From contig JAZURI010000002.1 in assembly GCA_045606105.1 (NCBI GenBank), positions 1-64,000 on the forward strand: DNA of 64,000 bases, in the 5' to 3' direction. The notes beneath the pieces are model-generated. The model was not told the origin of the DNA, did not search any database, and worked only from the letters and a program-made list of their open reading frames with translations. Each line of letters begins with the position of its first letter. The stretch's first letter is position 1. Shown in pieces: positions 1 to 64,000 of the stretch. This DNA comes from Spirochaetia bacterium (GTDB lineage: Bacteria > Spirochaetota > Spirochaetia > CADAEX01). The translations under genes and the position numbers were made by a program.

Positions 1-2
1 TT

Positions 3-698
3 GAAGTTCCTATGGGAACAACACTCCGCGAAATCATCTACGATATCGGTGGAGGTATCAGAGACGGAAAAGCTTTCAAGGCTGTACAGACAGGTGGTCC
101 ATCAGGTGGTGTAATCACAGTTAAGGACCTTGACACAGGTATCGACTTTGACGCACTTGCATCTATCGGTTCCATGATGGGATCCGGTGGTATGATCGTA
201 ATGAGCGAAGAAGACTGTATCGTAGACGTTGTTAAGTTCTACATGGACTTCTGTGTTGAAGAATCCTGCGGTAAGTGTTCACCTTGCCGTATCGGTACAA
301 AGAAGCTTCTTAACTACCTCATCAAGATTTCCAACGGAAACGGAACAATGGAAGACCTTGAGAAGATGGAAGAAATCGGTCTCTCAATGAAGAAGGCTGC
401 TCTCTGTGGTCTCGGTCAGACAGCTGCAAACCCTGTTCTTTCCTCAATGAAATATTTCAAGGATGAGTATATCCAGCACGTACAGGACAAGAAATGTATT
501 GCCGGAAAATGTACTAACCTTATCAAGTTTGAAATTGACCCAGCAAAATGTATCGGATGTACACTCTGTGCTAAGAAGTGTCCTGCCAATGCTATTGTCG
601 GTGAGAAGAAACAGGCTCATGTTATCCTCCAGGATAAGTGTGTTAAATGTGGTGAATGTATGAGAGGCTGTAAGTTCGGCGCTATCTCAAAACACTAA
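3..698 (+). CDS. hydB: NuoF-like (HydB/HndC) flavin/Fe-S subunit of a bifurcating [FeFe]-hydrogenase, 5'-truncated by the window edge
   Basis: Frame is open from base 3 (EVPMGTTLR...). Has the GGPSGG motif, the NuoF cluster motif ESCGKCSPCRIG...CGLG and a C-terminal 2x[4Fe-4S] ferredoxin (CIGCTLCAKKCP, CVKCGECMRGC). Lies directly upstream of hydA. Confidence 0.9.
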   Translation, partial: EVPMGTTLREIIYDIGGGIRDGKAFKAVQTGGPSGGVITVKDLDTGIDFDALASIGSMMGSGGMIVMSEEDCIVDVVKFYMDFCVEESCGKCSPCRIGTKKLLNYLIKISNGNGTMEDLEKMEEIGLSMKKAALCGLGQTAANPVLSSMKYFKDEYIQHVQDKKCIAGKCTNLIKFEIDPAKCIGCTLCAKKCPANAIVGEKKQAHVILQDKCVKCGECMRGCKFGAISKH

Positions 699-717
699 GA
701 GGGAAGGAGATATATCA

Positions 718-2481
718 GTGGAAACTGTAAATATTAAAATTGACGGTATTCCGGTAACAGTTAAAGCCGGAACAACTATTTTAGATGCTGCAAAAAAAGC
801 AGGAGTAAAAATTCCTACTCTTTGTGCACACCCAGACCTTGAACCATGGGGTGCTTGCGGTATTTGTGTTTGTAAGACACAGGATGCCCGCGGTATCAGC
901 CCAAGACTTGTAAGAGCTTGTACTACAAAGGTAACCGAGGGATTTAACTATATTACAAGAGATCAGGAAATCCAGAGTATCAGAAAGACAGTTGTAAACC
1001 TGATTCTTTCTAACCATCCACAGGAATGTCTCACATGCGGAAGAAACCAGCAGTGTGAACTCCAGAGACTTGCTGAGGAATTCAGTATCAGAGATATCGC
1101 ATTCGAACAGAATGTAAAAAGAGTTCCTAAAGACAACTCAACACCTTCCATCGTACTCGACGCTACAAAGTGTGTACAGTGCGGTAGATGTGCTCAGGTT
1201 TGTCAGCAGCTCCAGGGTGTATGGGCTCTTGAATTCATCCACAGAGGTGAAAACACAAGAATTGCTCCTGTTGCAGGCGCTACACTGGACGAAAGCCCAT
1301 GTATCAAGTGCGGTCAGTGTGCAGCACATTGTCCTGTAGGTGCAATCTATGAAAACGACGAGACAGACAAGTTCATGAAGGCTGTAGGAAATCCTGAACT
1401 TCATGTTGCTGTTCAGATGGCTCCTGCCGTACGTGTTGCTCTCGGTGAAGCATTCGGAATGCTCCCTGGCGAAATCGTTACAGGAAAAATCTACGCTGCT
1501 CTCAGAAGACTCGGTGTTCATGCCGTTTTCGATACAAACTTCTCTGCCGACCTTACAATCATGGAGGAAGGAAGCGAATTTGTTAAGAGACTCACAACAG
1601 GCGGAGTTCTCCCACAGCTCACATCATGCTGTCCTGCATGGACAAACTACATGGAAGAGTACTATCCTGACATGATCCCTAACTTCTCAAGTGCTAAGTC
1701 ACCTATGATGATGCAGGGTGCTATCACAAAGACATACTATGCACAGCAGAAGGGAATCGATCCTGCAAAGATCTACTCTGTAGCTATCATGCCTTGTACA
1801 GCTAAGAAGCACGAGATTGAAAGAGATGACAACATGCATGCTTCCGGATATCCTGATGTAGACCTCGTTCTCACAACAAGAGAACTTGCAAGACTCATCA
1901 AGATGAACGGAATCGACTTTGCTGCTCTCGAAGATGAAAAAGCAGACAGCCCAATCGGAGCTTACACAGGTGCTGCTACAATCTTCGGTGTAACAGGCGG
2001 TGTAATGGAAGCTGCTATCAGATCTGCATACTTCCTCGTAACAAACGAAGAGCTTGCTGACGTTAACGTTACAGCTGTTCGTGGTATGGACGGAGTTAAG
2101 GTTGGTGAAGTTGACATCAAGGGAACAAAGGTTAAGGTTGCTATCGCTCACGGTCTTGCTAATGTTAAGGCAGTACTTGACGAAGTAAGAGCTGCAAGAG
2201 AAGCAGGTGCTGAACCTCCATATCACTTCATCGAAGTTATGGCTTGCCGCGGTGGATGTATCGCAGGTGGCGGACAGCCTTACGGAACAGAAGACAACAT
2301 CAGAGAAATGAGAACAGCAGGTCTCTACAAGGATGATGAAATTTCTGTACAGAGATGTTCACACCACAACCCTGAAATCAAGGATATCTACGAGAAATTC
2401 CTCGGAGCTCCTCTTTCAGAGAAAGCGCATCATCTGCTTCATACAACATACGATAAGATCAAGACTTACAAGTCTCTCTGA
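718..2481 (+). CDS. hydA: [FeFe]-hydrogenase catalytic subunit (HydA/HndD, group A3-type domain layout)
   Basis: H-cluster motifs TSCCPAW, MPCTAKKHE and EVMACRGGCIAGGGQP. N-terminal [2Fe-2S], His-ligated cluster (HPQECLTC) and two ferredoxin motifs. GTG start with SD GGAAGGAG. Confidence 0.95.
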   Translation: METVNIKIDGIPVTVKAGTTILDAAKKAGVKIPTLCAHPDLEPWGACGICVCKTQDARGISPRLVRACTTKVTEGFNYITRDQEIQSIRKTVVNLILSNHPQECLTCGRNQQCELQRLAEEFSIRDIAFEQNVKRVPKDNSTPSIVLDATKCVQCGRCAQVCQQLQGVWALEFIHRGENTRIAPVAGATLDESPCIKCGQCAAHCPVGAIYENDETDKFMKAVGNPELHVAVQMAPAVRVALGEAFGMLPGEIVTGKIYAALRRLGVHAVFDTNFSADLTIMEEGSEFVKRLTTGGVLPQLTSCCPAWTNYMEEYYPDMIPNFSSAKSPMMMQGAITKTYYAQQKGIDPAKIYSVAIMPCTAKKHEIERDDNMHASGYPDVDLVLTTRELARLIKMNGIDFAALEDEKADSPIGAYTGAATIFGVTGGVMEAAIRSAYFLVTNEELADVNVTAVRGMDGVKVGEVDIKGTKVKVAIAHGLANVKAVLDEVRAAREAGAEPPYHFIEVMACRGGCIAGGGQPYGTEDNIREMRTAGLYKDDEISVQRCSHHNPEIKDIYEKFLGAPLSEKAHHLLHTTYDKIKTYKSL

Positions 2482-2498
2482 TTTTTATCTTAATGCAG

Positions 2499-2533
2499 AA
2501 GGGCTGTCTTCCTGAGGAGGGCAGCCTTTTTTA
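2499..2533 (+). terminator. Intrinsic terminator after hydA
   Basis: Stem AAGGGCTGTCTTCC-TGA-GGAGGGCAGCCTT followed by a T-run. Confidence 0.85.
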
Positions 2534-2553
2534 TTCTATAAGCGAGAAAGAAA

Positions 2554-3264
2554 ATGGATGCTGAAGAAATAAAGAAAAATATAGGATTTGCCGCTGCCGA
2601 AGCAATGGTAAAAAGCGGTATGAAACTGGGTCTCGGAACAGGTTCCACTGCAAAATGGGCAATCCGCAGAATCGGACAGCTTATGCAGGAAGGAAAGCTT
2701 ACTGATATAATTGCAGTTGTTACCAGCTCCCAGAGTGAAATCGAGTGCCAGAATGCCAATATTCCTATGGTTACTCTCAATGATCCTAAAATCAACGGCC
2801 ATCTTGACCTGACCATTGACGGTGCCGACGAAATTGACCCTGAATTCAATCTGGTGAAAGGGGGAGGCGGTGCCCTTCTTCAGGAGAAGATTGCAGGTTA
2901 TGCTTCAGACAGCTATGTAGTACTTGCCGGAGAGGATAAGCTGGTAAAAGGAATCGGTACAGGCTTTGCCGTTCCGGTTGAGGTTGTAAGGGAAGCCCGT
3001 GTAACTGCGGCAAAAGCCATGGAGGCCCTGGGTGCAAAGCCTGAGGTAAGAATGGCTGTAAGGAAAATGGGACCGGTTATCACAGATAACGGAAACATAA
3101 TTCTTGACCTTAAGTTTGACAGCTTCATCAATCCTGCCGAAATGGAAGAAAAGATAAATCTTATTCCGGGTGTTGTTGAAACCGGTCTTTTCACAAGACT
3201 TCCTAAAATGGATGCCTTTATCGGTATGGCTGACGGTTCAGTCAAGCATATCAAAGCGCGCTGA
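2554..3264 (+). CDS. rpiA: Ribose-5-phosphate isomerase A
   Basis: GLGTGST, DGADE, KGGGGAL, TDNGN and PGVVETGLF motifs. Confidence 0.96.
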   Translation: MDAEEIKKNIGFAAAEAMVKSGMKLGLGTGSTAKWAIRRIGQLMQEGKLTDIIAVVTSSQSEIECQNANIPMVTLNDPKINGHLDLTIDGADEIDPEFNLVKGGGGALLQEKIAGYASDSYVVLAGEDKLVKGIGTGFAVPVEVVREARVTAAKAMEALGAKPEVRMAVRKMGPVITDNGNIILDLKFDSFINPAEMEEKINLIPGVVETGLFTRLPKMDAFIGMADGSVKHIKAR

Positions 3265-3675
3265 TTCTGTTTCCAGAATCTTGTACAGGTCTGGATTGAC
3301 AGCCTTGAGATTGATTATTCTCATGGTTTTGTCGGTACAGGCCAGTGTTGTCTCTCCTGTAGCAAGGAGCTTCATGTCCGATTTTCTCCTTACTTTATAG
3401 AAGAATTCTATCTTTACAAATGTAAGTTTCTTTATATAGACGGAAACAATTACCGTATCTCCGTACCTTGCTCCTTCCAGGTATGAGCAGTTAAGCCTGG
3501 TCAGGGGAGTCATTACACCTTCGGTCTCAAGCCTGCTGTAGGGATATCCCAGCTTTTCCATGAAATCGGTTCTTCCGGCCTCGAACCAGACTGGGTATAC
3601 GGAATGGTGAACAATTCCCATCTGATCTGTTTCCGCATATCTGACCTTTATTTCTGTATCGTTAAGCTGCTCCAT
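3238..3675 (-). CDS. Hotdog-fold acyl-CoA thioesterase (YbgC/FadM/4HBT family)
   Basis: VRYAETDQMGIVHHSVY..WFE.GR motif. Start set at 3675 because a GGAG SD precedes it; the ORF track start at 3705 is also possible. Confidence 0.88.
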   Translation of the reverse strand: MEQLNDTEIKVRYAETDQMGIVHHSVYPVWFEAGRTDFMEKLGYPYSRLETEGVMTPLTRLNCSYLEGARYGDTVIVSVYIKKLTFVKIEFFYKVRRKSDMKLLATGETTLACTDKTMRIINLKAVNPDLYKILETESARFDMLD

Positions 3676-3726
3676 ATATTGCTCCGTAGTTGCTTTTTTT
3701 TCCATTTTATCATAATTTTTTATGTA

Positions 3727-4512
3727 ATGATACGTGTTGTTTACAAGTTTTTACTTTCAGTTATGGTTCTTGTTCTCTTTTTTATAGCAGGCTGCATAGC
3801 CTTTATCCTTCCTGCCTCCTCCCAGGCAGCCAGAAGAAGGCATCTCATGGTTGTGGCCAGATGGGGCTGCGGCTCACTTCTCCGGATAATGAACATCCGT
3901 GTCCATATCAGAAACAGGGAGATTTTCGACAGGGAAAAAAACTGGTATATAATGGGTAACCATATGTCTTATATAGACATTCTTGTACTTCTGGCCAATT
4001 TCAGGACCCTTTTCATCACTTCCAACGAAATGAAAAACAAGCCAGTTCTGGGGCAGATATGCTTTTTCGGAGGCTCCTTTTTTGTTGAACGGAGAAAGAT
4101 TACCACCCTTAAGGATGAAATTCCAAGAATCAGCAATACCCTTAAGGAGGGGCTGAACATCTGCCTTTTTCCGGAGGGACGGTGCTCTGACGGCAGGGGC
4201 CTTCTTGAATTCAAGTCAGCCCTTATAGAATCGGCCGTAAGCTCAGGTACCAATGTACTTCCTCTCTGTATAAAATATACCGGAATCAGCGGTCGTCCCG
4301 TAAAAGGGGAGGATTTTCTCACCATCGGTTATTTCAACGGTATGCCTTTCCCTGCACAGTTCAGAAAAATGCTCAGCCAGAAAAGCCTTGATGTTGAAGT
4401 TGAAATCCTTGAACCGGTCATTACTGAAGGCAAGGACAGAAAAGCCATAAGGGAAGAGACCTTCGGCAAGATGAGCTCCTGCTACAACCGCTATCTGGAA
4501 GGACGCCTTTAA
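3727..4512 (+). CDS. plsC: 1-acyl-sn-glycerol-3-phosphate acyltransferase (PlsC family)
   Basis: NHMSYID (NHxxxxD) and FPEG motifs, N-terminal TM helix. Start moved to ATG 3727 to avoid overlap with the divergent thioesterase. Confidence 0.85.
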   Translation: MIRVVYKFLLSVMVLVLFFIAGCIAFILPASSQAARRRHLMVVARWGCGSLLRIMNIRVHIRNREIFDREKNWYIMGNHMSYIDILVLLANFRTLFITSNEMKNKPVLGQICFFGGSFFVERRKITTLKDEIPRISNTLKEGLNICLFPEGRCSDGRGLLEFKSALIESAVSSGTNVLPLCIKYTGISGRPVKGEDFLTIGYFNGMPFPAQFRKMLSQKSLDVEVEILEPVITEGKDRKAIREETFGKMSSCYNRYLEGRL

Positions 4513-5513
4513 TCGTCATTGTTCTCCCATATTGCATACAGGGTTGTATCTCCTGCAATGTCGTAGATATCATCCGACCTTATTTCTGAAATACCGCTTC
4601 TGTCTGAAGACCAGTACTCGAATCTTATGCCGTTTCCCGTGCTGGGCCGTGGAAGAGTACCATATTCTTCCATATAAGTAACACTTTTTGAGGAAGGATG
4701 GTCACCGAGCAGTGAACTCATGCTCATTTCATAGTCAAAAGTAATGGTATACTGTTTCGGTTTCCATATTGCATATACATTCATATCCTTTTCGTAATAA
4801 TCGGAAATAGGCTCAGACCACCCAACGAAATCATAACCCTCTTTTCTTACATCGCTGTATCTTATGTGGATATAGGAGCCATAGAGACCGCTTGTTGATT
4901 CACAGCCTCCCGCACCGCCTCTTTTGTCAAAGTTTATTATAACATAAATCCTGCTGTAGAAGATACTGATTTCCGTACTGTTGTCTGATGCTATTGCGGA
5001 CTGTGCAAAAGGGGCAGCCGTGAAGCCGGTTACTGTTTTGACTGCAGCTTCGGTCAGGTCACCTGCCTTTCCGTTCAGTATTTCCGTTTCATCAGGTTCA
5101 TCCGGAAATAACCCGATATCACTCATCATGAAATGCTTTACCTTATAGGTACAGTCGGGTTTTTCTTCCGGAACCGGTTCCTGGACAGTGACTGTTTCTT
5201 CCCATTGGGCATACAATGTAATGCTTGCATTCAATGCCAGAATGTTTCCCGGATGGTATAATATGCCGGTTCCGTCATTTTTTGTGTTCCAGCCTGTGAA
5301 ATTATGGTCAGTTCTGGTAAATGTACAGTCCGGAAGAACAACATTCTGACCCGGCTGTATACTTGTTTTATCGGGTGCACTGCCTCCGTCGCTGCCGTTT
5401 CCGTCAAAACTGACATGGATTGCGGGTACCGGTTCCGCAGCCTCTGAATCACCTCCGTTGCTGCATGAAAAGAGCAGGAAAGGGATAATCAGGAACAAAA
5501 ACATCTTTCTCAT
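4509..5513 (-). CDS. Surface lipoprotein with Listeria-Bacteroides (InlB B-like) repeats
   Basis: Lipoprotein signal MRKMFLFLIIPFLLFSC. Three repeats of the type V.FD.NG...F.GW...LYAQW/VYAIW/LYAIW. SD AAGGAG. Confidence 0.8.
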   Translation of the reverse strand: MRKMFLFLIIPFLLFSCSNGGDSEAAEPVPAIHVSFDGNGSDGGSAPDKTSIQPGQNVVLPDCTFTRTDHNFTGWNTKNDGTGILYHPGNILALNASITLYAQWEETVTVQEPVPEEKPDCTYKVKHFMMSDIGLFPDEPDETEILNGKAGDLTEAAVKTVTGFTAAPFAQSAIASDNSTEISIFYSRIYVIINFDKRGGAGGCESTSGLYGSYIHIRYSDVRKEGYDFVGWSEPISDYYEKDMNVYAIWKPKQYTITFDYEMSMSSLLGDHPSSKSVTYMEEYGTLPRPSTGNGIRFEYWSSDRSGISEIRSDDIYDIAGDTTLYAIWENNDD

Positions 5514-5601
5514 AATTTAACTCCTTTGAAAATCTTTGCAGGTAATAACTTTCAGGAGTTTTCTTTTGCTTCAAAATATTAATTTATTTACCTGAATTAT
5601 A

Positions 5602-5630
5602 TTGATATTTTATTAAGTTTTTGATATTTT
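5602..5630 (+). promoter_or_regulatory. Putative sigma70 promoter of nifJ
   Basis: TTGATA-17 nt-TATTTT with an extended TGn. TTGATATTTT occurs twice (5602, 5621). Confidence 0.5.
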
Positions 5631-5660
5631 CTTCTAAATATTGTCGTAAGGGAGAAACTA

Positions 5661-8600
5661 ATGTCAAAAAAAATGGTAACTGTTGACGGAAACTGTGCCG
5701 CAGCTCACATAGCTTATATGTTCAGTGAGGTGGCAGCGATCTATCCGATTACTCCTTCTTCACCTATGGCTGAATATGTTGATGAATGGTCAGCCAACGG
5801 AAGAAAAAATATTTTTGGCGAACAGGTAAAAGTTGTTGAAATGCAGTCTGAGGGTGGAGCAGCAGGTGCTGTTCACGGATCTCTGCAGGCTGGTGCGCTT
5901 ACGACAACATTTACAGCATCACAGGGACTTCTTCTGATGATTCCTAACATGTACAAGATTGCGGGAGAGCTTCTTCCGGGTGTATTCCATGTTTCAGCCA
6001 GAGCTCTTGCAGCCCAGGCTCTTTCAATTTTCGGAGATCACTCTGACGTAATGTCTGCCCGTTCCACAGGTTTTGCCATGCTGGCAACCGGTTCTGTACA
6101 GGAAATCATGGATCTTGCCCCTGTAGCACATCTTTCCGCCATTAAGGGAAGCCTTCCTTTTGTTCACTTCTTTGACGGATTCAGGACCTCTCATGAGATC
6201 CAGAAGGTTGAAGAGGCTCAGATGGAGGATCTTGCAAAGCTTGTTGACTGGGAAGCACTCAGAAAGTACAGGGAAAAATCCCTCAATCCTGAGCATCCTG
6301 TAACCAGGGGAACAGCACAGAACCCTGACATCTATTTCCAGACCAGGGAAGCCCAGAACAAATACTACGATGCAATTCCGGACATCGTTGCTGAATATAT
6401 GAAGGAAATCAGCAGAATCACCGGAAGAAACTATGCTCCGTTCACATACTACGGTGCACCTGATGCAGAAGAGATCATCATTGCCATGGGTTCTGTAACC
6501 GATGTTATCAAGACAACCGTGGACAAGCTCAATGCAGAGGGCAGAAAGACAGGTCTCATTACAGTTCATCTCTACAGACCTTTCTCACTCAAGCATCTTA
6601 TCGATGTATATCCTAAGACAGCAAAGAAGATCTGTGTTCTTGACAGGACCAAGGAGCCGGGAGCAAACGGCGAGCCTCTTTATCTTGATGTTGTGGAAGC
6701 TTTCAAGGATTGTCCTCACAAGCCTTTCATCATCGGCGGTCGCTACGGACTTTCTTCAAAGGATACAACTCCTTCCCATATTCTTTCTGTTTTCAACAAC
6801 CTTTCATCCGAGAACCCGAAGAACCAGTTCACAATCGGTATCGTGGATGATGTAACCTTCAGGTCACTTCCTATTCTTCCTGAAGTTTCAATGCTTCCTA
6901 AGGGAACCTTCGAGGCAAAGTTCTACGGACTCGGTGCCGACGGAACAGTAGGGGCAAACAAGAACTCCATCAAGATCATCGGAGAAAACACAGACAAGTA
7001 CTGTCAGGCTTATTTTGATTATGACAGCAAGAAATCAGGCGGTTATACATGTTCACACCTGAGATTCGGAGATCTTCCTATCGCAGCTCCTTATCTTGTA
7101 AACACACCTGACTTCGTTGCAGTTCATGTTCCTTCATACCTGAACAAATATGACTGTCTCAGAGGTCTCAAGAAGGGCGGTACATTCCTCTACAACTCAA
7201 TCTGGGATGCCGAGGAGACAAAGAATCACCTTCCTGACCATGTAAAGAAATATCTGGCAGAGAACGAAATCAACATGTTCATCATCGATGCCACAAAGAT
7301 TGCTACAGAAATCGGTCTCGGAAACAGGACCAATACAATTCTCCAGTCTGCCTTCTTCAAGATTTCAGAGGTTATTCCTTATGAGCTTGCAGTTGAACAG
7401 ATGAAGAAATTCATTACAAAATCCTACGGAAAGAAGGGTGAGAACATCGTACTCATGAACTTCTCCGCAGTTGATGCCGGAAGAGATGTCGTAAAGATTG
7501 ACATTCCTGCCGAATGGAAGGATATCGAGATCAAGGCTGAACCGGACAAGAGAAACATTCCTGATTTCATCAAGAATATCATGGAGCCTATGGTAGCCCA
7601 GAAAGGAAATGATCTTCCTGTAAGTGCATTCAACGGATACGAGGATGGTACATTCCCGGCAGGAACCACAGCATACGAGAAGAGAGGTATCGCAGTAAAC
7701 GTTCCTCACTGGAATCCTGTAAGCTGTATCCAGTGTAACCACTGTGCATCCATCTGTCCTCACGCTGCAATCCGCCCGGTTGTAATGGATGAAGCTGAAA
7801 TCGAGAAAGCACCTCTTTCCATGATCAATGTTTCAATGCGTACTCCTAAGAACATGGTAGGCATGGGCTTCAGGATGCAGGTTTCCGTACTTGACTGTAC
7901 AGGCTGCGGTAACTGTATCGATGTATGTCCTGTAACACCTAAGGCACTTTCCATGAAGCCTCTTGATACACAGCTCGGTGAGATCAAGAACTGGGAATAT
8001 GCACAGAACAAGGTAACAAACAAGGATCATCTTGTAGACAAGTTCGCATCCGTAAAGAACAGCCAGTTTGCACAGCCGCTGTTCGAGTTCTCCGGTGCAT
8101 GTGCCGGATGCGGTGAAACTCCATATATCAAGCTTATCACACAGCTCTTCGGTGAGGAGATGATGGTAGCCAATGCAACAGGATGTTCATCAATCTATGG
8201 TGGATCTGCTCCTGCCACACCATACTGCAGGAACTGCAAGACAGGCTTCGGTCCAGCATGGGCAAACTCACTTTTCGAGGATAACGCAGAGTTCGGTCTC
8301 GGTATGGCTACAGCTACAAGAAAGATGAGAGACAGACTTGAATCTCTTCTCAGAGAGGCAATTTCCTGCACAGAGTGCTGTGATGAAAACAAGGCTCTTT
8401 TCCAGAGCTGGATCGACAACCGTGAAAACAGGGATGCCAGCAGAAAGCTCGGAGAGAAGATTACAGAAGCTGTAAAGAAATGCGATTCTCCTCTTGCAAA
8501 ACAGATTCTTGAAATGAAGAATTTCTTTGCCAAGAAGTCCCAGTGGATCATCGGTGGTGACGGATGGGCTTATGATATCGGTTTCGGAGGTCTGGACCAT

Positions 8601-9185
8601 GTTCTTGCTTCCGGTGAAAATGTAAATGTACTTGTACTCGATACAGAGGTTTATTCAAATACAGGCGGACAGTCATCAAAGGCAACTCCTGCAGGTGCTG
8701 TAGCCAAGTTTGCAACCAGCGGTAAGAAAATCCGCAAGAAGGATCTGGGAATGATTGCAAAGTCCTATGGCTATGTATATGTTGCTCAGGCATCCATCGG
8801 ATACAACAAGGATCATTTCTTCAGAGTTCTCAAGGAAGCCGAAGCTTTCAACGGTCCTTCAATCATTATCTGCTATGCCCCTTGTATCAACCACGGTCTC
8901 AAGGTGGGTATGACTCACTCACTCATGGAGGCAAAGAATGCGGTTGAATGCGGATACTGGCACCTGTGGCATTTCAATCCTGATGAGGAGGAGGCCGGAC
9001 AGAACGGTTTCCATCTCGACAGCAAGGAGCCTGACTGGAGCAAGTTCCAGGACTTCCTCAGAGGGGAGGTCAGGTACGATTCCCTTGCCAAGACATTCCC
9101 TGAAGAGGCGGAGGTTCTTTTCAAGGTTACACAGGAAAATGCACTGTGGCGTTACAACCAGTACAAGAGACTTGCAGCCAAATAA
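5661..9185 (+). CDS. nifJ: Pyruvate:ferredoxin (flavodoxin) oxidoreductase, homodimeric type
   Basis: YPITPS, GLGADGTVGANK, two ferredoxin motifs, ACAGCGE and GGDGWAYDIG (TPP-binding). 1174 aa. Confidence 0.97.
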   Translation: MSKKMVTVDGNCAAAHIAYMFSEVAAIYPITPSSPMAEYVDEWSANGRKNIFGEQVKVVEMQSEGGAAGAVHGSLQAGALTTTFTASQGLLLMIPNMYKIAGELLPGVFHVSARALAAQALSIFGDHSDVMSARSTGFAMLATGSVQEIMDLAPVAHLSAIKGSLPFVHFFDGFRTSHEIQKVEEAQMEDLAKLVDWEALRKYREKSLNPEHPVTRGTAQNPDIYFQTREAQNKYYDAIPDIVAEYMKEISRITGRNYAPFTYYGAPDAEEIIIAMGSVTDVIKTTVDKLNAEGRKTGLITVHLYRPFSLKHLIDVYPKTAKKICVLDRTKEPGANGEPLYLDVVEAFKDCPHKPFIIGGRYGLSSKDTTPSHILSVFNNLSSENPKNQFTIGIVDDVTFRSLPILPEVSMLPKGTFEAKFYGLGADGTVGANKNSIKIIGENTDKYCQAYFDYDSKKSGGYTCSHLRFGDLPIAAPYLVNTPDFVAVHVPSYLNKYDCLRGLKKGGTFLYNSIWDAEETKNHLPDHVKKYLAENEINMFIIDATKIATEIGLGNRTNTILQSAFFKISEVIPYELAVEQMKKFITKSYGKKGENIVLMNFSAVDAGRDVVKIDIPAEWKDIEIKAEPDKRNIPDFIKNIMEPMVAQKGNDLPVSAFNGYEDGTFPAGTTAYEKRGIAVNVPHWNPVSCIQCNHCASICPHAAIRPVVMDEAEIEKAPLSMINVSMRTPKNMVGMGFRMQVSVLDCTGCGNCIDVCPVTPKALSMKPLDTQLGEIKNWEYAQNKVTNKDHLVDKFASVKNSQFAQPLFEFSGACAGCGETPYIKLITQLFGEEMMVANATGCSSIYGGSAPATPYCRNCKTGFGPAWANSLFEDNAEFGLGMATATRKMRDRLESLLREAISCTECCDENKALFQSWIDNRENRDASRKLGEKITEAVKKCDSPLAKQILEMKNFFAKKSQWIIGGDGWAYDIGFGGLDHVLASGENVNVLVLDTEVYSNTGGQSSKATPAGAVAKFATSGKKIRKKDLGMIAKSYGYVYVAQASIGYNKDHFFRVLKEAEAFNGPSIIICYAPCINHGLKVGMTHSLMEAKNAVECGYWHLWHFNPDEEEAGQNGFHLDSKEPDWSKFQDFLRGEVRYDSLAKTFPEEAEVLFKVTQENALWRYNQYKRLAAK

Positions 9186-9188
9186 ACA

Positions 9189-9219
9189 GAAGGCCCTGCC
9201 CAGTGCAGGGCTTTTTTTT
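9189..9219 (+). terminator. Intrinsic terminator after nifJ
   Basis: AAGGCCCTGC-CCAGT-GCAGGGCTTT followed by a T-run. Confidence 0.85.
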
Positions 9220-9238
9220 CACAAAAACAAATTACTCC

Positions 9239-9267
9239 TTGCAGAAAGGAAAGGAATTGTTTAAAAT
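9239..9267 (+). promoter_or_regulatory. Putative promoter of purB giving a leaderless transcript
   Basis: TTGCAG-17-TAAAAT-5 nt-ATG(9273). No SD between the -10 box and the ATG. Confidence 0.6.
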
Positions 9268-9272
9268 AAATC

Positions 9273-10709
9273 ATGGAATCTAAAAGTATTTTTACAAACT
9301 TATCACCTTTGGATCACAGATATTATATTGCAAACAAGGCTGTTTTTGACGAGCTTGCAAAATATCTCTCCGAAGATGCGGTTGTACGCTATTCTGCCAA
9401 GGCAGAAGGGGCACTTGTAAAGACCCATGTGTTCCTGCGTCATGCCGATCCCGAAAAATATTATTCTGTCATAGACGAAGCAATGGAAAAGGTTGCTCCG
9501 GATGAGGTATATGAGGAAGAGGAGAAGACCCAGCACAATCTCAGGGCTCTGGTGAATGTCATCAAGCGTTATATGCCTGAGGAGTTTAAGCCTTATGTTC
9601 ATCTCGGTGCTACTTCCGTTGATATCATGGATACATCTGCCGCAATGAGAATCAGGGATGCCGTAAGAAATGTCATCCTTCCTCTCATGATTGAGGTGGA
9701 GAACCTGCTGGTAAGGATTGCCGGCGAAGAGGCTGCCACACCGCAGGTCGGAAGAACCCACGGTCAGCATGCAGTTCCTATAACACTGGGATTTGCCCTT
9801 TCGGAATATGTTTCCCGTTTCGGAAAATCCATTGTTGAAATTGAAAGACTTTCAGGAACTCTCAGAGGAAAGCTTGCAGGTGCTGTAGGTGCCTATAACT
9901 CCACCAGCCTTATGGTAAAGGATCCTGAGGCAATGGAGAGAAAATATCTTGAATTCCTGGGACTGGAGCCGTCAGAGCATTCCACACAGCTTGTGGAGCC
10001 GGAATATCTGCTGAGGCTTATCCTTGAGATCAATACAGCATTCGGTATTCTTGCAAACCTTGCCGATGACCTCAGAAACCTCCAGCGTTCCGAAATCTCG
10101 GAGCTCCGTGAAATGTTCATATCCACACAGGTCGGGTCATCCACCATGCCTCAGAAGAGAAATCCATGGAACAGTGAACATATAAAAAGCCTCTGGAAAG
10201 CATTTGCACCACGCATCATGACTTTCTTCATGGATCAGATATCAGACCATCAGAGGGACCTTACCAACTCGGCATCATCCCGCTTTGTTTCAGATTACCT
10301 TGCGGGCTTCAGTGCTGCCGTCAACAGAATGAAAAAAGTACTTGCCTCACTTCATGTGGACAAGGAACGCCTCATGAGCAACCTCTCTTTTACAGGAGAC
10401 CTGGTTCTTGCCGAGGCAGCATATATTCTCCTTTCCTGCGGAGGAGAAAGCGATGCCCACGAAATCATCAGGAAAATCACTCTTGAAAGTGAAAGGACCG
10501 GTGAAAGAATGTGTGCCATCATGAAAAAGGATGAAAAGATCTGGAATTCCATCAGGAGCCAGATGGAAAAGACTGTAGGAACCGAGCCTGAAGAATTTTT
10601 CAGCAAGCCTGAGCTCTATCGCGGAAGAGCAGCAGCAAAGGCTCAGCAGTTATCGGAAAAATATAAGAAAACAATGGAAGATGTAAAAAAACTTCTGGAG
10701 GAAAAATGA
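9273..10709 (+). CDS. purB: Adenylosuccinate lyase
   Basis: SPLDHRY, HLGATS, GRTHGQHA and GSSTMPQKRNP signature. Confidence 0.93.
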   Translation: MESKSIFTNLSPLDHRYYIANKAVFDELAKYLSEDAVVRYSAKAEGALVKTHVFLRHADPEKYYSVIDEAMEKVAPDEVYEEEEKTQHNLRALVNVIKRYMPEEFKPYVHLGATSVDIMDTSAAMRIRDAVRNVILPLMIEVENLLVRIAGEEAATPQVGRTHGQHAVPITLGFALSEYVSRFGKSIVEIERLSGTLRGKLAGAVGAYNSTSLMVKDPEAMERKYLEFLGLEPSEHSTQLVEPEYLLRLILEINTAFGILANLADDLRNLQRSEISELREMFISTQVGSSTMPQKRNPWNSEHIKSLWKAFAPRIMTFFMDQISDHQRDLTNSASSRFVSDYLAGFSAAVNRMKKVLASLHVDKERLMSNLSFTGDLVLAEAAYILLSCGGESDAHEIIRKITLESERTGERMCAIMKKDEKIWNSIRSQMEKTVGTEPEEFFSKPELYRGRAAAKAQQLSEKYKKTMEDVKKLLEEK

Positions 10710-12148
10710 GTATTGAAATTCGTGAAGGACTGAGTTTTGACGATGTGCTTCTTGTTCCGGGATATACAGAGGTTGCACCCGGAGATATCTGTGTAAAGAC
10801 AAGACTTGTAAAAGACATTTATCTCAATGTTCCCGTACTTTCGGCTGCCATGGATACCGTAACCGATTCAAGGCTTGCCATTGCACTGGCCCTGGAAGGG
10901 GGAGTCGGAGTTATCCACAGGAACTTCAGACCTGAACAGCAGGCTGAAGAGGTGGCCAAGGTAAAGAAATTCCTTAACTGGATCATCAAGGATCCTGCTG
11001 TAATCAACCATAATGCCACTGTAGCAGATCTCCGCCGCATAATGGATGCAAATCATGCCACAGGTATTCCTGTAGTAAACAGAAACAAGAGACTCTGCGG
11101 TATCATTACCTCAAGGGACCTCCGTTTCGTAAAGGATGATTCCATTCCTATCAAGGATCTCATGGTAAGAAAGCCTATCGTTATCGTAGGAAACCCTACA
11201 GTTGAACAGGCTGAAAAGAAGTTCGACAGATACAAGATCGAAAAACTTCCTGTAGTGGATGAAAAAGGCTATGTAACAGGTCTTCTCACATATCGCGACC
11301 TGGACAAGAAGAGACTTCATCCTTATGCCGTTACAGACAAGAGCGGAAGACTTCTGGTAGGTGCCGCAATTTCACCAAGGGATTATGCTGTAAGAATTCC
11401 GCTTCTCATCAACGCAGGAGCAGATTTCGTGGTGATGGATACAGCAACAGGAGATACAAAGGAATCTGCTGCAGCCATTACAGATATCAAGAAAAAGTTC
11501 TCTATTCCGGTTATCGGAGGAAATACAGTTACAGCTGCAGCCACAAGACGCCTTATCGATGCAGGTGCCGATGCGGTAAAGATCGGTGTAGGTCCGGGCT
11601 CAATCTGTACAACAAGAATCATTTCAGGCTGCGGTATGCCTCAGTTCACAGCTGTTTACGACTGTGCCGAAGAGGCTGACAAATCAGGTATTCCTGTAAT
11701 CGCAGACGGTGGTATCAAGTATTCCGGAGATATTGTAAAGGCTATTGCCGCCGGTGCTTCAACAGTAATGATCGGAAACCTTTTTGCAGGTCTTAAGGAG
11801 TCTCCTGGTCGTGAAATCATCTATGAAGGACGTATCTTCAAGGAGTACAGAGGTATGGGATCTCTCAGTGCAATCTGTGCAGGTTCCGGAGACCGTTACC
11901 AGATGAAGGCAGGAGAGGATCCTGTTCCTGAAGGAATTGAAGGACGTGTTGCATTCAAGGGAGAGCTGAAGCCTTATCTGCACCAGCTCATTACCGGTGT
12001 CAAAAAGGGAATGGCATACTGTGGCTGCAGAAATATCGAGGAATTCAGAAATTACAAGCAGTTTATCAGAATTACAGGGGCCGGACTCAGAGAAAGTCAT
12101 GTTCATGATGTATCTATTACACATGAAGCTCCGAATTACAGCAAATAA
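10706..12148 (+). CDS. guaB: IMP dehydrogenase with CBS pair
   Basis: [25 protein letters not shown] (catalytic Cys), ADGGI, YRGMGS and PEG. ATGA overlap with purB. Confidence 0.9.
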
Positions 12149-12175
12149 TACCGATTAAAGGGAGATAGTTGAAAA

Positions 12176-13402
12176 ATGAACGTAGTAGTTATTGGTGCAC
12201 AATGGGGTGATGAAGGAAAAGGAAAGATTGTAGACTTTCTTGCAGATGAGGCAAGCGTGGTTACAAGATATTCCGGAGGAGCTAATGCCGGACATACCAT
12301 TGTCCACAACGATATTACATATAAGCTTCACCTTGTACCATCCGGAATTGTTTATCCGGGCAAGACAGTAATCCTGGGAACAGGTATGGTTATTGATCTT
12401 GAATCCCTTTTCGGAGAACTCAAGACTCTTGAAGAGCAGGGAGTGGAATGGAAGGGAAGAGTTTTCATTTCAGAGAGAGCTCACCTTATTTTCCCTTCAT
12501 ACAAGCAGAAGGACCTTGATATGGAAAAGGAACGCCGCAATCCTATCGGAACCACCGGAAGAGGAATCGGTGTTGCATATGCATTCAAGGCATACAGGGA
12601 CGGTGTAAGAGCCGGAGATATCTTCAATCCTGATGTAATGAACACACTTACAGATGAGGAAAAGGCCTTTATCGACAATTACAAGGCAGACCTCAAGGAA
12701 ATGGTAGTGGACATGGTTTCCTTCATGGCTGCAAGAAAGGATGAAAACAAGCTGTTCGAAGGGGCTCAGGGCTCACTTCTCGATATCGATACAGGAACAT
12801 ATCCGTATGTTTCCTCCGGTTATTCCAATGCTTCCGGTGCATGCTCAGGCGGCGGTATCGGTCCTAAGGAAATCGACTCCATCTACGGTGTATTCAAGGC
12901 ATATACAACAAGAGTAGGTAACGGTCCGTTCCCTACAGAATTTGATCCGGTTTCAGAAGGGGAGCTGGAAAACAAGGTTCGTGTAACAGGCCGCGAATAC
13001 GGTGTTACAACAGGCCGTGCCCGCAGATGCGGTTACCTTGACCTGGTGGCACTCAGATATACATGCCGTGTCAATTCCCTTGATAACCTGGTTCTTACCC
13101 ATCTCGATATTTATGATGACATGGATGAGGTTAAGGTTTGTACAGCTTACGAATATGAAGGACAGATCATTACAGATTTCCCTTCAAGAATCGATATCCT
13201 TGAAAAGGCAAAGCCGGTTTACGAAACCTTCAAGGGCTGGAAGGAAAAGATTTCAGATATCAGAAAATATGAGGATCTTCCTCAGAAGGCCAGGGAATAT
13301 GTGGAATTTATCGAAAAATACACAGAAACCCCTGTTTCCATCATTTCTGTAGGATACAGAAGAGAAGATACCATGATCAGAAAGGATATCTGGGCAAAAT
13401 AA
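12176..13402 (+). CDS. purA: Adenylosuccinate synthetase
   Basis: QWGDEGKGK, GANAGHT, IGTTGRGIG, EGAQG and GVTTGRARR motifs. Confidence 0.96.
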   Translation: MNVVVIGAQWGDEGKGKIVDFLADEASVVTRYSGGANAGHTIVHNDITYKLHLVPSGIVYPGKTVILGTGMVIDLESLFGELKTLEEQGVEWKGRVFISERAHLIFPSYKQKDLDMEKERRNPIGTTGRGIGVAYAFKAYRDGVRAGDIFNPDVMNTLTDEEKAFIDNYKADLKEMVVDMVSFMAARKDENKLFEGAQGSLLDIDTGTYPYVSSGYSNASGACSGGGIGPKEIDSIYGVFKAYTTRVGNGPFPTEFDPVSEGELENKVRVTGREYGVTTGRARRCGYLDLVALRYTCRVNSLDNLVLTHLDIYDDMDEVKVCTAYEYEGQIITDFPSRIDILEKAKPVYETFKGWKEKISDIRKYEDLPQKAREYVEFIEKYTETPVSIISVGYRREDTMIRKDIWAK

Positions 13403-13424
13403 GCTTTTTATATAAATAAAGGAT

Positions 13425-13461
13425 GGGGGATTGGTTGGTAAACAGCCGGTCCCTTTTTTTT
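13425..13461 (+). terminator. Intrinsic terminator after purA
   Basis: GGGATTGGTTG-GTAAA-CAGCCGGTCCC (with G-U pairs) followed by T8. Confidence 0.75.
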
Positions 13462-13470
13462 AGGGACAAT

Positions 13471-13962
13471 ATGGAATTTACGGAAATAAGGACAGAGGAC
13501 AGCCGACTGGAGGAGCTTTCTTCCATGGCCGTCAAAATTGTCAAGGAGTATTACGATCCTCTTCTCGGACCTGAACAGAATGACTACATGATAGAGAAGT
13601 TTCAGTCTGTTAAGGCAATAAAGGGACAGCTTGAGCACGGATACAGGTATTTTATAGTAAGCCTTGACGGGATAAATCTGGGTTTTCTGGCATTTTATCC
13701 AAGAAACAACGCCCTCTACCTCAGCAAATTTTATCTTTATGCAGAGCACAGGGGCAAGGGCTATGCATCCCATATAATCGGATTTCTTAAGGAAATGGCA
13801 GTTGAGCTGGGTCTTAAAAGCATAGAGCTGAATGTAAACAAATACAATAAAAGCCGTTTTATTTACGAGAAGCTTGGATTTGTAAAGATTGCGGATGAAA
13901 AGAATGATATAGGCTCCGGTTATTTTATGGATGACTATGTCTATTCCATGATATTATATTAG
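13471..13962 (+). CDS. GNAT family N-acetyltransferase
   Basis: LSKFYL...RGKGYA acetyl-CoA motif and VNKYN...YEKLGF. Start moved to ATG 13471 (AGGGA SD) downstream of the terminator. Confidence 0.88.
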   Translation: MEFTEIRTEDSRLEELSSMAVKIVKEYYDPLLGPEQNDYMIEKFQSVKAIKGQLEHGYRYFIVSLDGINLGFLAFYPRNNALYLSKFYLYAEHRGKGYASHIIGFLKEMAVELGLKSIELNVNKYNKSRFIYEKLGFVKIADEKNDIGSGYFMDDYVYSMILY

Positions 13963-13966
13963 AAGT

Positions 13967-15373
13967 ATGAAGAAAACTTATATAACCAGAATGCCGGACA
14001 GCTCAGGCTCATTCCTGATTGCCAGCAATATCATTTCCGAAAACAGCGGAAGGATTGTAAGAGTCAACTATAACAAGGCTGTGGATGTACATACCTTGTT
14101 CGTAGAGGTGGATGCTTCCGAGGAAGCACATGCCGTTATTGCCGGAAAACTGAAGGAAAAGGGTTATATCTCGGGCCTGTTTGAAAACATGCAGGTAATT
14201 ATGGTGCTTGTCCGTACCGACAGGAAAGCATCCATAAATCCCGTACTGGAAATTATCAACAGGTACAATGTAAACATCACATACATAAACTTTACCGAAA
14301 CCGATGCCCCAAAACAGGAATTCAGGTTGGGGCTTATTTCTGACAGGTCAGGGGAACTCAAGGAGATGATAGATGAGATTTCCACTGTAACAGAAATAAG
14401 GATTCTTGATTACAAGGTCACCGACGGGCTTCTGGACGGTACGGTTTTCTATCTTTCCTTTGCCAATGAAATGAGGGAGATTCTCGGCCTTTCCCAGGAT
14501 AATGTAAACAAGCTCATTATCGAAGCCAACAAGCTTATGCAGATCATGGACGGAGAGAAGAAGTTTCCTATTCAGACCTTTGATTATATCCGTCGGTTCG
14601 CGGAATTTGTAAAGAACCGGAAAGGGGGAGGCTTCAATGCCAGGATAAACAGTTACCGGCTGGATAAGGATATAACTCTTCTGTCGGTGGAGCCTCCCTG
14701 CGGAAGCAATTCCTATATTATCGAATACGGAGATGAGCTGCTCTTTGTGGACTGCGGTTTAGCATGTTACAGAATGGAAATGGAAAATATCCTGTATCAG
14801 TATTTTCCTGACTATGAGAAGCGGAAGAAGACACTGCTGCTTACCCACGGCGATGTAGACCATACCGGACTTCATGCCATGTTTGACAAGATATACATGA
14901 ACAGGGACTGCTACGAGAATTTTGTATATCAGGTGAAAGGGAAACCCGATTTCAGGGAACAGAACACACGGCATAATCCTTTCTGTGTCCTTATGAAGAT
15001 GATTTCAGGCTATATTCCTCCCGAACTTGACAAGTGTGTGGTTATAGGAGAAAAGAAGAATAAGGAAATGTTGTCCTATATCGGAACCCTGGAGTTTGCC
15101 GGAAAGAAATTTGAGTTCTACGAAGGAAACGGAGGGCATGTAAAAGGGGATACAGTCATAGTCTGTCCCGAACTCAAGCTGATATTCACAGGTGATATCT
15201 ACGTGAACATAAAAGGATTTTCCTATGAGCAGAAGGAATTCAACAGTCTGGCTCCTTTCCTCATGTCCGGAGTGGATACCCTTCCTGCCGAAGCTCTCAG
15301 GCTCAGGACCTATATCAGGGAAAAGTACAAGGGGTATATCACCTGTCCGGGACACGGTTCCGTACAGCTTTAA
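13967..15373 (+). CDS. MBL-fold metallo-hydrolase with N-terminal ACT-like domains
   Basis: VDCG, THGDVDH, GGH, FTGD and PGHG motifs of the metallo-beta-lactamase fold. The N-terminal ~150 aa resembles two ACT-type repeats (inference). Confidence 0.75.
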   Translation: MKKTYITRMPDSSGSFLIASNIISENSGRIVRVNYNKAVDVHTLFVEVDASEEAHAVIAGKLKEKGYISGLFENMQVIMVLVRTDRKASINPVLEIINRYNVNITYINFTETDAPKQEFRLGLISDRSGELKEMIDEISTVTEIRILDYKVTDGLLDGTVFYLSFANEMREILGLSQDNVNKLIIEANKLMQIMDGEKKFPIQTFDYIRRFAEFVKNRKGGGFNARINSYRLDKDITLLSVEPPCGSNSYIIEYGDELLFVDCGLACYRMEMENILYQYFPDYEKRKKTLLLTHGDVDHTGLHAMFDKIYMNRDCYENFVYQVKGKPDFREQNTRHNPFCVLMKMISGYIPPELDKCVVIGEKKNKEMLSYIGTLEFAGKKFEFYEGNGGHVKGDTVIVCPELKLIFTGDIYVNIKGFSYEQKEFNSLAPFLMSGVDTLPAEALRLRTYIREKYKGYITCPGHGSVQL

Positions 15374-15378
15374 AGCAG

Positions 15379-15411
15379 AAAAAAGGCAGGTTCTTCACCT
15401 GCCTTTTTTTT
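15379..15411. terminator. Bidirectional intrinsic terminator between the MBL gene and hcp
   Basis: AAAAAAGGCAGGT-TCTTC-ACCTGCCTTTTTTTT, with an A-run on the left and a T-run on the right. Confidence 0.88.
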
Positions 15412-16981
15412 ATCCGAGGATTTTTTTCAGATCCTCTTCCGGGGTGCTTACCGGAGTTATGTTGTAGTTTTCCACCAGTATGTCGAGAACATTCGGTGAA
15501 ACAAAGGCCGGCAGGGAAGGTCCCAGATAGATGTTTTTGATTCCCAGATAAAGAAGAGTAAGAAGGATACATACCGCCTTCTGTTCATACCATGAAAGAA
15601 TCAAGGAAAGGGGAAGCTCGTTTACGCTGCAGCCGAATGCATCTGCCAAGGCAACTGCAACCTTGATGGCGCTGTATGCATCGTTGCACTGTCCCATATC
15701 CATGATTCTCGGAAGTCCTCCGACAGTTCCTGCATCAATGTCATTGAATCTGAATTTTCCGCAGGCAAGGGTAAGGATTACGGTATCTGCCGGAGTCTGC
15801 TTTACAAAATCTGTATAGTAGTTGCGTCCCGGCTTTGCTCCGTCACATCCTCCCACCAGGAAGAAATGCTTTATTGCTCCGCTTTTTACTGCTTCAATAA
15901 CCTTGTCGGCAACAGAAAGAACTGTATTGTGTCCGAAGCCGGTCATAACCTTGGTACCGCCGTTTATACCTGTAAACTGTTTGTTTTCAGGGTAGCCACC
16001 CAGCTCCAGGGCCTTTTCGATTACCGGTGTGAAATCAAGATCTGCTCCGATGTGTCTGATTTCAGGGTAGGAAACCAGTTCTGTTGTAAAAACACGGTCT
16101 GCATAGCTTGCTTTAGGGGGCATCAGGCAGTTTGTGGTAAAAAGAACCGGTGCCGGCACATCTGCAAACTCTTTCTGCTGATTCTGCCATGCTGTTCCGA
16201 AATTTCCCTTGAGATGAGGATATTTCCTAAGCTCTGGATATCCGTGTGCCGGAAGCATCTCTCCGTGGGTATAGATGTTGATTCCTTTCCCTTCAGTCTG
16301 TTCAAGGAGTTTTTTAAGATCGTAGAGATCGTGCCCGGAAATAATGATGAACGGCCCTTTTTCAATCTGCAGGCTCACTTCCGCAGGGGCAGGATGGCCG
16401 TATGATTCCGTATTGGCCCGGTCAAGGAGTTCCATGCACTTGAGGTTGATTTCTCCCACCTCCATCACCACAGGAAGGAGCTCATCTGTCGCGTATTTGT
16501 CATTTCCCAATGCTGCCAGGGCCTTGTAGAAAAAGCGGTTTACAGCTTCGTCCCTGTAACCGAGAACCTCGGCATGATATGCGTAAGCTGCCATACCCCG
16601 GATACCGAACAGAATAAGGGATTTAAGGGATCTGATATCCTCATTTCCTTCCCATATCTTATTTACATCGTAACAGCGGGAGCATCTGCTGAATTTCTTT
16701 GCTTCGCTTCTGATTTTTTCATTCATGGCTTCTACGGTTTCGTTGTTGAAATTTACATTTGTAACGGTTGTGAACAAACCTTCGATAACAAGCCTGTCCG
16801 TATCTGCCGTAATAAGCTCCGGTTTCTTCAATGCAGAAACTGCAAGCCCGATCATTGTTCCTGTAAGCTTGTCCTGAAGGGCAGCTGTATCAGATTTCTT
16901 GCCGCATACACCGGCACTTCCCATGCAGCCTTTACATCCGGCTGTCTGTTCGCACTGAAAGCAGAACATCTTGTTTTCCAT
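15410..16981 (-). CDS. hcp: Hybrid cluster protein (hydroxylamine/NO reductase)
   Basis: MFCFQCEQTAGCKGC...GVCGK N-terminus, plus SGHDL, THGEMLPAH, GGCDG, GQCND and WYEQKA. True start at 16981 after AGGAGA. Confidence 0.96.
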   Translation of the reverse strand: MENKMFCFQCEQTAGCKGCMGSAGVCGKKSDTAALQDKLTGTMIGLAVSALKKPELITADTDRLVIEGLFTTVTNVNFNNETVEAMNEKIRSEAKKFSRCSRCYDVNKIWEGNEDIRSLKSLILFGIRGMAAYAYHAEVLGYRDEAVNRFFYKALAALGNDKYATDELLPVVMEVGEINLKCMELLDRANTESYGHPAPAEVSLQIEKGPFIIISGHDLYDLKKLLEQTEGKGINIYTHGEMLPAHGYPELRKYPHLKGNFGTAWQNQQKEFADVPAPVLFTTNCLMPPKASYADRVFTTELVSYPEIRHIGADLDFTPVIEKALELGGYPENKQFTGINGGTKVMTGFGHNTVLSVADKVIEAVKSGAIKHFFLVGGCDGAKPGRNYYTDFVKQTPADTVILTLACGKFRFNDIDAGTVGGLPRIMDMGQCNDAYSAIKVAVALADAFGCSVNELPLSLILSWYEQKAVCILLTLLYLGIKNIYLGPSLPAFVSPNVLDILVENYNITPVSTPEEDLKKILG

Positions 16982-16992
16982 ATTGAATCTCC

Positions 16993-17661
16993 TTATATTT
17001 CCTTTTCTTCCGATATCTTTCCGTCTGTGGAGACAGTTACAACTCTGCAAGGCAACTGTTTGCCGGATGCTGCCAAAGCCTTGGCAACCGCATATTCTAT
17101 TCCTCCGCAGCACGGAACCTCCATCCTGGCAACGGTTATGCTTCTGATTTCATTGTTTCTGATGATTTCAGTAAGCTTTTCCGAATAATCCACCGAATCC
17201 AGCTTCGGACATCCCATAAGGGTAATTCTCCCTTTCATTAACCTGTTGTGGAAATCTCCGAATGCAAATGCGGTACAGTCGGCAGCCACAAGCAGGTCTG
17301 AATTCCGGAACCAAGGTGCATTTACAGGTACCAGCTTTATCTGAACCGGCCACTGTCTGAGTGCTCCTTCCATGCTCCTGGCCATTTTTCCGGGACATCC
17401 GAAAGAGATTATTTTCCCCTTATCCTGCTTTGCCGCTTCCACCTCCTTCTCGTCGTAAGGGGCTGCTTCCCTTGTTTCAAAGGAAATAGCACCGGTAGGA
17501 CATGCAGGAAGACAGTCGCCTAGACCGTCGCAGTAGTTTTCCTTAAGCAGTTCCGCTTTGCCGTCCACCATTCCGATTGCCCCCTCGTGACACGCAGTGA
17601 CACAGGCTCCGCATCCGTTGCATTTATCTCTATTTATTCTGATTATTTTTCTTATCATCAT
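16993..17661 (-). CDS. Hcp-associated 2x[4Fe-4S] ferredoxin-domain protein
   Basis: CNGCGACVTACHEG and CDGLGDCLPACP, with a C-terminal domain QWPVQIKL...AADC...GCPKLD...MEVPCCGG. Start at 17661 after AAGGAGA. Confidence 0.85.
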   Translation of the reverse strand: MMIRKIIRINRDKCNGCGACVTACHEGAIGMVDGKAELLKENYCDGLGDCLPACPTGAISFETREAAPYDEKEVEAAKQDKGKIISFGCPGKMARSMEGALRQWPVQIKLVPVNAPWFRNSDLLVAADCTAFAFGDFHNRLMKGRITLMGCPKLDSVDYSEKLTEIIRNNEIRSITVARMEVPCCGGIEYAVAKALAASGKQLPCRVVTVSTDGKISEEKEI

Positions 17662-17712
17662 TTTCTCCTTGATTGCTGATTGAATACTAAACAGCTTTCT
17701 GATTAAAATATA

Positions 17713-17724
17713 TTGAAATTTCAA
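17713..17724. promoter_or_regulatory. Perfect palindrome TTGAAATTTCAA, candidate operator of the adjacent Crp/Fnr regulator
   Basis: 12-bp palindrome in the 78-bp divergent gap between the ferredoxin-hcp operon and the regulator. Confidence 0.5.
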
Positions 17725-17739
17725 CAGGAAGTTAAATTT

Positions 17740-18399
17740 ATGAAAAAATATCTGGAAATTCTGAAGAAATGTGTTCTTTTCAATGATATTGCCGATGAAA
17801 ATCTGATGGCCATGCTGGGGTGCATGGGGGCTGTGAAAAAGGAAATTCCGAAAGGGAAGGTGATTTTTGCCACAGGAGACAGGGTCAGGGAGCTGGGAAT
17901 TGTCCTGGAAGGGAAAATTCAGCTGGAAAGAATAGATTATAATGGAAACAGAAGTATAGTTTCCGAAGCAGGACCCTCTGCAGTCTTTGCCGAAATTTAT
18001 GCCTGTTCCGACATCGATTTTCTCCCGGTGGATGTGGTTGCCTCGGAAGATTCGGTAATTCTTGCCGTGGATGCAAGACGAATCACCGGAACCTGTTCCA
18101 ATGCTTGTATTTTCCATAAGCAGATTATTTTCAACCTGCTCAAGACAGTAGCTATGAAAGGGGTTCTTTTTGACAGGAAAATAGAAATAATATCCAAGCG
18201 TTTTACAAGGGAAAAGCTCCTGACTTACCTTGATATGGAAGCAAAGAGGAACGGAAGCCGCCGTTTTGTCATTCCTTACAGCAGACAGGAGCTGGCTGAT
18301 TACCTGGAAGTCGAAAGAAGCGGGCTTTCTTCAGAAATCGGAAAACTTTGCAGGGAAGGAATAATAGAATGTGTCAGGAATGAATTCTTTTTAAAATAA
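17740..18399 (+). CDS. Crp/Fnr family transcriptional regulator (HcpR-like)
   Basis: cNMP-binding-like domain and C-terminal HTH (SRQELADYLEVERSGLS). Divergent from the hcp operon. Confidence 0.88.
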   Translation: MKKYLEILKKCVLFNDIADENLMAMLGCMGAVKKEIPKGKVIFATGDRVRELGIVLEGKIQLERIDYNGNRSIVSEAGPSAVFAEIYACSDIDFLPVDVVASEDSVILAVDARRITGTCSNACIFHKQIIFNLLKTVAMKGVLFDRKIEIISKRFTREKLLTYLDMEAKRNGSRRFVIPYSRQELADYLEVERSGLSSEIGKLCREGIIECVRNEFFLK

Positions 18400-18409
18400 T
18401 TAAAGTATA

Positions 18410-18438
18410 TTGAAAAAATTACATACATATTATAGAAT
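18410..18438 (+). promoter_or_regulatory. Putative sigma70 promoter of the TAXI operon
   Basis: TTGAAA-17-TAGAAT, followed by a leader with SD AGGAG. Confidence 0.65.
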
Positions 18439-18470
18439 TAAGCAAATTGGTACAATTTTTAGGAGATAAC

Positions 18471-19439
18471 ATGAAAAAAGGACTCAAAATCGTGGTTCTT
18501 GCTCTCAGCGTTGCAATTCTTTTTGCGAGCTGCGGTAAGAATGATGGTGCAGGAAAAAAGAAGAACTTTATTCTTGCTACAGGTGGAACAAGCGGTACTT
18601 ACTATCCTTTCGGCGGTGCAATCGCCAACATCTGGAACACAAAGATTGCTAACATGAACGTAACAGCACAGGCTACAGGTGCTTCAGCTGAAAACCTTCG
18701 TCTCATCAGCTCCGGCGATGCAGAATTTGCTATTGTTCAGAATGACGTAATGGACTATGCATATAACGGAAGCGACATGTTCAACGGTCAGAAACTTCCT
18801 AACCTTGCAACAATCGGTACACTTTATCCTGAAGTTGTTCAGATTGCTGCTGCAAACGGAAGCTCCATTGCCAAGATCGGAGATTTCGCAGGAAAGCGTA
18901 TTTCTATCGGTGATGCAGGAAGCGGTGTAGAATTCAACGCAACACAGATCATCAACGGTTACGGTCTCAAGATCAGCGATATCAAGAAAAACAACCTTTC
19001 ATTCAAGGAATCAGCAGACGGTATCCAGAACGGAACTCTCGATGCTTGTTTCGTAACAGCAGGTGTTCCTAATGCTGCTCTCCAGGAGCTTGCTTTCACA
19101 GCAGGACTCGTTCTCGTTCCTGTTGAGGGAGCTGCTGCCGACAAGATCTGCAAGCAGTATCCTTTCTATACAAAGACAATCATTCCTGCAGGTACATACC
19201 GCGGAACAGACAAGGATACACCGGCTCTCGCAATCAAGGCTACACTTGCTGTAAGTGCAAAGCTTGATGAAGAGACAGTTTATCAGATGACAAAGGCTCT
19301 CTTTGAAAACCTTGACGAGCTCGGAAACGCTCATGCAAAGGGTAAGGAAGTAAGTGCAAAGGCTGCTGTAACAGGTATTTCCGTTCCACTCCATCCGGGT
19401 GCACAGAAATACTTCAAAGAATTAGGTCTTGTTAAATAA
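18471..19439 (+). CDS. TAXI-family TRAP transporter substrate-binding lipoprotein
   Basis: Lipobox ILFASC, ATGGTSGTYYPFG, GASAEN and PLHPGA. ATG 18471 follows AGGAG. Confidence 0.93.
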   Translation: MKKGLKIVVLALSVAILFASCGKNDGAGKKKNFILATGGTSGTYYPFGGAIANIWNTKIANMNVTAQATGASAENLRLISSGDAEFAIVQNDVMDYAYNGSDMFNGQKLPNLATIGTLYPEVVQIAAANGSSIAKIGDFAGKRISIGDAGSGVEFNATQIINGYGLKISDIKKNNLSFKESADGIQNGTLDACFVTAGVPNAALQELAFTAGLVLVPVEGAAADKICKQYPFYTKTIIPAGTYRGTDKDTPALAIKATLAVSAKLDEETVYQMTKALFENLDELGNAHAKGKEVSAKAAVTGISVPLHPGAQKYFKELGLVK

Positions 19440-19953
19440 ATTTCACGGAACTGCTGTCCTGAGGGCGGCAGTTCTTTTTGTTTCAATTGCTGTACTTCTG
19501 TCTTTCATACCCTGTATCAGGGTTATTTCATTTTCAGACATAAGACAGAAATCAGAAAAAGTTTATTCCCGTTCTGCCTTGGATGGTTTTATAATTTCAT
19601 ATACCCATTCGGTTAACAAGGGAAGGGTACATGACTACTATGAGTGTACTTCCGACAGACAGCTGCAGGTTACCAGAACCGTATTTGTCTCATACGGAGC
19701 AGGGATTCCCGAACTTGGAGATTATTACGAGGGAGCTGTTTTCAGGCTTATCCCCGAAGGGTACGAGCTTTCCGGATTCGATAGGAAAGTTCCCGTTCTT
19801 CTAATGGCAGTAGGGCAGATTGCAGAACATTCTGTGACTATCAACGGAAACGAATTTTTTCTGGCCGATTATTTCAGGCGTAAAGCAAGTATTGAAATCA
19901 GGTTTGAAAGGGTTTCCCCCATCTCGTATATTCTGACAAGGAGTTTTTCTTAA
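19429..19953 (+). CDS. DUF1850-like protein associated with TAXI operons
   Basis: YTHSVNK...SYGAGIP motif, located between the TAXI binding protein and the fused permease. Start uncertain (TTG). Confidence 0.75.
   Translation: MLNKFHGTAVLRAAVLFVSIAVLLSFIPCIRVISFSDIRQKSEKVYSRSALDGFIISYTHSVNKGRVHDYYECTSDRQLQVTRTVFVSYGAGIPELGDYYEGAVFRLIPEGYELSGFDRKVPVLLMAVGQIAEHSVTINGNEFFLADYFRRKASIEIRFERVSPISYILTRSFS
19447..19479 (+). terminator. Intra-operon intrinsic terminator/stabilising hairpin inside the 5' end of the DUF1850 ORF
   Basis: GAACTGCTGTCC-TGA-GGGCGGCAGTTC followed by TTTTTG, 7 nt after the TAXI stop. Confidence 0.75.
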
Positions 19954-21920
19954 TGTGTGATAATAATAATGTCAACGAACAGGAAATGAAAGATCTTTTG
20001 GCCAGATTAGACAAGGAACAGTCTTTCAGGGAACATCAGTGCTGGCGTAGGCATATCACTGTAATCGTCTCTGTTGTTTTCTGTATTTTCCAGCTCTATG
20101 CAACACTTTCAGGAACTGTCACAGCCCAGATACTTCGAGCAAGCCATCTTGCATTTGTTCAGTTTCTGGCTTTTCTTCTTTTCCCGGCAACAAAAAAACA
20201 TCCCAAAAATACCTTGCCTTGGTATGATTGGGTACTTGGTCTTACAGGTGCAGGCTGCTGGATGTATATTGTCATAAACTTTGATTCCCTGGTTCGCCGT
20301 ACAGGTATCAATACAACCCTTGATATCGTGGTTGCCGTTATCGGAATCATAATTCTTTTTGAAAGCTGCCGCCGTCTTGTAGGTCTTCCTCTCATGATCA
20401 TCGCGGCTTGTTTTATTCTGTATGCTTTTCTGGGAAGTTATCTTCCGGGATTTTTCAATCACAGGGGATACACCCTCAAGCGTATAGCTTCACACCTTTT
20501 CTTCAATACAGAGGGAATCATGGGAACTCCTATCGGGGCATGTTCCACATTCATCTTCCTCTTTATACTTTTCGGAACACTGCTTGAAAAGACAGGTATC
20601 GGACAGTTTTTCATCGATATCTGCGATGCCATTGCCGGCGGTTCATCAGGCGGTCCTGCAAAGGTTGCGGTTCTTACCAGTGCGCTTCTCGGAACAGTTT
20701 CCGGTAGTTCCGTATCCAATACAGTAGGTTCCGGAAGCTTTACTATTCCTATGATGAAGAATCTGGGTTACAAGAAGGAATTTGCAGGTGCGGTAGAGGC
20801 CGCCGCCTCCACGGGAGGGCAGATCATGCCTCCTATCATGGGTGCCGCTGCCTTCCTTATGGCAGAAAGTCTCGGTCTTCCTTACATTACCATTGTAAAG
20901 GCAGCCGTAATCCCGGCACTTCTCTATTTTACAGGTATTTTCCTTACAGTTCACCTTGAAGCAAAGAAGCTTGGACTCAAGGGTAGGCCTAAGGATCAGC
21001 TTCCTGCATTCTGGCCTTTATTCCTCAGAAAAGGATACATGATGCTTCCTCTTGTTATTATCGTATTCTTCCTCTGTATCGGAAAAACAGCTGTATATGC
21101 AGCTATCATGGGTATTGTTTCCTGTCTGCTTATCGGACTGGCCACATCAATTATCGATTTGATCATGGGTCGTAAGCCTACATTTGTTCCTAAAGACCTT
21201 CTGGATATTGCAGTCAAGGCTGCCAGAAACATTATCAGTGTAGCCATTGCCTGTGGTATGGCAGGTATCATTATCGGTATCGTAACACTTACAGGTATCG
21301 GTCTTAAGTTCGGTGCAGGTCTTATTTCCATTTCCGGCGGTATTGCAATCATCACATTGCTTCTTACAATGGTTTCTTCCATTATCCTTGGTATGGGATC
21401 TCCTACAACAGCAAACTACCTTATTACATCCACAATTACAGCCGGTGCAATTATCGGCCTCGGATTTGAACCACTTGCAGCTCACATGTTTGCTTTCTAC
21501 TTCGGTATTATTGCCGACATCACACCTCCTGTTGCTCTTGCCGCCATTGCGGGAGCCGCTATTGCCAAGGCCAGACCTATCAAGACTGCATTCAATGCAA
21601 CCAAGCTTGCAATAGGTGCGTTTATTATTCCGTATATCTTTGTTTTCAATCCTGAAATGCTCATGATCAACACAACATTTATTCAGGTTCTTCCTGTAAT
21701 CATTACAGCACTCCTGGGAATGTTCTGTTTCAGTGCATGTCTCGAAGGTTATGCTCTCAGAAATATTTCCTTTGTGGGACGTATTCTTTTTGCAGCAGCC
21801 GGTTTCCTCTGTGTTATTCCGGAGTCCAGGACAGACTTTATCGGAATCGGAATCATTGTTCTTCTTACTGTAATTCAGATAATCAAGAACAAAAAAGAAT
21901 CAAAGGCAACCGCTGCCTGA
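19953..21920 (+). CDS. TRAP transporter fused permease (4TM/12TM, TAXI type)
   Basis: GGPAKVAV, SGSSVSN, EAAASTGGQIMPPIMGAAAF and ADITPPVALA motifs. Highly hydrophobic. Confidence 0.93.
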   Translation: MCDNNNVNEQEMKDLLARLDKEQSFREHQCWRRHITVIVSVVFCIFQLYATLSGTVTAQILRASHLAFVQFLAFLLFPATKKHPKNTLPWYDWVLGLTGAGCWMYIVINFDSLVRRTGINTTLDIVVAVIGIIILFESCRRLVGLPLMIIAACFILYAFLGSYLPGFFNHRGYTLKRIASHLFFNTEGIMGTPIGACSTFIFLFILFGTLLEKTGIGQFFIDICDAIAGGSSGGPAKVAVLTSALLGTVSGSSVSNTVGSGSFTIPMMKNLGYKKEFAGAVEAAASTGGQIMPPIMGAAAFLMAESLGLPYITIVKAAVIPALLYFTGIFLTVHLEAKKLGLKGRPKDQLPAFWPLFLRKGYMMLPLVIIVFFLCIGKTAVYAAIMGIVSCLLIGLATSIIDLIMGRKPTFVPKDLLDIAVKAARNIISVAIACGMAGIIIGIVTLTGIGLKFGAGLISISGGIAIITLLLTMVSSIILGMGSPTTANYLITSTITAGAIIGLGFEPLAAHMFAFYFGIIADITPPVALAAIAGAAIAKARPIKTAFNATKLAIGAFIIPYIFVFNPEMLMINTTFIQVLPVIITALLGMFCFSACLEGYALRNISFVGRILFAAAGFLCVIPESRTDFIGIGIIVLLTVIQIIKNKKESKATAA

Positions 21921-23201
21921 TCACATCATAAAATAAACGGCAGCAGCCGTGATTACAGCTCCTGCGGCAACAAAGCCGCAGGGTTTTATCAACGACAGAG
22001 TATTCTTGAACAGGTTTGTGTTAAAGTATTTGTGGGTCACCACATTACAGACATGAACCGGTGAGAGAAGAGTTCCTATCAAACCGAATCCATAACCGAG
22101 AACTACCATTATCAGAACCCATTTAAGGTCTGGAGAAGTTCCCAGAAGCGAATATGTTATAGGGAAACTGGTTCCTACGAATCCCAGTGCAATTCCTGTT
22201 GCCAGGCCGCTGATGAAAGGGAGCACTGCAAAAAGGATTATTCCCGGGATACCTACGGAGGAAAGCTCCTGTTTCATTATATCTATAATCAGCCGTCCGT
22301 CTTCAAGGGGTACGCTTATAAAACCGCTGTATACCGTGATTATTGCCACGATGAATACCATGTTGCGGCCGTTCTTGGCCAGGAGCATTTTTTTCCATAC
22401 TGCAGCTCCCAGCGGTTTCCAGAGCTGGCATACCGTAATGGAAGCAATAAGGCTCAGTATAAGCGACATGAACTTTGAGAAAGAGTTCAATGCAGGAAAC
22501 AGGAATGATAATATAAAGCTTCCTATTATAATTATGGCAATAGGGGAGAGATACCTGAAAAGAGGGGGGGTTCTATCGCTTTTTTCAGGTTTCGCGGAAG
22601 GCATATCAAGTTTTCTGAGTATGAAATACCAGCCTCCTATTACGGTACAGATACTGAGGGGGAGGTTTACCAAAGCCATCTGCCACATCTTCAGATGTGT
22701 TATCTGCATGGCCATTATGACTGCGGCAAAGAGAGGAAACCAGAATTCCCACACATGTCTGAACCAGTAGTTGATCTTGGCCTTGGAATCATTGTCCAGA
22801 CTGCCCGATACGTCACAAGCCTCCACCAGAGGTGCAGAGAAAAGAGCTCCCCCCGGCATGGGAATCAGCCCCATGATGATAGGTACCGAAGCAATGAGAG
22901 TCTTGCCGCTGAATCTTGATTTAAGACCCTGGGTCATATTACCCATTATGTTGTTTTCCTTTATCTGGTTGCTGAGGAAAATCATTAACCATACCAGGAA
23001 ATAGAGCATTAAGTTTTCCTTATCGGTGATTTTTTCCAACGGAATGGAGATGAACTCCTTTAAAGACCTTTCGGAGAGAAACGCCAGGAAAAAGGTTCCT
23101 GCAAGAATAGATAAGGAAAGATTCCTTATAAATTTGTCAAGGACGAGAATGAGTCCCAATGACATGAAAATTGCGACAATAACCGGTAAATCAAAAAGCA
23201 T
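21921..23201 (-). CDS. DUF401-family integral membrane protein
   Basis: GLIPMPGGALFSAP, INYWFRHVWE and LLSPVHVC motifs, with many TM segments. Confidence 0.8.
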   Translation of the reverse strand: MLFDLPVIVAIFMSLGLILVLDKFIRNLSLSILAGTFFLAFLSERSLKEFISIPLEKITDKENLMLYFLVWLMIFLSNQIKENNIMGNMTQGLKSRFSGKTLIASVPIIMGLIPMPGGALFSAPLVEACDVSGSLDNDSKAKINYWFRHVWEFWFPLFAAVIMAMQITHLKMWQMALVNLPLSICTVIGGWYFILRKLDMPSAKPEKSDRTPPLFRYLSPIAIIIIGSFILSFLFPALNSFSKFMSLILSLIASITVCQLWKPLGAAVWKKMLLAKNGRNMVFIVAIITVYSGFISVPLEDGRLIIDIMKQELSSVGIPGIILFAVLPFISGLATGIALGFVGTSFPITYSLLGTSPDLKWVLIMVVLGYGFGLIGTLLSPVHVCNVVTHKYFNTNLFKNTLSLIKPCGFVAAGAVITAAAVYFMM

Positions 23202-23207
23202 GGATAA

Positions 23208-23236
23208 ATTTTACAAATATTTATATTAAATGTAAA
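23208..23236 (-). promoter_or_regulatory. Putative promoter of DUF401 giving a leaderless transcript
   Basis: Minus strand: TTTACA-17-TAAAAT-6 nt-ATG. Confidence 0.65.
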
Positions 23237-23334
23237 TATTAGATTTATTATTGAAAAATAAAAAAATTTTATAACATTTTTAATCTTTGTCTGTTTATTT
23301 TTTGTAGTTATATTAAAAACAACAGGAGTAAATT

Positions 23335-24828
23335 ATGTATAAAAAATTTTTACTTTCATTAATGATAATTTTTCTTTGTGTGTGCGGGGTATATGCCGTA
23401 GGAACCCAGGAGCAGCAGGCCGCCGATGACAAGGGTGGTGTTGTTACTGCACAGGAGTCACAGGACAAGAGAGTTGTTCCTACCTCTGCAGAGCAGGTTT
23501 ATTTTTCATTCAGCTCCATAACCAAGCAGGTTCTCCCTGTAGTTGTGGAAATAGATACAGTAGAGGTTGTAAAGCAGCAGAGTTTCAATTTCTTCAGTCC
23601 ATTTGATTTCTTTTTTGGAAACGGCGGAGAAAGAAACGGTAACCATCCGCCAAAGGAAAGAAAGTTCGAACGTCCCGGCCTCGGCTCCGGTATCATTATC
23701 AAACAGGATGGAAAAACAGTTTATGTCCTTACCAACAGCCATGTTGCCGGAAAGGCAGATGAGATTACCGTAAAGCTTCATAACGGAAATGAATATGAAG
23801 CAAAGAAAATAGGTGATGACAGCAGAATGGACCTTGCCCTTATCTCCTTCGAATGTGAAGAAAAGGTTCCTGTTGCTGTATTCGGAAATTCAGATGCCCT
23901 TGAGGTGGGCGATATAGTTCTGGCCGTGGGAACACCTTACGGATTCGAATCCTCAGTTACAGCCGGTATTGTCAGCGGTCTCGGTCGTAAAAGCACCATG
24001 GGACAGATTTCAAACTACACCGACTATATCCAGACAGATGCATCCATCAATCCGGGTAACTCCGGCGGTGCCCTTGTAAACATGAAGGGTGAGGTTGTGG
24101 GAATCAATACATGGATTGCAACCCAGAGCGGAGGAAGCGTGGGTCTGGGCTTTGCCATTCCTTCAAATTCGGCAGAGCGTATTGCCAATGATTTCATGAC
24201 AAAGGGAAAGGTTGAATACGGCTGGCTCGGTGTATCGATCGGTAATGCGGACGAGGAAATCTATCCTGAAATCAGAAAGGACATGAAGCTGGGCGACAGA
24301 AAAGGAGCTCTGGTTCTTGGCACATTCAAGAAATCACCTGCTGCCAAGTCAGGAATCATGCCGGGTGACTTCATTGTAAAGGTTAATAATGAAGCAATCA
24401 CAGACTCATCTCATCTGACAAAGGTTATTGCCAAGATTCCGCCGAAGGAGCGTGCTCAGTTCACCGTAATCAGGAACGGAAAGGAAAAGGTTCTTGCCGT
24501 TGTTCTTGAAACCAGAGGTGAAGAAACAGAGATTCAGACAAACAAGGATATCTGGCCGGGAATCATTGCCGTTAATATTGATGATAAGATCAAGGAAAAG
24601 CTTGAGCTGAAGGATACCGAAGGGGTGATTATCATGAATGTTGCAGGCGGTACAGCTGCTGAGAAGGCAAACTTCAGGGCAGGGGATATTATCCAGGAAA
24701 TCAATGACAGACCGATCAGAAGCATGTCTGATTTCTATGCAGCCATCAACGATACCGGCTCTTCAAAGAAAATGTTCCAGATTGTCAGGGAAGGACAGAT
24801 TATCATTATCGGAATAGTCAATTCCTGA
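23335..24828 (+). CDS. htrA: HtrA/DegP (Do family) serine endopeptidase with two PDZ domains
   Basis: Signal peptide, GLGSG, TNSHV, DLA, QTDASINPGNSGG and two PDZ domains. Confidence 0.95.
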   Translation: MYKKFLLSLMIIFLCVCGVYAVGTQEQQAADDKGGVVTAQESQDKRVVPTSAEQVYFSFSSITKQVLPVVVEIDTVEVVKQQSFNFFSPFDFFFGNGGERNGNHPPKERKFERPGLGSGIIIKQDGKTVYVLTNSHVAGKADEITVKLHNGNEYEAKKIGDDSRMDLALISFECEEKVPVAVFGNSDALEVGDIVLAVGTPYGFESSVTAGIVSGLGRKSTMGQISNYTDYIQTDASINPGNSGGALVNMKGEVVGINTWIATQSGGSVGLGFAIPSNSAERIANDFMTKGKVEYGWLGVSIGNADEEIYPEIRKDMKLGDRKGALVLGTFKKSPAAKSGIMPGDFIVKVNNEAITDSSHLTKVIAKIPPKERAQFTVIRNGKEKVLAVVLETRGEETEIQTNKDIWPGIIAVNIDDKIKEKLELKDTEGVIIMNVAGGTAAEKANFRAGDIIQEINDRPIRSMSDFYAAINDTGSSKKMFQIVREGQIIIIGIVNS

Positions 24829-24857
24829 AAATTGGTTTAAGGAGTTTTAATTTACTG

Positions 24858-24886
24858 TTGACTTGTCTTCATTATTAAAATATCCT
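24858..24886 (+). promoter_or_regulatory. Putative promoter of the U32 gene giving a leaderless transcript, embedded in a long inverted repeat
   Basis: TTGACT-17-TATCCT-7 nt-ATG(24894). Confidence 0.6.
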
Positions 24887-24893
24887 TAAACTG

Positions 24894-26087
24894 ATGGAAC
24901 TTTTATCTCCCGCCGGGAACATAGAAAAACTTTTTTACGCTTATGAATATGGTGCCGATGCAGCTTACATCGGCATCAAGAATTTCTCCCTCAGAGCCAA
25001 GGCCGATAACTTTTCAGCCGATGAATACGAGGCTATACGCAGGGTAAAGGGAAACAAGAAGCTTTATACAGCTCTCAATATCTATTTTCACGACCATGAT
25101 ATAGAGACCCTTGAGAAAGAATCGGATTATATCAGGAAATATCCCCTTGACGGCTTTATCATCAGCGATATCGGTATCATCGATTACCTGAAGAAAACCT
25201 TTCCTGACAAGGAGCTGCATCTCAGTACACAGGCAAACTGCATAAATACAAATGCTGCCAAGATATATCGTGATATGGGTATCAAGAGAATCGTTCTGGG
25301 AAGAGAGCTTTCACTGAAGGAAATCGAGACAATAAAAAGAAATGTTCCTGAAATTGAAATAGAAGTTTTTGCCCATGGGGCCATGTGTATTGCCTATTCC
25401 GGCAGATGCTTTCTGAGCAAATACCTTACCGGACGTTCGGCAAATCAGGGAGACTGTGCCCATTCCTGCAGATGGCAGTACCGTGTACTGGAGGAATCGG
25501 AGCGTCCGGGAGAATTCTATCCGGTGGTTCAGGGTGAGAATTTCACATCCATCCTTTCATCAAAGGATCTCTGTATGATCGATCATCTCCATGAGCTCAG
25601 AGATGCAGGAGTTGATTCCATTAAGATTGAGGGAAGAATCAAATCTGTTTATTATGCTGCAGTAATTACCCGTGCCTACAGGAAGAAGCTGGACTTTATC
25701 CAGGGGCTTTCTGATGAGAATCCGGATGATTACGTAAACGAAATATTCAAGGTGAGCCACAGGGAATTTTCCACAGGGTTCTATTACGGAAAGGATGAAA
25801 TAGAGATGCCTACCTTCAAGGCATATCTTACAGAGGCCCATTTCCTCGGCAGTGTCATAAACTGTCTCGGCGACGGTCTTTATGAGCTTGATATCAAGAA
25901 TCATCTCGGAGCAGAGGACAGCATCGAATTTATCGGGCCCGATGTTCTTTATGTTCCGGTAGAGAATTTTCAGCTGTATAATGAAAATATGGAACCGGTT
26001 GACAGAACCGACCATGGAAAAATTACTTTTATAAAGACAGACAAAATCCTTAAAAAAGGGTATATTCTCAGAAAGAAGGAACATTGA
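24894..26087 (+). CDS. Peptidase U32 family Fe-S protein (TrhP-like tRNA hydroxylation protein)
   Basis: MELLSPAG, GADAAYIG, HLSTQAN, HGAMCIAYSGRC...C...CR and KIEGR motifs. Confidence 0.9.
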   Translation: MELLSPAGNIEKLFYAYEYGADAAYIGIKNFSLRAKADNFSADEYEAIRRVKGNKKLYTALNIYFHDHDIETLEKESDYIRKYPLDGFIISDIGIIDYLKKTFPDKELHLSTQANCINTNAAKIYRDMGIKRIVLGRELSLKEIETIKRNVPEIEIEVFAHGAMCIAYSGRCFLSKYLTGRSANQGDCAHSCRWQYRVLEESERPGEFYPVVQGENFTSILSSKDLCMIDHLHELRDAGVDSIKIEGRIKSVYYAAVITRAYRKKLDFIQGLSDENPDDYVNEIFKVSHREFSTGFYYGKDEIEMPTFKAYLTEAHFLGSVINCLGDGLYELDIKNHLGAEDSIEFIGPDVLYVPVENFQLYNENMEPVDRTDHGKITFIKTDKILKKGYILRKKEH

Positions 26088-26938
26088 TGAAGCATATCGG
26101 AAGATTTCTGGCCATATTGATTTTTTCTCTTATCATGTCAGGCTGTATGACAATACCTTCCGTATTCAATGCCCCAACCGTTACCGAGGAATCCTTCGAG
26201 GTAAAAAGAATTGACTTTGACGGTGCTGAAATCCTGACCCGCATAAAGGTCAGCAACAGCAATACGGTTTCCATGGATTTTCCCGAAACTGTATGGAACC
26301 TGATAATCGGTGATATTGCCGTTGCTTCAGGTACTATTGAAAAAGGGGCGAAGATACCGCCCATGGCTTCTGTGGTGGTGGAGATTCCGGTCAGCATGAA
26401 CTTCAGGGAAACTTACAGCAAGTTCCCGTCCCTTTCATCCCTTGACAAGGCAGAATACAGGCTGGAAACAGTGATGAACTTCAAGCTTCCGGTTTTCGGC
26501 AAGGACGAGCACAAGATTACCCATGTGGGAAGCATTCCTATGCTGAGGAAACCGGAGGTGTTTCTTGAAAGCATAATGCTTACCGGTCTTGAGCCGGAGC
26601 AGGTCGGTTTTTCCGTAATGGCAGGTATGGAGAACAGGAACGGCTTTTCTCTTGTTATCGAAAGCATGAGCTACAGCCTGAAGATCAACGGTGACCAGTG
26701 GTCCGAGGGGACAACCCGCAGGCAGCTTATTCTTCCGGCCAGGACTACGGATCAGCTTCCTATAAACATTTCAATCAAGACATCGGAAAAGGTGTCGGAT
26801 ATATATTCGCTTATTCTGAATGAGGCAGATGTCAGGTATGAATTTACAGGCCGTCTTTCGGTAAAGGCCGATAACGGTACATTGGGTGAGCTGACATTGC
26901 CGTTCAAGGTCATAGGCAGCAGAAGAATCAAACTTTAA
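26084..26938 (+). CDS. Lipoprotein with two LEA_2/WHy-like domains
   Basis: Lipobox IMSGC. Two repeats of the type V.N.N...(L/M)...Y.L.I.G...G. Start may be ATG 26087. Confidence 0.7.
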   Translation: MMKHIGRFLAILIFSLIMSGCMTIPSVFNAPTVTEESFEVKRIDFDGAEILTRIKVSNSNTVSMDFPETVWNLIIGDIAVASGTIEKGAKIPPMASVVVEIPVSMNFRETYSKFPSLSSLDKAEYRLETVMNFKLPVFGKDEHKITHVGSIPMLRKPEVFLESIMLTGLEPEQVGFSVMAGMENRNGFSLVIESMSYSLKINGDQWSEGTTRRQLILPARTTDQLPINISIKTSEKVSDIYSLILNEADVRYEFTGRLSVKADNGTLGELTLPFKVIGSRRIKL

Positions 26939-26948
26939 AGAGGATATT

Positions 26949-28316
26949 ATGGCTAAGCTTTGGTACAAGGATTACGAACTTAACGAGCTTCTCGAAAAAT
27001 TTACCGTAGGTAATGATTATATACTTGATAAAAGACTGGTGGTTTCAGACTGTGTTTCCAGTATTGCCCACATTCAGATGCTTTCCTCCATCGGTATCAT
27101 TTCTGCCGGGGAATACAACGCCCTCAGGGATACGCTTGCAGAGATAATCAAGGATGATATGGAAGGAAAATTCGAAATCAAGGCATCTGACGAGGACTGT
27201 CATACCGCCATCGAGGGATATCTGACCGAAAAGCTTGGTGATGCCGGAAAGAAGGTCCACACAGGAAGATCCAGAAACGACCAGGTGCTTACAGCCACAA
27301 GATTCTATACAAAGACCTTTGTTCTTAAAATTATGGACAAGGCCCTGCAGCTGGCAGCCTCCCTTGCCGGTTTTGCAGAAAAATACAAGGATGTACCGAT
27401 GCCGGGAAGAACCCATATGCAGATTGCCATGCCTTCTTCCGTGGGACTCTGGGCCGGTGCTTTTGCAGAGGAGATACTGGATGGGGTAAGATTCCTCAAG
27501 GGTGCCTATGAGCTCAACAACAGATGTCCTCTGGGCTCTGCTGCCAGCTACGGTGTTCCGATACCGCTCAACAGGGAGCTTACCGCAACTCTTCTCGGTT
27601 TCGGAGGAATCCAGAACAACGTACTCTGTGCCAACAACTCCAGAGGAAAGATAGAATCCATGATAGTTGATGCCCTGGAGCAGCTAACCATGACCTATGC
27701 CAAGATGGCTCAGGATCTCATAATCTTCTCCATGCCTGAATTCGGCTATTTCTCACTGCCGGCATCCCTTTGTTCCGGCTCCAGCATCATGCCTCAGAAA
27801 AAGAATCCGGACGGCCTTGAGCTTGTAAGGGCAAAGGCAGCAACAGTTTCCGGATACAGTACAGGAATAAAGAATATCATCAGGGCACTCCCTTCAGGAT
27901 ACAACAGGGATTTTCAGGAAACAAAGGAAATTCTTTTCAAGGTTCTTGATACAGCCTACAGCTCCACAATGATCATGAAGCTTACAATCGACGAGCTGGA
28001 GGTCAACAAGGAAACACTTATAGGATGCTTCACTCCAGATATCTTTGCTACAGACGAGGCTCTCAGGCTTGTGGCAGGAGGTATGAGCTTCCGCGATGCA
28101 TACAAGCAGGTCGGACTCAATCTTGATAAGCTCAGCAATGAAGATCCTGTCGAGGCACTTAAAAAAAGAACTTCCACAGGTACAGCAGGCAACCTGAATC
28201 TGGAATATGCCTTGTCTCTTATAAACACCTTGGGTGAGTTTGTGAAAGGGGAGAAGGATGTGGTTGACGGTGTTGTCAGCAACCTGTCATCGATAGATCG
28301 GAGTGTATTTTTTTAA
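26949..28316 (+). CDS. argH: Argininosuccinate lyase
   Basis: MAKLW, EDCH, HTGRSRNDQ, GSSIMPQKKNPD, SGYNRDFQ and FRDAY motifs. Confidence 0.95.
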   Translation: MAKLWYKDYELNELLEKFTVGNDYILDKRLVVSDCVSSIAHIQMLSSIGIISAGEYNALRDTLAEIIKDDMEGKFEIKASDEDCHTAIEGYLTEKLGDAGKKVHTGRSRNDQVLTATRFYTKTFVLKIMDKALQLAASLAGFAEKYKDVPMPGRTHMQIAMPSSVGLWAGAFAEEILDGVRFLKGAYELNNRCPLGSAASYGVPIPLNRELTATLLGFGGIQNNVLCANNSRGKIESMIVDALEQLTMTYAKMAQDLIIFSMPEFGYFSLPASLCSGSSIMPQKKNPDGLELVRAKAATVSGYSTGIKNIIRALPSGYNRDFQETKEILFKVLDTAYSSTMIMKLTIDELEVNKETLIGCFTPDIFATDEALRLVAGGMSFRDAYKQVGLNLDKLSNEDPVEALKKRTSTGTAGNLNLEYALSLINTLGEFVKGEKDVVDGVVSNLSSIDRSVFF

Positions 28317-30246
28317 CCAGCTCCATATCGTCGAAAATATCGGCCAGTCTGAAATTCATGAAGCCTGACTGCTCAGTGCCGGCAATATCTCCGGGACCCC
28401 TCAGCTTCAGGTCTCTTTCTGCTATCTCAAAGCCGTCATTGGTCTCCTTCATTATCCTGAGACGCTCCTTTGCATTGTCTGTAAGCTCTTCGGAAAATAC
28501 CAGGAATGTGTATGCCTGAAGCTCTGAGCGGCCCACACGCCCTCTCAGCTGATGCAGTGACGAAAGACCGAATCTTTCAGCATGCTGGATAACCATGCAG
28601 GTGGCACTCTTTACATCAACCCCCACCTCCACCACGCTGGTGGCTATGAGAATATGGGTTTCGCCTCTGGAGAAGCTTTCCATTATACTTTCCTTCTCCT
28701 CATCCTTCATTCTGGAATGGATAAGGGCACACCTGTAATCCCTGAAAACCTCATTCTGCAGTATACCGTACATTTCCGTGGCATTCCTGAGATCAAGCTT
28801 ATCTGAATCCCCGATGAGAGGATACACAAAGTAGGCCTGATGACCTTCCTTAAGCTCCTTCTTCACCCAGTCGTATATCTTTCCTTCGTTTCCCTCTTTT
28901 ACGGTATATGTAATTACCGGTTTTCTTCCCGGCGGCATGGTTCTGATGGTTGATATGCTGAGCTCTCCGAAAAAAGCCATTTCCAGAGATCTTGGAATAG
29001 GGGTGGCCGACATCATTATATAGTCGATATTTTTTCCCTTTTCAATAAGGGATGAACGCTGAATGACACCGAAACGCTGCTGCTCATCAATGATGACAAA
29101 TCCCAGGTTCCTGAAAATCACATTTCCGGAAAGGAGGGCATGGGTACCAATAAGAAGATCTATTTCACCGTCGGCCAGGGCCTTCAGCAGCAGCTCCTTT
29201 TTCTTTGCCGGAAGCTTTCCCGACATGAAGCCAAGCCTTACACCGGATCCCTCAAGAAGCCGGGCTGCATTCTTTATGTGCTGTTCTGCCAGAAGTTCGG
29301 TAGGGGCAATAAATGCACACTGCATTCCTGCCTCGATATAAGGGAGAGCAGCAAGGAAGCCTACAATAGTCTTTCCGCAGCCCACATCGCCCTGTACTAT
29401 CCTTGCAGTGCATTCCTCTCCCAGGGAATCGGCATAGATACGGTCGATAACCTCAATCTGGTCATCGGTGAGCCTGAAGCTGAGACCTGAGGCAACCTTT
29501 CTCTGAAGATTTCTGGGAAAAGTCCGTTTTTCCTTTCTCCGGGATTTTCTTTTTTCCACAGCCTCCCTGACATTCTGCTGAAACAGGTAAAGCTCCTCAT
29601 ATTTGAGGGTTCTGACAGCACGCTCCAGCTTTTCCCTGTTTTCCGGAAAATGGATATTTTTCAAAGCTTCGCTGCGGTTCATAAGACCGTTGAGCTCCAT
29701 TAGCTTTGCCGGAATCCTGTTTTGGGAATATCTTCCCGAAATTTCCAGGGCCTGATAAATGGTTTTTCTGAGGAATTTTTCCGTAAGCTTTCCGCTGAGG
29801 GGATAGACCGGAAGAATCCTGCCGAAGCTTAAAGGATTTTCCGAAAAGTATTCGTAATCAAAGGTGGAACACTGGAGCTCGCCGAATTTAAGGTTGAATA
29901 CACCCGACAGGAAAATTTTCTGTCCCACCGGAAGGGCCTTCTCAAGAAAGTTCCGTCCGAAGCATATCAATGTACCGGTTCCGGTATCGTCCTTTACATT
30001 GATTTTCAGTGTCTGCCTGTATCTGTTCTGGCCGAAGAACTGATGCCCCGTAACAACACATACTGTATTGACCCTGATATTGGTGGTTCCGAATCTGTAA
30101 GCTTCACCGAAAGGGACTTTTTTCTCACGGAATTCATAATCCCTGGGAAAATAGGCGAGGAGTTCGTCAATGGTATTGATCCCGACTCTTTTAAGCTCCT
30201 TCAGAGAGGCTTCTCCGACCCCTTTCAGTGAATTCAGACCGGCCAT
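28276..30246 (-). CDS. recG: ATP-dependent DNA helicase RecG
   Basis: QGDVGCGKT, PTELLAEQH, DEQQRFG, SATPIPRS, HQLRGRVGR and RGPGDIAGTEQSG motifs. Confidence 0.95.
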   Translation of the reverse strand: MAGLNSLKGVGEASLKELKRVGINTIDELLAYFPRDYEFREKKVPFGEAYRFGTTNIRVNTVCVVTGHQFFGQNRYRQTLKINVKDDTGTGTLICFGRNFLEKALPVGQKIFLSGVFNLKFGELQCSTFDYEYFSENPLSFGRILPVYPLSGKLTEKFLRKTIYQALEISGRYSQNRIPAKLMELNGLMNRSEALKNIHFPENREKLERAVRTLKYEELYLFQQNVREAVEKRKSRRKEKRTFPRNLQRKVASGLSFRLTDDQIEVIDRIYADSLGEECTARIVQGDVGCGKTIVGFLAALPYIEAGMQCAFIAPTELLAEQHIKNAARLLEGSGVRLGFMSGKLPAKKKELLLKALADGEIDLLIGTHALLSGNVIFRNLGFVIIDEQQRFGVIQRSSLIEKGKNIDYIMMSATPIPRSLEMAFFGELSISTIRTMPPGRKPVITYTVKEGNEGKIYDWVKKELKEGHQAYFVYPLIGDSDKLDLRNATEMYGILQNEVFRDYRCALIHSRMKDEEKESIMESFSRGETHILIATSVVEVGVDVKSATCMVIQHAERFGLSSLHQLRGRVGRSELQAYTFLVFSEELTDNAKERLRIMKETNDGFEIAERDLKLRGPGDIAGTEQSGFMNFRLADIFDDMELVKKIHSDLSMTGC

Positions 30247-30247
30247 A

Positions 30248-30832
30248 TTACAGAGACAGTATGAAATGGTTCAGATACTTTATACCGAAATTACCTGCTG
30301 TAAGGAAAACTGTAAGGACAATAATGAACACCACAAGGTTCAGCGGGTAATTTGTGGATGTATTCTTGAAGAAGATGGAAGCAAACCTGCTGGTTACAGG
30401 AAAGAAGAATGCATCACAGATATTGTAGAACGCATTGGGCTTGTTCTTGTTGGAAGAAAACAGCATAAGGATATATCTGATTGCGGCAAAACAGAGTATG
30501 AAGAACAGAATGGACTGGAAAACGCTCCAGAATGCGATAAGAACAACGGAAAGGACATTCCAGAGTGTGATTTCCTGAAGTTCCCTGATACAACCTATTA
30601 TCTGGTTGATGATAGAGAGGAACATTACCGCAATGAGGGGAGAGAGATCCATGTAGCCGGCTCTTGAAATCTTCAGCTTTCTGATCAGGTTGAGATACGG
30701 CTCTGTAAACATGTTGATCATTGTGACACCTCGGCTCCTGCTGTTAGGGGCAATCCATTTAAGGGCAATATTTACTACTACAAGCATTGTATACAGAGAA
30801 AATATACTTGCAAATAGCTCCAGAATTTTCAA
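30248..30832 (-). CDS. yggT: YggT family membrane protein
   Basis: TEPYL...DLSPL YggT signature in a hydrophobic protein. Confidence 0.8.
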   Translation of the reverse strand: MKILELFASIFSLYTMLVVVNIALKWIAPNSRSRGVTMINMFTEPYLNLIRKLKISRAGYMDLSPLIAVMFLSIINQIIGCIRELQEITLWNVLSVVLIAFWSVFQSILFFILCFAAIRYILMLFSSNKNKPNAFYNICDAFFFPVTSRFASIFFKNTSTNYPLNLVVFIIVLTVFLTAGNFGIKYLNHFILSL

Positions 30833-30841
30833 TTCATCCTC

Positions 30842-33800
30842 CTATTCTTTCCATATATCGGTTATTAAATCTGTCAGCATGGGGTTTTCGGGTAACTCAA
30901 GGTTTTCATTCACCTTAAGCTGGTTTGTTGCCTTGATGACAGTATTGTTGCTTAAATGTAAAAATACGGAACAATGTCCGGTACAGTCAAGAAGATATTC
31001 CCTCAAAGCCGAAAGATTTTCCTCGGTAAACCTGTCCGAAAGCCTGATATGCACCTGATTGTAGGTATGGGCTCCCAGATCCTTTATCTCCTGTACCTTG
31101 TCGCAGAAAAGCTGAACCGATTCCCTGGACTTGTCCAGCTTACCGGAAAATGCCAGAACCTTATCCTCCGCCACCATTCCCAGATGCTCTTTCCAGGATT
31201 TCGGGAACATTACACCGCTTATATCGGCATCAAAGGTGGATATTGTAATTGAAGCCATGTTTTCATGGGACTTCTTGGTGGTAAGAACCTTGATTTCCTT
31301 GACCATGCCGATAACGGTATAGTTTCTTCCTGCCGAAGCATGCTCAAGATCCAGTACATTCAGCGTGGTATATTTTTCATAATCGCTTCTGTATTTATCC
31401 ATCGGATGACCGGATGCGTAGAAGCCCAGCTTGTCCTTTTCCTGCTCAAGCCTTTCCTTTAAATCCCAGTCCGGAATTTCCTCCATGGCAGGAGGCTGCA
31501 TTGCGCTGTCTTCCTCTCCGAAAAGGGACATCATTCCCATTTTTTCCTTTTCCTGCTCCTCCGCAAAGAAATCGGAAAGCATGTCGGCATTCATTGCCAG
31601 CTTGGCCCTGTTTTTGTCCAGAGAATCGAAAAGACCGGCCTTGATAAGAGAATCGAGAACCCGCTTGTTTACTATACGGAGATCGACTCTTTTAAGGAAA
31701 TCGCAGAAATCCTTGTATGGACCTCCCGAATTTCTCTTGTTAATGATTTCTTCGACAACAGCTCCCCCTGTATTCTTGATACCCTGTATGCCGTAGATGA
31801 TCTGTCCCTTGGCTACGGAGAAAAACTTGTCGGAAATGTTGATGTTCGGAGGAAGCATCTTTATTCCCATGTTTCTTACCTCGCTGAGATAAAGCTTGAA
31901 GTTGTCCGGGTTTCCGATTTCATTGGTAAGGTTTGCAGCCATGAATTCGGCAGGGTAGTGCTTTTTCAGATATGCAGTCTTGTATGCAACAACGGAATAG
32001 GCGGCTGCATGGCTCTTGTTGAAGCCGTATTTTGAGAACGGAATGAGAAGGTCGAATATGTCATTTGCCAGCTTTTCGGTATAACCCCGTTCCTTTGCAC
32101 CCGGTATGAATTCATCCTTCATCCTCTCCATATCCTTGACCTTTTTCTTGGACATGAAACGTCTGAGCATGTCGGCCTTACCCAGTGAGAAGCCTCCGAT
32201 CTTCTGTACTACCTGCATTACCTGCTCCTGGTATACGATAACTCCGTATGTGTTTTTCAGGATAGGCTCCAGGTCCATATGTGGATATTTTATCTTTTCC
32301 TTTCCGTTCTTGCAGTTACAGAACTGAGGGATGTTATCCATAGGTCCCGGTCTGAAAAGGGCGTTGAGGGCGATAAGGTCTTCTATGCATGTTGGCTTTG
32401 CATCCTTCAGGATCTTCTGCATTCCGGCACTTTCAAACTGGAATACGGCGGCACTTTTTCCAGCACTGAGCATCTCAAAGGTTTCAGGATCATCCTCAGG
32501 TATGTTTTCGGCAGAGAAATTCTTATCCTTTTTCCTGATAAGAGCCTCACAGTTCTTGATGACATCAAGGGTCTTGAGTCCCAGGAAGTCCATCTTTACC
32601 AGTCCGCAGTCCTCAAGCTTGTCCATGGTGAACTGGGTGGCTATGCTGTTTGCCTTGTCATCCTTGGTTCCCTTGTAGAGAGGCACATAGTCGGAAAGCT
32701 CTGTCTGACCGATTACGATACCGGCCGCATGAAGCGATGTGTTCCTGCTCATGTTTTCCAGGTATTTTGCCTCATTGAAGAGTCTTTCGTAAACTCCGCC
32801 CTGGTTTTTAAGCTCAATAAGCTCCTTGATACCGGCCAGCTCGGGAATCTCCTTCTTTTCGGGATCCTCCCTGAATTTCTGAACCTCGCCCAGAAGTGAG
32901 GCAATCGACATGTTTCTGTCAGCCTTGTCTGGGATATGCTTTATAATATCCTGGGAATCGTTGAAGGAGAGGCCCAGAACTCTTGCCACATCCTTTATTA
33001 CAGCCTTTGGCTTAAGGGTTCCGAAGGTAATGATCTGTCCTACCTTTTCGGCACCGTATTTTCTTGTAACATAGTCAATTACTTCCTGTCTCCCTTCATT
33101 GGCGAAATCCACGTCGAAGTCTGGAAGAGATACACGCTCGGTATTGAGGAATCTTTCAAAAAGAAGCCCGTATTTCAACGGATCGATATCGGTGATTCTC
33201 ATGCAGTATGCAACTATGGAGCCGGCTCCCGAACCGCGTCCCGGTCCTACAGGAATGTCATGCTCCTTGGCATAGTTGATGAAGTCCCACACTATAAGGA
33301 AGTAGCCTACGAAATCCAGCTTGATGATTGTATTCAGCTCATATTCTATTCTTTTTTCTATTTCCGGGGTAATGACAGGATATCTTTTCTTTGCCCCTTC
33401 ATAGACAATATGCTTCATGTAGTCTGTTTTTGTTTCAAACTGAGGCGGAATCTCAAAGTCAGGCAGCTTGGGGCCCGGGAAATTGATGGTAAGATCTGCC
33501 ATCTCCTCAATAAGCTTTGTATTGGATATGGCTTCCGGAACATCTGCAAACAGGCGGCACATCTCCTCCGGCGACTTCATGTAGAATTCATTGTTGTAGA
33601 AGGTCATCCTTTTGGTATCGTTGATGGTAGTCTGTGTACCGATACAGATAAGGACCTCCTGGGCAGAGGCATGTTCCCTGTTGAGATAATGGATATCGTT
33701 TGTTGCTATCAGCGGAATTCCTGTTTTCCGTGAAATCTCTATAAGACCCCTGTTGGAAATCTTTTCCTCGGGAATACCGTGGTCCTGGAGCTCCAGGAAA

Positions 33801-34315
33801 TAGTTCTCCTTGCCGAAAAGATCCCTGTACATCATTGCTTTCTTCAGGGCCTCCTCCGGCTTGTTGTTTATAATGAGCCTGGGAACCGAGCCGGCAATAC
33901 AGGCGCTTGAACAGATTATCCCTTCATGATACTGCTCCAGGGCCTCGAAGTCTATTCTCGGCTTGTAATAGAAGCCGTCCACATAGGCGGTGGAGCAGAG
34001 CTTCATCAGGTTTACATAACCGGTATAGTTCTTTGCCAGAAGTATAAGATGATAATATTTGTTTCCGAATTCAGTTCCGGATTTGATTTTTCTTGAACCC
34101 TCTGCTTCGTAGAATTCACATCCTACAATAGGCTTTATTCCTGCTTTCCTGCACTTGTTGTAGAAGTTTATTGCACCGAACATGTTACCGTGGTCTGTAA
34201 TGGCTATGGATTTCATTCCGAATTCCACGGCACGGTCTACCATGTCATCAATTTTAAGGGCACCGTCCAGAAGCGAGAAGTCAGTATGGTTGTGGAGGTG
34301 TACAAAATCACTCAT
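30842..34315 (-). CDS. dnaE: DNA polymerase III alpha subunit
   Basis: PHP domain (FVHLHNHTDFSLLDG, TDHG), GRGSGAGS, LPDFDVD, KMDFLGL and FNKSH. True start at 34315. No intein visible. Confidence 0.97.
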   Translation of the reverse strand: MSDFVHLHNHTDFSLLDGALKIDDMVDRAVEFGMKSIAITDHGNMFGAINFYNKCRKAGIKPIVGCEFYEAEGSRKIKSGTEFGNKYYHLILLAKNYTGYVNLMKLCSTAYVDGFYYKPRIDFEALEQYHEGIICSSACIAGSVPRLIINNKPEEALKKAMMYRDLFGKENYFLELQDHGIPEEKISNRGLIEISRKTGIPLIATNDIHYLNREHASAQEVLICIGTQTTINDTKRMTFYNNEFYMKSPEEMCRLFADVPEAISNTKLIEEMADLTINFPGPKLPDFEIPPQFETKTDYMKHIVYEGAKKRYPVITPEIEKRIEYELNTIIKLDFVGYFLIVWDFINYAKEHDIPVGPGRGSGAGSIVAYCMRITDIDPLKYGLLFERFLNTERVSLPDFDVDFANEGRQEVIDYVTRKYGAEKVGQIITFGTLKPKAVIKDVARVLGLSFNDSQDIIKHIPDKADRNMSIASLLGEVQKFREDPEKKEIPELAGIKELIELKNQGGVYERLFNEAKYLENMSRNTSLHAAGIVIGQTELSDYVPLYKGTKDDKANSIATQFTMDKLEDCGLVKMDFLGLKTLDVIKNCEALIRKKDKNFSAENIPEDDPETFEMLSAGKSAAVFQFESAGMQKILKDAKPTCIEDLIALNALFRPGPMDNIPQFCNCKNGKEKIKYPHMDLEPILKNTYGVIVYQEQVMQVVQKIGGFSLGKADMLRRFMSKKKVKDMERMKDEFIPGAKERGYTEKLANDIFDLLIPFSKYGFNKSHAAAYSVVAYKTAYLKKHYPAEFMAANLTNEIGNPDNFKLYLSEVRNMGIKMLPPNINISDKFFSVAKGQIIYGIQGIKNTGGAVVEEIINKRNSGGPYKDFCDFLKRVDLRIVNKRVLDSLIKAGLFDSLDKNRAKLAMNADMLSDFFAEEQEKEKMGMMSLFGEEDSAMQPPAMEEIPDWDLKERLEQEKDKLGFYASGHPMDKYRSDYEKYTTLNVLDLEHASAGRNYTVIGMVKEIKVLTTKKSHENMASITISTFDADISGVMFPKSWKEHLGMVAEDKVLAFSGKLDKSRESVQLFCDKVQEIKDLGAHTYNQVHIRLSDRFTEENLSALREYLLDCTGHCSVFLHLSNNTVIKATNQLKVNENLELPENPMLTDLITDIWKE

Positions 34316-34321
34316 AATATT

Positions 34322-34365
34322 ATTATACCATAAAGATTGAAAAATATAAATATTAATTGTATTAT
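34322..34365. promoter_or_regulatory. Interlocked divergent promoters for dnaE (-) and manA (+), both giving leaderless transcripts
   Basis: dnaE: TTTATA-17-(TGG)TATAAT-6-ATG. manA: TTGAAA-17-TATTAT-6-ATG. Confidence 0.7.
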
Positions 34366-34371
34366 TTAAGT

Positions 34372-35511
34372 ATGTCACTGAATCACCTGAAATGCGCATT
34401 CAAAAACTACAATTGGGGCTCCGCTTCAAAAATTCACGGAATAATTGGAATTGAACCCGACGGAAAACCTCTTGCCGAAGTATGGATGGGCAGTCATCCC
34501 GGCGGAATGTGCTATCTCGATACCGATGACGGTACAGTGCTTTCCCTGGAGGATTATGTGGCAAGGAACCCTGAAAAGAGCCTGGGCAGCCGTACTCTCT
34601 CCGGATACGGAAACAGGCTTCCATATCTTTTCAAGCTTCTCTGTATAGAAAAACCATGCTCCGTGCAGGCCCATCCCGACAGAGCCACTGCCGAAAAGGG
34701 CTTTGAAAGGGAGAATCTGGCCGGAATACCTGCCGACAGTCCAGGCCGTATCTTCAAGGATCCCGGATGCAAGAACGAGATGGTTCTGGCCCTTACCCCC
34801 TTTTATCTGATGAACGGTTTCAAACCTGCAGACGAGATAAAAAGGAATTTTCCCGGCTTCATAGATGAGTGCGGCTCCGAAAGCGATTTCTATTCAGCTT
34901 TCCTGAAAAAATTCATCAATTCCGGTTTCGGTGATATAAAAGCAGATCTTTCTTTGCTTGACCCTGTTGAAAGATATATTTTTGACCGGCTTCAGGACTA
35001 TTTTCCCGGAGACCCCTTTGTATATGCTCCGTTTTTCCTGAACTCTGTTAGGCTGGAGCCGGGAGAGGCACTGGCTGTGGGAGAGGGCCAGCTTCATTCA
35101 TATGTGGAGGGAATGTGCTTTGAGCTTATGACCTCTTCAGACAATACCCTGAGAGGGGGGCTGACCGACAAGTACATCAACAAGGAAGAGCTTTATAATG
35201 TTATCCGTTTCAGGGAAGAAAAAAGTAGCATCATCACACCGGTGGTTTCCGGCTGCGAAAGAAGATTCATTCCAGGTTTCGGGGAATTCGCCCTTTCTGA
35301 AATAAAGCCTGGTACAGGGGAATTTGTTTCGGAAGCAGACCACGGCATGGAGATTATCTTTGTATATTCGGGCCGGGGTGTTCTGTGTGCCGGAGATGAA
35401 ACTGCGGAGCTGAACAGGGGAGAGGCCCTTGTGATTCCGGCCGATGCGGGAAGGTATACTATCCGTGGTACCGGAGATCTGGCTGTATACAAGGGAGCGG
35501 TGCAGGCTTGA
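34372..35511 (+). CDS. manA: Mannose-6-phosphate isomerase, class I
   Basis: YNWG, AEVWMGSHP, LPYLFKLL, SVQAHP, LHSY and ELMTSSDNTLRGGLT motifs. Confidence 0.9.
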   Translation: MSLNHLKCAFKNYNWGSASKIHGIIGIEPDGKPLAEVWMGSHPGGMCYLDTDDGTVLSLEDYVARNPEKSLGSRTLSGYGNRLPYLFKLLCIEKPCSVQAHPDRATAEKGFERENLAGIPADSPGRIFKDPGCKNEMVLALTPFYLMNGFKPADEIKRNFPGFIDECGSESDFYSAFLKKFINSGFGDIKADLSLLDPVERYIFDRLQDYFPGDPFVYAPFFLNSVRLEPGEALAVGEGQLHSYVEGMCFELMTSSDNTLRGGLTDKYINKEELYNVIRFREEKSSIITPVVSGCERRFIPGFGEFALSEIKPGTGEFVSEADHGMEIIFVYSGRGVLCAGDETAELNRGEALVIPADAGRYTIRGTGDLAVYKGAVQA

Positions 35512-35975
35512 GACTTTTTGTAGACTGTGATTCATGCCCGGTACAGATAAGGGAGATAATAGCCAGGGCTGCCCTCAGGACCGAAAGCCTCTGTTTTTTT
35601 GTTTCCAACAGGAAAATACCCCACGGAACCAATGCCTTTACCCATGATATAATAGTTTCAGAGGGAAAGGATAAGGCTGACGATTACATAGCAGAACATG
35701 CCCGTCAGTCCGATATTGTCATAACCAGGGATATCCTTATGGCCCAGAGACTGGTTGAAAGGAACATTGATGTTGTAAATGACAGGGGAACAAGATATAC
35801 TTATGAAAACATAAGGGAAAGGGTTTCCCTGAGAAACTATATGCAGGGACTTTTTGAAAACGGTCTGAAGCCTGAAAGTACTTCCCGTTTTTCAAAAAAG
35901 GAAATATTCGAGTTTGCAAACGCCTTTGACCGGCTTCTGTGCTTAAAGCTCAAAGGAGAAAGAAATGAAATTTAG
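35508..35975 (+). CDS. YaiI/YqxD (DUF188) family protein
   Basis: VDCDSCPV, ADDYI and DIVITRDI motifs. Confidence 0.85.
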   Translation: MRLFVDCDSCPVQIREIIARAALRTESLCFFVSNRKIPHGTNAFTHDIIVSEGKDKADDYIAEHARQSDIVITRDILMAQRLVERNIDVVNDRGTRYTYENIRERVSLRNYMQGLFENGLKPESTSRFSKKEIFEFANAFDRLLCLKLKGERNEI

Positions 35976-36867
35976 ATATATGATTCTTATACTGGCAGTG
36001 GCTGCCGTCCTCTCTTCCTGTTCGTTCAAGAAGCTTTCCATGGATGCCAATACTGCTTTCATGGAGGACAACGATCCTGTACTGGTAGGGGATTCACTTC
36101 CTCTTGTACTGAAGATGATGGATATACTGGCCACCTCCAATCCCGGCAATACAAATATTCTTTCCTCTGCCGGAAGCCTTTTTGTCATGTATTCCAATGC
36201 CTATCTCCAGACACCTGCCGACATGCTTCCATATGAAGAGCTGGAAAAGCAGAAGGAGATGTACAGCCGTGCAAAGAAGCTTTACCGCCGTGGATATGAC
36301 TATGTGACAGCTTCCCTTGACAGGAAGTACAAAGGTTTTCTCGACAACATGGAAAAGGGTGATTTTGACAAGGCTCTGAAAAAGGTAAAGAAGAGGGATG
36401 CCGGAGATCTCTACTGGGGCGGAGCCGCAATCCTGGCCGGAGTTTCCGTGGATATACTGGACCCTTACTTTGCATCCGACAGGGATAAGGCAATTGCAAT
36501 GCTTTTCAGGGCCTGTGAGCTTGACCCTGATTTCGGGAACGGCATGCTGGATGAGATAATGATGCAGTACTATGCTTCCATGCCTCAGGGAATGGGAGGC
36601 AGCATGGAAAAGGCTGAATATCACTACAGGAGAGGAATCGAACTTTCGGAAGACAATCTCCTTTCGATTCATGTTTCCTATGCATTGACAGTATGTACAA
36701 AGGATCAGACCATGGAGGGATATTCCCGTTTTGTCTCCGTACTGGATTCCGTAATCAGCCGTGATATCGAAAACAATCCGAAGAACCGTCTTTCCAATAC
36801 CATAAGCAGGGAAAAGGCTGAATGGCTTCTTAAGAACAAGGATAATTATTTTCTTATAGGATTTTAA
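35965..36867 (+). CDS. TPAT transporter T component (TatT, TRAP-associated lipoprotein)
   Basis: Lipobox VLSSC. Helical protein with D.DP.LV.D.LP, YSNAY and MGGS..KA..HY, located upstream of a dctP/dctQM pair. Confidence 0.85.
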   Translation: MKFRYMILILAVAAVLSSCSFKKLSMDANTAFMEDNDPVLVGDSLPLVLKMMDILATSNPGNTNILSSAGSLFVMYSNAYLQTPADMLPYEELEKQKEMYSRAKKLYRRGYDYVTASLDRKYKGFLDNMEKGDFDKALKKVKKRDAGDLYWGGAAILAGVSVDILDPYFASDRDKAIAMLFRACELDPDFGNGMLDEIMMQYYASMPQGMGGSMEKAEYHYRRGIELSEDNLLSIHVSYALTVCTKDQTMEGYSRFVSVLDSVISRDIENNPKNRLSNTISREKAEWLLKNKDNYFLIGF

Positions 36868-36876
36868 GGTGATGAT

Positions 36877-37863
36877 ATGAAAAAAAGGATACTTATACTA
36901 TTAATACTTATTTTTACAGCGGTAAATTCATATTCTGCCACAGTAATCAAGATGGGATCCATTGCCCCGGCAGGCTCCTTATGGGACATGAAGCTGAAAG
37001 AACTGGCCCTGGAATGGAAAAAGATAACCAACGGCGAGGTTGAGCTGAAGCTCTATATGGGCGGTACCGTAGGAGACGAGGACAACATGATCCGTACCAT
37101 GAAAATGGGCGGTCTCAATGCAGGTGCCATGACAGCCCAGGGGCTGAAGGGAATCTCTCCCGACTCCTTTGCACTCTGTCTTCCTTGTATCGTAAGCGAT
37201 GACGACGAATTCGAATATGTTTTTGAGAAAATGAAGCCGACCTTTGAAAAGGCTCTGGAAAAGCAGGGCTTTGTTACTTTAGGATGGGCAATGACAGGGT
37301 GGGTCAACTTCTTTTCAAAAACCCCGGTGGTTTCTCCCGACGATCTTAAGAAAACCAAGATAGCCATTGATACCGACGGAAGGATAAGCAAGATCTGGAC
37401 CGATCTGGGTTTCCATGCCATTCCTCTGGCTTTCAATGACCTGGTTGCAGGACTTTTCAGCGGTATGGCCGATTCCACATACCTTACACCTCTTGCAGCC
37501 TCCTCTATGGGGCTTACAAAGATGGCTCCCAACATGTGCGATTTCAGAATTGCCCCTGTTTACTGTGCCGTTGTAATGGAGAGAAGGGGATGGAACAGGA
37601 TTCCTGCAAAATACAGGGAGAGCCTCAAGGCCAAGACCTCCGAGATAACTTCCCAGCTTTACGATATAATCAAGGTTGATGAAGCCCGTGCCATCGAGGT
37701 AATGAAAGGGGATTCTCTGGTAATCAATGAAGTTCCTGAAGAAGCAAGGAAACAGTGGCTTGCTATCGGCAGAAACGGCAGTGAATATTTTTCAAAGGAG
37801 CTTATTTCTCCAGAAGTTTACGAAGAGATGATGCGTTACGTTGATGAATACAGAAAAAAGTAA
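36877..37863 (+). CDS. dctP: TRAP substrate-binding protein DctP (TatP)
   Basis: IKMGSIAPAGSLW, GGTVGDE and PDDLK motifs, with a signal peptide. Confidence 0.88.
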   Translation: MKKRILILLILIFTAVNSYSATVIKMGSIAPAGSLWDMKLKELALEWKKITNGEVELKLYMGGTVGDEDNMIRTMKMGGLNAGAMTAQGLKGISPDSFALCLPCIVSDDDEFEYVFEKMKPTFEKALEKQGFVTLGWAMTGWVNFFSKTPVVSPDDLKKTKIAIDTDGRISKIWTDLGFHAIPLAFNDLVAGLFSGMADSTYLTPLAASSMGLTKMAPNMCDFRIAPVYCAVVMERRGWNRIPAKYRESLKAKTSEITSQLYDIIKVDEARAIEVMKGDSLVINEVPEEARKQWLAIGRNGSEYFSKELISPEVYEEMMRYVDEYRKK

Positions 37864-39697
37864 AAGACTTTTTGAAATTTACATATCTGCATTTCTTCTC
37901 ATTCTCCTGGCCGGTATTCCCACCGTGGAAATCATAGTCAGGAAATTTTTCCATATCGGAATAAAGGGGGGATACGAGTATACACGGCACATCGTGCTCT
38001 GGCTGACCCTTCTGGGAGGTGCACTCAACTCCTATTCCGGAAGTCATATGAAAATCGAGTTCGGTACAAAGCTGCTTCCGGAAAAATGTATTCCGGCAGC
38101 CCGGCTCTTTTCCCTTTTTACCGTAATCTTTGTTTCGGCAACTTTTCTTCTGATATCATTTTCCTTTGTCAGCATAGGCTTTACCCCGGAGGACAGGATT
38201 GGGGTTATCAGCACCAGGCTTGCGGTAGCCATAATGCCGGCAGGATTCCTTCTCATGATTATCCGTTCCCTGCAGTCCTTCGGAAAGGACGGGGGACGGG
38301 CTGTTATAGCGGTACTGGCTTTGGCTGCCGGTCTTTACGTTTCCATGTCCCCGGTTGTAAACCTGCTTTCTTTCTATACGGAGGTTCCGTCTTGGATGTG
38401 GAACCTGTCTGACAGCTCCGTAGCTTTTGTTGCGGGAAGCAAGGCTCTTCTCATTGTGATACTTATAGCTGCCGGTCTTCTGGGAGCTCCTATTTTTTCA
38501 GTTATCGGCGGTATTGCATATCTTCTCATAACTGCCTCAGGCACCTTTGCCGAAACAGCAGCCAACGAATTCTATACAATGATCATCAGCAATACTGTAC
38601 CGGCAATTCCTCTTTTCACCCTTACAGGTTTCATTCTTTCGGAAAGCAGGGCAGGAACCCGTCTTATCAGGGCTTTCAATGCCTTCTTCGGATGGATGCC
38701 GGGCGGTATCATAATTGCAGCCGTAATTATCTGTGCCTTTTTTACAGTCTTTACAGGAGCCTCCGGTGTTACCATACTGGCCATGGGCGGTCTTCTTGCC
38801 ATAGTACTGGAAAAAAGCGGTATTGACGAGAAATACAGGACAGGTCTTCTCTGTTCAGCCGGAAGCATCGGACTTCTCTTCCCGCCGAGTCTTCCTCTCA
38901 TACTTTACGGAATCATAGCACAGCTTGATATAAAGGCCCTTTTTGTGGGAGGTATCATTCCAGGTATACTGCTGGTTATTTCCCTTATCATTACCGGTTT
39001 TATCTACATATCGAAGCACAAGATTGAAATAATCAAGCCGTCCGTGTCTGAATGTGTTATCAGCTTCCGGGACTGCTTCTGGGAGATTCTTCTTCCGTTC
39101 ATTATCATCATTTCATATTTTTCAGGCCTTACAACACTGGTTGAAACCGGAGCTGTGGCTGTAGTATACACAATGCTGGTGGAGTTCGTGATAAAGAAGG
39201 AGCTTCATCTCAGGGATCTCTTTACAATTGCAGGTAAAAGCGTTCCTATCATAGCCGGTATTCTTGTTATCCTGGGAATGTCCAAGGTTCTTTCATATTA
39301 CATGATTGATGAGATGATACCTCAGCGCTTCAGCGAATGGATTACAATGCATATCCATTCAAAGATCCTGTTTCTCTTCCTGCTGAACATTGCTCTCCTG
39401 GTGGTGGGATGCTTCATGGATATTTTCTCGGCCATCATGGTTGTGGTTCCGCTGATTATTCCGCTGGGTGAGATTTTCGGAATAAATCCGGTTCATCTCG
39501 GTATCATTTTCCTTGCAAACCTGGAGCTGGGATATATAACTCCTCCGGTGGGTCTCAATCTTTTTCTTGCCAGCTACCGGTTCAATGTTCCTCTTGAAAA
39601 AATCTACAGGGCAGTGGTACCGTTTTTCCTGATCATGCTTGTAACAGTGTTTGTCATTACCTATGTGCCGGGATTTACCACCTGCTTTCTGAAGTAA
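37844..39697 (+). CDS. TRAP transporter fused small/large permease (DctQ-M)
   Basis: N-terminal 4TM part, then AIPLF, GSIGLLFPPS and GYITPPVGLNLF DctM motifs. Confidence 0.9.
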   Translation: MNTEKSKRLFEIYISAFLLILLAGIPTVEIIVRKFFHIGIKGGYEYTRHIVLWLTLLGGALNSYSGSHMKIEFGTKLLPEKCIPAARLFSLFTVIFVSATFLLISFSFVSIGFTPEDRIGVISTRLAVAIMPAGFLLMIIRSLQSFGKDGGRAVIAVLALAAGLYVSMSPVVNLLSFYTEVPSWMWNLSDSSVAFVAGSKALLIVILIAAGLLGAPIFSVIGGIAYLLITASGTFAETAANEFYTMIISNTVPAIPLFTLTGFILSESRAGTRLIRAFNAFFGWMPGGIIIAAVIICAFFTVFTGASGVTILAMGGLLAIVLEKSGIDEKYRTGLLCSAGSIGLLFPPSLPLILYGIIAQLDIKALFVGGIIPGILLVISLIITGFIYISKHKIEIIKPSVSECVISFRDCFWEILLPFIIIISYFSGLTTLVETGAVAVVYTMLVEFVIKKELHLRDLFTIAGKSVPIIAGILVILGMSKVLSYYMIDEMIPQRFSEWITMHIHSKILFLFLLNIALLVVGCFMDIFSAIMVVVPLIIPLGEIFGINPVHLGIIFLANLELGYITPPVGLNLFLASYRFNVPLEKIYRAVVPFFLIMLVTVFVITYVPGFTTCFLK

Positions 39698-40558
39698 TCA
39701 GAGCTTTTTCAGAAAATCCACGAAAATATTGGTCAGAGCAGTCTGTGCATAAGGGGAAAGAGAGGTATATTCCGTTTCCAGCAGGTTGAACATCTGCCGT
39801 TCCAGAACCTCAAGATCCTTTTCGGAAACCGGTATTTTCTGGTCTATGAGCGAAGACTCTATTCCCTTGTCCTTGATAATGGAATCGCCCCAGTTACCTA
39901 TGGCAAACTTGCACATGGAAACGCTGTTCTTGAAGGTGTTGGCAATACCGTAGAAGCAGATTTTCTTGTCCGCATCCTTGATTTCCTTGAAGATGGTGAC
40001 ATCATAATTCTCGTACGGAATCCTGATTCTTGAGATGACCTCTCCGCTTGCAAGCTCCATCTCCCCATCCTTGAAAAACTGCTGTACCGGGATGACTTTC
40101 TTTGTTCCGGCCGCAATTGATGAGCTGATTTCCAGCTTTGCATTCAGAAGTGACAGAACGGTGAACACATTGTTCCTGATGTCAGGTTTGCATATAATCC
40201 CACCCAGGGTAACAATGTTGCGTACATTGGGAAGGGCACACCCTTTCAGGGCCTTCAGGAGAAGCACCGGCAGGGCATTCTGTCCCTTCTGTATAAGATG
40301 ATTGACAGTAACCTCCGTTCCGATATCGAAGTAGCGTTCACCCCTTTTCATCTGGAGAAGCTCTTCTATGAACCCCATATAGATATAGTGCTGAATGATA
40401 CTGTCATTGTCACCGACGTATACAGAACGAATTTCGGTAAAGTTGATATCATCAAAATAGAGACGGTAATTTTTAATGCTTTTCATTATCTTGAAAAGCT
40501 CAGGAAGGTTCTTTGGGCTGTAATAATAAATCTTGGAGTTATTTTTTACCGGAACCAT
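39698..40558 (-). CDS. Divergent xanthine-dehydrogenase-family FAD-binding-like subunit
   Basis: YYSPKNLPE N-terminus and VRNIVTLGGII (equivalent to IRNxATxGGN) plus GEVISRIRIP. The usual AGGT loop is absent. Confidence 0.75.
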   Translation of the reverse strand: MVPVKNNSKIYYYSPKNLPELFKIMKSIKNYRLYFDDINFTEIRSVYVGDNDSIIQHYIYMGFIEELLQMKRGERYFDIGTEVTVNHLIQKGQNALPVLLLKALKGCALPNVRNIVTLGGIICKPDIRNNVFTVLSLLNAKLEISSSIAAGTKKVIPVQQFFKDGEMELASGEVISRIRIPYENYDVTIFKEIKDADKKICFYGIANTFKNSVSMCKFAIGNWGDSIIKDKGIESSLIDQKIPVSEKDLEVLERQMFNLLETEYTSLSPYAQTALTNIFVDFLKKL

Positions 40559-41027
40559 TCTTACCTCTCTTTATGGCACTTGCTGCCAGCCTGATTCCCT
40601 CTGTCATGGAATTGTGATCGGTACAGCTGCAGCTGTTTCCCGACATTGCTTCCAGGATATCCTTTTTTTCCGGCTTTGTATTGCTTTTCAGGAAGGCATA
40701 GATGGTTATCATCTTGCCGTTGTGGCAGAAGTCACAGAATCTGCATCCATAGGCATCCAGCACCTTGGAAACTATTTCAAATTCGGGAGTCTCTTCTATC
40801 CATTCATAGGTAAAGATTTCTGAATTGCTGACACTGAACATGCTGATCATGCATGCAGGTACCGGCAGATTGTTCCTGAGCACGGTGCATCCTCCGCAGC
40901 GGCCGGTGTTGCAGCATTCATTTACGGAATAGTATCCGAACTCCTTTCTCAGTACATCTGAAAGCTTTTTACCGGGATCTGTATTGAGCTTTATATTTCT
41001 GTTATTGAGCTTGAATTCTATTATCAT
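40539..41027 (-). CDS. Xanthine-dehydrogenase-family 2x[2Fe-2S] small subunit
   Basis: CNTGRCGGCTV...PAC and CDFC...GNSCSCT, with all eight cluster Cys present. Confidence 0.88.
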   Translation of the reverse strand: MIIEFKLNNRNIKLNTDPGKKLSDVLRKEFGYYSVNECCNTGRCGGCTVLRNNLPVPACMISMFSVSNSEIFTYEWIEETPEFEIVSKVLDAYGCRFCDFCHNGKMITIYAFLKSNTKPEKKDILEAMSGNSCSCTDHNSMTEGIRLAASAIKRGKNGSGKK

Positions 41028-42982
41028 GAGTTCTCCATTTTTCTGTAGATGTACTCAGGTGAAATAGGGAAAGAGGAAACCATCTTTCCTATGGCCTGGG
41101 AGACGGCACTGCTGTATGCGGCCGGTATGATGGCAAAGGGAAGATCCCCGCAGGAATGTATATCATCGGTTTTTCTGCTGTTTATGAGACTGACGGATAT
41201 GGGAACATAGAAATCCTCCCTGTTCTTTGTAGTCCAGGCAATGCTGTTTACTACCTGCTTGTAAAGGGATTTTTTCATAAGATCCTCATTGTTCTTGGCA
41301 CCGCAGTCAAAGCAGGTCCATACCGATTCTATTATCGGTGTATAAGTGGACATATCCATTGATATCTCAACTACGGCTGCACCCCATGATATGGTATTCA
41401 TAAGCTCGTTGGGGTTAATGGATTTCGAGAACTCAAAAGGAAGTGGTACATTTATTCTCTTTTCCTGTAATGTTTTACAGCATTTCTTGACAAGCTCTGT
41501 AACTCCGGTTGTCATTCCTCCCAGAAGATCCGGTGCAGAATCCCTGTTAAGATCGGTGTGGTGAGGACCTATGAAAACTTCATCAAGTCCCGTTTCCTTT
41601 TTTATTATGCTTTCCCAGAGCTCATAGCTGAGGAACTGCTGCGGTACCGTTCCGGTAGAGAAGGTGACCTGCCAGTTGTCATTCAGCTGCATATGACCGG
41701 TAAAGTCGATGCAGAGCTTTTTGTTGAAGTCGGCATCATTCTTGAAATAGGCAATGGCAAGACCGATTCCCCGATGATAGGACCTGTCCTCGATTCCCGC
41801 CTCACGGTTCTTCTTTGCCAGCTCGTAGGAATAGTATTTTCTTCTGAAGTCGGAGCTTCTGGCAACATTAGCCACGATATTGCTTACGATATGTGAATGC
41901 TCCTCATCCACATTTTCGCATCTCCATTCGTCCGGTCCCAGCTCCCTTTCCGAAATTATGGCATTTATATGGTTTTCGGTAGCTATGAAAAGCTGCATGA
42001 AATTCGGGCCTGTAATGAAGGACATTGGCGGCATGCTGGTCTTGATAAGCCGCTGGGTGATGTTGATCTTGGAGCATTTATATCCGCCCAGGATTATTTT
42101 CAGGGAATTATCCATCACCTCCTGGCTGAAAACTGGATATGCCCCTGCATTGATGTCGATATTTACATCGCATTCCACAATCCTGTCTGTTTCCTTGAGC
42201 ACGGTGGTCCTGTATTTTATCCTGAACGGATACTGGGCCGGAACACAGCTCAGGGCCTCTTCCCTGGACAGGAAGAACTTGACGGAACGACCTGTCTTTT
42301 TTGCCACTACGGCGGCAATGGCCGCATGATAGGAGGGAAACCAGAGTCTCCCTTCAAGAGGGGACGGAATATCCATGACCTTTACCACAACATTGGTCTT
42401 GTCCACACCCATGATATCGGCCACGGTATCCCTTACATGGTCGGGCCACTGGGTTGCGGCAAATACCTTTATCATGTTTCCGAAAACATTTATGACTACA
42501 CCCAGCTGGTCATTGTACTCAAGCTTGTAGGCAAGACCGTCGGTTTCAGTCTCCACGGTGTAGAGCATATCTTCGGGAAATTCCTCATCGATATATGTCC
42601 AGGTGGATTTTCTCTCCTTCAGTATCTGTTCAGGAGTATATTCTCCGTCAAAGAAAAGAGGGGTGCTGGGATGATATTCGGTATTGATGCTGTCCAGGAT
42701 ATGGTTTACATCCTTCTCGCTTTCCGCCGCCACAATGAATACAGGCTGGTTCTGGAAGCTTACATGGTTGTCGCAGAGAAGGGGAACTGAGTTTCCCATA
42801 ACATTTATCTCGTTCTTCTCAAGATCCTCGTGAGAAAAAATATAACTGTTGTCGGGAAGATTTTCCGGGAGTCCCTTTTCGGTGATTTCTCCCTTGATGA
42901 TATCTGCCCTGAAAAGAGAGACATTTAGATAATTGACCAGGTTAAGGTCGTTGATAAAGATATCCGAATTTTCCAAAGGCAC
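41024..42982 (-). CDS. Degenerate xanthine-dehydrogenase-family molybdopterin-binding-like large subunit
   Basis: Hammerhead N-terminus (QPVFIVAAE), ATQWP, TGRSVK...SREE and HRGIGLA. Moco motifs are eroded. GTG start after AAGGA. Confidence 0.8.
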   Translation of the reverse strand: MPLENSDIFINDLNLVNYLNVSLFRADIIKGEITEKGLPENLPDNSYIFSHEDLEKNEINVMGNSVPLLCDNHVSFQNQPVFIVAAESEKDVNHILDSINTEYHPSTPLFFDGEYTPEQILKERKSTWTYIDEEFPEDMLYTVETETDGLAYKLEYNDQLGVVINVFGNMIKVFAATQWPDHVRDTVADIMGVDKTNVVVKVMDIPSPLEGRLWFPSYHAAIAAVVAKKTGRSVKFFLSREEALSCVPAQYPFRIKYRTTVLKETDRIVECDVNIDINAGAYPVFSQEVMDNSLKIILGGYKCSKINITQRLIKTSMPPMSFITGPNFMQLFIATENHINAIISERELGPDEWRCENVDEEHSHIVSNIVANVARSSDFRRKYYSYELAKKNREAGIEDRSYHRGIGLAIAYFKNDADFNKKLCIDFTGHMQLNDNWQVTFSTGTVPQQFLSYELWESIIKKETGLDEVFIGPHHTDLNRDSAPDLLGGMTTGVTELVKKCCKTLQEKRINVPLPFEFSKSINPNELMNTISWGAAVVEISMDMSTYTPIIESVWTCFDCGAKNNEDLMKKSLYKQVVNSIAWTTKNREDFYVPISVSLINSRKTDDIHSCGDLPFAIIPAAYSSAVSQAIGKMVSSFPISPEYIYRKMENS

Positions 42983-42987
42983 TTCCT

Positions 42988-43491
42988 TTACTGTTTTTTG
43001 TCAATCAGCTCAAAGCTGAAATCTATGAGAAATGCATTTTTATACATGCTCAGGCTGACCTTTGCCCTTCTTTTCCTTTTGTCAACCTTGACTATAAGCC
43101 CTTCAAGCCCTTTAAGCGGACCATCCAGTACCTCTATCTTATCATTTTCATTGAAAATTACAAAGGATTTTCTTATTGTTCTTCCATATCTTGTCAGCTG
43201 GAATATTATACGCTTTTCTTCATCCGGCAAAGGGAAAATATCTGAATTGCTTCTGAGAAAATGGCAGAAAAAAGGGATTTTCCTCAATTTACAGCAGGTG
43301 TCATCGTCAATTTCCTCAGACTCCAGGAAAACATATCCGGGAAAAACCGGGACTTCGGCAGTAGTGCTTTTTCCCTGTTTCCTTATGGTGAGCTCTCTCT
43401 GAGGAACAAACAGATTCAGTCCCAGCGGTTCTGCCAGCCTGATAAACTGCTTTTCCTTTCCTGTGAGTATCTGCAAGACAAAAATATTCAT
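42988..43491 (-). CDS. loaP: NusG paralogue, LoaP-type antiterminator
   Basis: NGN domain (TGKEK, VFPGYVFL) and KOW domain (GPLKGLEG) with the Arg/Lys-rich KVDKRKRRAK segment typical of LoaP. Not in a secE-rplK context. Confidence 0.8.
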   Translation of the reverse strand: MNIFVLQILTGKEKQFIRLAEPLGLNLFVPQRELTIRKQGKSTTAEVPVFPGYVFLESEEIDDDTCCKLRKIPFFCHFLRSNSDIFPLPDEEKRIIFQLTRYGRTIRKSFVIFNENDKIEVLDGPLKGLEGLIVKVDKRKRRAKVSLSMYKNAFLIDFSFELIDKKQ

Positions 43492-43498
43492 CACTTTA

Positions 43499-43527
43499 AT
43501 AATAACCCTAAATTTGAAGCAGAACAA
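43499..43527 (-). promoter_or_regulatory. Putative promoter of loaP giving a leaderless transcript
   Basis: Minus strand: TTGTTC-17-TATTAT-7 nt-ATG. Confidence 0.55.
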
Positions 43528-43550
43528 GGTTTATTTCCCGTTTAATCAGT

Positions 43551-44828
43551 ATGTTGAGGTATATTTTTACTTTGCTGCTGCTTCTGGTCTCCATTCCCAT
43601 CCATTCCATGCCGGAGAAGGCTGAAATCAGGTCCTTCGGTTCCACTGAGGGGATAAGCAGACGAAGGCTCTATATTGAGGATGAGGATATAAAACTCTCT
43701 GTGGTCAGGTCTGAAAAGAAGGGTGAGGAGTACAGCTCGCTTTCCTTTGTCTCCCCGGTCCTTGGACTGGGAAAGCTGAAGACCAGGGGGCTGTTTACCG
43801 AAATTCTGAATCCATGCGGTTACGGACCCGATACAGATGTCTTTACGGAGGAGGGAAAGCTGGTTTTTGACAAGGGAATGACAGAAAGCGGAAAATACGG
43901 CATGTATGCAAAGCCCTTTGGAAGCCTGACTTTCTTTACCCTGGGAACATCCCAGGAGCCGGAAATCAGGGGTCTGCATGCCTGTGCCGGCAACAATTGG
44001 TTCCGTCTTGAGGCATTATATGAAAATTCCGACCCTGTACAGAATGCCGGAAGCAGCTATTATCTTAAAAACACAGTCCATAATGAAAAATGTACTCTCA
44101 GCAATTCTGCCCTGAAGCTTGATATAGCCCATGATTTCTTTATGTTTTCATCTGTTACCGCCCTGTCATCGGGGAGCTACATGAATTCAGGGCTGTATAA
44201 CCGGGAATTTGCAGCCATTTTTCTCGGAAACAGGGCAGAAATAGATATTTCCTTTTCAGGCTGTACGGAAAATTATATTGCCCCCTTGGGTAAATTGCCT
44301 GTCTCCAGGTACAGATACGGAATCAGTACCCTTGTTTATCCCTTTCCGTTCATGAGCCTTTCAGGGAAAATGTGTACCGATTTCAGACCTCCCGATTTCA
44401 AGGATGAGCTTTACAACGATTTTGTCAGGGAATGGATGCTTAAAACCGTGATAGATGTCCGGAATTTCAGACTGAAGCTGAGCTGGGAACGGGAGGATAT
44501 TTTTGAAAACACCGGCGAAGAGAATGAAAAGAGTGTTGCTGCATCAGGCTTGTCCTACGACAACGGACTTCTTTATCTTGCCTTCAGCTGTAAGCTTTAT
44601 ATGGAAAACGGCGGTGAGACAAGAAAGGGAACCGACAGTACATTGAAGCTGGACTTTGATAAGATAAGGCTTTCCGCAGGCTGGAAAAGGGATGTCCGGG
44701 AAAAAATAACAGATACATTCTCCCAGGAGCTGACTCTTGTAAACAGAAATTTTGAGCTGAAGCTTGATCATGATAAAATAACAGGGGAGTGCTCCACATT
44801 TTCTGTGACGGCAGAAATATCTTATTGA
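43551..44828 (+). CDS. Exported hypothetical protein, candidate outer-membrane beta-barrel
   Basis: N-terminal signal peptide, many alternating amphipathic segments, and C-terminus FSVTAEISY. Confidence 0.6.
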   Translation: MLRYIFTLLLLLVSIPIHSMPEKAEIRSFGSTEGISRRRLYIEDEDIKLSVVRSEKKGEEYSSLSFVSPVLGLGKLKTRGLFTEILNPCGYGPDTDVFTEEGKLVFDKGMTESGKYGMYAKPFGSLTFFTLGTSQEPEIRGLHACAGNNWFRLEALYENSDPVQNAGSSYYLKNTVHNEKCTLSNSALKLDIAHDFFMFSSVTALSSGSYMNSGLYNREFAAIFLGNRAEIDISFSGCTENYIAPLGKLPVSRYRYGISTLVYPFPFMSLSGKMCTDFRPPDFKDELYNDFVREWMLKTVIDVRNFRLKLSWEREDIFENTGEENEKSVAASGLSYDNGLLYLAFSCKLYMENGGETRKGTDSTLKLDFDKIRLSAGWKRDVREKITDTFSQELTLVNRNFELKLDHDKITGECSTFSVTAEISY

Positions 44829-44868
44829 ATTTTTGAATGAATGAATGTATCATTATTTCAGAGGTAAT

Positions 44869-46458
44869 ATGAGTAATAATACATTTAAAGGACGCAGTTT
44901 TACTGTAATTGACGATTTCTCCTTTGACGAGAAAATGTATCTTTTCAGAAAGGCCCGTGAGCTTAAGGAGCTTCTCAGGAACAATGACAAGGCTGCACTG
45001 GAAAAATTCAGAATTAATGACAGCGATTTCGGAATCTACGAGGTATTCATCGAGGACAGTACCAGAACCAAGGAATCCTTCAAGAATGCGGCAGAATTCC
45101 ACAGAGTCAAGCTTTCAAACCTTGATACCTCCCATTCTTCCATAAACAAGCAGGAAAGCTTTGCCGATACCTTCAACACCCTTTCAGGCTACGACAACAA
45201 CATCTTTATCGTAAGGAGCCGTCAGGAGGGTCTCTGCAGATGGCTGGAGGAGAACGGACGCAATTATGCCGAAAGGAACAATCTCCCCATTCCCCCTGCA
45301 TTCATAAATGCCGGCGACGGTAAGCACGAGCATCCTACCCAGGAACTGCTGGATGATTTTACCTTCCTTGAGCACAACAACTGGGATACAGCTTCCATAC
45401 ATATTGCCCTGGTGGGTGACCTTTATCACGGAAGAACGGTACATTCAAAGGCTGACGGCCTGAAAATCTTCGATAATGTAACCATAGACCTTATAGCACC
45501 GCCGGAACTGGCCATGCCGGAATTCTACTATGACAAGATGATCCAGAACGGATTCAGGCTCAATACATACAGCTCCATAGAGGAATACCTTGAAAAGGGT
45601 TCAGTGGCAAAAATCTGGTACTTTACCAGACCTCAGCTTGAAAGGATGGGAGATGCGGTACTCAAGAAGCAGGAAATACTGAGAGACAGCATCACCTTCA
45701 GAGAAGCCTTCATGGACAAGCTGCCGGAGGGAACAATATTCTATCATCCGCTTCCGAGACACAAGGTTTATCCTACAATTCCTACATTCCTGGATACCAC
45801 CCCTCTCAACGGATGGGAAAACCAGTCCATAAACGGAAAGATAGTCAGAATTATCCTTCTCGGACTTATTGCGGGAAAGATCGGAGATGATTTTACCGGA
45901 GAGGTGCAGTACAGACATGCGGCTGAGGATTCAGAGGACTTCATAGTTCCAATGCCTATACATCATAACGCACCTATCAAGGATTGCTCCGAAGGGGTTA
46001 AGCCTATTTCAAACGGTCTTGTCATCGACCACATCTTCAGGGGCAGAAGCGAAAGCGAAATCCGCGAACAGCTCGGAAGGATTATCCGTCTGCTGAAGCT
46101 TTACGGCAAGGGCGGTGAGTGGGTAACCTCATCAAGGGCTGAACCGGGAATGATGAAAGGAATCATATTCCGTCCCGATCACGGTGAATTCGGTATCAAG
46201 AACCTGAAAAGGCTTGCTTCCCTGGCACCGGGATGTACCGTCAATGTCATTGAGAACAGGAAGGTAATCAAGAAGCTGAAGCTTCATATGCCTCCTAAGA
46301 TCTATAATTTCGACGATATTGAATGCAGCAATCCTGACTGTATCAGCAACCATGAGCAGGGAGAGAATATTCCGTCCGAATTCTACAAGACTGCAGATGA
46401 CAAATTTGTCTGCAAGTACTGTGAAAAAATTCATACCTTCATGGAAATCTGGAAATAA
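44869..46458 (+). CDS. pyrB: Aspartate carbamoyltransferase, fused catalytic + regulatory chains (PyrBI)
   Basis: STRT, NAGDGKHEHPTQ, GDL..GRTVHS and HPLP, followed by PyrI-type GLVIDHI and the Zn motif CSNPDCIS...CKYCE. Start at 44869 after GAGGT. Upstream TTGAAT-17-TATCAT. Confidence 0.95.
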   Translation: MSNNTFKGRSFTVIDDFSFDEKMYLFRKARELKELLRNNDKAALEKFRINDSDFGIYEVFIEDSTRTKESFKNAAEFHRVKLSNLDTSHSSINKQESFADTFNTLSGYDNNIFIVRSRQEGLCRWLEENGRNYAERNNLPIPPAFINAGDGKHEHPTQELLDDFTFLEHNNWDTASIHIALVGDLYHGRTVHSKADGLKIFDNVTIDLIAPPELAMPEFYYDKMIQNGFRLNTYSSIEEYLEKGSVAKIWYFTRPQLERMGDAVLKKQEILRDSITFREAFMDKLPEGTIFYHPLPRHKVYPTIPTFLDTTPLNGWENQSINGKIVRIILLGLIAGKIGDDFTGEVQYRHAAEDSEDFIVPMPIHHNAPIKDCSEGVKPISNGLVIDHIFRGRSESEIREQLGRIIRLLKLYGKGGEWVTSSRAEPGMMKGIIFRPDHGEFGIKNLKRLASLAPGCTVNVIENRKVIKKLKLHMPPKIYNFDDIECSNPDCISNHEQGENIPSEFYKTADDKFVCKYCEKIHTFMEIWK

Positions 46459-48647
46459 TGGAACTGTTCAGCGGAATCAACAACACCAACCGTCCGCTGG
46501 CTGATGCAATGCGGCCTGAAACCCTGGATGATTTCGTAGGGCAGGAGCATATTATCGGAAAGGGGAGACTGCTCCGCCGTGCCATCCAGGCCGACCAGCT
46601 CTCTTCCCTGATCTTCTACGGTCCTCCGGGAACCGGCAAAACCACGCTGGCCCGGATCATAGCCAATACCACCAGCAGTTATTTCATTACAATAAATGCA
46701 GTTCTCTCCGGGGTCAAGGAGATCCGGGATGCCATAGACGAGGCAAAAAAGCGGAGAGATTACTATGGTAAAAGGACCATACTTTTTGTTGATGAGGTTC
46801 ACAGGTGGAACAAGGCCCAGCAGGATGCCCTGCTTCCATGGGTTGAAAACGGGACTTTCATCTTTATCGGTGCCACTACCGAAAATCCATACTTTGAGGT
46901 CAATTCCGCCCTTGTAAGCAGAAGCCGTGTCTTTCAGCTTCTTTCTCTTACCAAAGAAGACCTTATAAAGGCGGCTGAAAATGCCATCCGTGACAAAAAC
47001 CGCGGATACGGCCGTTACGACATTGAATTCGAGCCGGGAGCACTGGAACATCTGGCTGCAATAGCCAACGGTGATGCCAGAAGCATGCTGAATGCACTTC
47101 AGCTGGCTGTGGAGACCACTCCCGCATCATTTCCTCCTGCCCAGGGGGAAAAAATAACCATAACACTGGAAATAGCTGAGGAGAGTATCCAGAAAAAGGC
47201 CCTTCTTTACGACAAGGAGGGAGATTATCATTATGATACCATCAGTGCCTTCATAAAATCACTGCGGGGAAGTGATCCTGATGCCGCCCTGTACTGGATG
47301 GCAAGAATGATTGCCGGAGGAGAGGATCCCAAGTTTCTGTTCCGGAGGATGATGATTCTTGCTTCCGAGGATGTGGGACTGGCAGAGCCGGGGGCTCTGG
47401 GTGTGGTTGTATCTGCAGCAGAGGCCTTTGACAGGGTCGGTATGCCGGAAGGGCAGTTTTTCCTTTCACAGGCAGCTTTGTATCTTGCCCTCTGCCGTAA
47501 ATCCAACTCTACTATGGGATATTTTGATGCCCTGGCTGCGGTGAAGAGTGAAAAGCAGTCGGAGGTTCCCAACCATCTCAAGGATCCTTCCAGGGATAAA
47601 GAGAGCTTCGGACACGGTGAAGGCTATAAATATCCCCATGCCTTCAGGGATCATTGGGTGGCCCAGCAGTATCTTCCGTCTGCCCTTAAAGGTAAGGTTT
47701 TCTATACACCGGGAAATCTGGGATATGAAAAGGATGGTGCAGAAAATCTGGCCAGGCGAAGAGAGGCACAGCTGGAAGCACAGCTTGATACAGAGGCTGC
47801 AGGAGAGGTTCTCACCTTTTCACCTGAAGACAAGGGACGCGATGCCTGGTTCAGGAGAACGGCAGGGGAGAAAAACATGGTTCTTTCCGCCCTCAGGGAT
47901 GAAATCATTTCATCCGTTACCATTCAGAGGCATCACAGGATTCTGATTCCGGGAAACGACAAGGGGCTGCTGGCCTGGGAAGGGGCACGGCTTGCACCGG
48001 AAGGGGGAGTAACGGTTCTGGTAGATCGACCGGAGGATACCGGCTATTTTATAAACTATCCCTCCGTGCTGCCTGAAATTGAGCGCCCTGAAGCACTGTT
48101 CTCAGATCCGGTTTCCCTCAGCAGAGGTGATAACCTTTACGATATCATCATAGGACGGAACATTTTTACCAAAGAGGATAAATCTGCCCTTTTCAATGCA
48201 CTGTACAGCCTTATGGACAAGGATGGAAAAGGGGTTTTTGCCCAGATTGTCCCATGCTATTCCACCCGCCTTTCAGACATTGTGGGAAACAGGCTTTCTG
48301 AAGAAGAGCTCTCCGGGCTGGTCTGCTGCGAGGAAAAAATCTATTCGGGTGCTGATAACCTGCTTATGAACTGGAACGAGGAGACTCTTTCCCGGACGGC
48401 CCGTCAGTGCGGCTTTGAAGTCAGATGCCGTCTCAGGAGCTTTACGGAAAAAAGGTTCATTACGGAACGGGATGCGGAAAACTGGTTTGATGTTTCCAGA
48501 AAGGATTCCTATGGCTCAGGCTTGAAGGAAATGCCACTGCTGGCTGAAAAGGTACGGAATCTCATACTTCTGAACAGGGAAGAGGGAATATCCTGGAAAA
48601 GCGTATGGGCTGTAATTGAGCTCAGAAAAGGTCAGGATCTGGACTGA
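46458..48647 (+). CDS. rarA: Replication-associated recombination protein A (RarA/MgsA) with a ~280-aa C-terminal extension
   Basis: [43 protein letters not shown] and ASEDVG motifs. Confidence 0.92.
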
Positions 48648-49960
48648 AGAATCGACTCCATGGAATTATCCTCATGGAGAACCCTGAGAAAGTCCTTTCT
48701 TGTAAGAATACCCACCATATCGTTGTCATCATTGACAACCGGCATATGATTGTACTTGTTCTCAAGGAAAACCCTTTCAATATCCCTCATTGTTGCATAG
48801 AAAGGAATGGTGATTACCTTCTTGCTCATGTAGGCCTTTACAGGGGACTGCATGCAGTTTGCCTTTTCTGCGTTTTTCACATCCTTGTTACCCAGCATTC
48901 CTACGATCTTGTGATTGCCGTCCAGGACCGGAACTGCCGTATGGTTTATCTCTTCAAGATAGACAGCAGCTTCGTTCATGTTCACGGTATCTGGAATATA
49001 TTTTACCAGACGGTTCATTATGGTCTCAGCGGTAATGGCCGGAACCAGGTTTCCCAACACATCGATCAGCTTGCTGTAAACCTCATCTCCCGACGATTTC
49101 TTTATGGTAGCCGAGGCTGCCTTGTCATGTCCGCCGCCGCCGAAATCCTTCAGCAGCTCATTTACCCTGATGGAGCTTCTCTGGCTCCGGGCAATGATAT
49201 TTGTAACCTTTTCCTTCTTTGAATAAAAAACTGCAAAGAAAGCTTCCGGATTCTCTATTTCAAACACCTTTTCCACAACAGCAGCCAGACCGTTCAGTCT
49301 CTGTTCCGTCTCTATGTTGCAGAGTATGATCTCGTGACCGTTTATGTTTCTGAAAACAAGGGAATTGAGAACCCTGTGGAAATAGGAAATCTGGTAATTC
49401 TTCTTCAGAGGTTTCAGGAAATACTTCACCAGCTTTATGGAAGCTCCCATGCTGACAAAGAACCGGGCTGCCTCGAAATCCTCCGGGGCGGTCCTTTCGA
49501 TGGTGAAGTTCAGGGTGTCGGAATAGATGCCGGTAAGGGCAATGGTTGCCTCCTCCATATCCAGCGTGATACCCTTTTCTATAATCTCCATGGCCAGGTT
49601 TGTTGTATTTGAGCCGTAATTCACCAGCTTAAGCTCACTGCCGGGAATATCGTTGCTTTCACCGGGATGATGGTCGTATATGATGATTTTCCCCGTTGCT
49701 CTCTGGATTGCTGGAATGAACTCCTTTACCCTTGAAGAGGAGGAGGTATCTACTATTACGACATTCTCAATAGGCTGATCCTTCAGATCAGGGGTCGTAA
49801 GAAAATTGATCTTGTTCTTGTAATATCCGATAAGATTTCCGGCCACGGGATTTATCAGGTCGCAGAGGACAACATTGTAATCCGTATAAAGCTTTTTAGC
49901 CAGGAGCATTGATGAAAGACAGTCCAGGTCAGTATTTGAATGACCGATTATAATATTCAT
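48632..49960 (-). CDS. DHH/DHHA1 phosphoesterase with a C-terminal CBS pair
   Basis: HSNTDLDC, VDT, DHH, GIYSDT and GGGGH motifs, followed by two CBS repeats. Confidence 0.85.
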   Translation of the reverse strand: MNIIIGHSNTDLDCLSSMLLAKKLYTDYNVVLCDLINPVAGNLIGYYKNKINFLTTPDLKDQPIENVVIVDTSSSSRVKEFIPAIQRATGKIIIYDHHPGESNDIPGSELKLVNYGSNTTNLAMEIIEKGITLDMEEATIALTGIYSDTLNFTIERTAPEDFEAARFFVSMGASIKLVKYFLKPLKKNYQISYFHRVLNSLVFRNINGHEIILCNIETEQRLNGLAAVVEKVFEIENPEAFFAVFYSKKEKVTNIIARSQRSSIRVNELLKDFGGGGHDKAASATIKKSSGDEVYSKLIDVLGNLVPAITAETIMNRLVKYIPDTVNMNEAAVYLEEINHTAVPVLDGNHKIVGMLGNKDVKNAEKANCMQSPVKAYMSKKVITIPFYATMRDIERVFLENKYNHMPVVNDDNDMVGILTRKDFLRVLHEDNSMESILQSRS

Positions 49961-50028
49961 TTTTATAACCTTAATTTAAATATAAATCCGGTATACAAAC
50001 AAGTCAACATTTATTATTATTAAAAACG

Positions 50029-50391
50029 ATGAAGAAAATACATTATTTCCTTGTCATTCTGATGATTTTCTCCCTTTCCGGTTGCAGAAAGGAAGTAAAG
50101 GAAGAGTTTCCCGATATAAAGCTTCCGGTAACCTCCGAGCTTGTGACTACCTTTGCATACGGTGCCCCGGTGGGAACTTATCTCCGCATCAGGGAAAACC
50201 CGGATATAAATTCGGCTCCTGTTGACATGATCTGGAAAAATGACATTTTTGAAATCATCACCAAGACCGCAGACCCCGAAGTTGTGGACGGCAGGGAGGA
50301 TTACTGGTACAAGGTGAAGTTCGGGGATATCCAGGGATGGGTTTTCGGCTCCGGCATCAGGCTCTACGAAGATATCAAAAATATAAAATAA
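50029..50391 (+). CDS. SH3b-domain lipoprotein
   Basis: Lipobox SLSGC and LRIRENP...WYKV...GWVFG. Confidence 0.8.
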   Translation: MKKIHYFLVILMIFSLSGCRKEVKEEFPDIKLPVTSELVTTFAYGAPVGTYLRIRENPDINSAPVDMIWKNDIFEIITKTADPEVVDGREDYWYKVKFGDIQGWVFGSGIRLYEDIKNIK

Positions 50392-50394
50392 AAG

Positions 50395-50423
50395 TTGCTT
50401 TTTATATGTTAATTGTGTAAAAT
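50395..50423 (+). promoter_or_regulatory. Putative promoter of murG giving a leaderless transcript
   Basis: TTGCTT-17-TAAAAT-6 nt-ATG(50430). Confidence 0.65.
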
Positions 50424-50429
50424 TGACAC

Positions 50430-51521
50430 ATGAAAAGAAAAATCTGCTTTACCGGCGGAGGAACTGCAGGTCACGTTTTTCCCGGTATATCTGTAATAGA
50501 AACATTGTGCTCGGACCATGGATACTGTAAGGATGACTTTATCTGGATCGGTTCATCGGGGGGAATGGAGAAAAGGCTTGTGACAGAGGCCGGTATTTCC
50601 TTTATCGGAATCCCGTCAGGCAAGCTGAGAAGATATTTTTCAATAAGGAATTTTATTGATATTTTTAAAATCGGACTTGGATTTATATATGCTTTCTGTA
50701 TACTTTTAAAAGTCAAGCCTGTAATAGTTTTCTCAAAAGGGGGATATGTAAGTGTTCCGCCCGTTGCTGCAGGAAAGCTTCTTCGTATACCGCTTCTTAC
50801 CCATGAGTCGGATTATACCCCCGGACTTGCCACAAAAATCAATGCAATGTTTGTGGACAGGATTCTTCTTTCAGTTGATGAAACCATGAATTATCTCAAG
50901 CCTGAGTACCGTAAAAAGGCTGTTGTGACAGGAAATCCGGTGAGAAAGGACTTTTTCTCGGGAAATCCTCAGAAAGGGCTTGAATTTCTCGGACTTGACA
51001 ACAAAAAGCCCCTTGTTTTTGTCGTGGGTGGAAGCCAGGGCAGCGGCGAGATAAACGATCTTGTCTATTCTGTCCGCCGTGAGCTTTCAGAAAAATACTA
51101 TATTGCCCATCAGACAGGGGCGGGTGCTTCAGTTCCTCCATCAGATATCGAAGGATATATTCAGCTTCCGTTCATCCGGAAAGAGATTGCCGATGTTATT
51201 GCGGCTGCATCCCTTGTGATTACCAGGGCAGGAGCCGGGTCTCTGTGGGAGCTTTCGGCAGAGGGAAAGGCCTCTCTTCTGATACCGCTGAGGGGAAGCG
51301 GAACCAGAGGGGACCAGGTAAAGAATGCCGCGTTCTTCAGAAACAATAATGCAGCTGCCGTACTGGACGGTGAAGTCATAGGAAGCAGGGAGCTGCTTGA
51401 TGAAATCAGGGATATCATGGAAACAGGAAGAAAGGATGAGCTTGCCGCCAACATTGCAGCCATGGCAAGAAAGGATTCTGCTTCCCTCATAGCAGCCGAA
51501 ATTGTGGAGTTGATAAAATAA
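50430..51521 (+). CDS. murG: Lipid II N-acetylglucosamine transferase
   Basis: TGGGTAGHVFP, KGGYVS, HESD, GNPVR, GGSQGS, RAGA and DQVKNA motifs. Confidence 0.96.
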   Translation: MKRKICFTGGGTAGHVFPGISVIETLCSDHGYCKDDFIWIGSSGGMEKRLVTEAGISFIGIPSGKLRRYFSIRNFIDIFKIGLGFIYAFCILLKVKPVIVFSKGGYVSVPPVAAGKLLRIPLLTHESDYTPGLATKINAMFVDRILLSVDETMNYLKPEYRKKAVVTGNPVRKDFFSGNPQKGLEFLGLDNKKPLVFVVGGSQGSGEINDLVYSVRRELSEKYYIAHQTGAGASVPPSDIEGYIQLPFIRKEIADVIAAASLVITRAGAGSLWELSAEGKASLLIPLRGSGTRGDQVKNAAFFRNNNAAAVLDGEVIGSRELLDEIRDIMETGRKDELAANIAAMARKDSASLIAAEIVELIK

Positions 51522-52069
51522 TGGCAGTAGTAGATATTTTTTTCCTTATAGTTATAGCTTTCTTTATCTTCAAAGGGCTCATCATGGGCTTTGTAAGGGA
51601 ATTCATGAACATGGCAGCCCTTTTCGGAGGTATTGCGGCCGGTATCCTGGCTCAGCCTTATCTCAACGGTTTCCTTTCAAAGGTTCTGAATGTTCAGGGA
51701 ACAGTCACCTCAGTGGTGCCTGACGTTTCTGATATCGGTAACACCGTCAGATGGGTTCCGATCCTCTCTTTTCTCATAGCTTTTCTGGTTACCTACATTG
51801 TAATCAAGCTGGTGGAACTTCTGATTCTCAAAGCAGTGGATAAAATCCATCTTAACCAGCTGAATCGTATCATGGGAGTGATGTACGGTGCCCTTGAGGC
51901 CGGAATTACAATTCTTTTTATCGTATTTGTTGTAAATATTCAGTCATATGTTGATCTGTCCACGCTTTTTGATGAAAGCATAATTGCCGGCTATGCAAAG
52001 GAATTTCTTTTTGACTTGGAGCTTCAGCCATATTTTGACATGATACGGATCGGAGAAAAAGGTGTTTGA
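51521..52069 (+). CDS. cvpA: CvpA family membrane protein
   Basis: KGLIMGFVRE and LNRIMGVMYG patterns with 4 TM segments. Confidence 0.85.
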   Translation: MAVVDIFFLIVIAFFIFKGLIMGFVREFMNMAALFGGIAAGILAQPYLNGFLSKVLNVQGTVTSVVPDVSDIGNTVRWVPILSFLIAFLVTYIVIKLVELLILKAVDKIHLNQLNRIMGVMYGALEAGITILFIVFVVNIQSYVDLSTLFDESIIAGYAKEFLFDLELQPYFDMIRIGEKGV

Positions 52070-53240
52070 AAACATTATCGGACATAAGGCTGTAATCAGA
52101 CAGCTTTCAGATGAGGTCTCTTCAGGGCGGCTTCCGGGTTCAATTCTCATAGAAGGGGCTCAGTATGCCGGAAAGCTTACCATTGCGCTGGAACTGGCCA
52201 GGGCTCTGACATGTACCGGGGACAGGAAATGGAACTGCCGGTGCCGGGCCTGCCGGTATCAGAAGCAGCTGGTGAATCCCGATACCATCCTTCTTGGACC
52301 TGATGATTTCATGGAAGAGATTCATCTTACAGCCTCTCTTCTCAAGGAATCCAACGAATTCTACAGCCGTTATCTTTTTCTCAGGGCTGTAAGAAAGCTG
52401 CTCCACCGTTTCAATCCTGTTTTTTTTGACGACAAGGAGAGCCGTGTAAGGAAAGCAGAGCCTTTTATAGCGGAAATCGAGGAAAAGCTTGACGGCTTCA
52501 ACCCGGACCTGGATACAGGAATTAACGAAAAATTCATTGATTCTGTGGTCAGTGCCGCAGCATCCCTTTCAAAGGAAACCAACCTTATAAACATTTCGGT
52601 TGATTATATTAGGAAAATCATATTCTGGAGCCATACCACAGGTCTTGAAAATAACAAGGTAATCATCATAGAAAACTGTGAAAAAATGAACGAGAGCGCC
52701 AGGAACAGCATGCTGAAGATACTGGAGGAGCCGCCTGAAAAATGCTTCTTCATATTTCTTTCATCAAATCCGGGTGAAATAATAGAGACCATAAGGTCAA
52801 GACTTAGGGTATACAGCCTCAGGGAAAGAAGTCCTGAGGAAAACAGGCAGGTTATAGAGCGTATTTTCAGGGAAAAGGATTCTCAGTTCAGTTCTGTATC
52901 CCGTTTCTTTGCCGAAAGGAATCCTGCCTTCGGAGAAACTGACAATGCCGCACGGATTTTTACAGACTTCTTTTTTTCCGGTGACGACGGAACTGATTCA
53001 AAAAGGGAAATCAGGGAGACACTGAAATGTGTGGAGAGCAGTAACATCAGGCTTTTTTATGAAAGGCTCCTTTTTCACAGCCGGAAATATCTTACCGGAA
53101 AAGAGGATGAATTTACTGTTTACAGGCTTGAAGCCCTGAACAGATTTCTCAGGACCAGCCGTTATAACCATGAAACCCTCAACATGAACACCGAGCTTCT
53201 TATTGAAAGCCTCATCAGCTTCAGGGAGGAGATAATATGA
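52062..53240 (+). CDS. holB: DNA polymerase III delta-prime-like clamp-loader subunit
   Basis: MFENIIGH, GKLTIALELAR, Zn motif C...CRCRAC, NSMLKILEEP and TIRSR. Confidence 0.8.
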   Translation: MFENIIGHKAVIRQLSDEVSSGRLPGSILIEGAQYAGKLTIALELARALTCTGDRKWNCRCRACRYQKQLVNPDTILLGPDDFMEEIHLTASLLKESNEFYSRYLFLRAVRKLLHRFNPVFFDDKESRVRKAEPFIAEIEEKLDGFNPDLDTGINEKFIDSVVSAAASLSKETNLINISVDYIRKIIFWSHTTGLENNKVIIIENCEKMNESARNSMLKILEEPPEKCFFIFLSSNPGEIIETIRSRLRVYSLRERSPEENRQVIERIFREKDSQFSSVSRFFAERNPAFGETDNAARIFTDFFFSGDDGTDSKREIRETLKCVESSNIRLFYERLLFHSRKYLTGKEDEFTVYRLEALNRFLRTSRYNHETLNMNTELLIESLISFREEII

Positions 53241-54433
53241 GAAATTTTGTACTTACCGCCATGAAAAAGACGGAAAAGCTGCCGGCAGAAGAAAAGGCCA
53301 GGCTCTACGAGGAGCTTCTGAAGAATGTGGCTGCCGATGATGAGATGATGGCCATGGTCCTTGATTCCCTCTCTTCCGGTGTCATGGTCTCCAACGAAGA
53401 ACACAACGTGGTGTTTGTCAACAAGTATCTCGGCAAGCTGACCAAGCTTAAAAAGACCGAACTCATGGACTGCAAGGTGTGGACCCTGTTTCACGATGCC
53501 GGTATTTCAAGCTTTATCATGGATTCCGTAACCAACAGAACAAGGAATGTTACCAAGGTTTTCAGCTTCAGGGACAACACCAGGATGACCTTCATAGAAT
53601 TCCGTGTTCTCAAGCTGAAAAGCCATATGGGAGCCTCCGGCCATATAATCACTGTTGATAATGTTACAGACAGGGAAGTGGAAAAGAAGAAGGAAAAAAG
53701 AGCCGAAAGCTACTCGGCCCTTAATGCCCTTACCGCAGGACTGGCCCATGAAATAAAGAACCCTCTGGGAAGCATCAGCATATATCTTCAGCTTATGAAA
53801 AAGCAGCTGGGAAAGGACGGTCCCATAACAGAGCCTGATGAATACAGGAAAAAACTTATGGACAAGGTGGATATAGTAAGCTCCGAAGTCGAAAGGCTGA
53901 ATACCATAGTAATGGATTTTCTTGCCACCATCCGGCCCAGAAAGCTTTCTCCTGTACCTCATTCACTCAACAAGATCATAGAAGAGGTAATCATTCTTAC
54001 AAAGCCGGAGCTGGATTCCCGTCATATAGAGCTCAAGGTGGGACTTGAGGAAAACATGCCGCTGATTCTCCTGGACAAGCAGTATATCAGGCAGGCCATA
54101 ATCAATCTTGTGGTAAATGCCAGGGATGCCATGGTAAAGAAGAAAAAGGGAATTCTTACAATCAAGACCGAAAAGAACAGCGAATCCATAATTCTGCAGG
54201 TCAGTGATACGGGAGAGGGAATACCGAATGAGAACCTCAGCAAGCTTTTCGACCCCTATTTCACCACAAAGGATTCAGGTACTGGAATCGGACTTACCAT
54301 TGTCTACAGGACCATCAAGGAGCATAAGGGAGATATTTTCGTTATTTCCAAGGTAGGAGAAGGAACCACCTTCAGGATAGTGCTTCCGAGAATCGAGAAG
54401 GAAATTCACCAGATTGCATGGGAGGAAAAATGA
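53237..54433 (+). CDS. Cytoplasmic PAS sensor histidine kinase (Hk2/Hpk2-like)
   Basis: PAS region, AHEIKNPL H-box and N/G1/F/G2 boxes (NLVVNA, DTGEGI, FDPYFTTK, GTGIGL). No TM segment. Confidence 0.92.
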   Translation: MRNFVLTAMKKTEKLPAEEKARLYEELLKNVAADDEMMAMVLDSLSSGVMVSNEEHNVVFVNKYLGKLTKLKKTELMDCKVWTLFHDAGISSFIMDSVTNRTRNVTKVFSFRDNTRMTFIEFRVLKLKSHMGASGHIITVDNVTDREVEKKKEKRAESYSALNALTAGLAHEIKNPLGSISIYLQLMKKQLGKDGPITEPDEYRKKLMDKVDIVSSEVERLNTIVMDFLATIRPRKLSPVPHSLNKIIEEVIILTKPELDSRHIELKVGLEENMPLILLDKQYIRQAIINLVVNARDAMVKKKKGILTIKTEKNSESIILQVSDTGEGIPNENLSKLFDPYFTTKDSGTGIGLTIVYRTIKEHKGDIFVISKVGEGTTFRIVLPRIEKEIHQIAWEEK

Positions 54434-55758
54434 AATTCAGCATTCTTGTTGCAGATGATGAAATAAATATCAGGAACGGACTTTCAATCGGCCTTGAGGA
54501 TGAGGGGTATACCACCTATCAGGCTGCAGACGGAGCAGAGGCTCTCAGGATAATCCGTACACATAACATAGATCTTGTGATCACAGACCTCAGGATGCCT
54601 GAAATGTCGGGAGAGGAGCTGCTTAAAAGGATAAATGCCGAATACAATAACATTCCTGTCATTATCCTTACAGGGCACGGAACCATTGAAAATGCAGTTG
54701 AAACCATGCACAACGGTGCCTACGATTTCATGACCAAGCCTCTCAATCTTGACCATCTCTTTCTTATCGTGAAAAGGGCTCTGGAGCATAAGTCCCTTCA
54801 GGCAGAGGTTGAAAAGCTCAAGGGCTCCAGAAGCTTTGTGGCAGGAAAAAGCCCGAAGATGAAGAAGGTAATGGAAACTGTCGAGCATGTGGCAGCAACC
54901 AGGGCCTCGGTACTTCTAACCGGAGAAAGCGGTGTGGGAAAGGAGGTAATCGCCGATGCCATCCATTCCATGTCCGACAGAAGGAACAAGCCTTTCATAA
55001 AGGTTCACTGTGCCGCCCTTTCGGAATCGCTCCTGGAAAGTGAGCTTTTCGGCCATGAAAAGGGCTCGTTTACCGGTGCTGTTGCCAGAAAAAAGGGAAA
55101 ATTCGAGCTTGCCGACAAGGGTACCATTTTCCTGGATGAAATCGGTGAAATCAACCAGAATATACAGATCAAGCTCCTTAGGATAATCCAGGAGAGGGAA
55201 TTTGAACGGGTAGGCGGTGAAGAGACCATCAAGGTGGATGTAAGAATCATTTCCGCCACCAACAAGAACCTTCAGGAGGAGGTCGAAAAGGGAAACTTCC
55301 GCGAAGACCTTTTCTACAGGCTCAATGTGGTGAACATCAATATTCCCCCTCTCAGGGAAAGAAAGGAGGATATCCTTATCCTGGCTACAGCCTTCCTTAC
55401 CGAGCTGGCTGCAGATAACAACAAGCAGATCGAGGGCTTCGACCCCAAGGTCAGGACCATTCTTTACAATCACCGCTGGAAGGGAAACATCAGGGAACTC
55501 AGAAACTGTATAGAGAACGCTGTTGTCATGGCCCGGGGCAAGGTAATTACTGTTGACGACCTTCCTCTCCCTATGAGAAAGGATAACGGAGACAACTATA
55601 TAAAGATAAAGCTGGGCTCCACACTGGACAGTGCCGAAAAAGAGGTGATCCTGGCAACTCTGGACATGTGCCGGGGAAACAAGAGCAAAGCTGCCGAAGT
55701 TCTTGCCATAGGACGAAAGACATTACACAGAAAGATAGATGAGTACGAAAATAACTGA
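54430..55758 (+). CDS. Sigma54-dependent response regulator (NtrC family, Rrp2-like)
   Basis: REC domain (ADDE, TDLRMP), GESGVGKE, ESELFGHEKGSFTGA, FLDEIG and Fis-type HTH. Start at 54430 after GGAGG. Confidence 0.93.
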   Translation: MKFSILVADDEINIRNGLSIGLEDEGYTTYQAADGAEALRIIRTHNIDLVITDLRMPEMSGEELLKRINAEYNNIPVIILTGHGTIENAVETMHNGAYDFMTKPLNLDHLFLIVKRALEHKSLQAEVEKLKGSRSFVAGKSPKMKKVMETVEHVAATRASVLLTGESGVGKEVIADAIHSMSDRRNKPFIKVHCAALSESLLESELFGHEKGSFTGAVARKKGKFELADKGTIFLDEIGEINQNIQIKLLRIIQEREFERVGGEETIKVDVRIISATNKNLQEEVEKGNFREDLFYRLNVVNINIPPLRERKEDILILATAFLTELAADNNKQIEGFDPKVRTILYNHRWKGNIRELRNCIENAVVMARGKVITVDDLPLPMRKDNGDNYIKIKLGSTLDSAEKEVILATLDMCRGNKSKAAEVLAIGRKTLHRKIDEYENN

Positions 55759-57769
55759 ACAGGATGCAATAGATTGTCTCTACAGATGTGAAAACTTCGA
55801 GGAACGGCCTCAGCAGACAGAATTTCTTAAAACAGTCTGCAGCTCCTTCAACAATGACAGCATAACCATTTCTGAGGCCGGTACCGGGGTAGGGAAATCC
55901 TATGCCTATCTCATTCCTGCCTTCATGTGGGTCATTTCCAACAGGGAACGGGTAGTCATCTCCACCGGAACCATAAATCTTCAGCACCAGCTCATGGAAA
56001 AGGATATTCCTGCCATCAGCAGGCTTTTTGACAGGAAGGTAAAGGCGGTACTGGTCAAGGGGCGGCAGAATTATGTCTGTATGAGAAGATTCCATGACAG
56101 GATGAGGGAAGCAGAGCTTTTTGACAGGAAAGAGGATTTTGATGCAATATCGGAATGGCTCAATGTTACGGCAACAGGGGAACGAAGCGATCTTCCGTTT
56201 TATCCCACAGCTGATCTGTGGAGTGATATCTGCTCCGAAAGCGAAGGCTGTCTTGCCTCAAAATGTCCTTTTTTTGAAAGCTGCTTCATTCAGAAGGTCC
56301 GCAGGGAAGCGGCCGGTGCATCCATTCTTGTTGTAAACCATCATCTTCTTTTTTCGGATCTCAGTGTCCGTGTAGAAGGTAACGATACAGGTACCGGAAT
56401 ACTTCCGTACTATTCCAGGGTTATTTTTGACGAGGCCCATAATCTTGAAAACTCAGCCACATCCTTCTTTTCCGGAATCCTGAACAGGCACATGCTGGCA
56501 AAGACCCTGGGACAGCTTTACCGTAAGCAGGGAAGACGGGAATACGGTCTTATAAAATTCCTCCGTGTTTTTTCCTCAAAGCAGGAGTCGGTCATAAAGA
56601 TTCCGGAGCTGATAAGGGATATACTGGTATCAGCCGACAACATAGAAAAGATTTTTCCCGATTCAGGGGTTTACGGGTTTGCTCCCGACAGTGCAGCAAG
56701 GGAAAAACTTCTTGAGGTTCTGGCAGAAACGGGCCGGCAGCTCAATTCCCTCTTTACGATTGTCAACGACATACACGAGGAGCTTGCCTCATCAAAGGAT
56801 AAGGAAATAAAGGAGGACAGCCGGCTTTTCGAGACCCATGTGGTGCTTAACAAGCTGAATTCATATATTACATTCCTTTTTGAATATACCAGGGATGATG
56901 ACAGGAATATTGTATGGCTTGAAAAAAGAAAGATTTCATCCATGATGATCACCCCCATATCTGTAGCCGAGACCCTTAAGAACGAGGTTTTCTCCAAGCT
57001 GAAGAACATTATCTTTGTCTCTGCAACACTCAGCGTTTTCCGTAAGTTCGGTTATTTTACCGGAAGGACAGGGCTGGACCTTATGGAAAAGAAGGCCGAA
57101 AGCTTTATCTTTGATTCCCCATTTGATTACAGGAGAAATGTTTTGCTGACCGTACCTGACGATCTGCCGGAGCCGGGAAACGGAGAATACATACATAAGC
57201 TTTCCGACCTTATCAGAAAGGTTCTGGTTTCAACGGAAGGTAAGGGACTGGTCCTGTTTACCTCATACAGCATGCTGACTGCCGTGTACGAGCTGGTGAA
57301 GGACGATTTCGTGAATGCGGGAATCACTCTCTACAAACAGGGTGACAATGAAAACAAGAAGCTGCTGGAATCCTTCAGGTTTGACTGTAACAGTGTCCTT
57401 TTTGCCACAGATTCCTTCTGGGAAGGGGTGGATTCACCGGGCGAGACATTATCGGTCCTTATAATTTGTCGTCTTCCTTTCAAGGTTCCCACCGATCCTG
57501 TGGTAAAGGCCAGAATGGAGGCAATAGAAAAGAACGGAGGCAATTCCTTTATGCAGTATTCTCTTCCCGAGGCTGTAATAAAGCTCAGGCAGGGCTTTGG
57601 AAGGCTTATCAGAAGCTCCTCCGACAGGGGCATTGTACTGATTACCGACAGCAGGATCATCACCAAATTCTACGGAAAGACATTTCTTGCCTCTCTGCCT
57701 GAAACAAGGCGTTATTTCGGTTCATCAGGGAGAATAATCGAAAATATAGAGAACTTTCTTTATCCTTAA
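55739..57769 (+). CDS. dinG: DinG/YoaA family Fe-S DNA helicase
   Basis: EAGTGVGKS, KGRQNYVC, Cys cluster, DEAH, SATL, FWEGVD and QGFGRLIR motifs. Confidence 0.9.
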   Translation: MSTKITEQDAIDCLYRCENFEERPQQTEFLKTVCSSFNNDSITISEAGTGVGKSYAYLIPAFMWVISNRERVVISTGTINLQHQLMEKDIPAISRLFDRKVKAVLVKGRQNYVCMRRFHDRMREAELFDRKEDFDAISEWLNVTATGERSDLPFYPTADLWSDICSESEGCLASKCPFFESCFIQKVRREAAGASILVVNHHLLFSDLSVRVEGNDTGTGILPYYSRVIFDEAHNLENSATSFFSGILNRHMLAKTLGQLYRKQGRREYGLIKFLRVFSSKQESVIKIPELIRDILVSADNIEKIFPDSGVYGFAPDSAAREKLLEVLAETGRQLNSLFTIVNDIHEELASSKDKEIKEDSRLFETHVVLNKLNSYITFLFEYTRDDDRNIVWLEKRKISSMMITPISVAETLKNEVFSKLKNIIFVSATLSVFRKFGYFTGRTGLDLMEKKAESFIFDSPFDYRRNVLLTVPDDLPEPGNGEYIHKLSDLIRKVLVSTEGKGLVLFTSYSMLTAVYELVKDDFVNAGITLYKQGDNENKKLLESFRFDCNSVLFATDSFWEGVDSPGETLSVLIICRLPFKVPTDPVVKARMEAIEKNGGNSFMQYSLPEAVIKLRQGFGRLIRSSSDRGIVLITDSRIITKFYGKTFLASLPETRRYFGSSGRIIENIENFLYP

Positions 57770-58827
57770 AGATTGTTGTTTACAAAATCTCTGTATCTGT
57801 CGGGATCTGTTTCCAGAGCTATGATATTTTCCTCATCATCAGCCTTGGAAAGGGCAGTATCTGCTTCCGAAAGAAGTCTTCCGGGAGTAAGGAGCCGTCC
57901 GTTTCTTGAGGTAATACCTGCATAGAGGATATTTTTTCCGGTTCTCATGGAAACTTCCTGAAAAAGGGTTGTGACAAGCCGGAGCGCTTCCTTCAAGGTC
58001 TTGTCAGGGAAAATGATATGGAAGCTGTCCTTTTTTCCTTCAAAAACCAGATCTGAGGAGGAGAAAATGTTTACAACAGCCTCGCCTGTGATTTTCCATA
58101 CCGATGGATCCGGCTTTTCATTGAATCTTATTTCCGCCAATGAAAGATCCCGGTCCAGGGAGGAGGCTTCGGAAAGGGTATCTGTAAGTGTCATTTCAAA
58201 ATATCTGCAGTCTGCAAATCCGTATTCAGACATTGCGGCTGCCTTGACAGGTAAAGGTCTGGACCCTTTTCTTCTGATATTGCTTCTGATACGGAACCGT
58301 TTCAGCATCTCTTCCGAGGAAATGATGAAAATTCCCGCAAAGAGGATTACCGATGCAAGAACAAAAATAATAAGGGATTTTATCATGTAGACCAGTCTTT
58401 CCCGGTCCAGGGTTCTGTATTTGACCTCAAGTTTCAGAGGGGCGCTGCCCACGAGATTTACGGGCCCCTGGAAGATGGAATTGTATCTTCCGGCCGTAAA
58501 TACAATCCTGCTGTTTTCATTTTTTACCAGGCTGTCATGTCTGAGATGGCAGTAGATAAGCCTGTCGCTGCTGTCCTTGACCATTACTCCCAGGAGCTTC
58601 CTGTCAAAGTTGAAGAATGCATTGATGTTTTTCCTGAATGCAGGGGTAAACTTATCATCGATAAGATATGTGGCCTTTACTGTATTTTCTATCTGTCCGA
58701 AGATATCATGTCCCTTGGCACTGTTTCCGGAATAGTTTCTGTATGCAATTACCGAGAAGGAAACTGCAAGGATAAGGAATACTGCCATGGCGGCACAGAT
58801 ATATATAAGTAAAAATTTCTTCTTCAT
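57766..58827 (-). CDS. Two-TM membrane protein with a periplasmic domain and a degenerate GGDEF-like C-terminal domain
   Basis: TM1 (approx. 5-28) and TM2 (approx. 147-169). C-terminus DLSLAEI...DLVFEGKKDSFHII...AGITS...LLSEADTALSKA follows the GGDEF-fold pattern. Confidence 0.6.
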   Translation of the reverse strand: MKKKFLLIYICAAMAVFLILAVSFSVIAYRNYSGNSAKGHDIFGQIENTVKATYLIDDKFTPAFRKNINAFFNFDRKLLGVMVKDSSDRLIYCHLRHDSLVKNENSRIVFTAGRYNSIFQGPVNLVGSAPLKLEVKYRTLDRERLVYMIKSLIIFVLASVILFAGIFIISSEEMLKRFRIRSNIRRKGSRPLPVKAAAMSEYGFADCRYFEMTLTDTLSEASSLDRDLSLAEIRFNEKPDPSVWKITGEAVVNIFSSSDLVFEGKKDSFHIIFPDKTLKEALRLVTTLFQEVSMRTGKNILYAGITSRNGRLLTPGRLLSEADTALSKADDEENIIALETDPDRYRDFVNNNL

Positions 58828-58848
58828 ATATTGTATATATCGGCCTGA

Positions 58849-59676
58849 TCAGAGCTTTTCTGTAATCTTTTTTATAAGTGATATAAAGCGTTTCTTGTTT
58901 TTTTCCGTGCTTTCAAGAACCTCTGTGTGGGTCAGCCTGGTTCCGGTGATTCCTGCCGCCATATTGGTGATAAAGGAGATTCCCAGAACCTTGATACCGC
59001 AGTGAACGGCAATGATGGTTTCGGGAACAGTGGACATTCCCACAGCATCTCCTCCCAGGATGGTACACATCCTGATTTCGGCCGGAGTTTCAAAGCTTGG
59101 TCCGGAAAACCATACATATACCCCCTCGTTTATCTCTATTCCCAGATCTGCTGCCGCCTCTTTTGCCTTTGACCTGAGCTCGGAATCGTAGGCATAGGTC
59201 ATATCGGGAAAACGGGGACCGAAATCCTCGTCATTCTGTCCCATAAGGGGATTTGCACCGCTGTAGTTTATATGGTCGTTGATTATCATGAGATCGCCGG
59301 CCTTGAAGGATCTGTTCACCCCTCCGGAAGCATTTGTCAGCACCAGCTTTTTTACACCCAGAAGCTTCATTGTCCTGATCGGAACTACAAGGTCCTTTCC
59401 TGTGTATCCCTCATAGAAATGAAATCTTCCCTGCATGATTATTACCGGCTTGCCGGAAAGAATACCGATGACAAAATTGCCTGCATGCCCTTTGGCCGTG
59501 GATATGGGAAAATCGGGAATATCACGATAAGGGATAACGATTTTTTCCTCTACGGAATCTGCTGTTTCCCCAAGACCTGAACCGAGAATCATGCCGATTT
59601 CGATTTCCCTGTCAAATTTCCTTTCATCAAGAATGGCTTTGATATAATTGAAAGCCTCAGTTAATCTTTTATCCAT
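58849..59676 (-). CDS. punA: Purine-nucleoside phosphorylase (trimeric PNP/XapA type)
   Basis: ILGSGLG, GHAG, GRFHFYEG, TNASGG, GPSFETPAE, VGMSTVPE and TNMAAG motifs. True start at 59676. Confidence 0.95.
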   Translation of the reverse strand: MDKRLTEAFNYIKAILDERKFDREIEIGMILGSGLGETADSVEEKIVIPYRDIPDFPISTAKGHAGNFVIGILSGKPVIIMQGRFHFYEGYTGKDLVVPIRTMKLLGVKKLVLTNASGGVNRSFKAGDLMIINDHINYSGANPLMGQNDEDFGPRFPDMTYAYDSELRSKAKEAAADLGIEINEGVYVWFSGPSFETPAEIRMCTILGGDAVGMSTVPETIIAVHCGIKVLGISFITNMAAGITGTRLTHTEVLESTEKNKKRFISLIKKITEKL

Positions 59677-59682
59677 ATAAAT

Positions 59683-59727
59683 ATAATATTTCATTATCTT
59701 TCCAGTGTCAAACAAAACTGTTATAAT
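59683..59727. promoter_or_regulatory. Interlocked divergent promoters for punA (-) and mnmA (+), both giving leaderless transcripts
   Basis: punA: TTGACA-17-TATTAT-6-ATG. mnmA: TTTCCA-17-(TGT)TATAAT-6-ATG. Confidence 0.72.
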
Positions 59728-59733
59728 GGAACC

Positions 59734-60795
59734 ATGAAGGAAGTTGTTGCTCTGGGGATGAGCGGTGGAATTGATTCTTCCATGGCACTCAAATATCTCC
59801 TTAAAGAATATGATACTGTCGTAGGGGCCAATCATGTGGTATGGCACGGGGTTCAGTGTTCAGACCCTCAGGTTATTGCCAGAGCCAGGGAGCTTTGTGA
59901 AAGGATGTCAGTTCCGTTTTACTGCATCGATGTTTCATGCCAGTTCAGAAAACAGGTGGCAGACCGTTTCATTTCCGATTATCTGTCAGGAAAGACTCCG
60001 AATCCGTGTGTTGTATGCAATGAGACCATCAAGTTCACCTATTTTTATGACAGGCTCAGGGAAATGCTGGAAAATGACGGTATTATCACCGGCGGAGATA
60101 CTCTGCTTTACGCAACCGGACACTATGCAGGGATTGTGGAAAAGGAAGGAAAGCTTTTCATATCAAAGGCAAAGGACCTCAGAAAGGACCAGAGTTACAT
60201 GCTTTACAGGCTTCCTCAGGAGCTGCTTGGAAGAATAAGGTTTCCTCTCGGAGATTTTCTTAAGAAGGATATTACCCTGGAGGCTGAGGAAGACGGGCTT
60301 GAATATTCCAATGTGAAGGAAAGCCAGGATATATGTTTCATCGAAGGGGCATACGGTGATTTCATTTCATCATATACAGGGCGGAAATTCAGGCCTGGAA
60401 AAATAGTCGACATGCAGGGAAACTATCTGGGAAAGCACCGCGGATACATACATTACACCATCGGTCAGAGAAAAGGTCTGGGACTGGGAAACGGCCCCTG
60501 GTTTGTCACCTCCGTCAATCCCGAAACAAATATCGTTACGGTGGGCCGGGAAAACGAACAGGGGCAGAAAACCTTTGTTGTCAGCGATCTGAACTGGTTT
60601 ATTGACTTTGACGGCCGGGAAACAGAGGCTGTGGTCAGGGTACGCTACAATTCGGGAGAGCATCCCTGCAGATTCCGGGCACTGGATGAGGACAAGGTAT
60701 TGGTAACCCTGGAAAAGGATACTGTCATTACCGGAGGCCAGAGTGCTGTCTTTTATCAGGGGGATCTGGTAATAGGGGGAGGAATCATCAGCTGA
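59734..60795 (+). CDS. mnmA: tRNA 2-thiouridine(34) synthase
   Basis: MSGGIDS, TPNPCVVCN, ATGHY, KDQSYML, ESQDICF, YTIGQRKGL and GQSAVFY motifs. Confidence 0.96.
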   Translation: MKEVVALGMSGGIDSSMALKYLLKEYDTVVGANHVVWHGVQCSDPQVIARARELCERMSVPFYCIDVSCQFRKQVADRFISDYLSGKTPNPCVVCNETIKFTYFYDRLREMLENDGIITGGDTLLYATGHYAGIVEKEGKLFISKAKDLRKDQSYMLYRLPQELLGRIRFPLGDFLKKDITLEAEEDGLEYSNVKESQDICFIEGAYGDFISSYTGRKFRPGKIVDMQGNYLGKHRGYIHYTIGQRKGLGLGNGPWFVTSVNPETNIVTVGRENEQGQKTFVVSDLNWFIDFDGRETEAVVRVRYNSGEHPCRFRALDEDKVLVTLEKDTVITGGQSAVFYQGDLVIGGGIIS

Positions 60796-61526
60796 TGTCT
60801 TTTCAGAACCCATTTCCGGGAGCAGTAACTGTTTTTCTGGAAGAAACCGAAACCACCATGAAGGATGCCGCTGAGCTGGCTCAGAAAAATGCCGGATCAG
60901 GCTCTCTTGTCTGTGCCGATTACCAGAGTGCCGGCCGGGGGCGTGTTCCCGACAGGAAATGGATAGGCATAAAAGGGGAATCCCTTCTTTTTACCGTTGT
61001 ATTCAGGATATCGGATATTCCCTTTGAGCTTTCTCTTTTTCCCTTCTTTGCAGGATATTCCCTTTCTATAGCCCTTGAGAAGCTGTACGGAATCAAAGGG
61101 AAAATCAAATGGCCCAACGATATCATTGTCAGTGGCAGAAAGCTGGCCGGAATATACTGCCGGTCCGACAGCGACTGCATACTCTGCGGTATAGGGGTCA
61201 ATCTGTTACAGGAGAACTTTGAAACCGCATCAGCCTTTCCTCCATGCTCCGTCAGGTCAGTTACCGGAAAAACTCCCTGCCGCAATACTCTTCTTGAATC
61301 AATACTTTCTGCCATGAAGGAGAGTCTGTCAGATCCGGAATGGAAGGAAAAAGGGGAGAAATCCCTTTTCAGGCTGGGAGAAGAGGTTCTGTTTGCCGAA
61401 GGAGAGGCCGGCAGCGTCATATTGTCCCGGGGGCGTGTGACAGGCCTGGGTGAATATGGTGAGCTGATTCTGGAAACAGACAGCGGTGAGCAGACTCACT
61501 TTTATTCCGGCGAGATATATTTGTAG
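60795..61526 (+). CDS. birA: Biotin-protein ligase (no HTH)
   Basis: QSAGRGR, KWPND, KLAGI and GIGVN motifs. Confidence 0.92.
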   Translation: MSFQNPFPGAVTVFLEETETTMKDAAELAQKNAGSGSLVCADYQSAGRGRVPDRKWIGIKGESLLFTVVFRISDIPFELSLFPFFAGYSLSIALEKLYGIKGKIKWPNDIIVSGRKLAGIYCRSDSDCILCGIGVNLLQENFETASAFPPCSVRSVTGKTPCRNTLLESILSAMKESLSDPEWKEKGEKSLFRLGEEVLFAEGEAGSVILSRGRVTGLGEYGELILETDSGEQTHFYSGEIYL

Positions 61527-61606
61527 CATATCGTCTTGAAGAAAAAGAAAAGAATTAGTATCTTATATAAAACAGAAAAATAATTAAATTAATATAAAGG
61601 GGTTAA

Positions 61607-63253
<1,647 letters not shown>

Positions 63254-63272
63254 TTTACATCCAATTATCGCT

Positions 63273-63305
63273 AAAAAGGAAGACTTAGGTCTTCCTTTTT
63301 TTTTT
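63273..63305 (+). terminator. Intrinsic terminator after groEL
   Basis: AAAAAGGAAGAC-TTAG-GTCTTCC followed by T10. Confidence 0.9.
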
Positions 63306-63331
63306 CAACAATATTATATTAAGACCGGAAT

Positions 63332-64000
63332 ATGAATGTTTTTATACAGATTATCCTTGCTGCGGCATCTTTTGCTTTTCTGGGAATTATTCTCGGTATT
63401 CTGTACAAGAAGATTTATTTTGGTTTTACACCTAAACAGGTTGCCTTTCTCATCGGGCAGCAGGAAATGGTGCTGGAAAACCTCAGAACCGGAATTATTT
63501 ATGTGGATAATCAGGGAAAGATTATTCTTCTCAATTCTGCCGGAAAAAAGCTGCTGCACCTGGATGACAACGCCATCGGCACAAATATAAAAAATTATTT
63601 TTTCTACGACCCGTTCCAGCTGATGCTGAAGACAGGAGAGCTAATTCCCTCCAGGGAGATAAGGATTTCTGCCTGCAACTCCATTCTCTTTCAGTTTCAT
63701 CTGGTGCACAACAAATCGGGCGACAAGCTTCTGGGTATCATTGCCAACATGGAGGATCTTTCCATAGCAAAGCAGAAAGCGGAGGAGCTTACCGGCATGA
63801 GAACCCTGATGAACGAGGTCAGGGCCCATAACCATGAGTTCCAGAACAAGCTCCATACCATTTCGGGGCTTATACAGCTGCAGGAATATCAGGAAGCCAT
63901 AGATTTCATCTCAAACGCCACAAAATACAGCCAGAGGCTTATAGGAACCCTTATTTCCAAGGTGAAGGATCCCAGTGTGGCAGGTCTACTGATGTCAAAG
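63332..64000 (+). CDS. CitA/DcuS-type sensor histidine kinase, 3'-truncated by the window edge (absent from the ORF track)
   Basis: Translated by hand: [37 protein letters not shown]..., PAS ([15 protein letters not shown]), then [20 protein letters not shown] (CitA-type H-box). Open to the window end. Confidence 0.88.

What the first reader, a model, noticed from the sequence alone, without database searches (positions are those of the whole stretch)
39698..42982. Three-subunit xanthine-dehydrogenase-like complex that has lost its Mo-cofactor and catalytic motifs but kept both Fe-S clusters
Seen in the large subunit: GGGFGGK is replaced by PSPLEGR; AFRGFG by SFITGPN (pterin-binding Arg lost); GQG by PQQ; and the catalytic KGxGE by HSCGD (Glu to Asp, ~41141-41158). 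Only the xTQ glutamine survives. The small subunit keeps 8 Cys, but QCGFC becomes FCDFC and CRCTGY becomes CSCTDH, losing residues that face the cofactor. The FAD subunit lacks the AGGT loop but retains RNxxTLGG. All three ORFs are uninterrupted and coupled, and no Moco or XdhC genes are in the window. Known: these motifs are near-invariant in molybdenum hydroxylases, and I recall divergent homologous triplets in Treponema genomes (needs checking). Inference: a maintained Moco-independent pseudo-enzyme repurposed as an Fe-S electron-transfer module, redox/purine sensor or scaffold. This is the best candidate for an undescribed system in the window.
Basis: partly seen in the sequence, partly recalled or inferred. 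Interest (0 to 1): 0.8.

Follow-up and report, generated by a model that had tools for sequence, protein, structure and literature searches.

The report
Molybdenum-less xanthine-dehydrogenase-like operon in a spirochaete
A gut spirochaete with a very small genome keeps, under strong selection, a three-protein complex that looks like xanthine dehydrogenase but cannot hold the molybdenum cofactor, so it must do some other, still unknown job that relatives link to cell-surface sugar synthesis.

Summary
Three overlapping minus-strand genes (L 41024-42982, S 40539-41027, F 39698-40558) encode a xanthine-dehydrogenase/CoxLMS-like trio. L keeps the whole fold (AF2 pLDDT 88.5; TM 0.84 to XDH), but every Moco-binding motif is replaced. 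S keeps all eight cluster cysteines. F has lost its GGT loop.

The 99%-complete 1.46-Mb genome has no MoaA, MoaC, MoaE, MoeA, MogA/MoaB or XdhC. The genes are not decaying: dN/dS is 0.065-0.105, like their neighbours.

The trio belongs to a family found throughout Treponema-type spirochaetes (51/51 genomes of one family, of which 1/101 has MoeA). Other spirochaetes with canonical motifs sit beside XdhC and have MoeA (5/5). In 14 of 18 relatives examined the trio follows a UDP-sugar 4,6-dehydratase and a 4-aminotransferase. This window carries a trimmed LoaP-L-S-F form, and its genome has no orthologue of either sugar gene.

The function is not purine hydroxylation. Most likely it is an Fe-S (flavo)protein working at a remodelled cleft, tied to envelope-glycan or redox physiology. 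A probable Borrelia counterpart is published as 'xdhACB', without biochemistry.

The parts
42988..43527 (-). LoaP-type specialised NusG paralogue and first gene of the operon. The likely true start is ATG at 43491 (residue 13 of the ORF).
   Evidence: NCBIfam NF033641 scores 143 bits against a cut-off of 125. Pfam finds NusG NGN and KOW domains. It is the only LoaP above cut-off in the genome. It lies directly upstream of L in 8 of 8 clade-A loci that reach that far. dN/dS is 0.067.
41024..42982 (-). L: 652-aa homologue of the XDH/CoxL molybdopterin subunit, with all Moco-binding motifs replaced.
   Evidence: Pfam and NCBIfam matches. PDB alignment. AF2 pLDDT 88.5 and pTM 0.88. Foldseek TM 0.84 to XDH/XO at 16% identity. 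Motif tables. dN/dS 0.065.
42347..42367 (-). PSPLEGR (L 206-212), in place of GGGFGGK.
   Evidence: HMMER alignment to 3zyv. SPxEGR is invariant in clade A. Coordinates.
42002..42022 (-). SFITGPN (L 321-327), in place of AFRGFG. The pterin-contacting Arg is lost.
41636..41644 (-). PQQ (L 447-449), in place of the GQG of MGQG.
   Evidence: MAFFT alignment with canonical members. STxTVPQ is invariant in clade A.
41144..41158 (-). HSCGD (L 609-613), in place of xGxGE. The catalytic Glu is Asp here.
   Evidence: G612 and D613 are invariant in clade A. This position is E, D, T, N or S in other spirochaete members.
40539..41027 (-). S: 162-aa small subunit with two [2Fe-2S] sites. All 8 ligand Cys are kept. 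FCDFC lies at nt 40725-40739 and CSCTDH at nt 40614-40631.
   Evidence: Fer2_2 at 48 bits. PDB hits to NdhS and similar subunits. The Cys are conserved in almost all of 30 family members. dN/dS 0.105.
39698..40558 (-). F: 286-aa subunit with the CoxM/XdhB FAD-subunit fold. The GGT loop is replaced by FDDIN (nt 40442-40456). RNIVTLGG is kept (nt 40199-40222).
   Evidence: FAD_binding_5 at 71 bits. AF2 pLDDT 88.4. Foldseek TM 0.70-0.75 to CoxM, QorM and XDH FAD domains. FDD(I/L)N is present in 8 of 8 clade-A sequences. dN/dS 0.080.

Best explanation
The locus is a four-gene operon, loaP-L-S-F (43527 to 39698, minus strand).

Shown:
- L, S and F are homologues of the three subunits of xanthine dehydrogenase / CO dehydrogenase.
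- L keeps the complete fold but none of the residues that hold the molybdenum cofactor, and the organism has no pathway to make or insert that cofactor.
- S keeps both [2Fe-2S] sites.
- F keeps its fold but has lost one of the two flavin-binding loops.
- All four genes are under purifying selection as strong as their housekeeping neighbours.
- The operon is the trimmed form of a six-gene module typical of Treponema-type spirochaetes: LoaP, a UDP-HexNAc 4,6-dehydratase, a 4-aminotransferase, then L-S-F.

Inferred:
- The proteins still assemble like CoxLMS.
- LoaP, a processive antiterminator, secures read-through of its own operon.
- The complex is not a purine hydroxylase. It is an Fe-S (and possibly flavin) protein whose working site is the remodelled former cofactor cleft of L, next to the Fe-S cluster of the C-terminal domain of S. 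There it binds and oxidises, reduces or senses some ligand other than Moco.
- Its cellular role lies in envelope/glycan metabolism or oxidative-stress physiology. In this lineage it no longer depends on the two amino-sugar enzymes.
For: Fold and homology.

Motif loss.

Positive control:
- Two spirochaete loci outside the class (L063, L064) keep GGxFGGKE, AFRGFG, xGQG, ASR and GE.
- They lie next to XdhC or purine-catabolism genes.
- 5 of 5 genomes of their two families (f18, f24), including the two that hold these loci, have MoeA.

No Moco pathway:
- MoaC, MoeA_N, MoCF_biosynth, XdhC, MoaA C-terminal domain and MoaE each give 0 hits in G000 (99.03% complete). Each rings in 5-14 of the 14 control genomes.
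- In family f2, L is found in 51 of 51 genomes, while MoeA_N is found in 1 of 101.

Maintenance:
- NG86 dN/dS among six close loci is L 0.065 (15/15 pairs), S 0.105 (15/15), F 0.080 (14/15) and LoaP 0.067 (10/10).
- The seven neighbouring genes give 0.041-0.128.
- Window versus L032 gives 0.11 for L.

Conserved operon and synteny: 8 of 8 clade-A loci.

A single LoaP in the genome.

Cleft under constraint in this clade: 26 of 56 residues in the six former Moco windows are invariant among 12 orthologues. Random windows give 10.8 +/- 3.4, and 0 of 20000 reach 26.

Link to amino-sugar genes:
- X-Y-L-S-F occurs in 14 of 18 Moco-less loci I chose, and LoaP in 9 of 18.
- X is Polysacc_synt_2 at 348-363 bits. 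Y is DegT at 274-356 bits, closest to ArnB, with the catalytic Lys kept.

Fe-S cluster next to the cleft is the one retained: in two very small relatives (G102 and a g9 genome) S has lost the four N-terminal-cluster Cys but keeps C-x2-C...C-x-C.

RNA-library contigs of one study lie on the operon and bridge the LoaP/L and L/S junctions.

Genetics in a probable homologue: bb_0554-0556 is needed for H2O2 resistance and for tick and mouse infection (abstract and sections 15 and 18 of PMC9993122).
Against: - No biochemical datum exists for any member. Cofactor content, assembly and substrate are all inferred.
- This genome has no orthologue of X. Its best Polysacc_synt_2 hit is 50 bits, against about 350 bits for true X. 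Its only strong DegT is 29% identical to Y, against 37-71% among Y orthologues. The amino-sugar link may therefore not apply here.
- Across 25 other Moco-less L proteins the former Moco windows are only averagely conserved (0.439 against 0.442 for random windows). That fits a passive scaffold as well as a lineage-specific ligand site.
- I set the window boundaries after seeing the alignments, and these loops lie in the protein core, so some enrichment is expected anyway.
- F lacks the GGT loop, so flavin binding in this clade is doubtful.
- dS is about 1, near saturation for NG86, so the ratios are approximate.
- The RNA evidence is contigs only. DNA carry-over is not excluded and all four runs come from one study.
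- Allopurinol and urate effects reported for Borrelia are read by their authors as XDH activity.
Confidence: 0.78

Rival explanations
1. Redox or iron sensor / regulator. The complex does no catalysis. The [2Fe-2S] cluster at the L-S interface reports oxidant or iron status, and the complex modulates envelope synthesis or LoaP-dependent transcription.
For: - The smallest relatives keep only the cleft-proximal cluster.
- The Borrelia mutant is H2O2-sensitive.
- L is highly variable between genera at 23-29% identity, as expected of a scaffold.
- LoaP and the trio stay together even where the sugar genes are lost.
Against: - No DNA-, RNA- or signalling domain was found in L, S or F.
- A 1100-residue three-subunit sensor is costly for 1.1-1.5 Mb genomes.
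- Strong constraint on the cleft loops in clade A suggests a bound ligand.
- No direct evidence either way.
Confidence: 0.15
2. Genuine xanthine dehydrogenase that uses Moco taken up from the host or community, as the 'xdhACB' name for the Borrelia genes implies.
For: Phelan et al. report that urate rescues, and allopurinol sensitises, in a locus-dependent way (section 15 and its figure legend). The fold is that of XDH.
Against: - All pterin, Mo and substrate contacts are replaced, including the Arg of FRGFG, the GGGFGGK loop, MGQG, the Arg of GGRHPF and the pterin-facing Gln of QCGFC in S.
- There is no XdhC insertase and no Moco genes. f2 has MoeA in 1 of 101 genomes.
- Canonical spirochaete XDHs keep every motif.
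- The authors could not detect urate formation (Discussion).
- No bacterial Moco uptake system is known to me (recalled).
Confidence: 0.03
3. Decaying relic: a pseudo-operon on its way out of a shrinking genome.
For: The motifs are lost. The operon is trimmed relative to the six-gene form. The genome is small at 1.46 Mb. L is about 100 residues shorter than canonical subunits.
Against: - The frames are intact in every locus seen.
- dN/dS is 0.065-0.105, like housekeeping neighbours.
- The genes are retained in 51 of 51 f2 genomes, including a 1.1-Mb one.
- The AF2 models are confident.
Confidence: 0.02

Closest known systems
Xanthine dehydrogenase / molybdenum hydroxylases (bovine XDH 1fo4, R. 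capsulatus XdhAB 1jro, CoxLMS 1n5w, quinoline oxidoreductase 1t3q, nicotinate dehydrogenase 3hrd)
   Same: Same three-subunit architecture and gene order. L has the same fold (TM 0.84), and so does F (TM 0.70-0.75). Both [2Fe-2S] Cys sets are present.
   Different: No Moco-binding or catalytic motif survives, and the genome has no Moco pathway or XdhC. L is about 100 residues shorter. All NCBIfam equivalog scores lie far below their cut-offs, for example 73 against 849.
Borrelia burgdorferi bb_0554-bb_0556, named 'xdhACB' (Phelan et al. 2023, PMC9993122; abstract and sections 15 and 18 read)
   Same: A three-gene operon with an L-like, a Fe-S-like and a FAD-subunit-like protein of 622, 155 and 289 aa. 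The g9 genomes here carry ORFs of 619, 153 and 287 aa in the same order. Their S and F match the family profiles at E 5e-19 and 1.7e-26.
   Different: - The L match is only E 8e-4.
- Its S has lost the four Cys of the N-terminal cluster.
- It has no LoaP and no sugar genes nearby.
- The published XDH assignment rests on modelling and on urate and allopurinol effects, without enzyme data.
Six-gene spirochaete module LoaP - 4,6-dehydratase - aminotransferase - L - S - F
   Same: Homologous LoaP, L, S and F in the same order. The Moco motifs are lost in the same way.
   Different: - The window's clade lacks the two sugar genes, both in the operon and in the genome.
- Its former cofactor loops are fixed in a clade-specific form.
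- The catalytic-position Glu is Asp.
- The GGT loop of F is replaced by FDD(I/L)N.
LoaP of Bacillus velezensis (processive antiterminator of polyketide operons). Seen only as a passage in the review PMC7858274; the rest is recalled.
   Same: The NCBIfam LoaP model is passed. The gene sits at the head of the operon it presumably serves.
   Different: The target here is a 3.3-kb XDH-like operon, not a long polyketide or polysaccharide cluster. Only about 60 nt lie between the LoaP start and the divergent gene, and I did not look for a leader RNA element there.

Membership tests
Molybdenum hydroxylase (XDH/CoxL) family, as a working enzyme | Large-subunit fold (hammerhead plus two MoCoBD domains) | tested here: met
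   MoCoBD_1 at 99 bits, with the other two domains below cut-off. AF2 pLDDT 88.5. Foldseek TM 0.84 over about 740 columns to XDH/XO.
Molybdenum hydroxylase (XDH/CoxL) family, as a working enzyme | Moco-contacting motifs GGGFGGK, (A)FRGFG, MGQG and TxxSR, and the Gln of xTQ | tested here: not met
   These read PSPLEGR, SFITGP, VPQQ and SAPDLLG. Only TQ is kept. The five canonical proteins and loci L063 and L064 keep them all. Motif roles and bovine numbering are recalled.
Molybdenum hydroxylase (XDH/CoxL) family, as a working enzyme | Catalytic Glu in GxGE (bovine E1261, recalled) | tested here: not met
   It is Asp613 in HSCGD. Among other Moco-less members it is E, D, T, N or S.
Molybdenum hydroxylase (XDH/CoxL) family, as a working enzyme | Moco biosynthesis and an XdhC-type insertase in the genome | tested here: not met
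   0 hits for PF01967, PF03453, PF00994, PF02625, PF06463 and PF02391 in a 99.03%-complete genome.
Molybdenum hydroxylase (XDH/CoxL) family, as a working enzyme | Two [2Fe-2S] sites in the small subunit | tested here: met
   C39, C44, C47, C59 and C98, C101, C133, C135 align with the ligands of 3hrd_D, 4zoh_C and 8uem_C. Cluster occupancy itself cannot be tested here.
Molybdenum hydroxylase (XDH/CoxL) family, as a working enzyme | FAD subunit with the GGT-type loop and the TxGG loop | tested here: inconclusive
   The fold is met and RNIVTLGG is present. The GGT loop is replaced by FDDIN, whereas non-clade-A relatives keep G-x-T. Loop roles are recalled from CoxM.
LoaP antiterminators (NCBIfam NF033641) | Score above the curated cut-off, with NGN and KOW domains | tested here: met
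   143 bits against 125. NusG and KOW Pfam hits.
LoaP antiterminators (NCBIfam NF033641) | Acts through a 5' leader RNA element of its target operon | not tested
   About 60 nt separate the LoaP start from the divergent gene. The consensus scan over 39400-43800 found promoter-like and terminator-like sites at about the rate expected from shuffles. I ran no search or fold for a leader RNA element.
Spirochaete six-gene module (LoaP-X-Y-L-S-F) | Homologous LoaP, L, S and F in this order | tested here: met
Spirochaete six-gene module (LoaP-X-Y-L-S-F) | Polysacc_synt_2 dehydratase and DegT aminotransferase between LoaP and L | tested here: not met
   They are absent from the operon in the window and in 8 of 8 clade-A loci. 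No orthologue exists elsewhere in the genome.
Borrelia 'XdhACB' (bb_0554-0556) | Sequence homology of all three proteins | tested here: inconclusive
   For the g9 triplet, S scores E 5e-19, F 1.7e-26 and L only 8.4e-4 against the family profiles. Lengths match the paper. The organism's name is inferred, not given.

The most novel reading that the evidence does not exclude
The XDH fold has been converted in spirochaetes into a new kind of Fe-S enzyme or receptor. The emptied cofactor cleft of L, next to the [2Fe-2S] cluster of the C-terminal domain of S, binds a nucleotide-sugar or other envelope precursor and performs redox chemistry that needs no molybdenum. This activity would be ancestral to all Treponema-type spirochaetes and retained in the smallest pathogen genomes. 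It would also explain why the Borrelia operon is needed for infection. The window's clade would be a further-derived form with a re-fixed cleft, an altered flavin site and independence from the two amino-sugar enzymes.
Probability: 0.3. Interest if true: 0.85.

Novelty: new variant of a known kind. Interest (0 to 1): 0.68.

Why it matters
Molybdenum hydroxylases are defined by their cofactor. A three-subunit member that has discarded it yet is kept by what appears to be every Treponema-type spirochaete would be a clear case of an enzyme scaffold taken over for other chemistry. That retention includes genomes of 1.1-1.5 Mb and, probably, the Lyme-disease agent, where the operon is needed for infection.

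It also matters for annotation. These genes are labelled 'molybdopterin-dependent oxidoreductase' or 'xanthine dehydrogenase'. That label implies purine catabolism and molybdenum use in organisms that have neither.

The recurrent link to LoaP and to UDP-4-amino-sugar synthesis gives a concrete place to look for the function.

In print I found only the Borrelia paper and a review that cites it. Searches for TP0080, for Treponema with xanthine dehydrogenase and molybdopterin, for LoaP with Spirochaetes or Treponema, and for an XDH pseudoenzyme returned nothing relevant. Subscription journals and supplements were not searchable.

Tried and rejected
1. E1/E3-type sugar deoxygenation. I considered that Y might be a PMP-dependent dehydrase fed with electrons by S-F, as in 3,6-dideoxyhexose synthesis (recalled). 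I rejected this: Y aligns best with ArnB (E 1e-73) and keeps the catalytic Lys in SFYATKPIT.

2. Complex prediction on L plus S, with alignments A3 and A4. The verdict was 'no answer' (score 0.11, mark 0.32). It is no evidence for or against assembly.

3. The search for related loci with the 20-sequence alignment A1 failed because no stretch was conserved enough. I repeated it with the 12 clade-A sequences (A2).

4. Promoter and terminator scan of 39400-43800. The hits were no more than in shuffles: 9 against 8.0 promoter-like sites and 5 against 5.2 terminator-like sites. Nothing usable came of it.

5. RNA contigs. One bin (40148-40501) has no cover in any of the four runs. That proves nothing. 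Depths cannot rank genes.

6. The window's divergent neighbour (43551-44828; no Pfam hit) showed no BLAST similarity to the small secreted protein or the SPOR-domain protein that flank LoaP in other spirochaetes.

7. Papers not held: PMC5182079 (T. denticola flagellin glycan), PMC5913657 and PMC7323004 (LoaP). What they say about these genes is unknown to me.

8. The count of 115 of 401 phylum genomes mixes the Moco-less family with canonical XDHs of families f18 and f24. I do not use it as the family's range.

9. With the L protein as query, the eight g9 genomes gave no hit (0/8). A weak FAD_binding_5 match (E 2.5e-4 to 6e-3, below cut-off) then located their triplet in 4 of 4 tested.

Full report
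WHAT IS THERE

Between 43527 and 39698 on the minus strand lie four tightly packed ORFs:
- a 179-aa ORF (42988-43527);
- L (652 aa, 41024-42982), starting 5 nt after that ORF's stop;
- S (162 aa, 40539-41027), overlapping L by ATGA;
- F (286 aa, 39698-40558), overlapping S by 20 nt.

Pfam assigns L to MoCoBD_1 (99 bits; the hammerhead and MoCoBD_2 domains fall below cut-off). It assigns S to Fer2_2 and F to FAD_binding_5. The NCBIfam equivalogs for XDH, CODH and their relatives all score far below their cut-offs, for example 73 against 849 bits. The first ORF passes the LoaP antiterminator model (143 bits, cut-off 125).

Large subunit. HMMER aligns L 81-359 with mouse AOX3 and with human and bovine enzymes. 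In that alignment:
- GGAFGGK pairs with PSPLEGR;
- AFRGFG pairs with SFITGP;
- GGRHP pairs with PAQYP;
- only the Gln of the 'xTQ' stretch is kept.

MAFFT alignments with five canonical family proteins add two more replacements: MGQG to VPQQ, and GxGE to CGD. The functional roles of these motifs and the bovine residue numbers are recalled knowledge, not tool output.

Small and FAD subunits. S keeps the eight ligand cysteines, but QCGxC reads FCDFC and CRCTGY reads CSCTDH. F keeps RNIVTLGG. Where relatives have G-G-T it has FDDIN.

THE FOLD IS INTACT

An AlphaFold2 model of L built from a 39-sequence alignment has pLDDT 88.5 and pTM 0.88. Foldseek's best matches in the PDB are XDH, XO and AOX molybdenum subunits, with TM 0.84 normalised to the query at 16% identity.

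F gives pLDDT 88.4. It matches the FAD subunits of glyceraldehyde oxidoreductase, CODH, quinoline oxidoreductase and XDH at TM 0.70-0.75.

THE ORGANISM CANNOT MAKE MOCO

The window is part of a 1.46-Mb, 11-contig genome rated 99.03% complete. Six searches each gave no hit: MoaC, MoeA_N, the MogA/MoaB/MoeA domain, XdhC, the MoaA C-terminal domain and MoaE. The same searches ring in 5 to 14 of the 14 control genomes. L is the only MoCoBD_1 protein in the genome.

IT IS NOT DECAYING

Nine related loci came from rumen and gut Spirochaetia MAGs. All of them that reach far enough have LoaP-L-S-F in the same order (8 of 8). They also share the same flanks: a convergent TatT-DctP-DctQM transporter on one side, and an unknown secreted protein plus a PyrB-PyrI fusion on the other.

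NG86 dN/dS among the six closest loci:

| Gene | dN/dS |
|---|---|
| L | 0.065 (range 0.049-0.098, 15 of 15 pairs) |
| S | 0.105 |
| F | 0.080 |
| LoaP | 0.067 |
| Seven neighbouring genes | 0.041-0.128 |

Window against its closest relative (77% identity) gives 0.11 for L. dS is about 1, so these values are approximate. The comparison with neighbours is still fair.

Contigs from four metatranscriptome runs of one study lie on the operon. One contig spans 41952-43459, across the LoaP/L junction. Another spans 40742-41418, across the L/S junction. Contigs cannot prove transcription.

THE FAMILY

With L as query, every sampled genome of several families in the same class has a homologue: f2 51/51, f3 3/3, f4 2/2, f7 1/1, f8 4/4, f9 2/2, f10 2/2 and f11 3/3. 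All 28 loci fetched show L-S-F in that order.

In all 35 class-level genomes whose L I inspected, the Moco motif positions are non-canonical. They also differ from genus to genus.

Family f2 has MoeA_N in only 1 of 101 genomes.

As a positive control, two homologues from other spirochaete families (f18, f24) keep GGxFGGKE, AFRGFG, xGQG, ASR and GE. They sit beside XdhC, or beside carbamate kinase, YgeW-like, M20 peptidase and a xanthine permease. Five of five genomes of those two families, including the two that hold these loci, have MoeA. Motif loss and absence of the Moco pathway therefore go together.

The nearest ESM-Atlas clusters are XDH-family clusters, and Spirochaetota is the commonest phylum in those listed (27 of 30 hits share that family set).

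CONTEXT IN RELATIVES

I fetched 19-kb regions around 20 loci, which I chose for long contigs and spread of families. Eighteen of them are of the Moco-less type. By tblastn:
- 14 have two genes directly upstream of L, X and Y;
- 1 has only Y;
- 3 have neither;
- LoaP heads the unit in 9.

X is a roughly 495-aa Polysacc_synt_2 protein of the PglF/CapD type (348-363 bits). Y is a roughly 400-aa DegT aminotransferase. It is closest to ArnB and keeps its catalytic lysine. The ancestral unit is thus LoaP-X-Y-L-S-F, and the window carries a trimmed LoaP-L-S-F form, as does one other genome (L055).

The window's genome has no orthologue of X: its best Polysacc_synt_2 hit is 50 bits. Its only strong DegT lies at C2:68353-69396 and is 29% identical to Y, against 37-71% among Y orthologues.

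LoaP here is the genome's only LoaP. The second hit (82 bits) is presumably NusG.

FEATURES SPECIAL TO THIS CLADE

Within the 12 clade-A proteins (43-77% identical), the six former Moco windows hold 26 invariant residues out of 56. Windows of the same sizes placed at random hold 10.8 +/- 3.4, and 0 of 20000 placements reach 26. Two caveats apply: I drew the window boundaries myself, and these loops are core elements.

In 25 other Moco-less L proteins the same windows are only averagely conserved (0.439 against 0.442).

FDD(I/L)N replaces the GGT loop of F in 8 of 8 clade-A sequences.

In two very small relatives, G102 (1.14 Mb) and a g9 genome, S has lost the four cysteines of the N-terminal cluster but keeps C-x2-C...C-x-C. 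In XDH structures, as I recall them, the retained cluster is the one next to the cofactor site.

READING

Shown: a maintained XDH-like trio that lacks every Moco-binding motif, in a genome with no Moco pathway, headed by LoaP.

Inferred:
- it assembles like CoxLMS;
- its working site is the remodelled cleft together with the adjacent Fe-S cluster;
- it serves envelope-glycan or oxidant physiology.

The amino-sugar link is strong for the family but not demonstrable for this genome.

The published Borrelia operon bb_0554-0556 encodes proteins of 622, 155 and 289 aa. It is needed for H2O2 tolerance and for tick and mouse infection, and is named xdhACB without enzyme data (abstract and sections 15 and 18 of PMC9993122). 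It matches the g9 triplet in order and in lengths (619, 153 and 287 aa). That g9 is Borrelia is my inference. If so, the XDH name is probably wrong.

NOVELTY

I found no description in print of a Moco-less XDH-type complex. Subscription journals and supplements were not searchable.

Earlier notes of this scan describe the same module in other genomes. I reached the operon structure, the motif loss and the sugar-gene link with my own calls. That agreement is a repeat by similar agents, not independent proof.

New in this report are:
- the dN/dS comparison;
- the canonical-XDH and MoeA control;
- the constraint on the cleft specific to this clade;
- the change in the flavin loop of F;
- the loss of the cluster cysteines in the smallest genomes.

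Noticed in passing
window 35965-39697 (+): A TPR-protein-associated TRAP transporter: TatT (PF16811, 257 bits), DctP, and a fused DctQ-DctM of 618 aa. It is convergent with F and ends 1 nt before F's stop. The block is syntenic in 6 of 6 clade-A loci that reach it.
   Followed up: partly
window 44845-46458 (+): A single 537-aa ORF joins an aspartate/ornithine carbamoyltransferase N-domain to PyrI allosteric and zinc domains. It looks like a fused catalytic-regulatory ATCase chain. It is 80-82% identical in relatives and has the lowest dN/dS of the region at 0.041.
   Followed up: no
window 46458-48647 (+): A MgsA/RarA-type AAA+ protein of 729 aa. The Pfam domains end near residue 433, leaving about 290 C-terminal residues without a match.
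   Followed up: no
window 43551-44828 (+): The divergent neighbour of LoaP is a 425-aa protein with a signal-peptide-like N-terminus and no Pfam family. It is the fastest-evolving gene of the region, at 31-38% identity to relatives and dN/dS 0.128.
   Followed up: partly
L048, L049, L051, L055, L057, L058, L060, L061 (regions next to LoaP): In 8 of the 9 loci that carry LoaP, a pair of genes lies divergent from it. The first is a roughly 175-aa protein with no Pfam family. The second is a 400-900-aa protein that carries a C-terminal SPOR domain in the two with a Pfam hit. The two sets are homologous among loci by BLAST. The window has no detectable counterpart.
   Followed up: partly
L047:10770-11237 (G102) and L065:10181-10642 (g9): The small subunit in two very small genomes has lost all four Cys of the N-terminal ferredoxin-type cluster but keeps the four of the second cluster. 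In the g9 genome this bears on the reported iron-poor physiology of Borrelia mentioned in PMC9993122.
   Followed up: partly
L063 (G080) and L064 (G130): Spirochaetes of two other families carry canonical XDH genes. One is next to XdhC, a PALP enzyme and an amidohydrolase. The other is next to carbamate kinase, a YgeW-like transcarbamylase, an M20 peptidase and a xanthine permease. This looks like an anaerobic purine-breakdown cluster.
   Followed up: partly
window 30842-34399 (-); L056, L059, L060, L061, L062: A roughly 1136-1226-aa ORF follows F directly on the same strand in 5 of the 18 loci. Pfam identified it as DnaE (DNA polymerase III alpha) for L056, the only one of the five scanned. 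In the window DnaE lies 5.3 kb further on, with a phosphomannose isomerase, DUF188 and the TRAP block inserted on the other strand.
   Followed up: no
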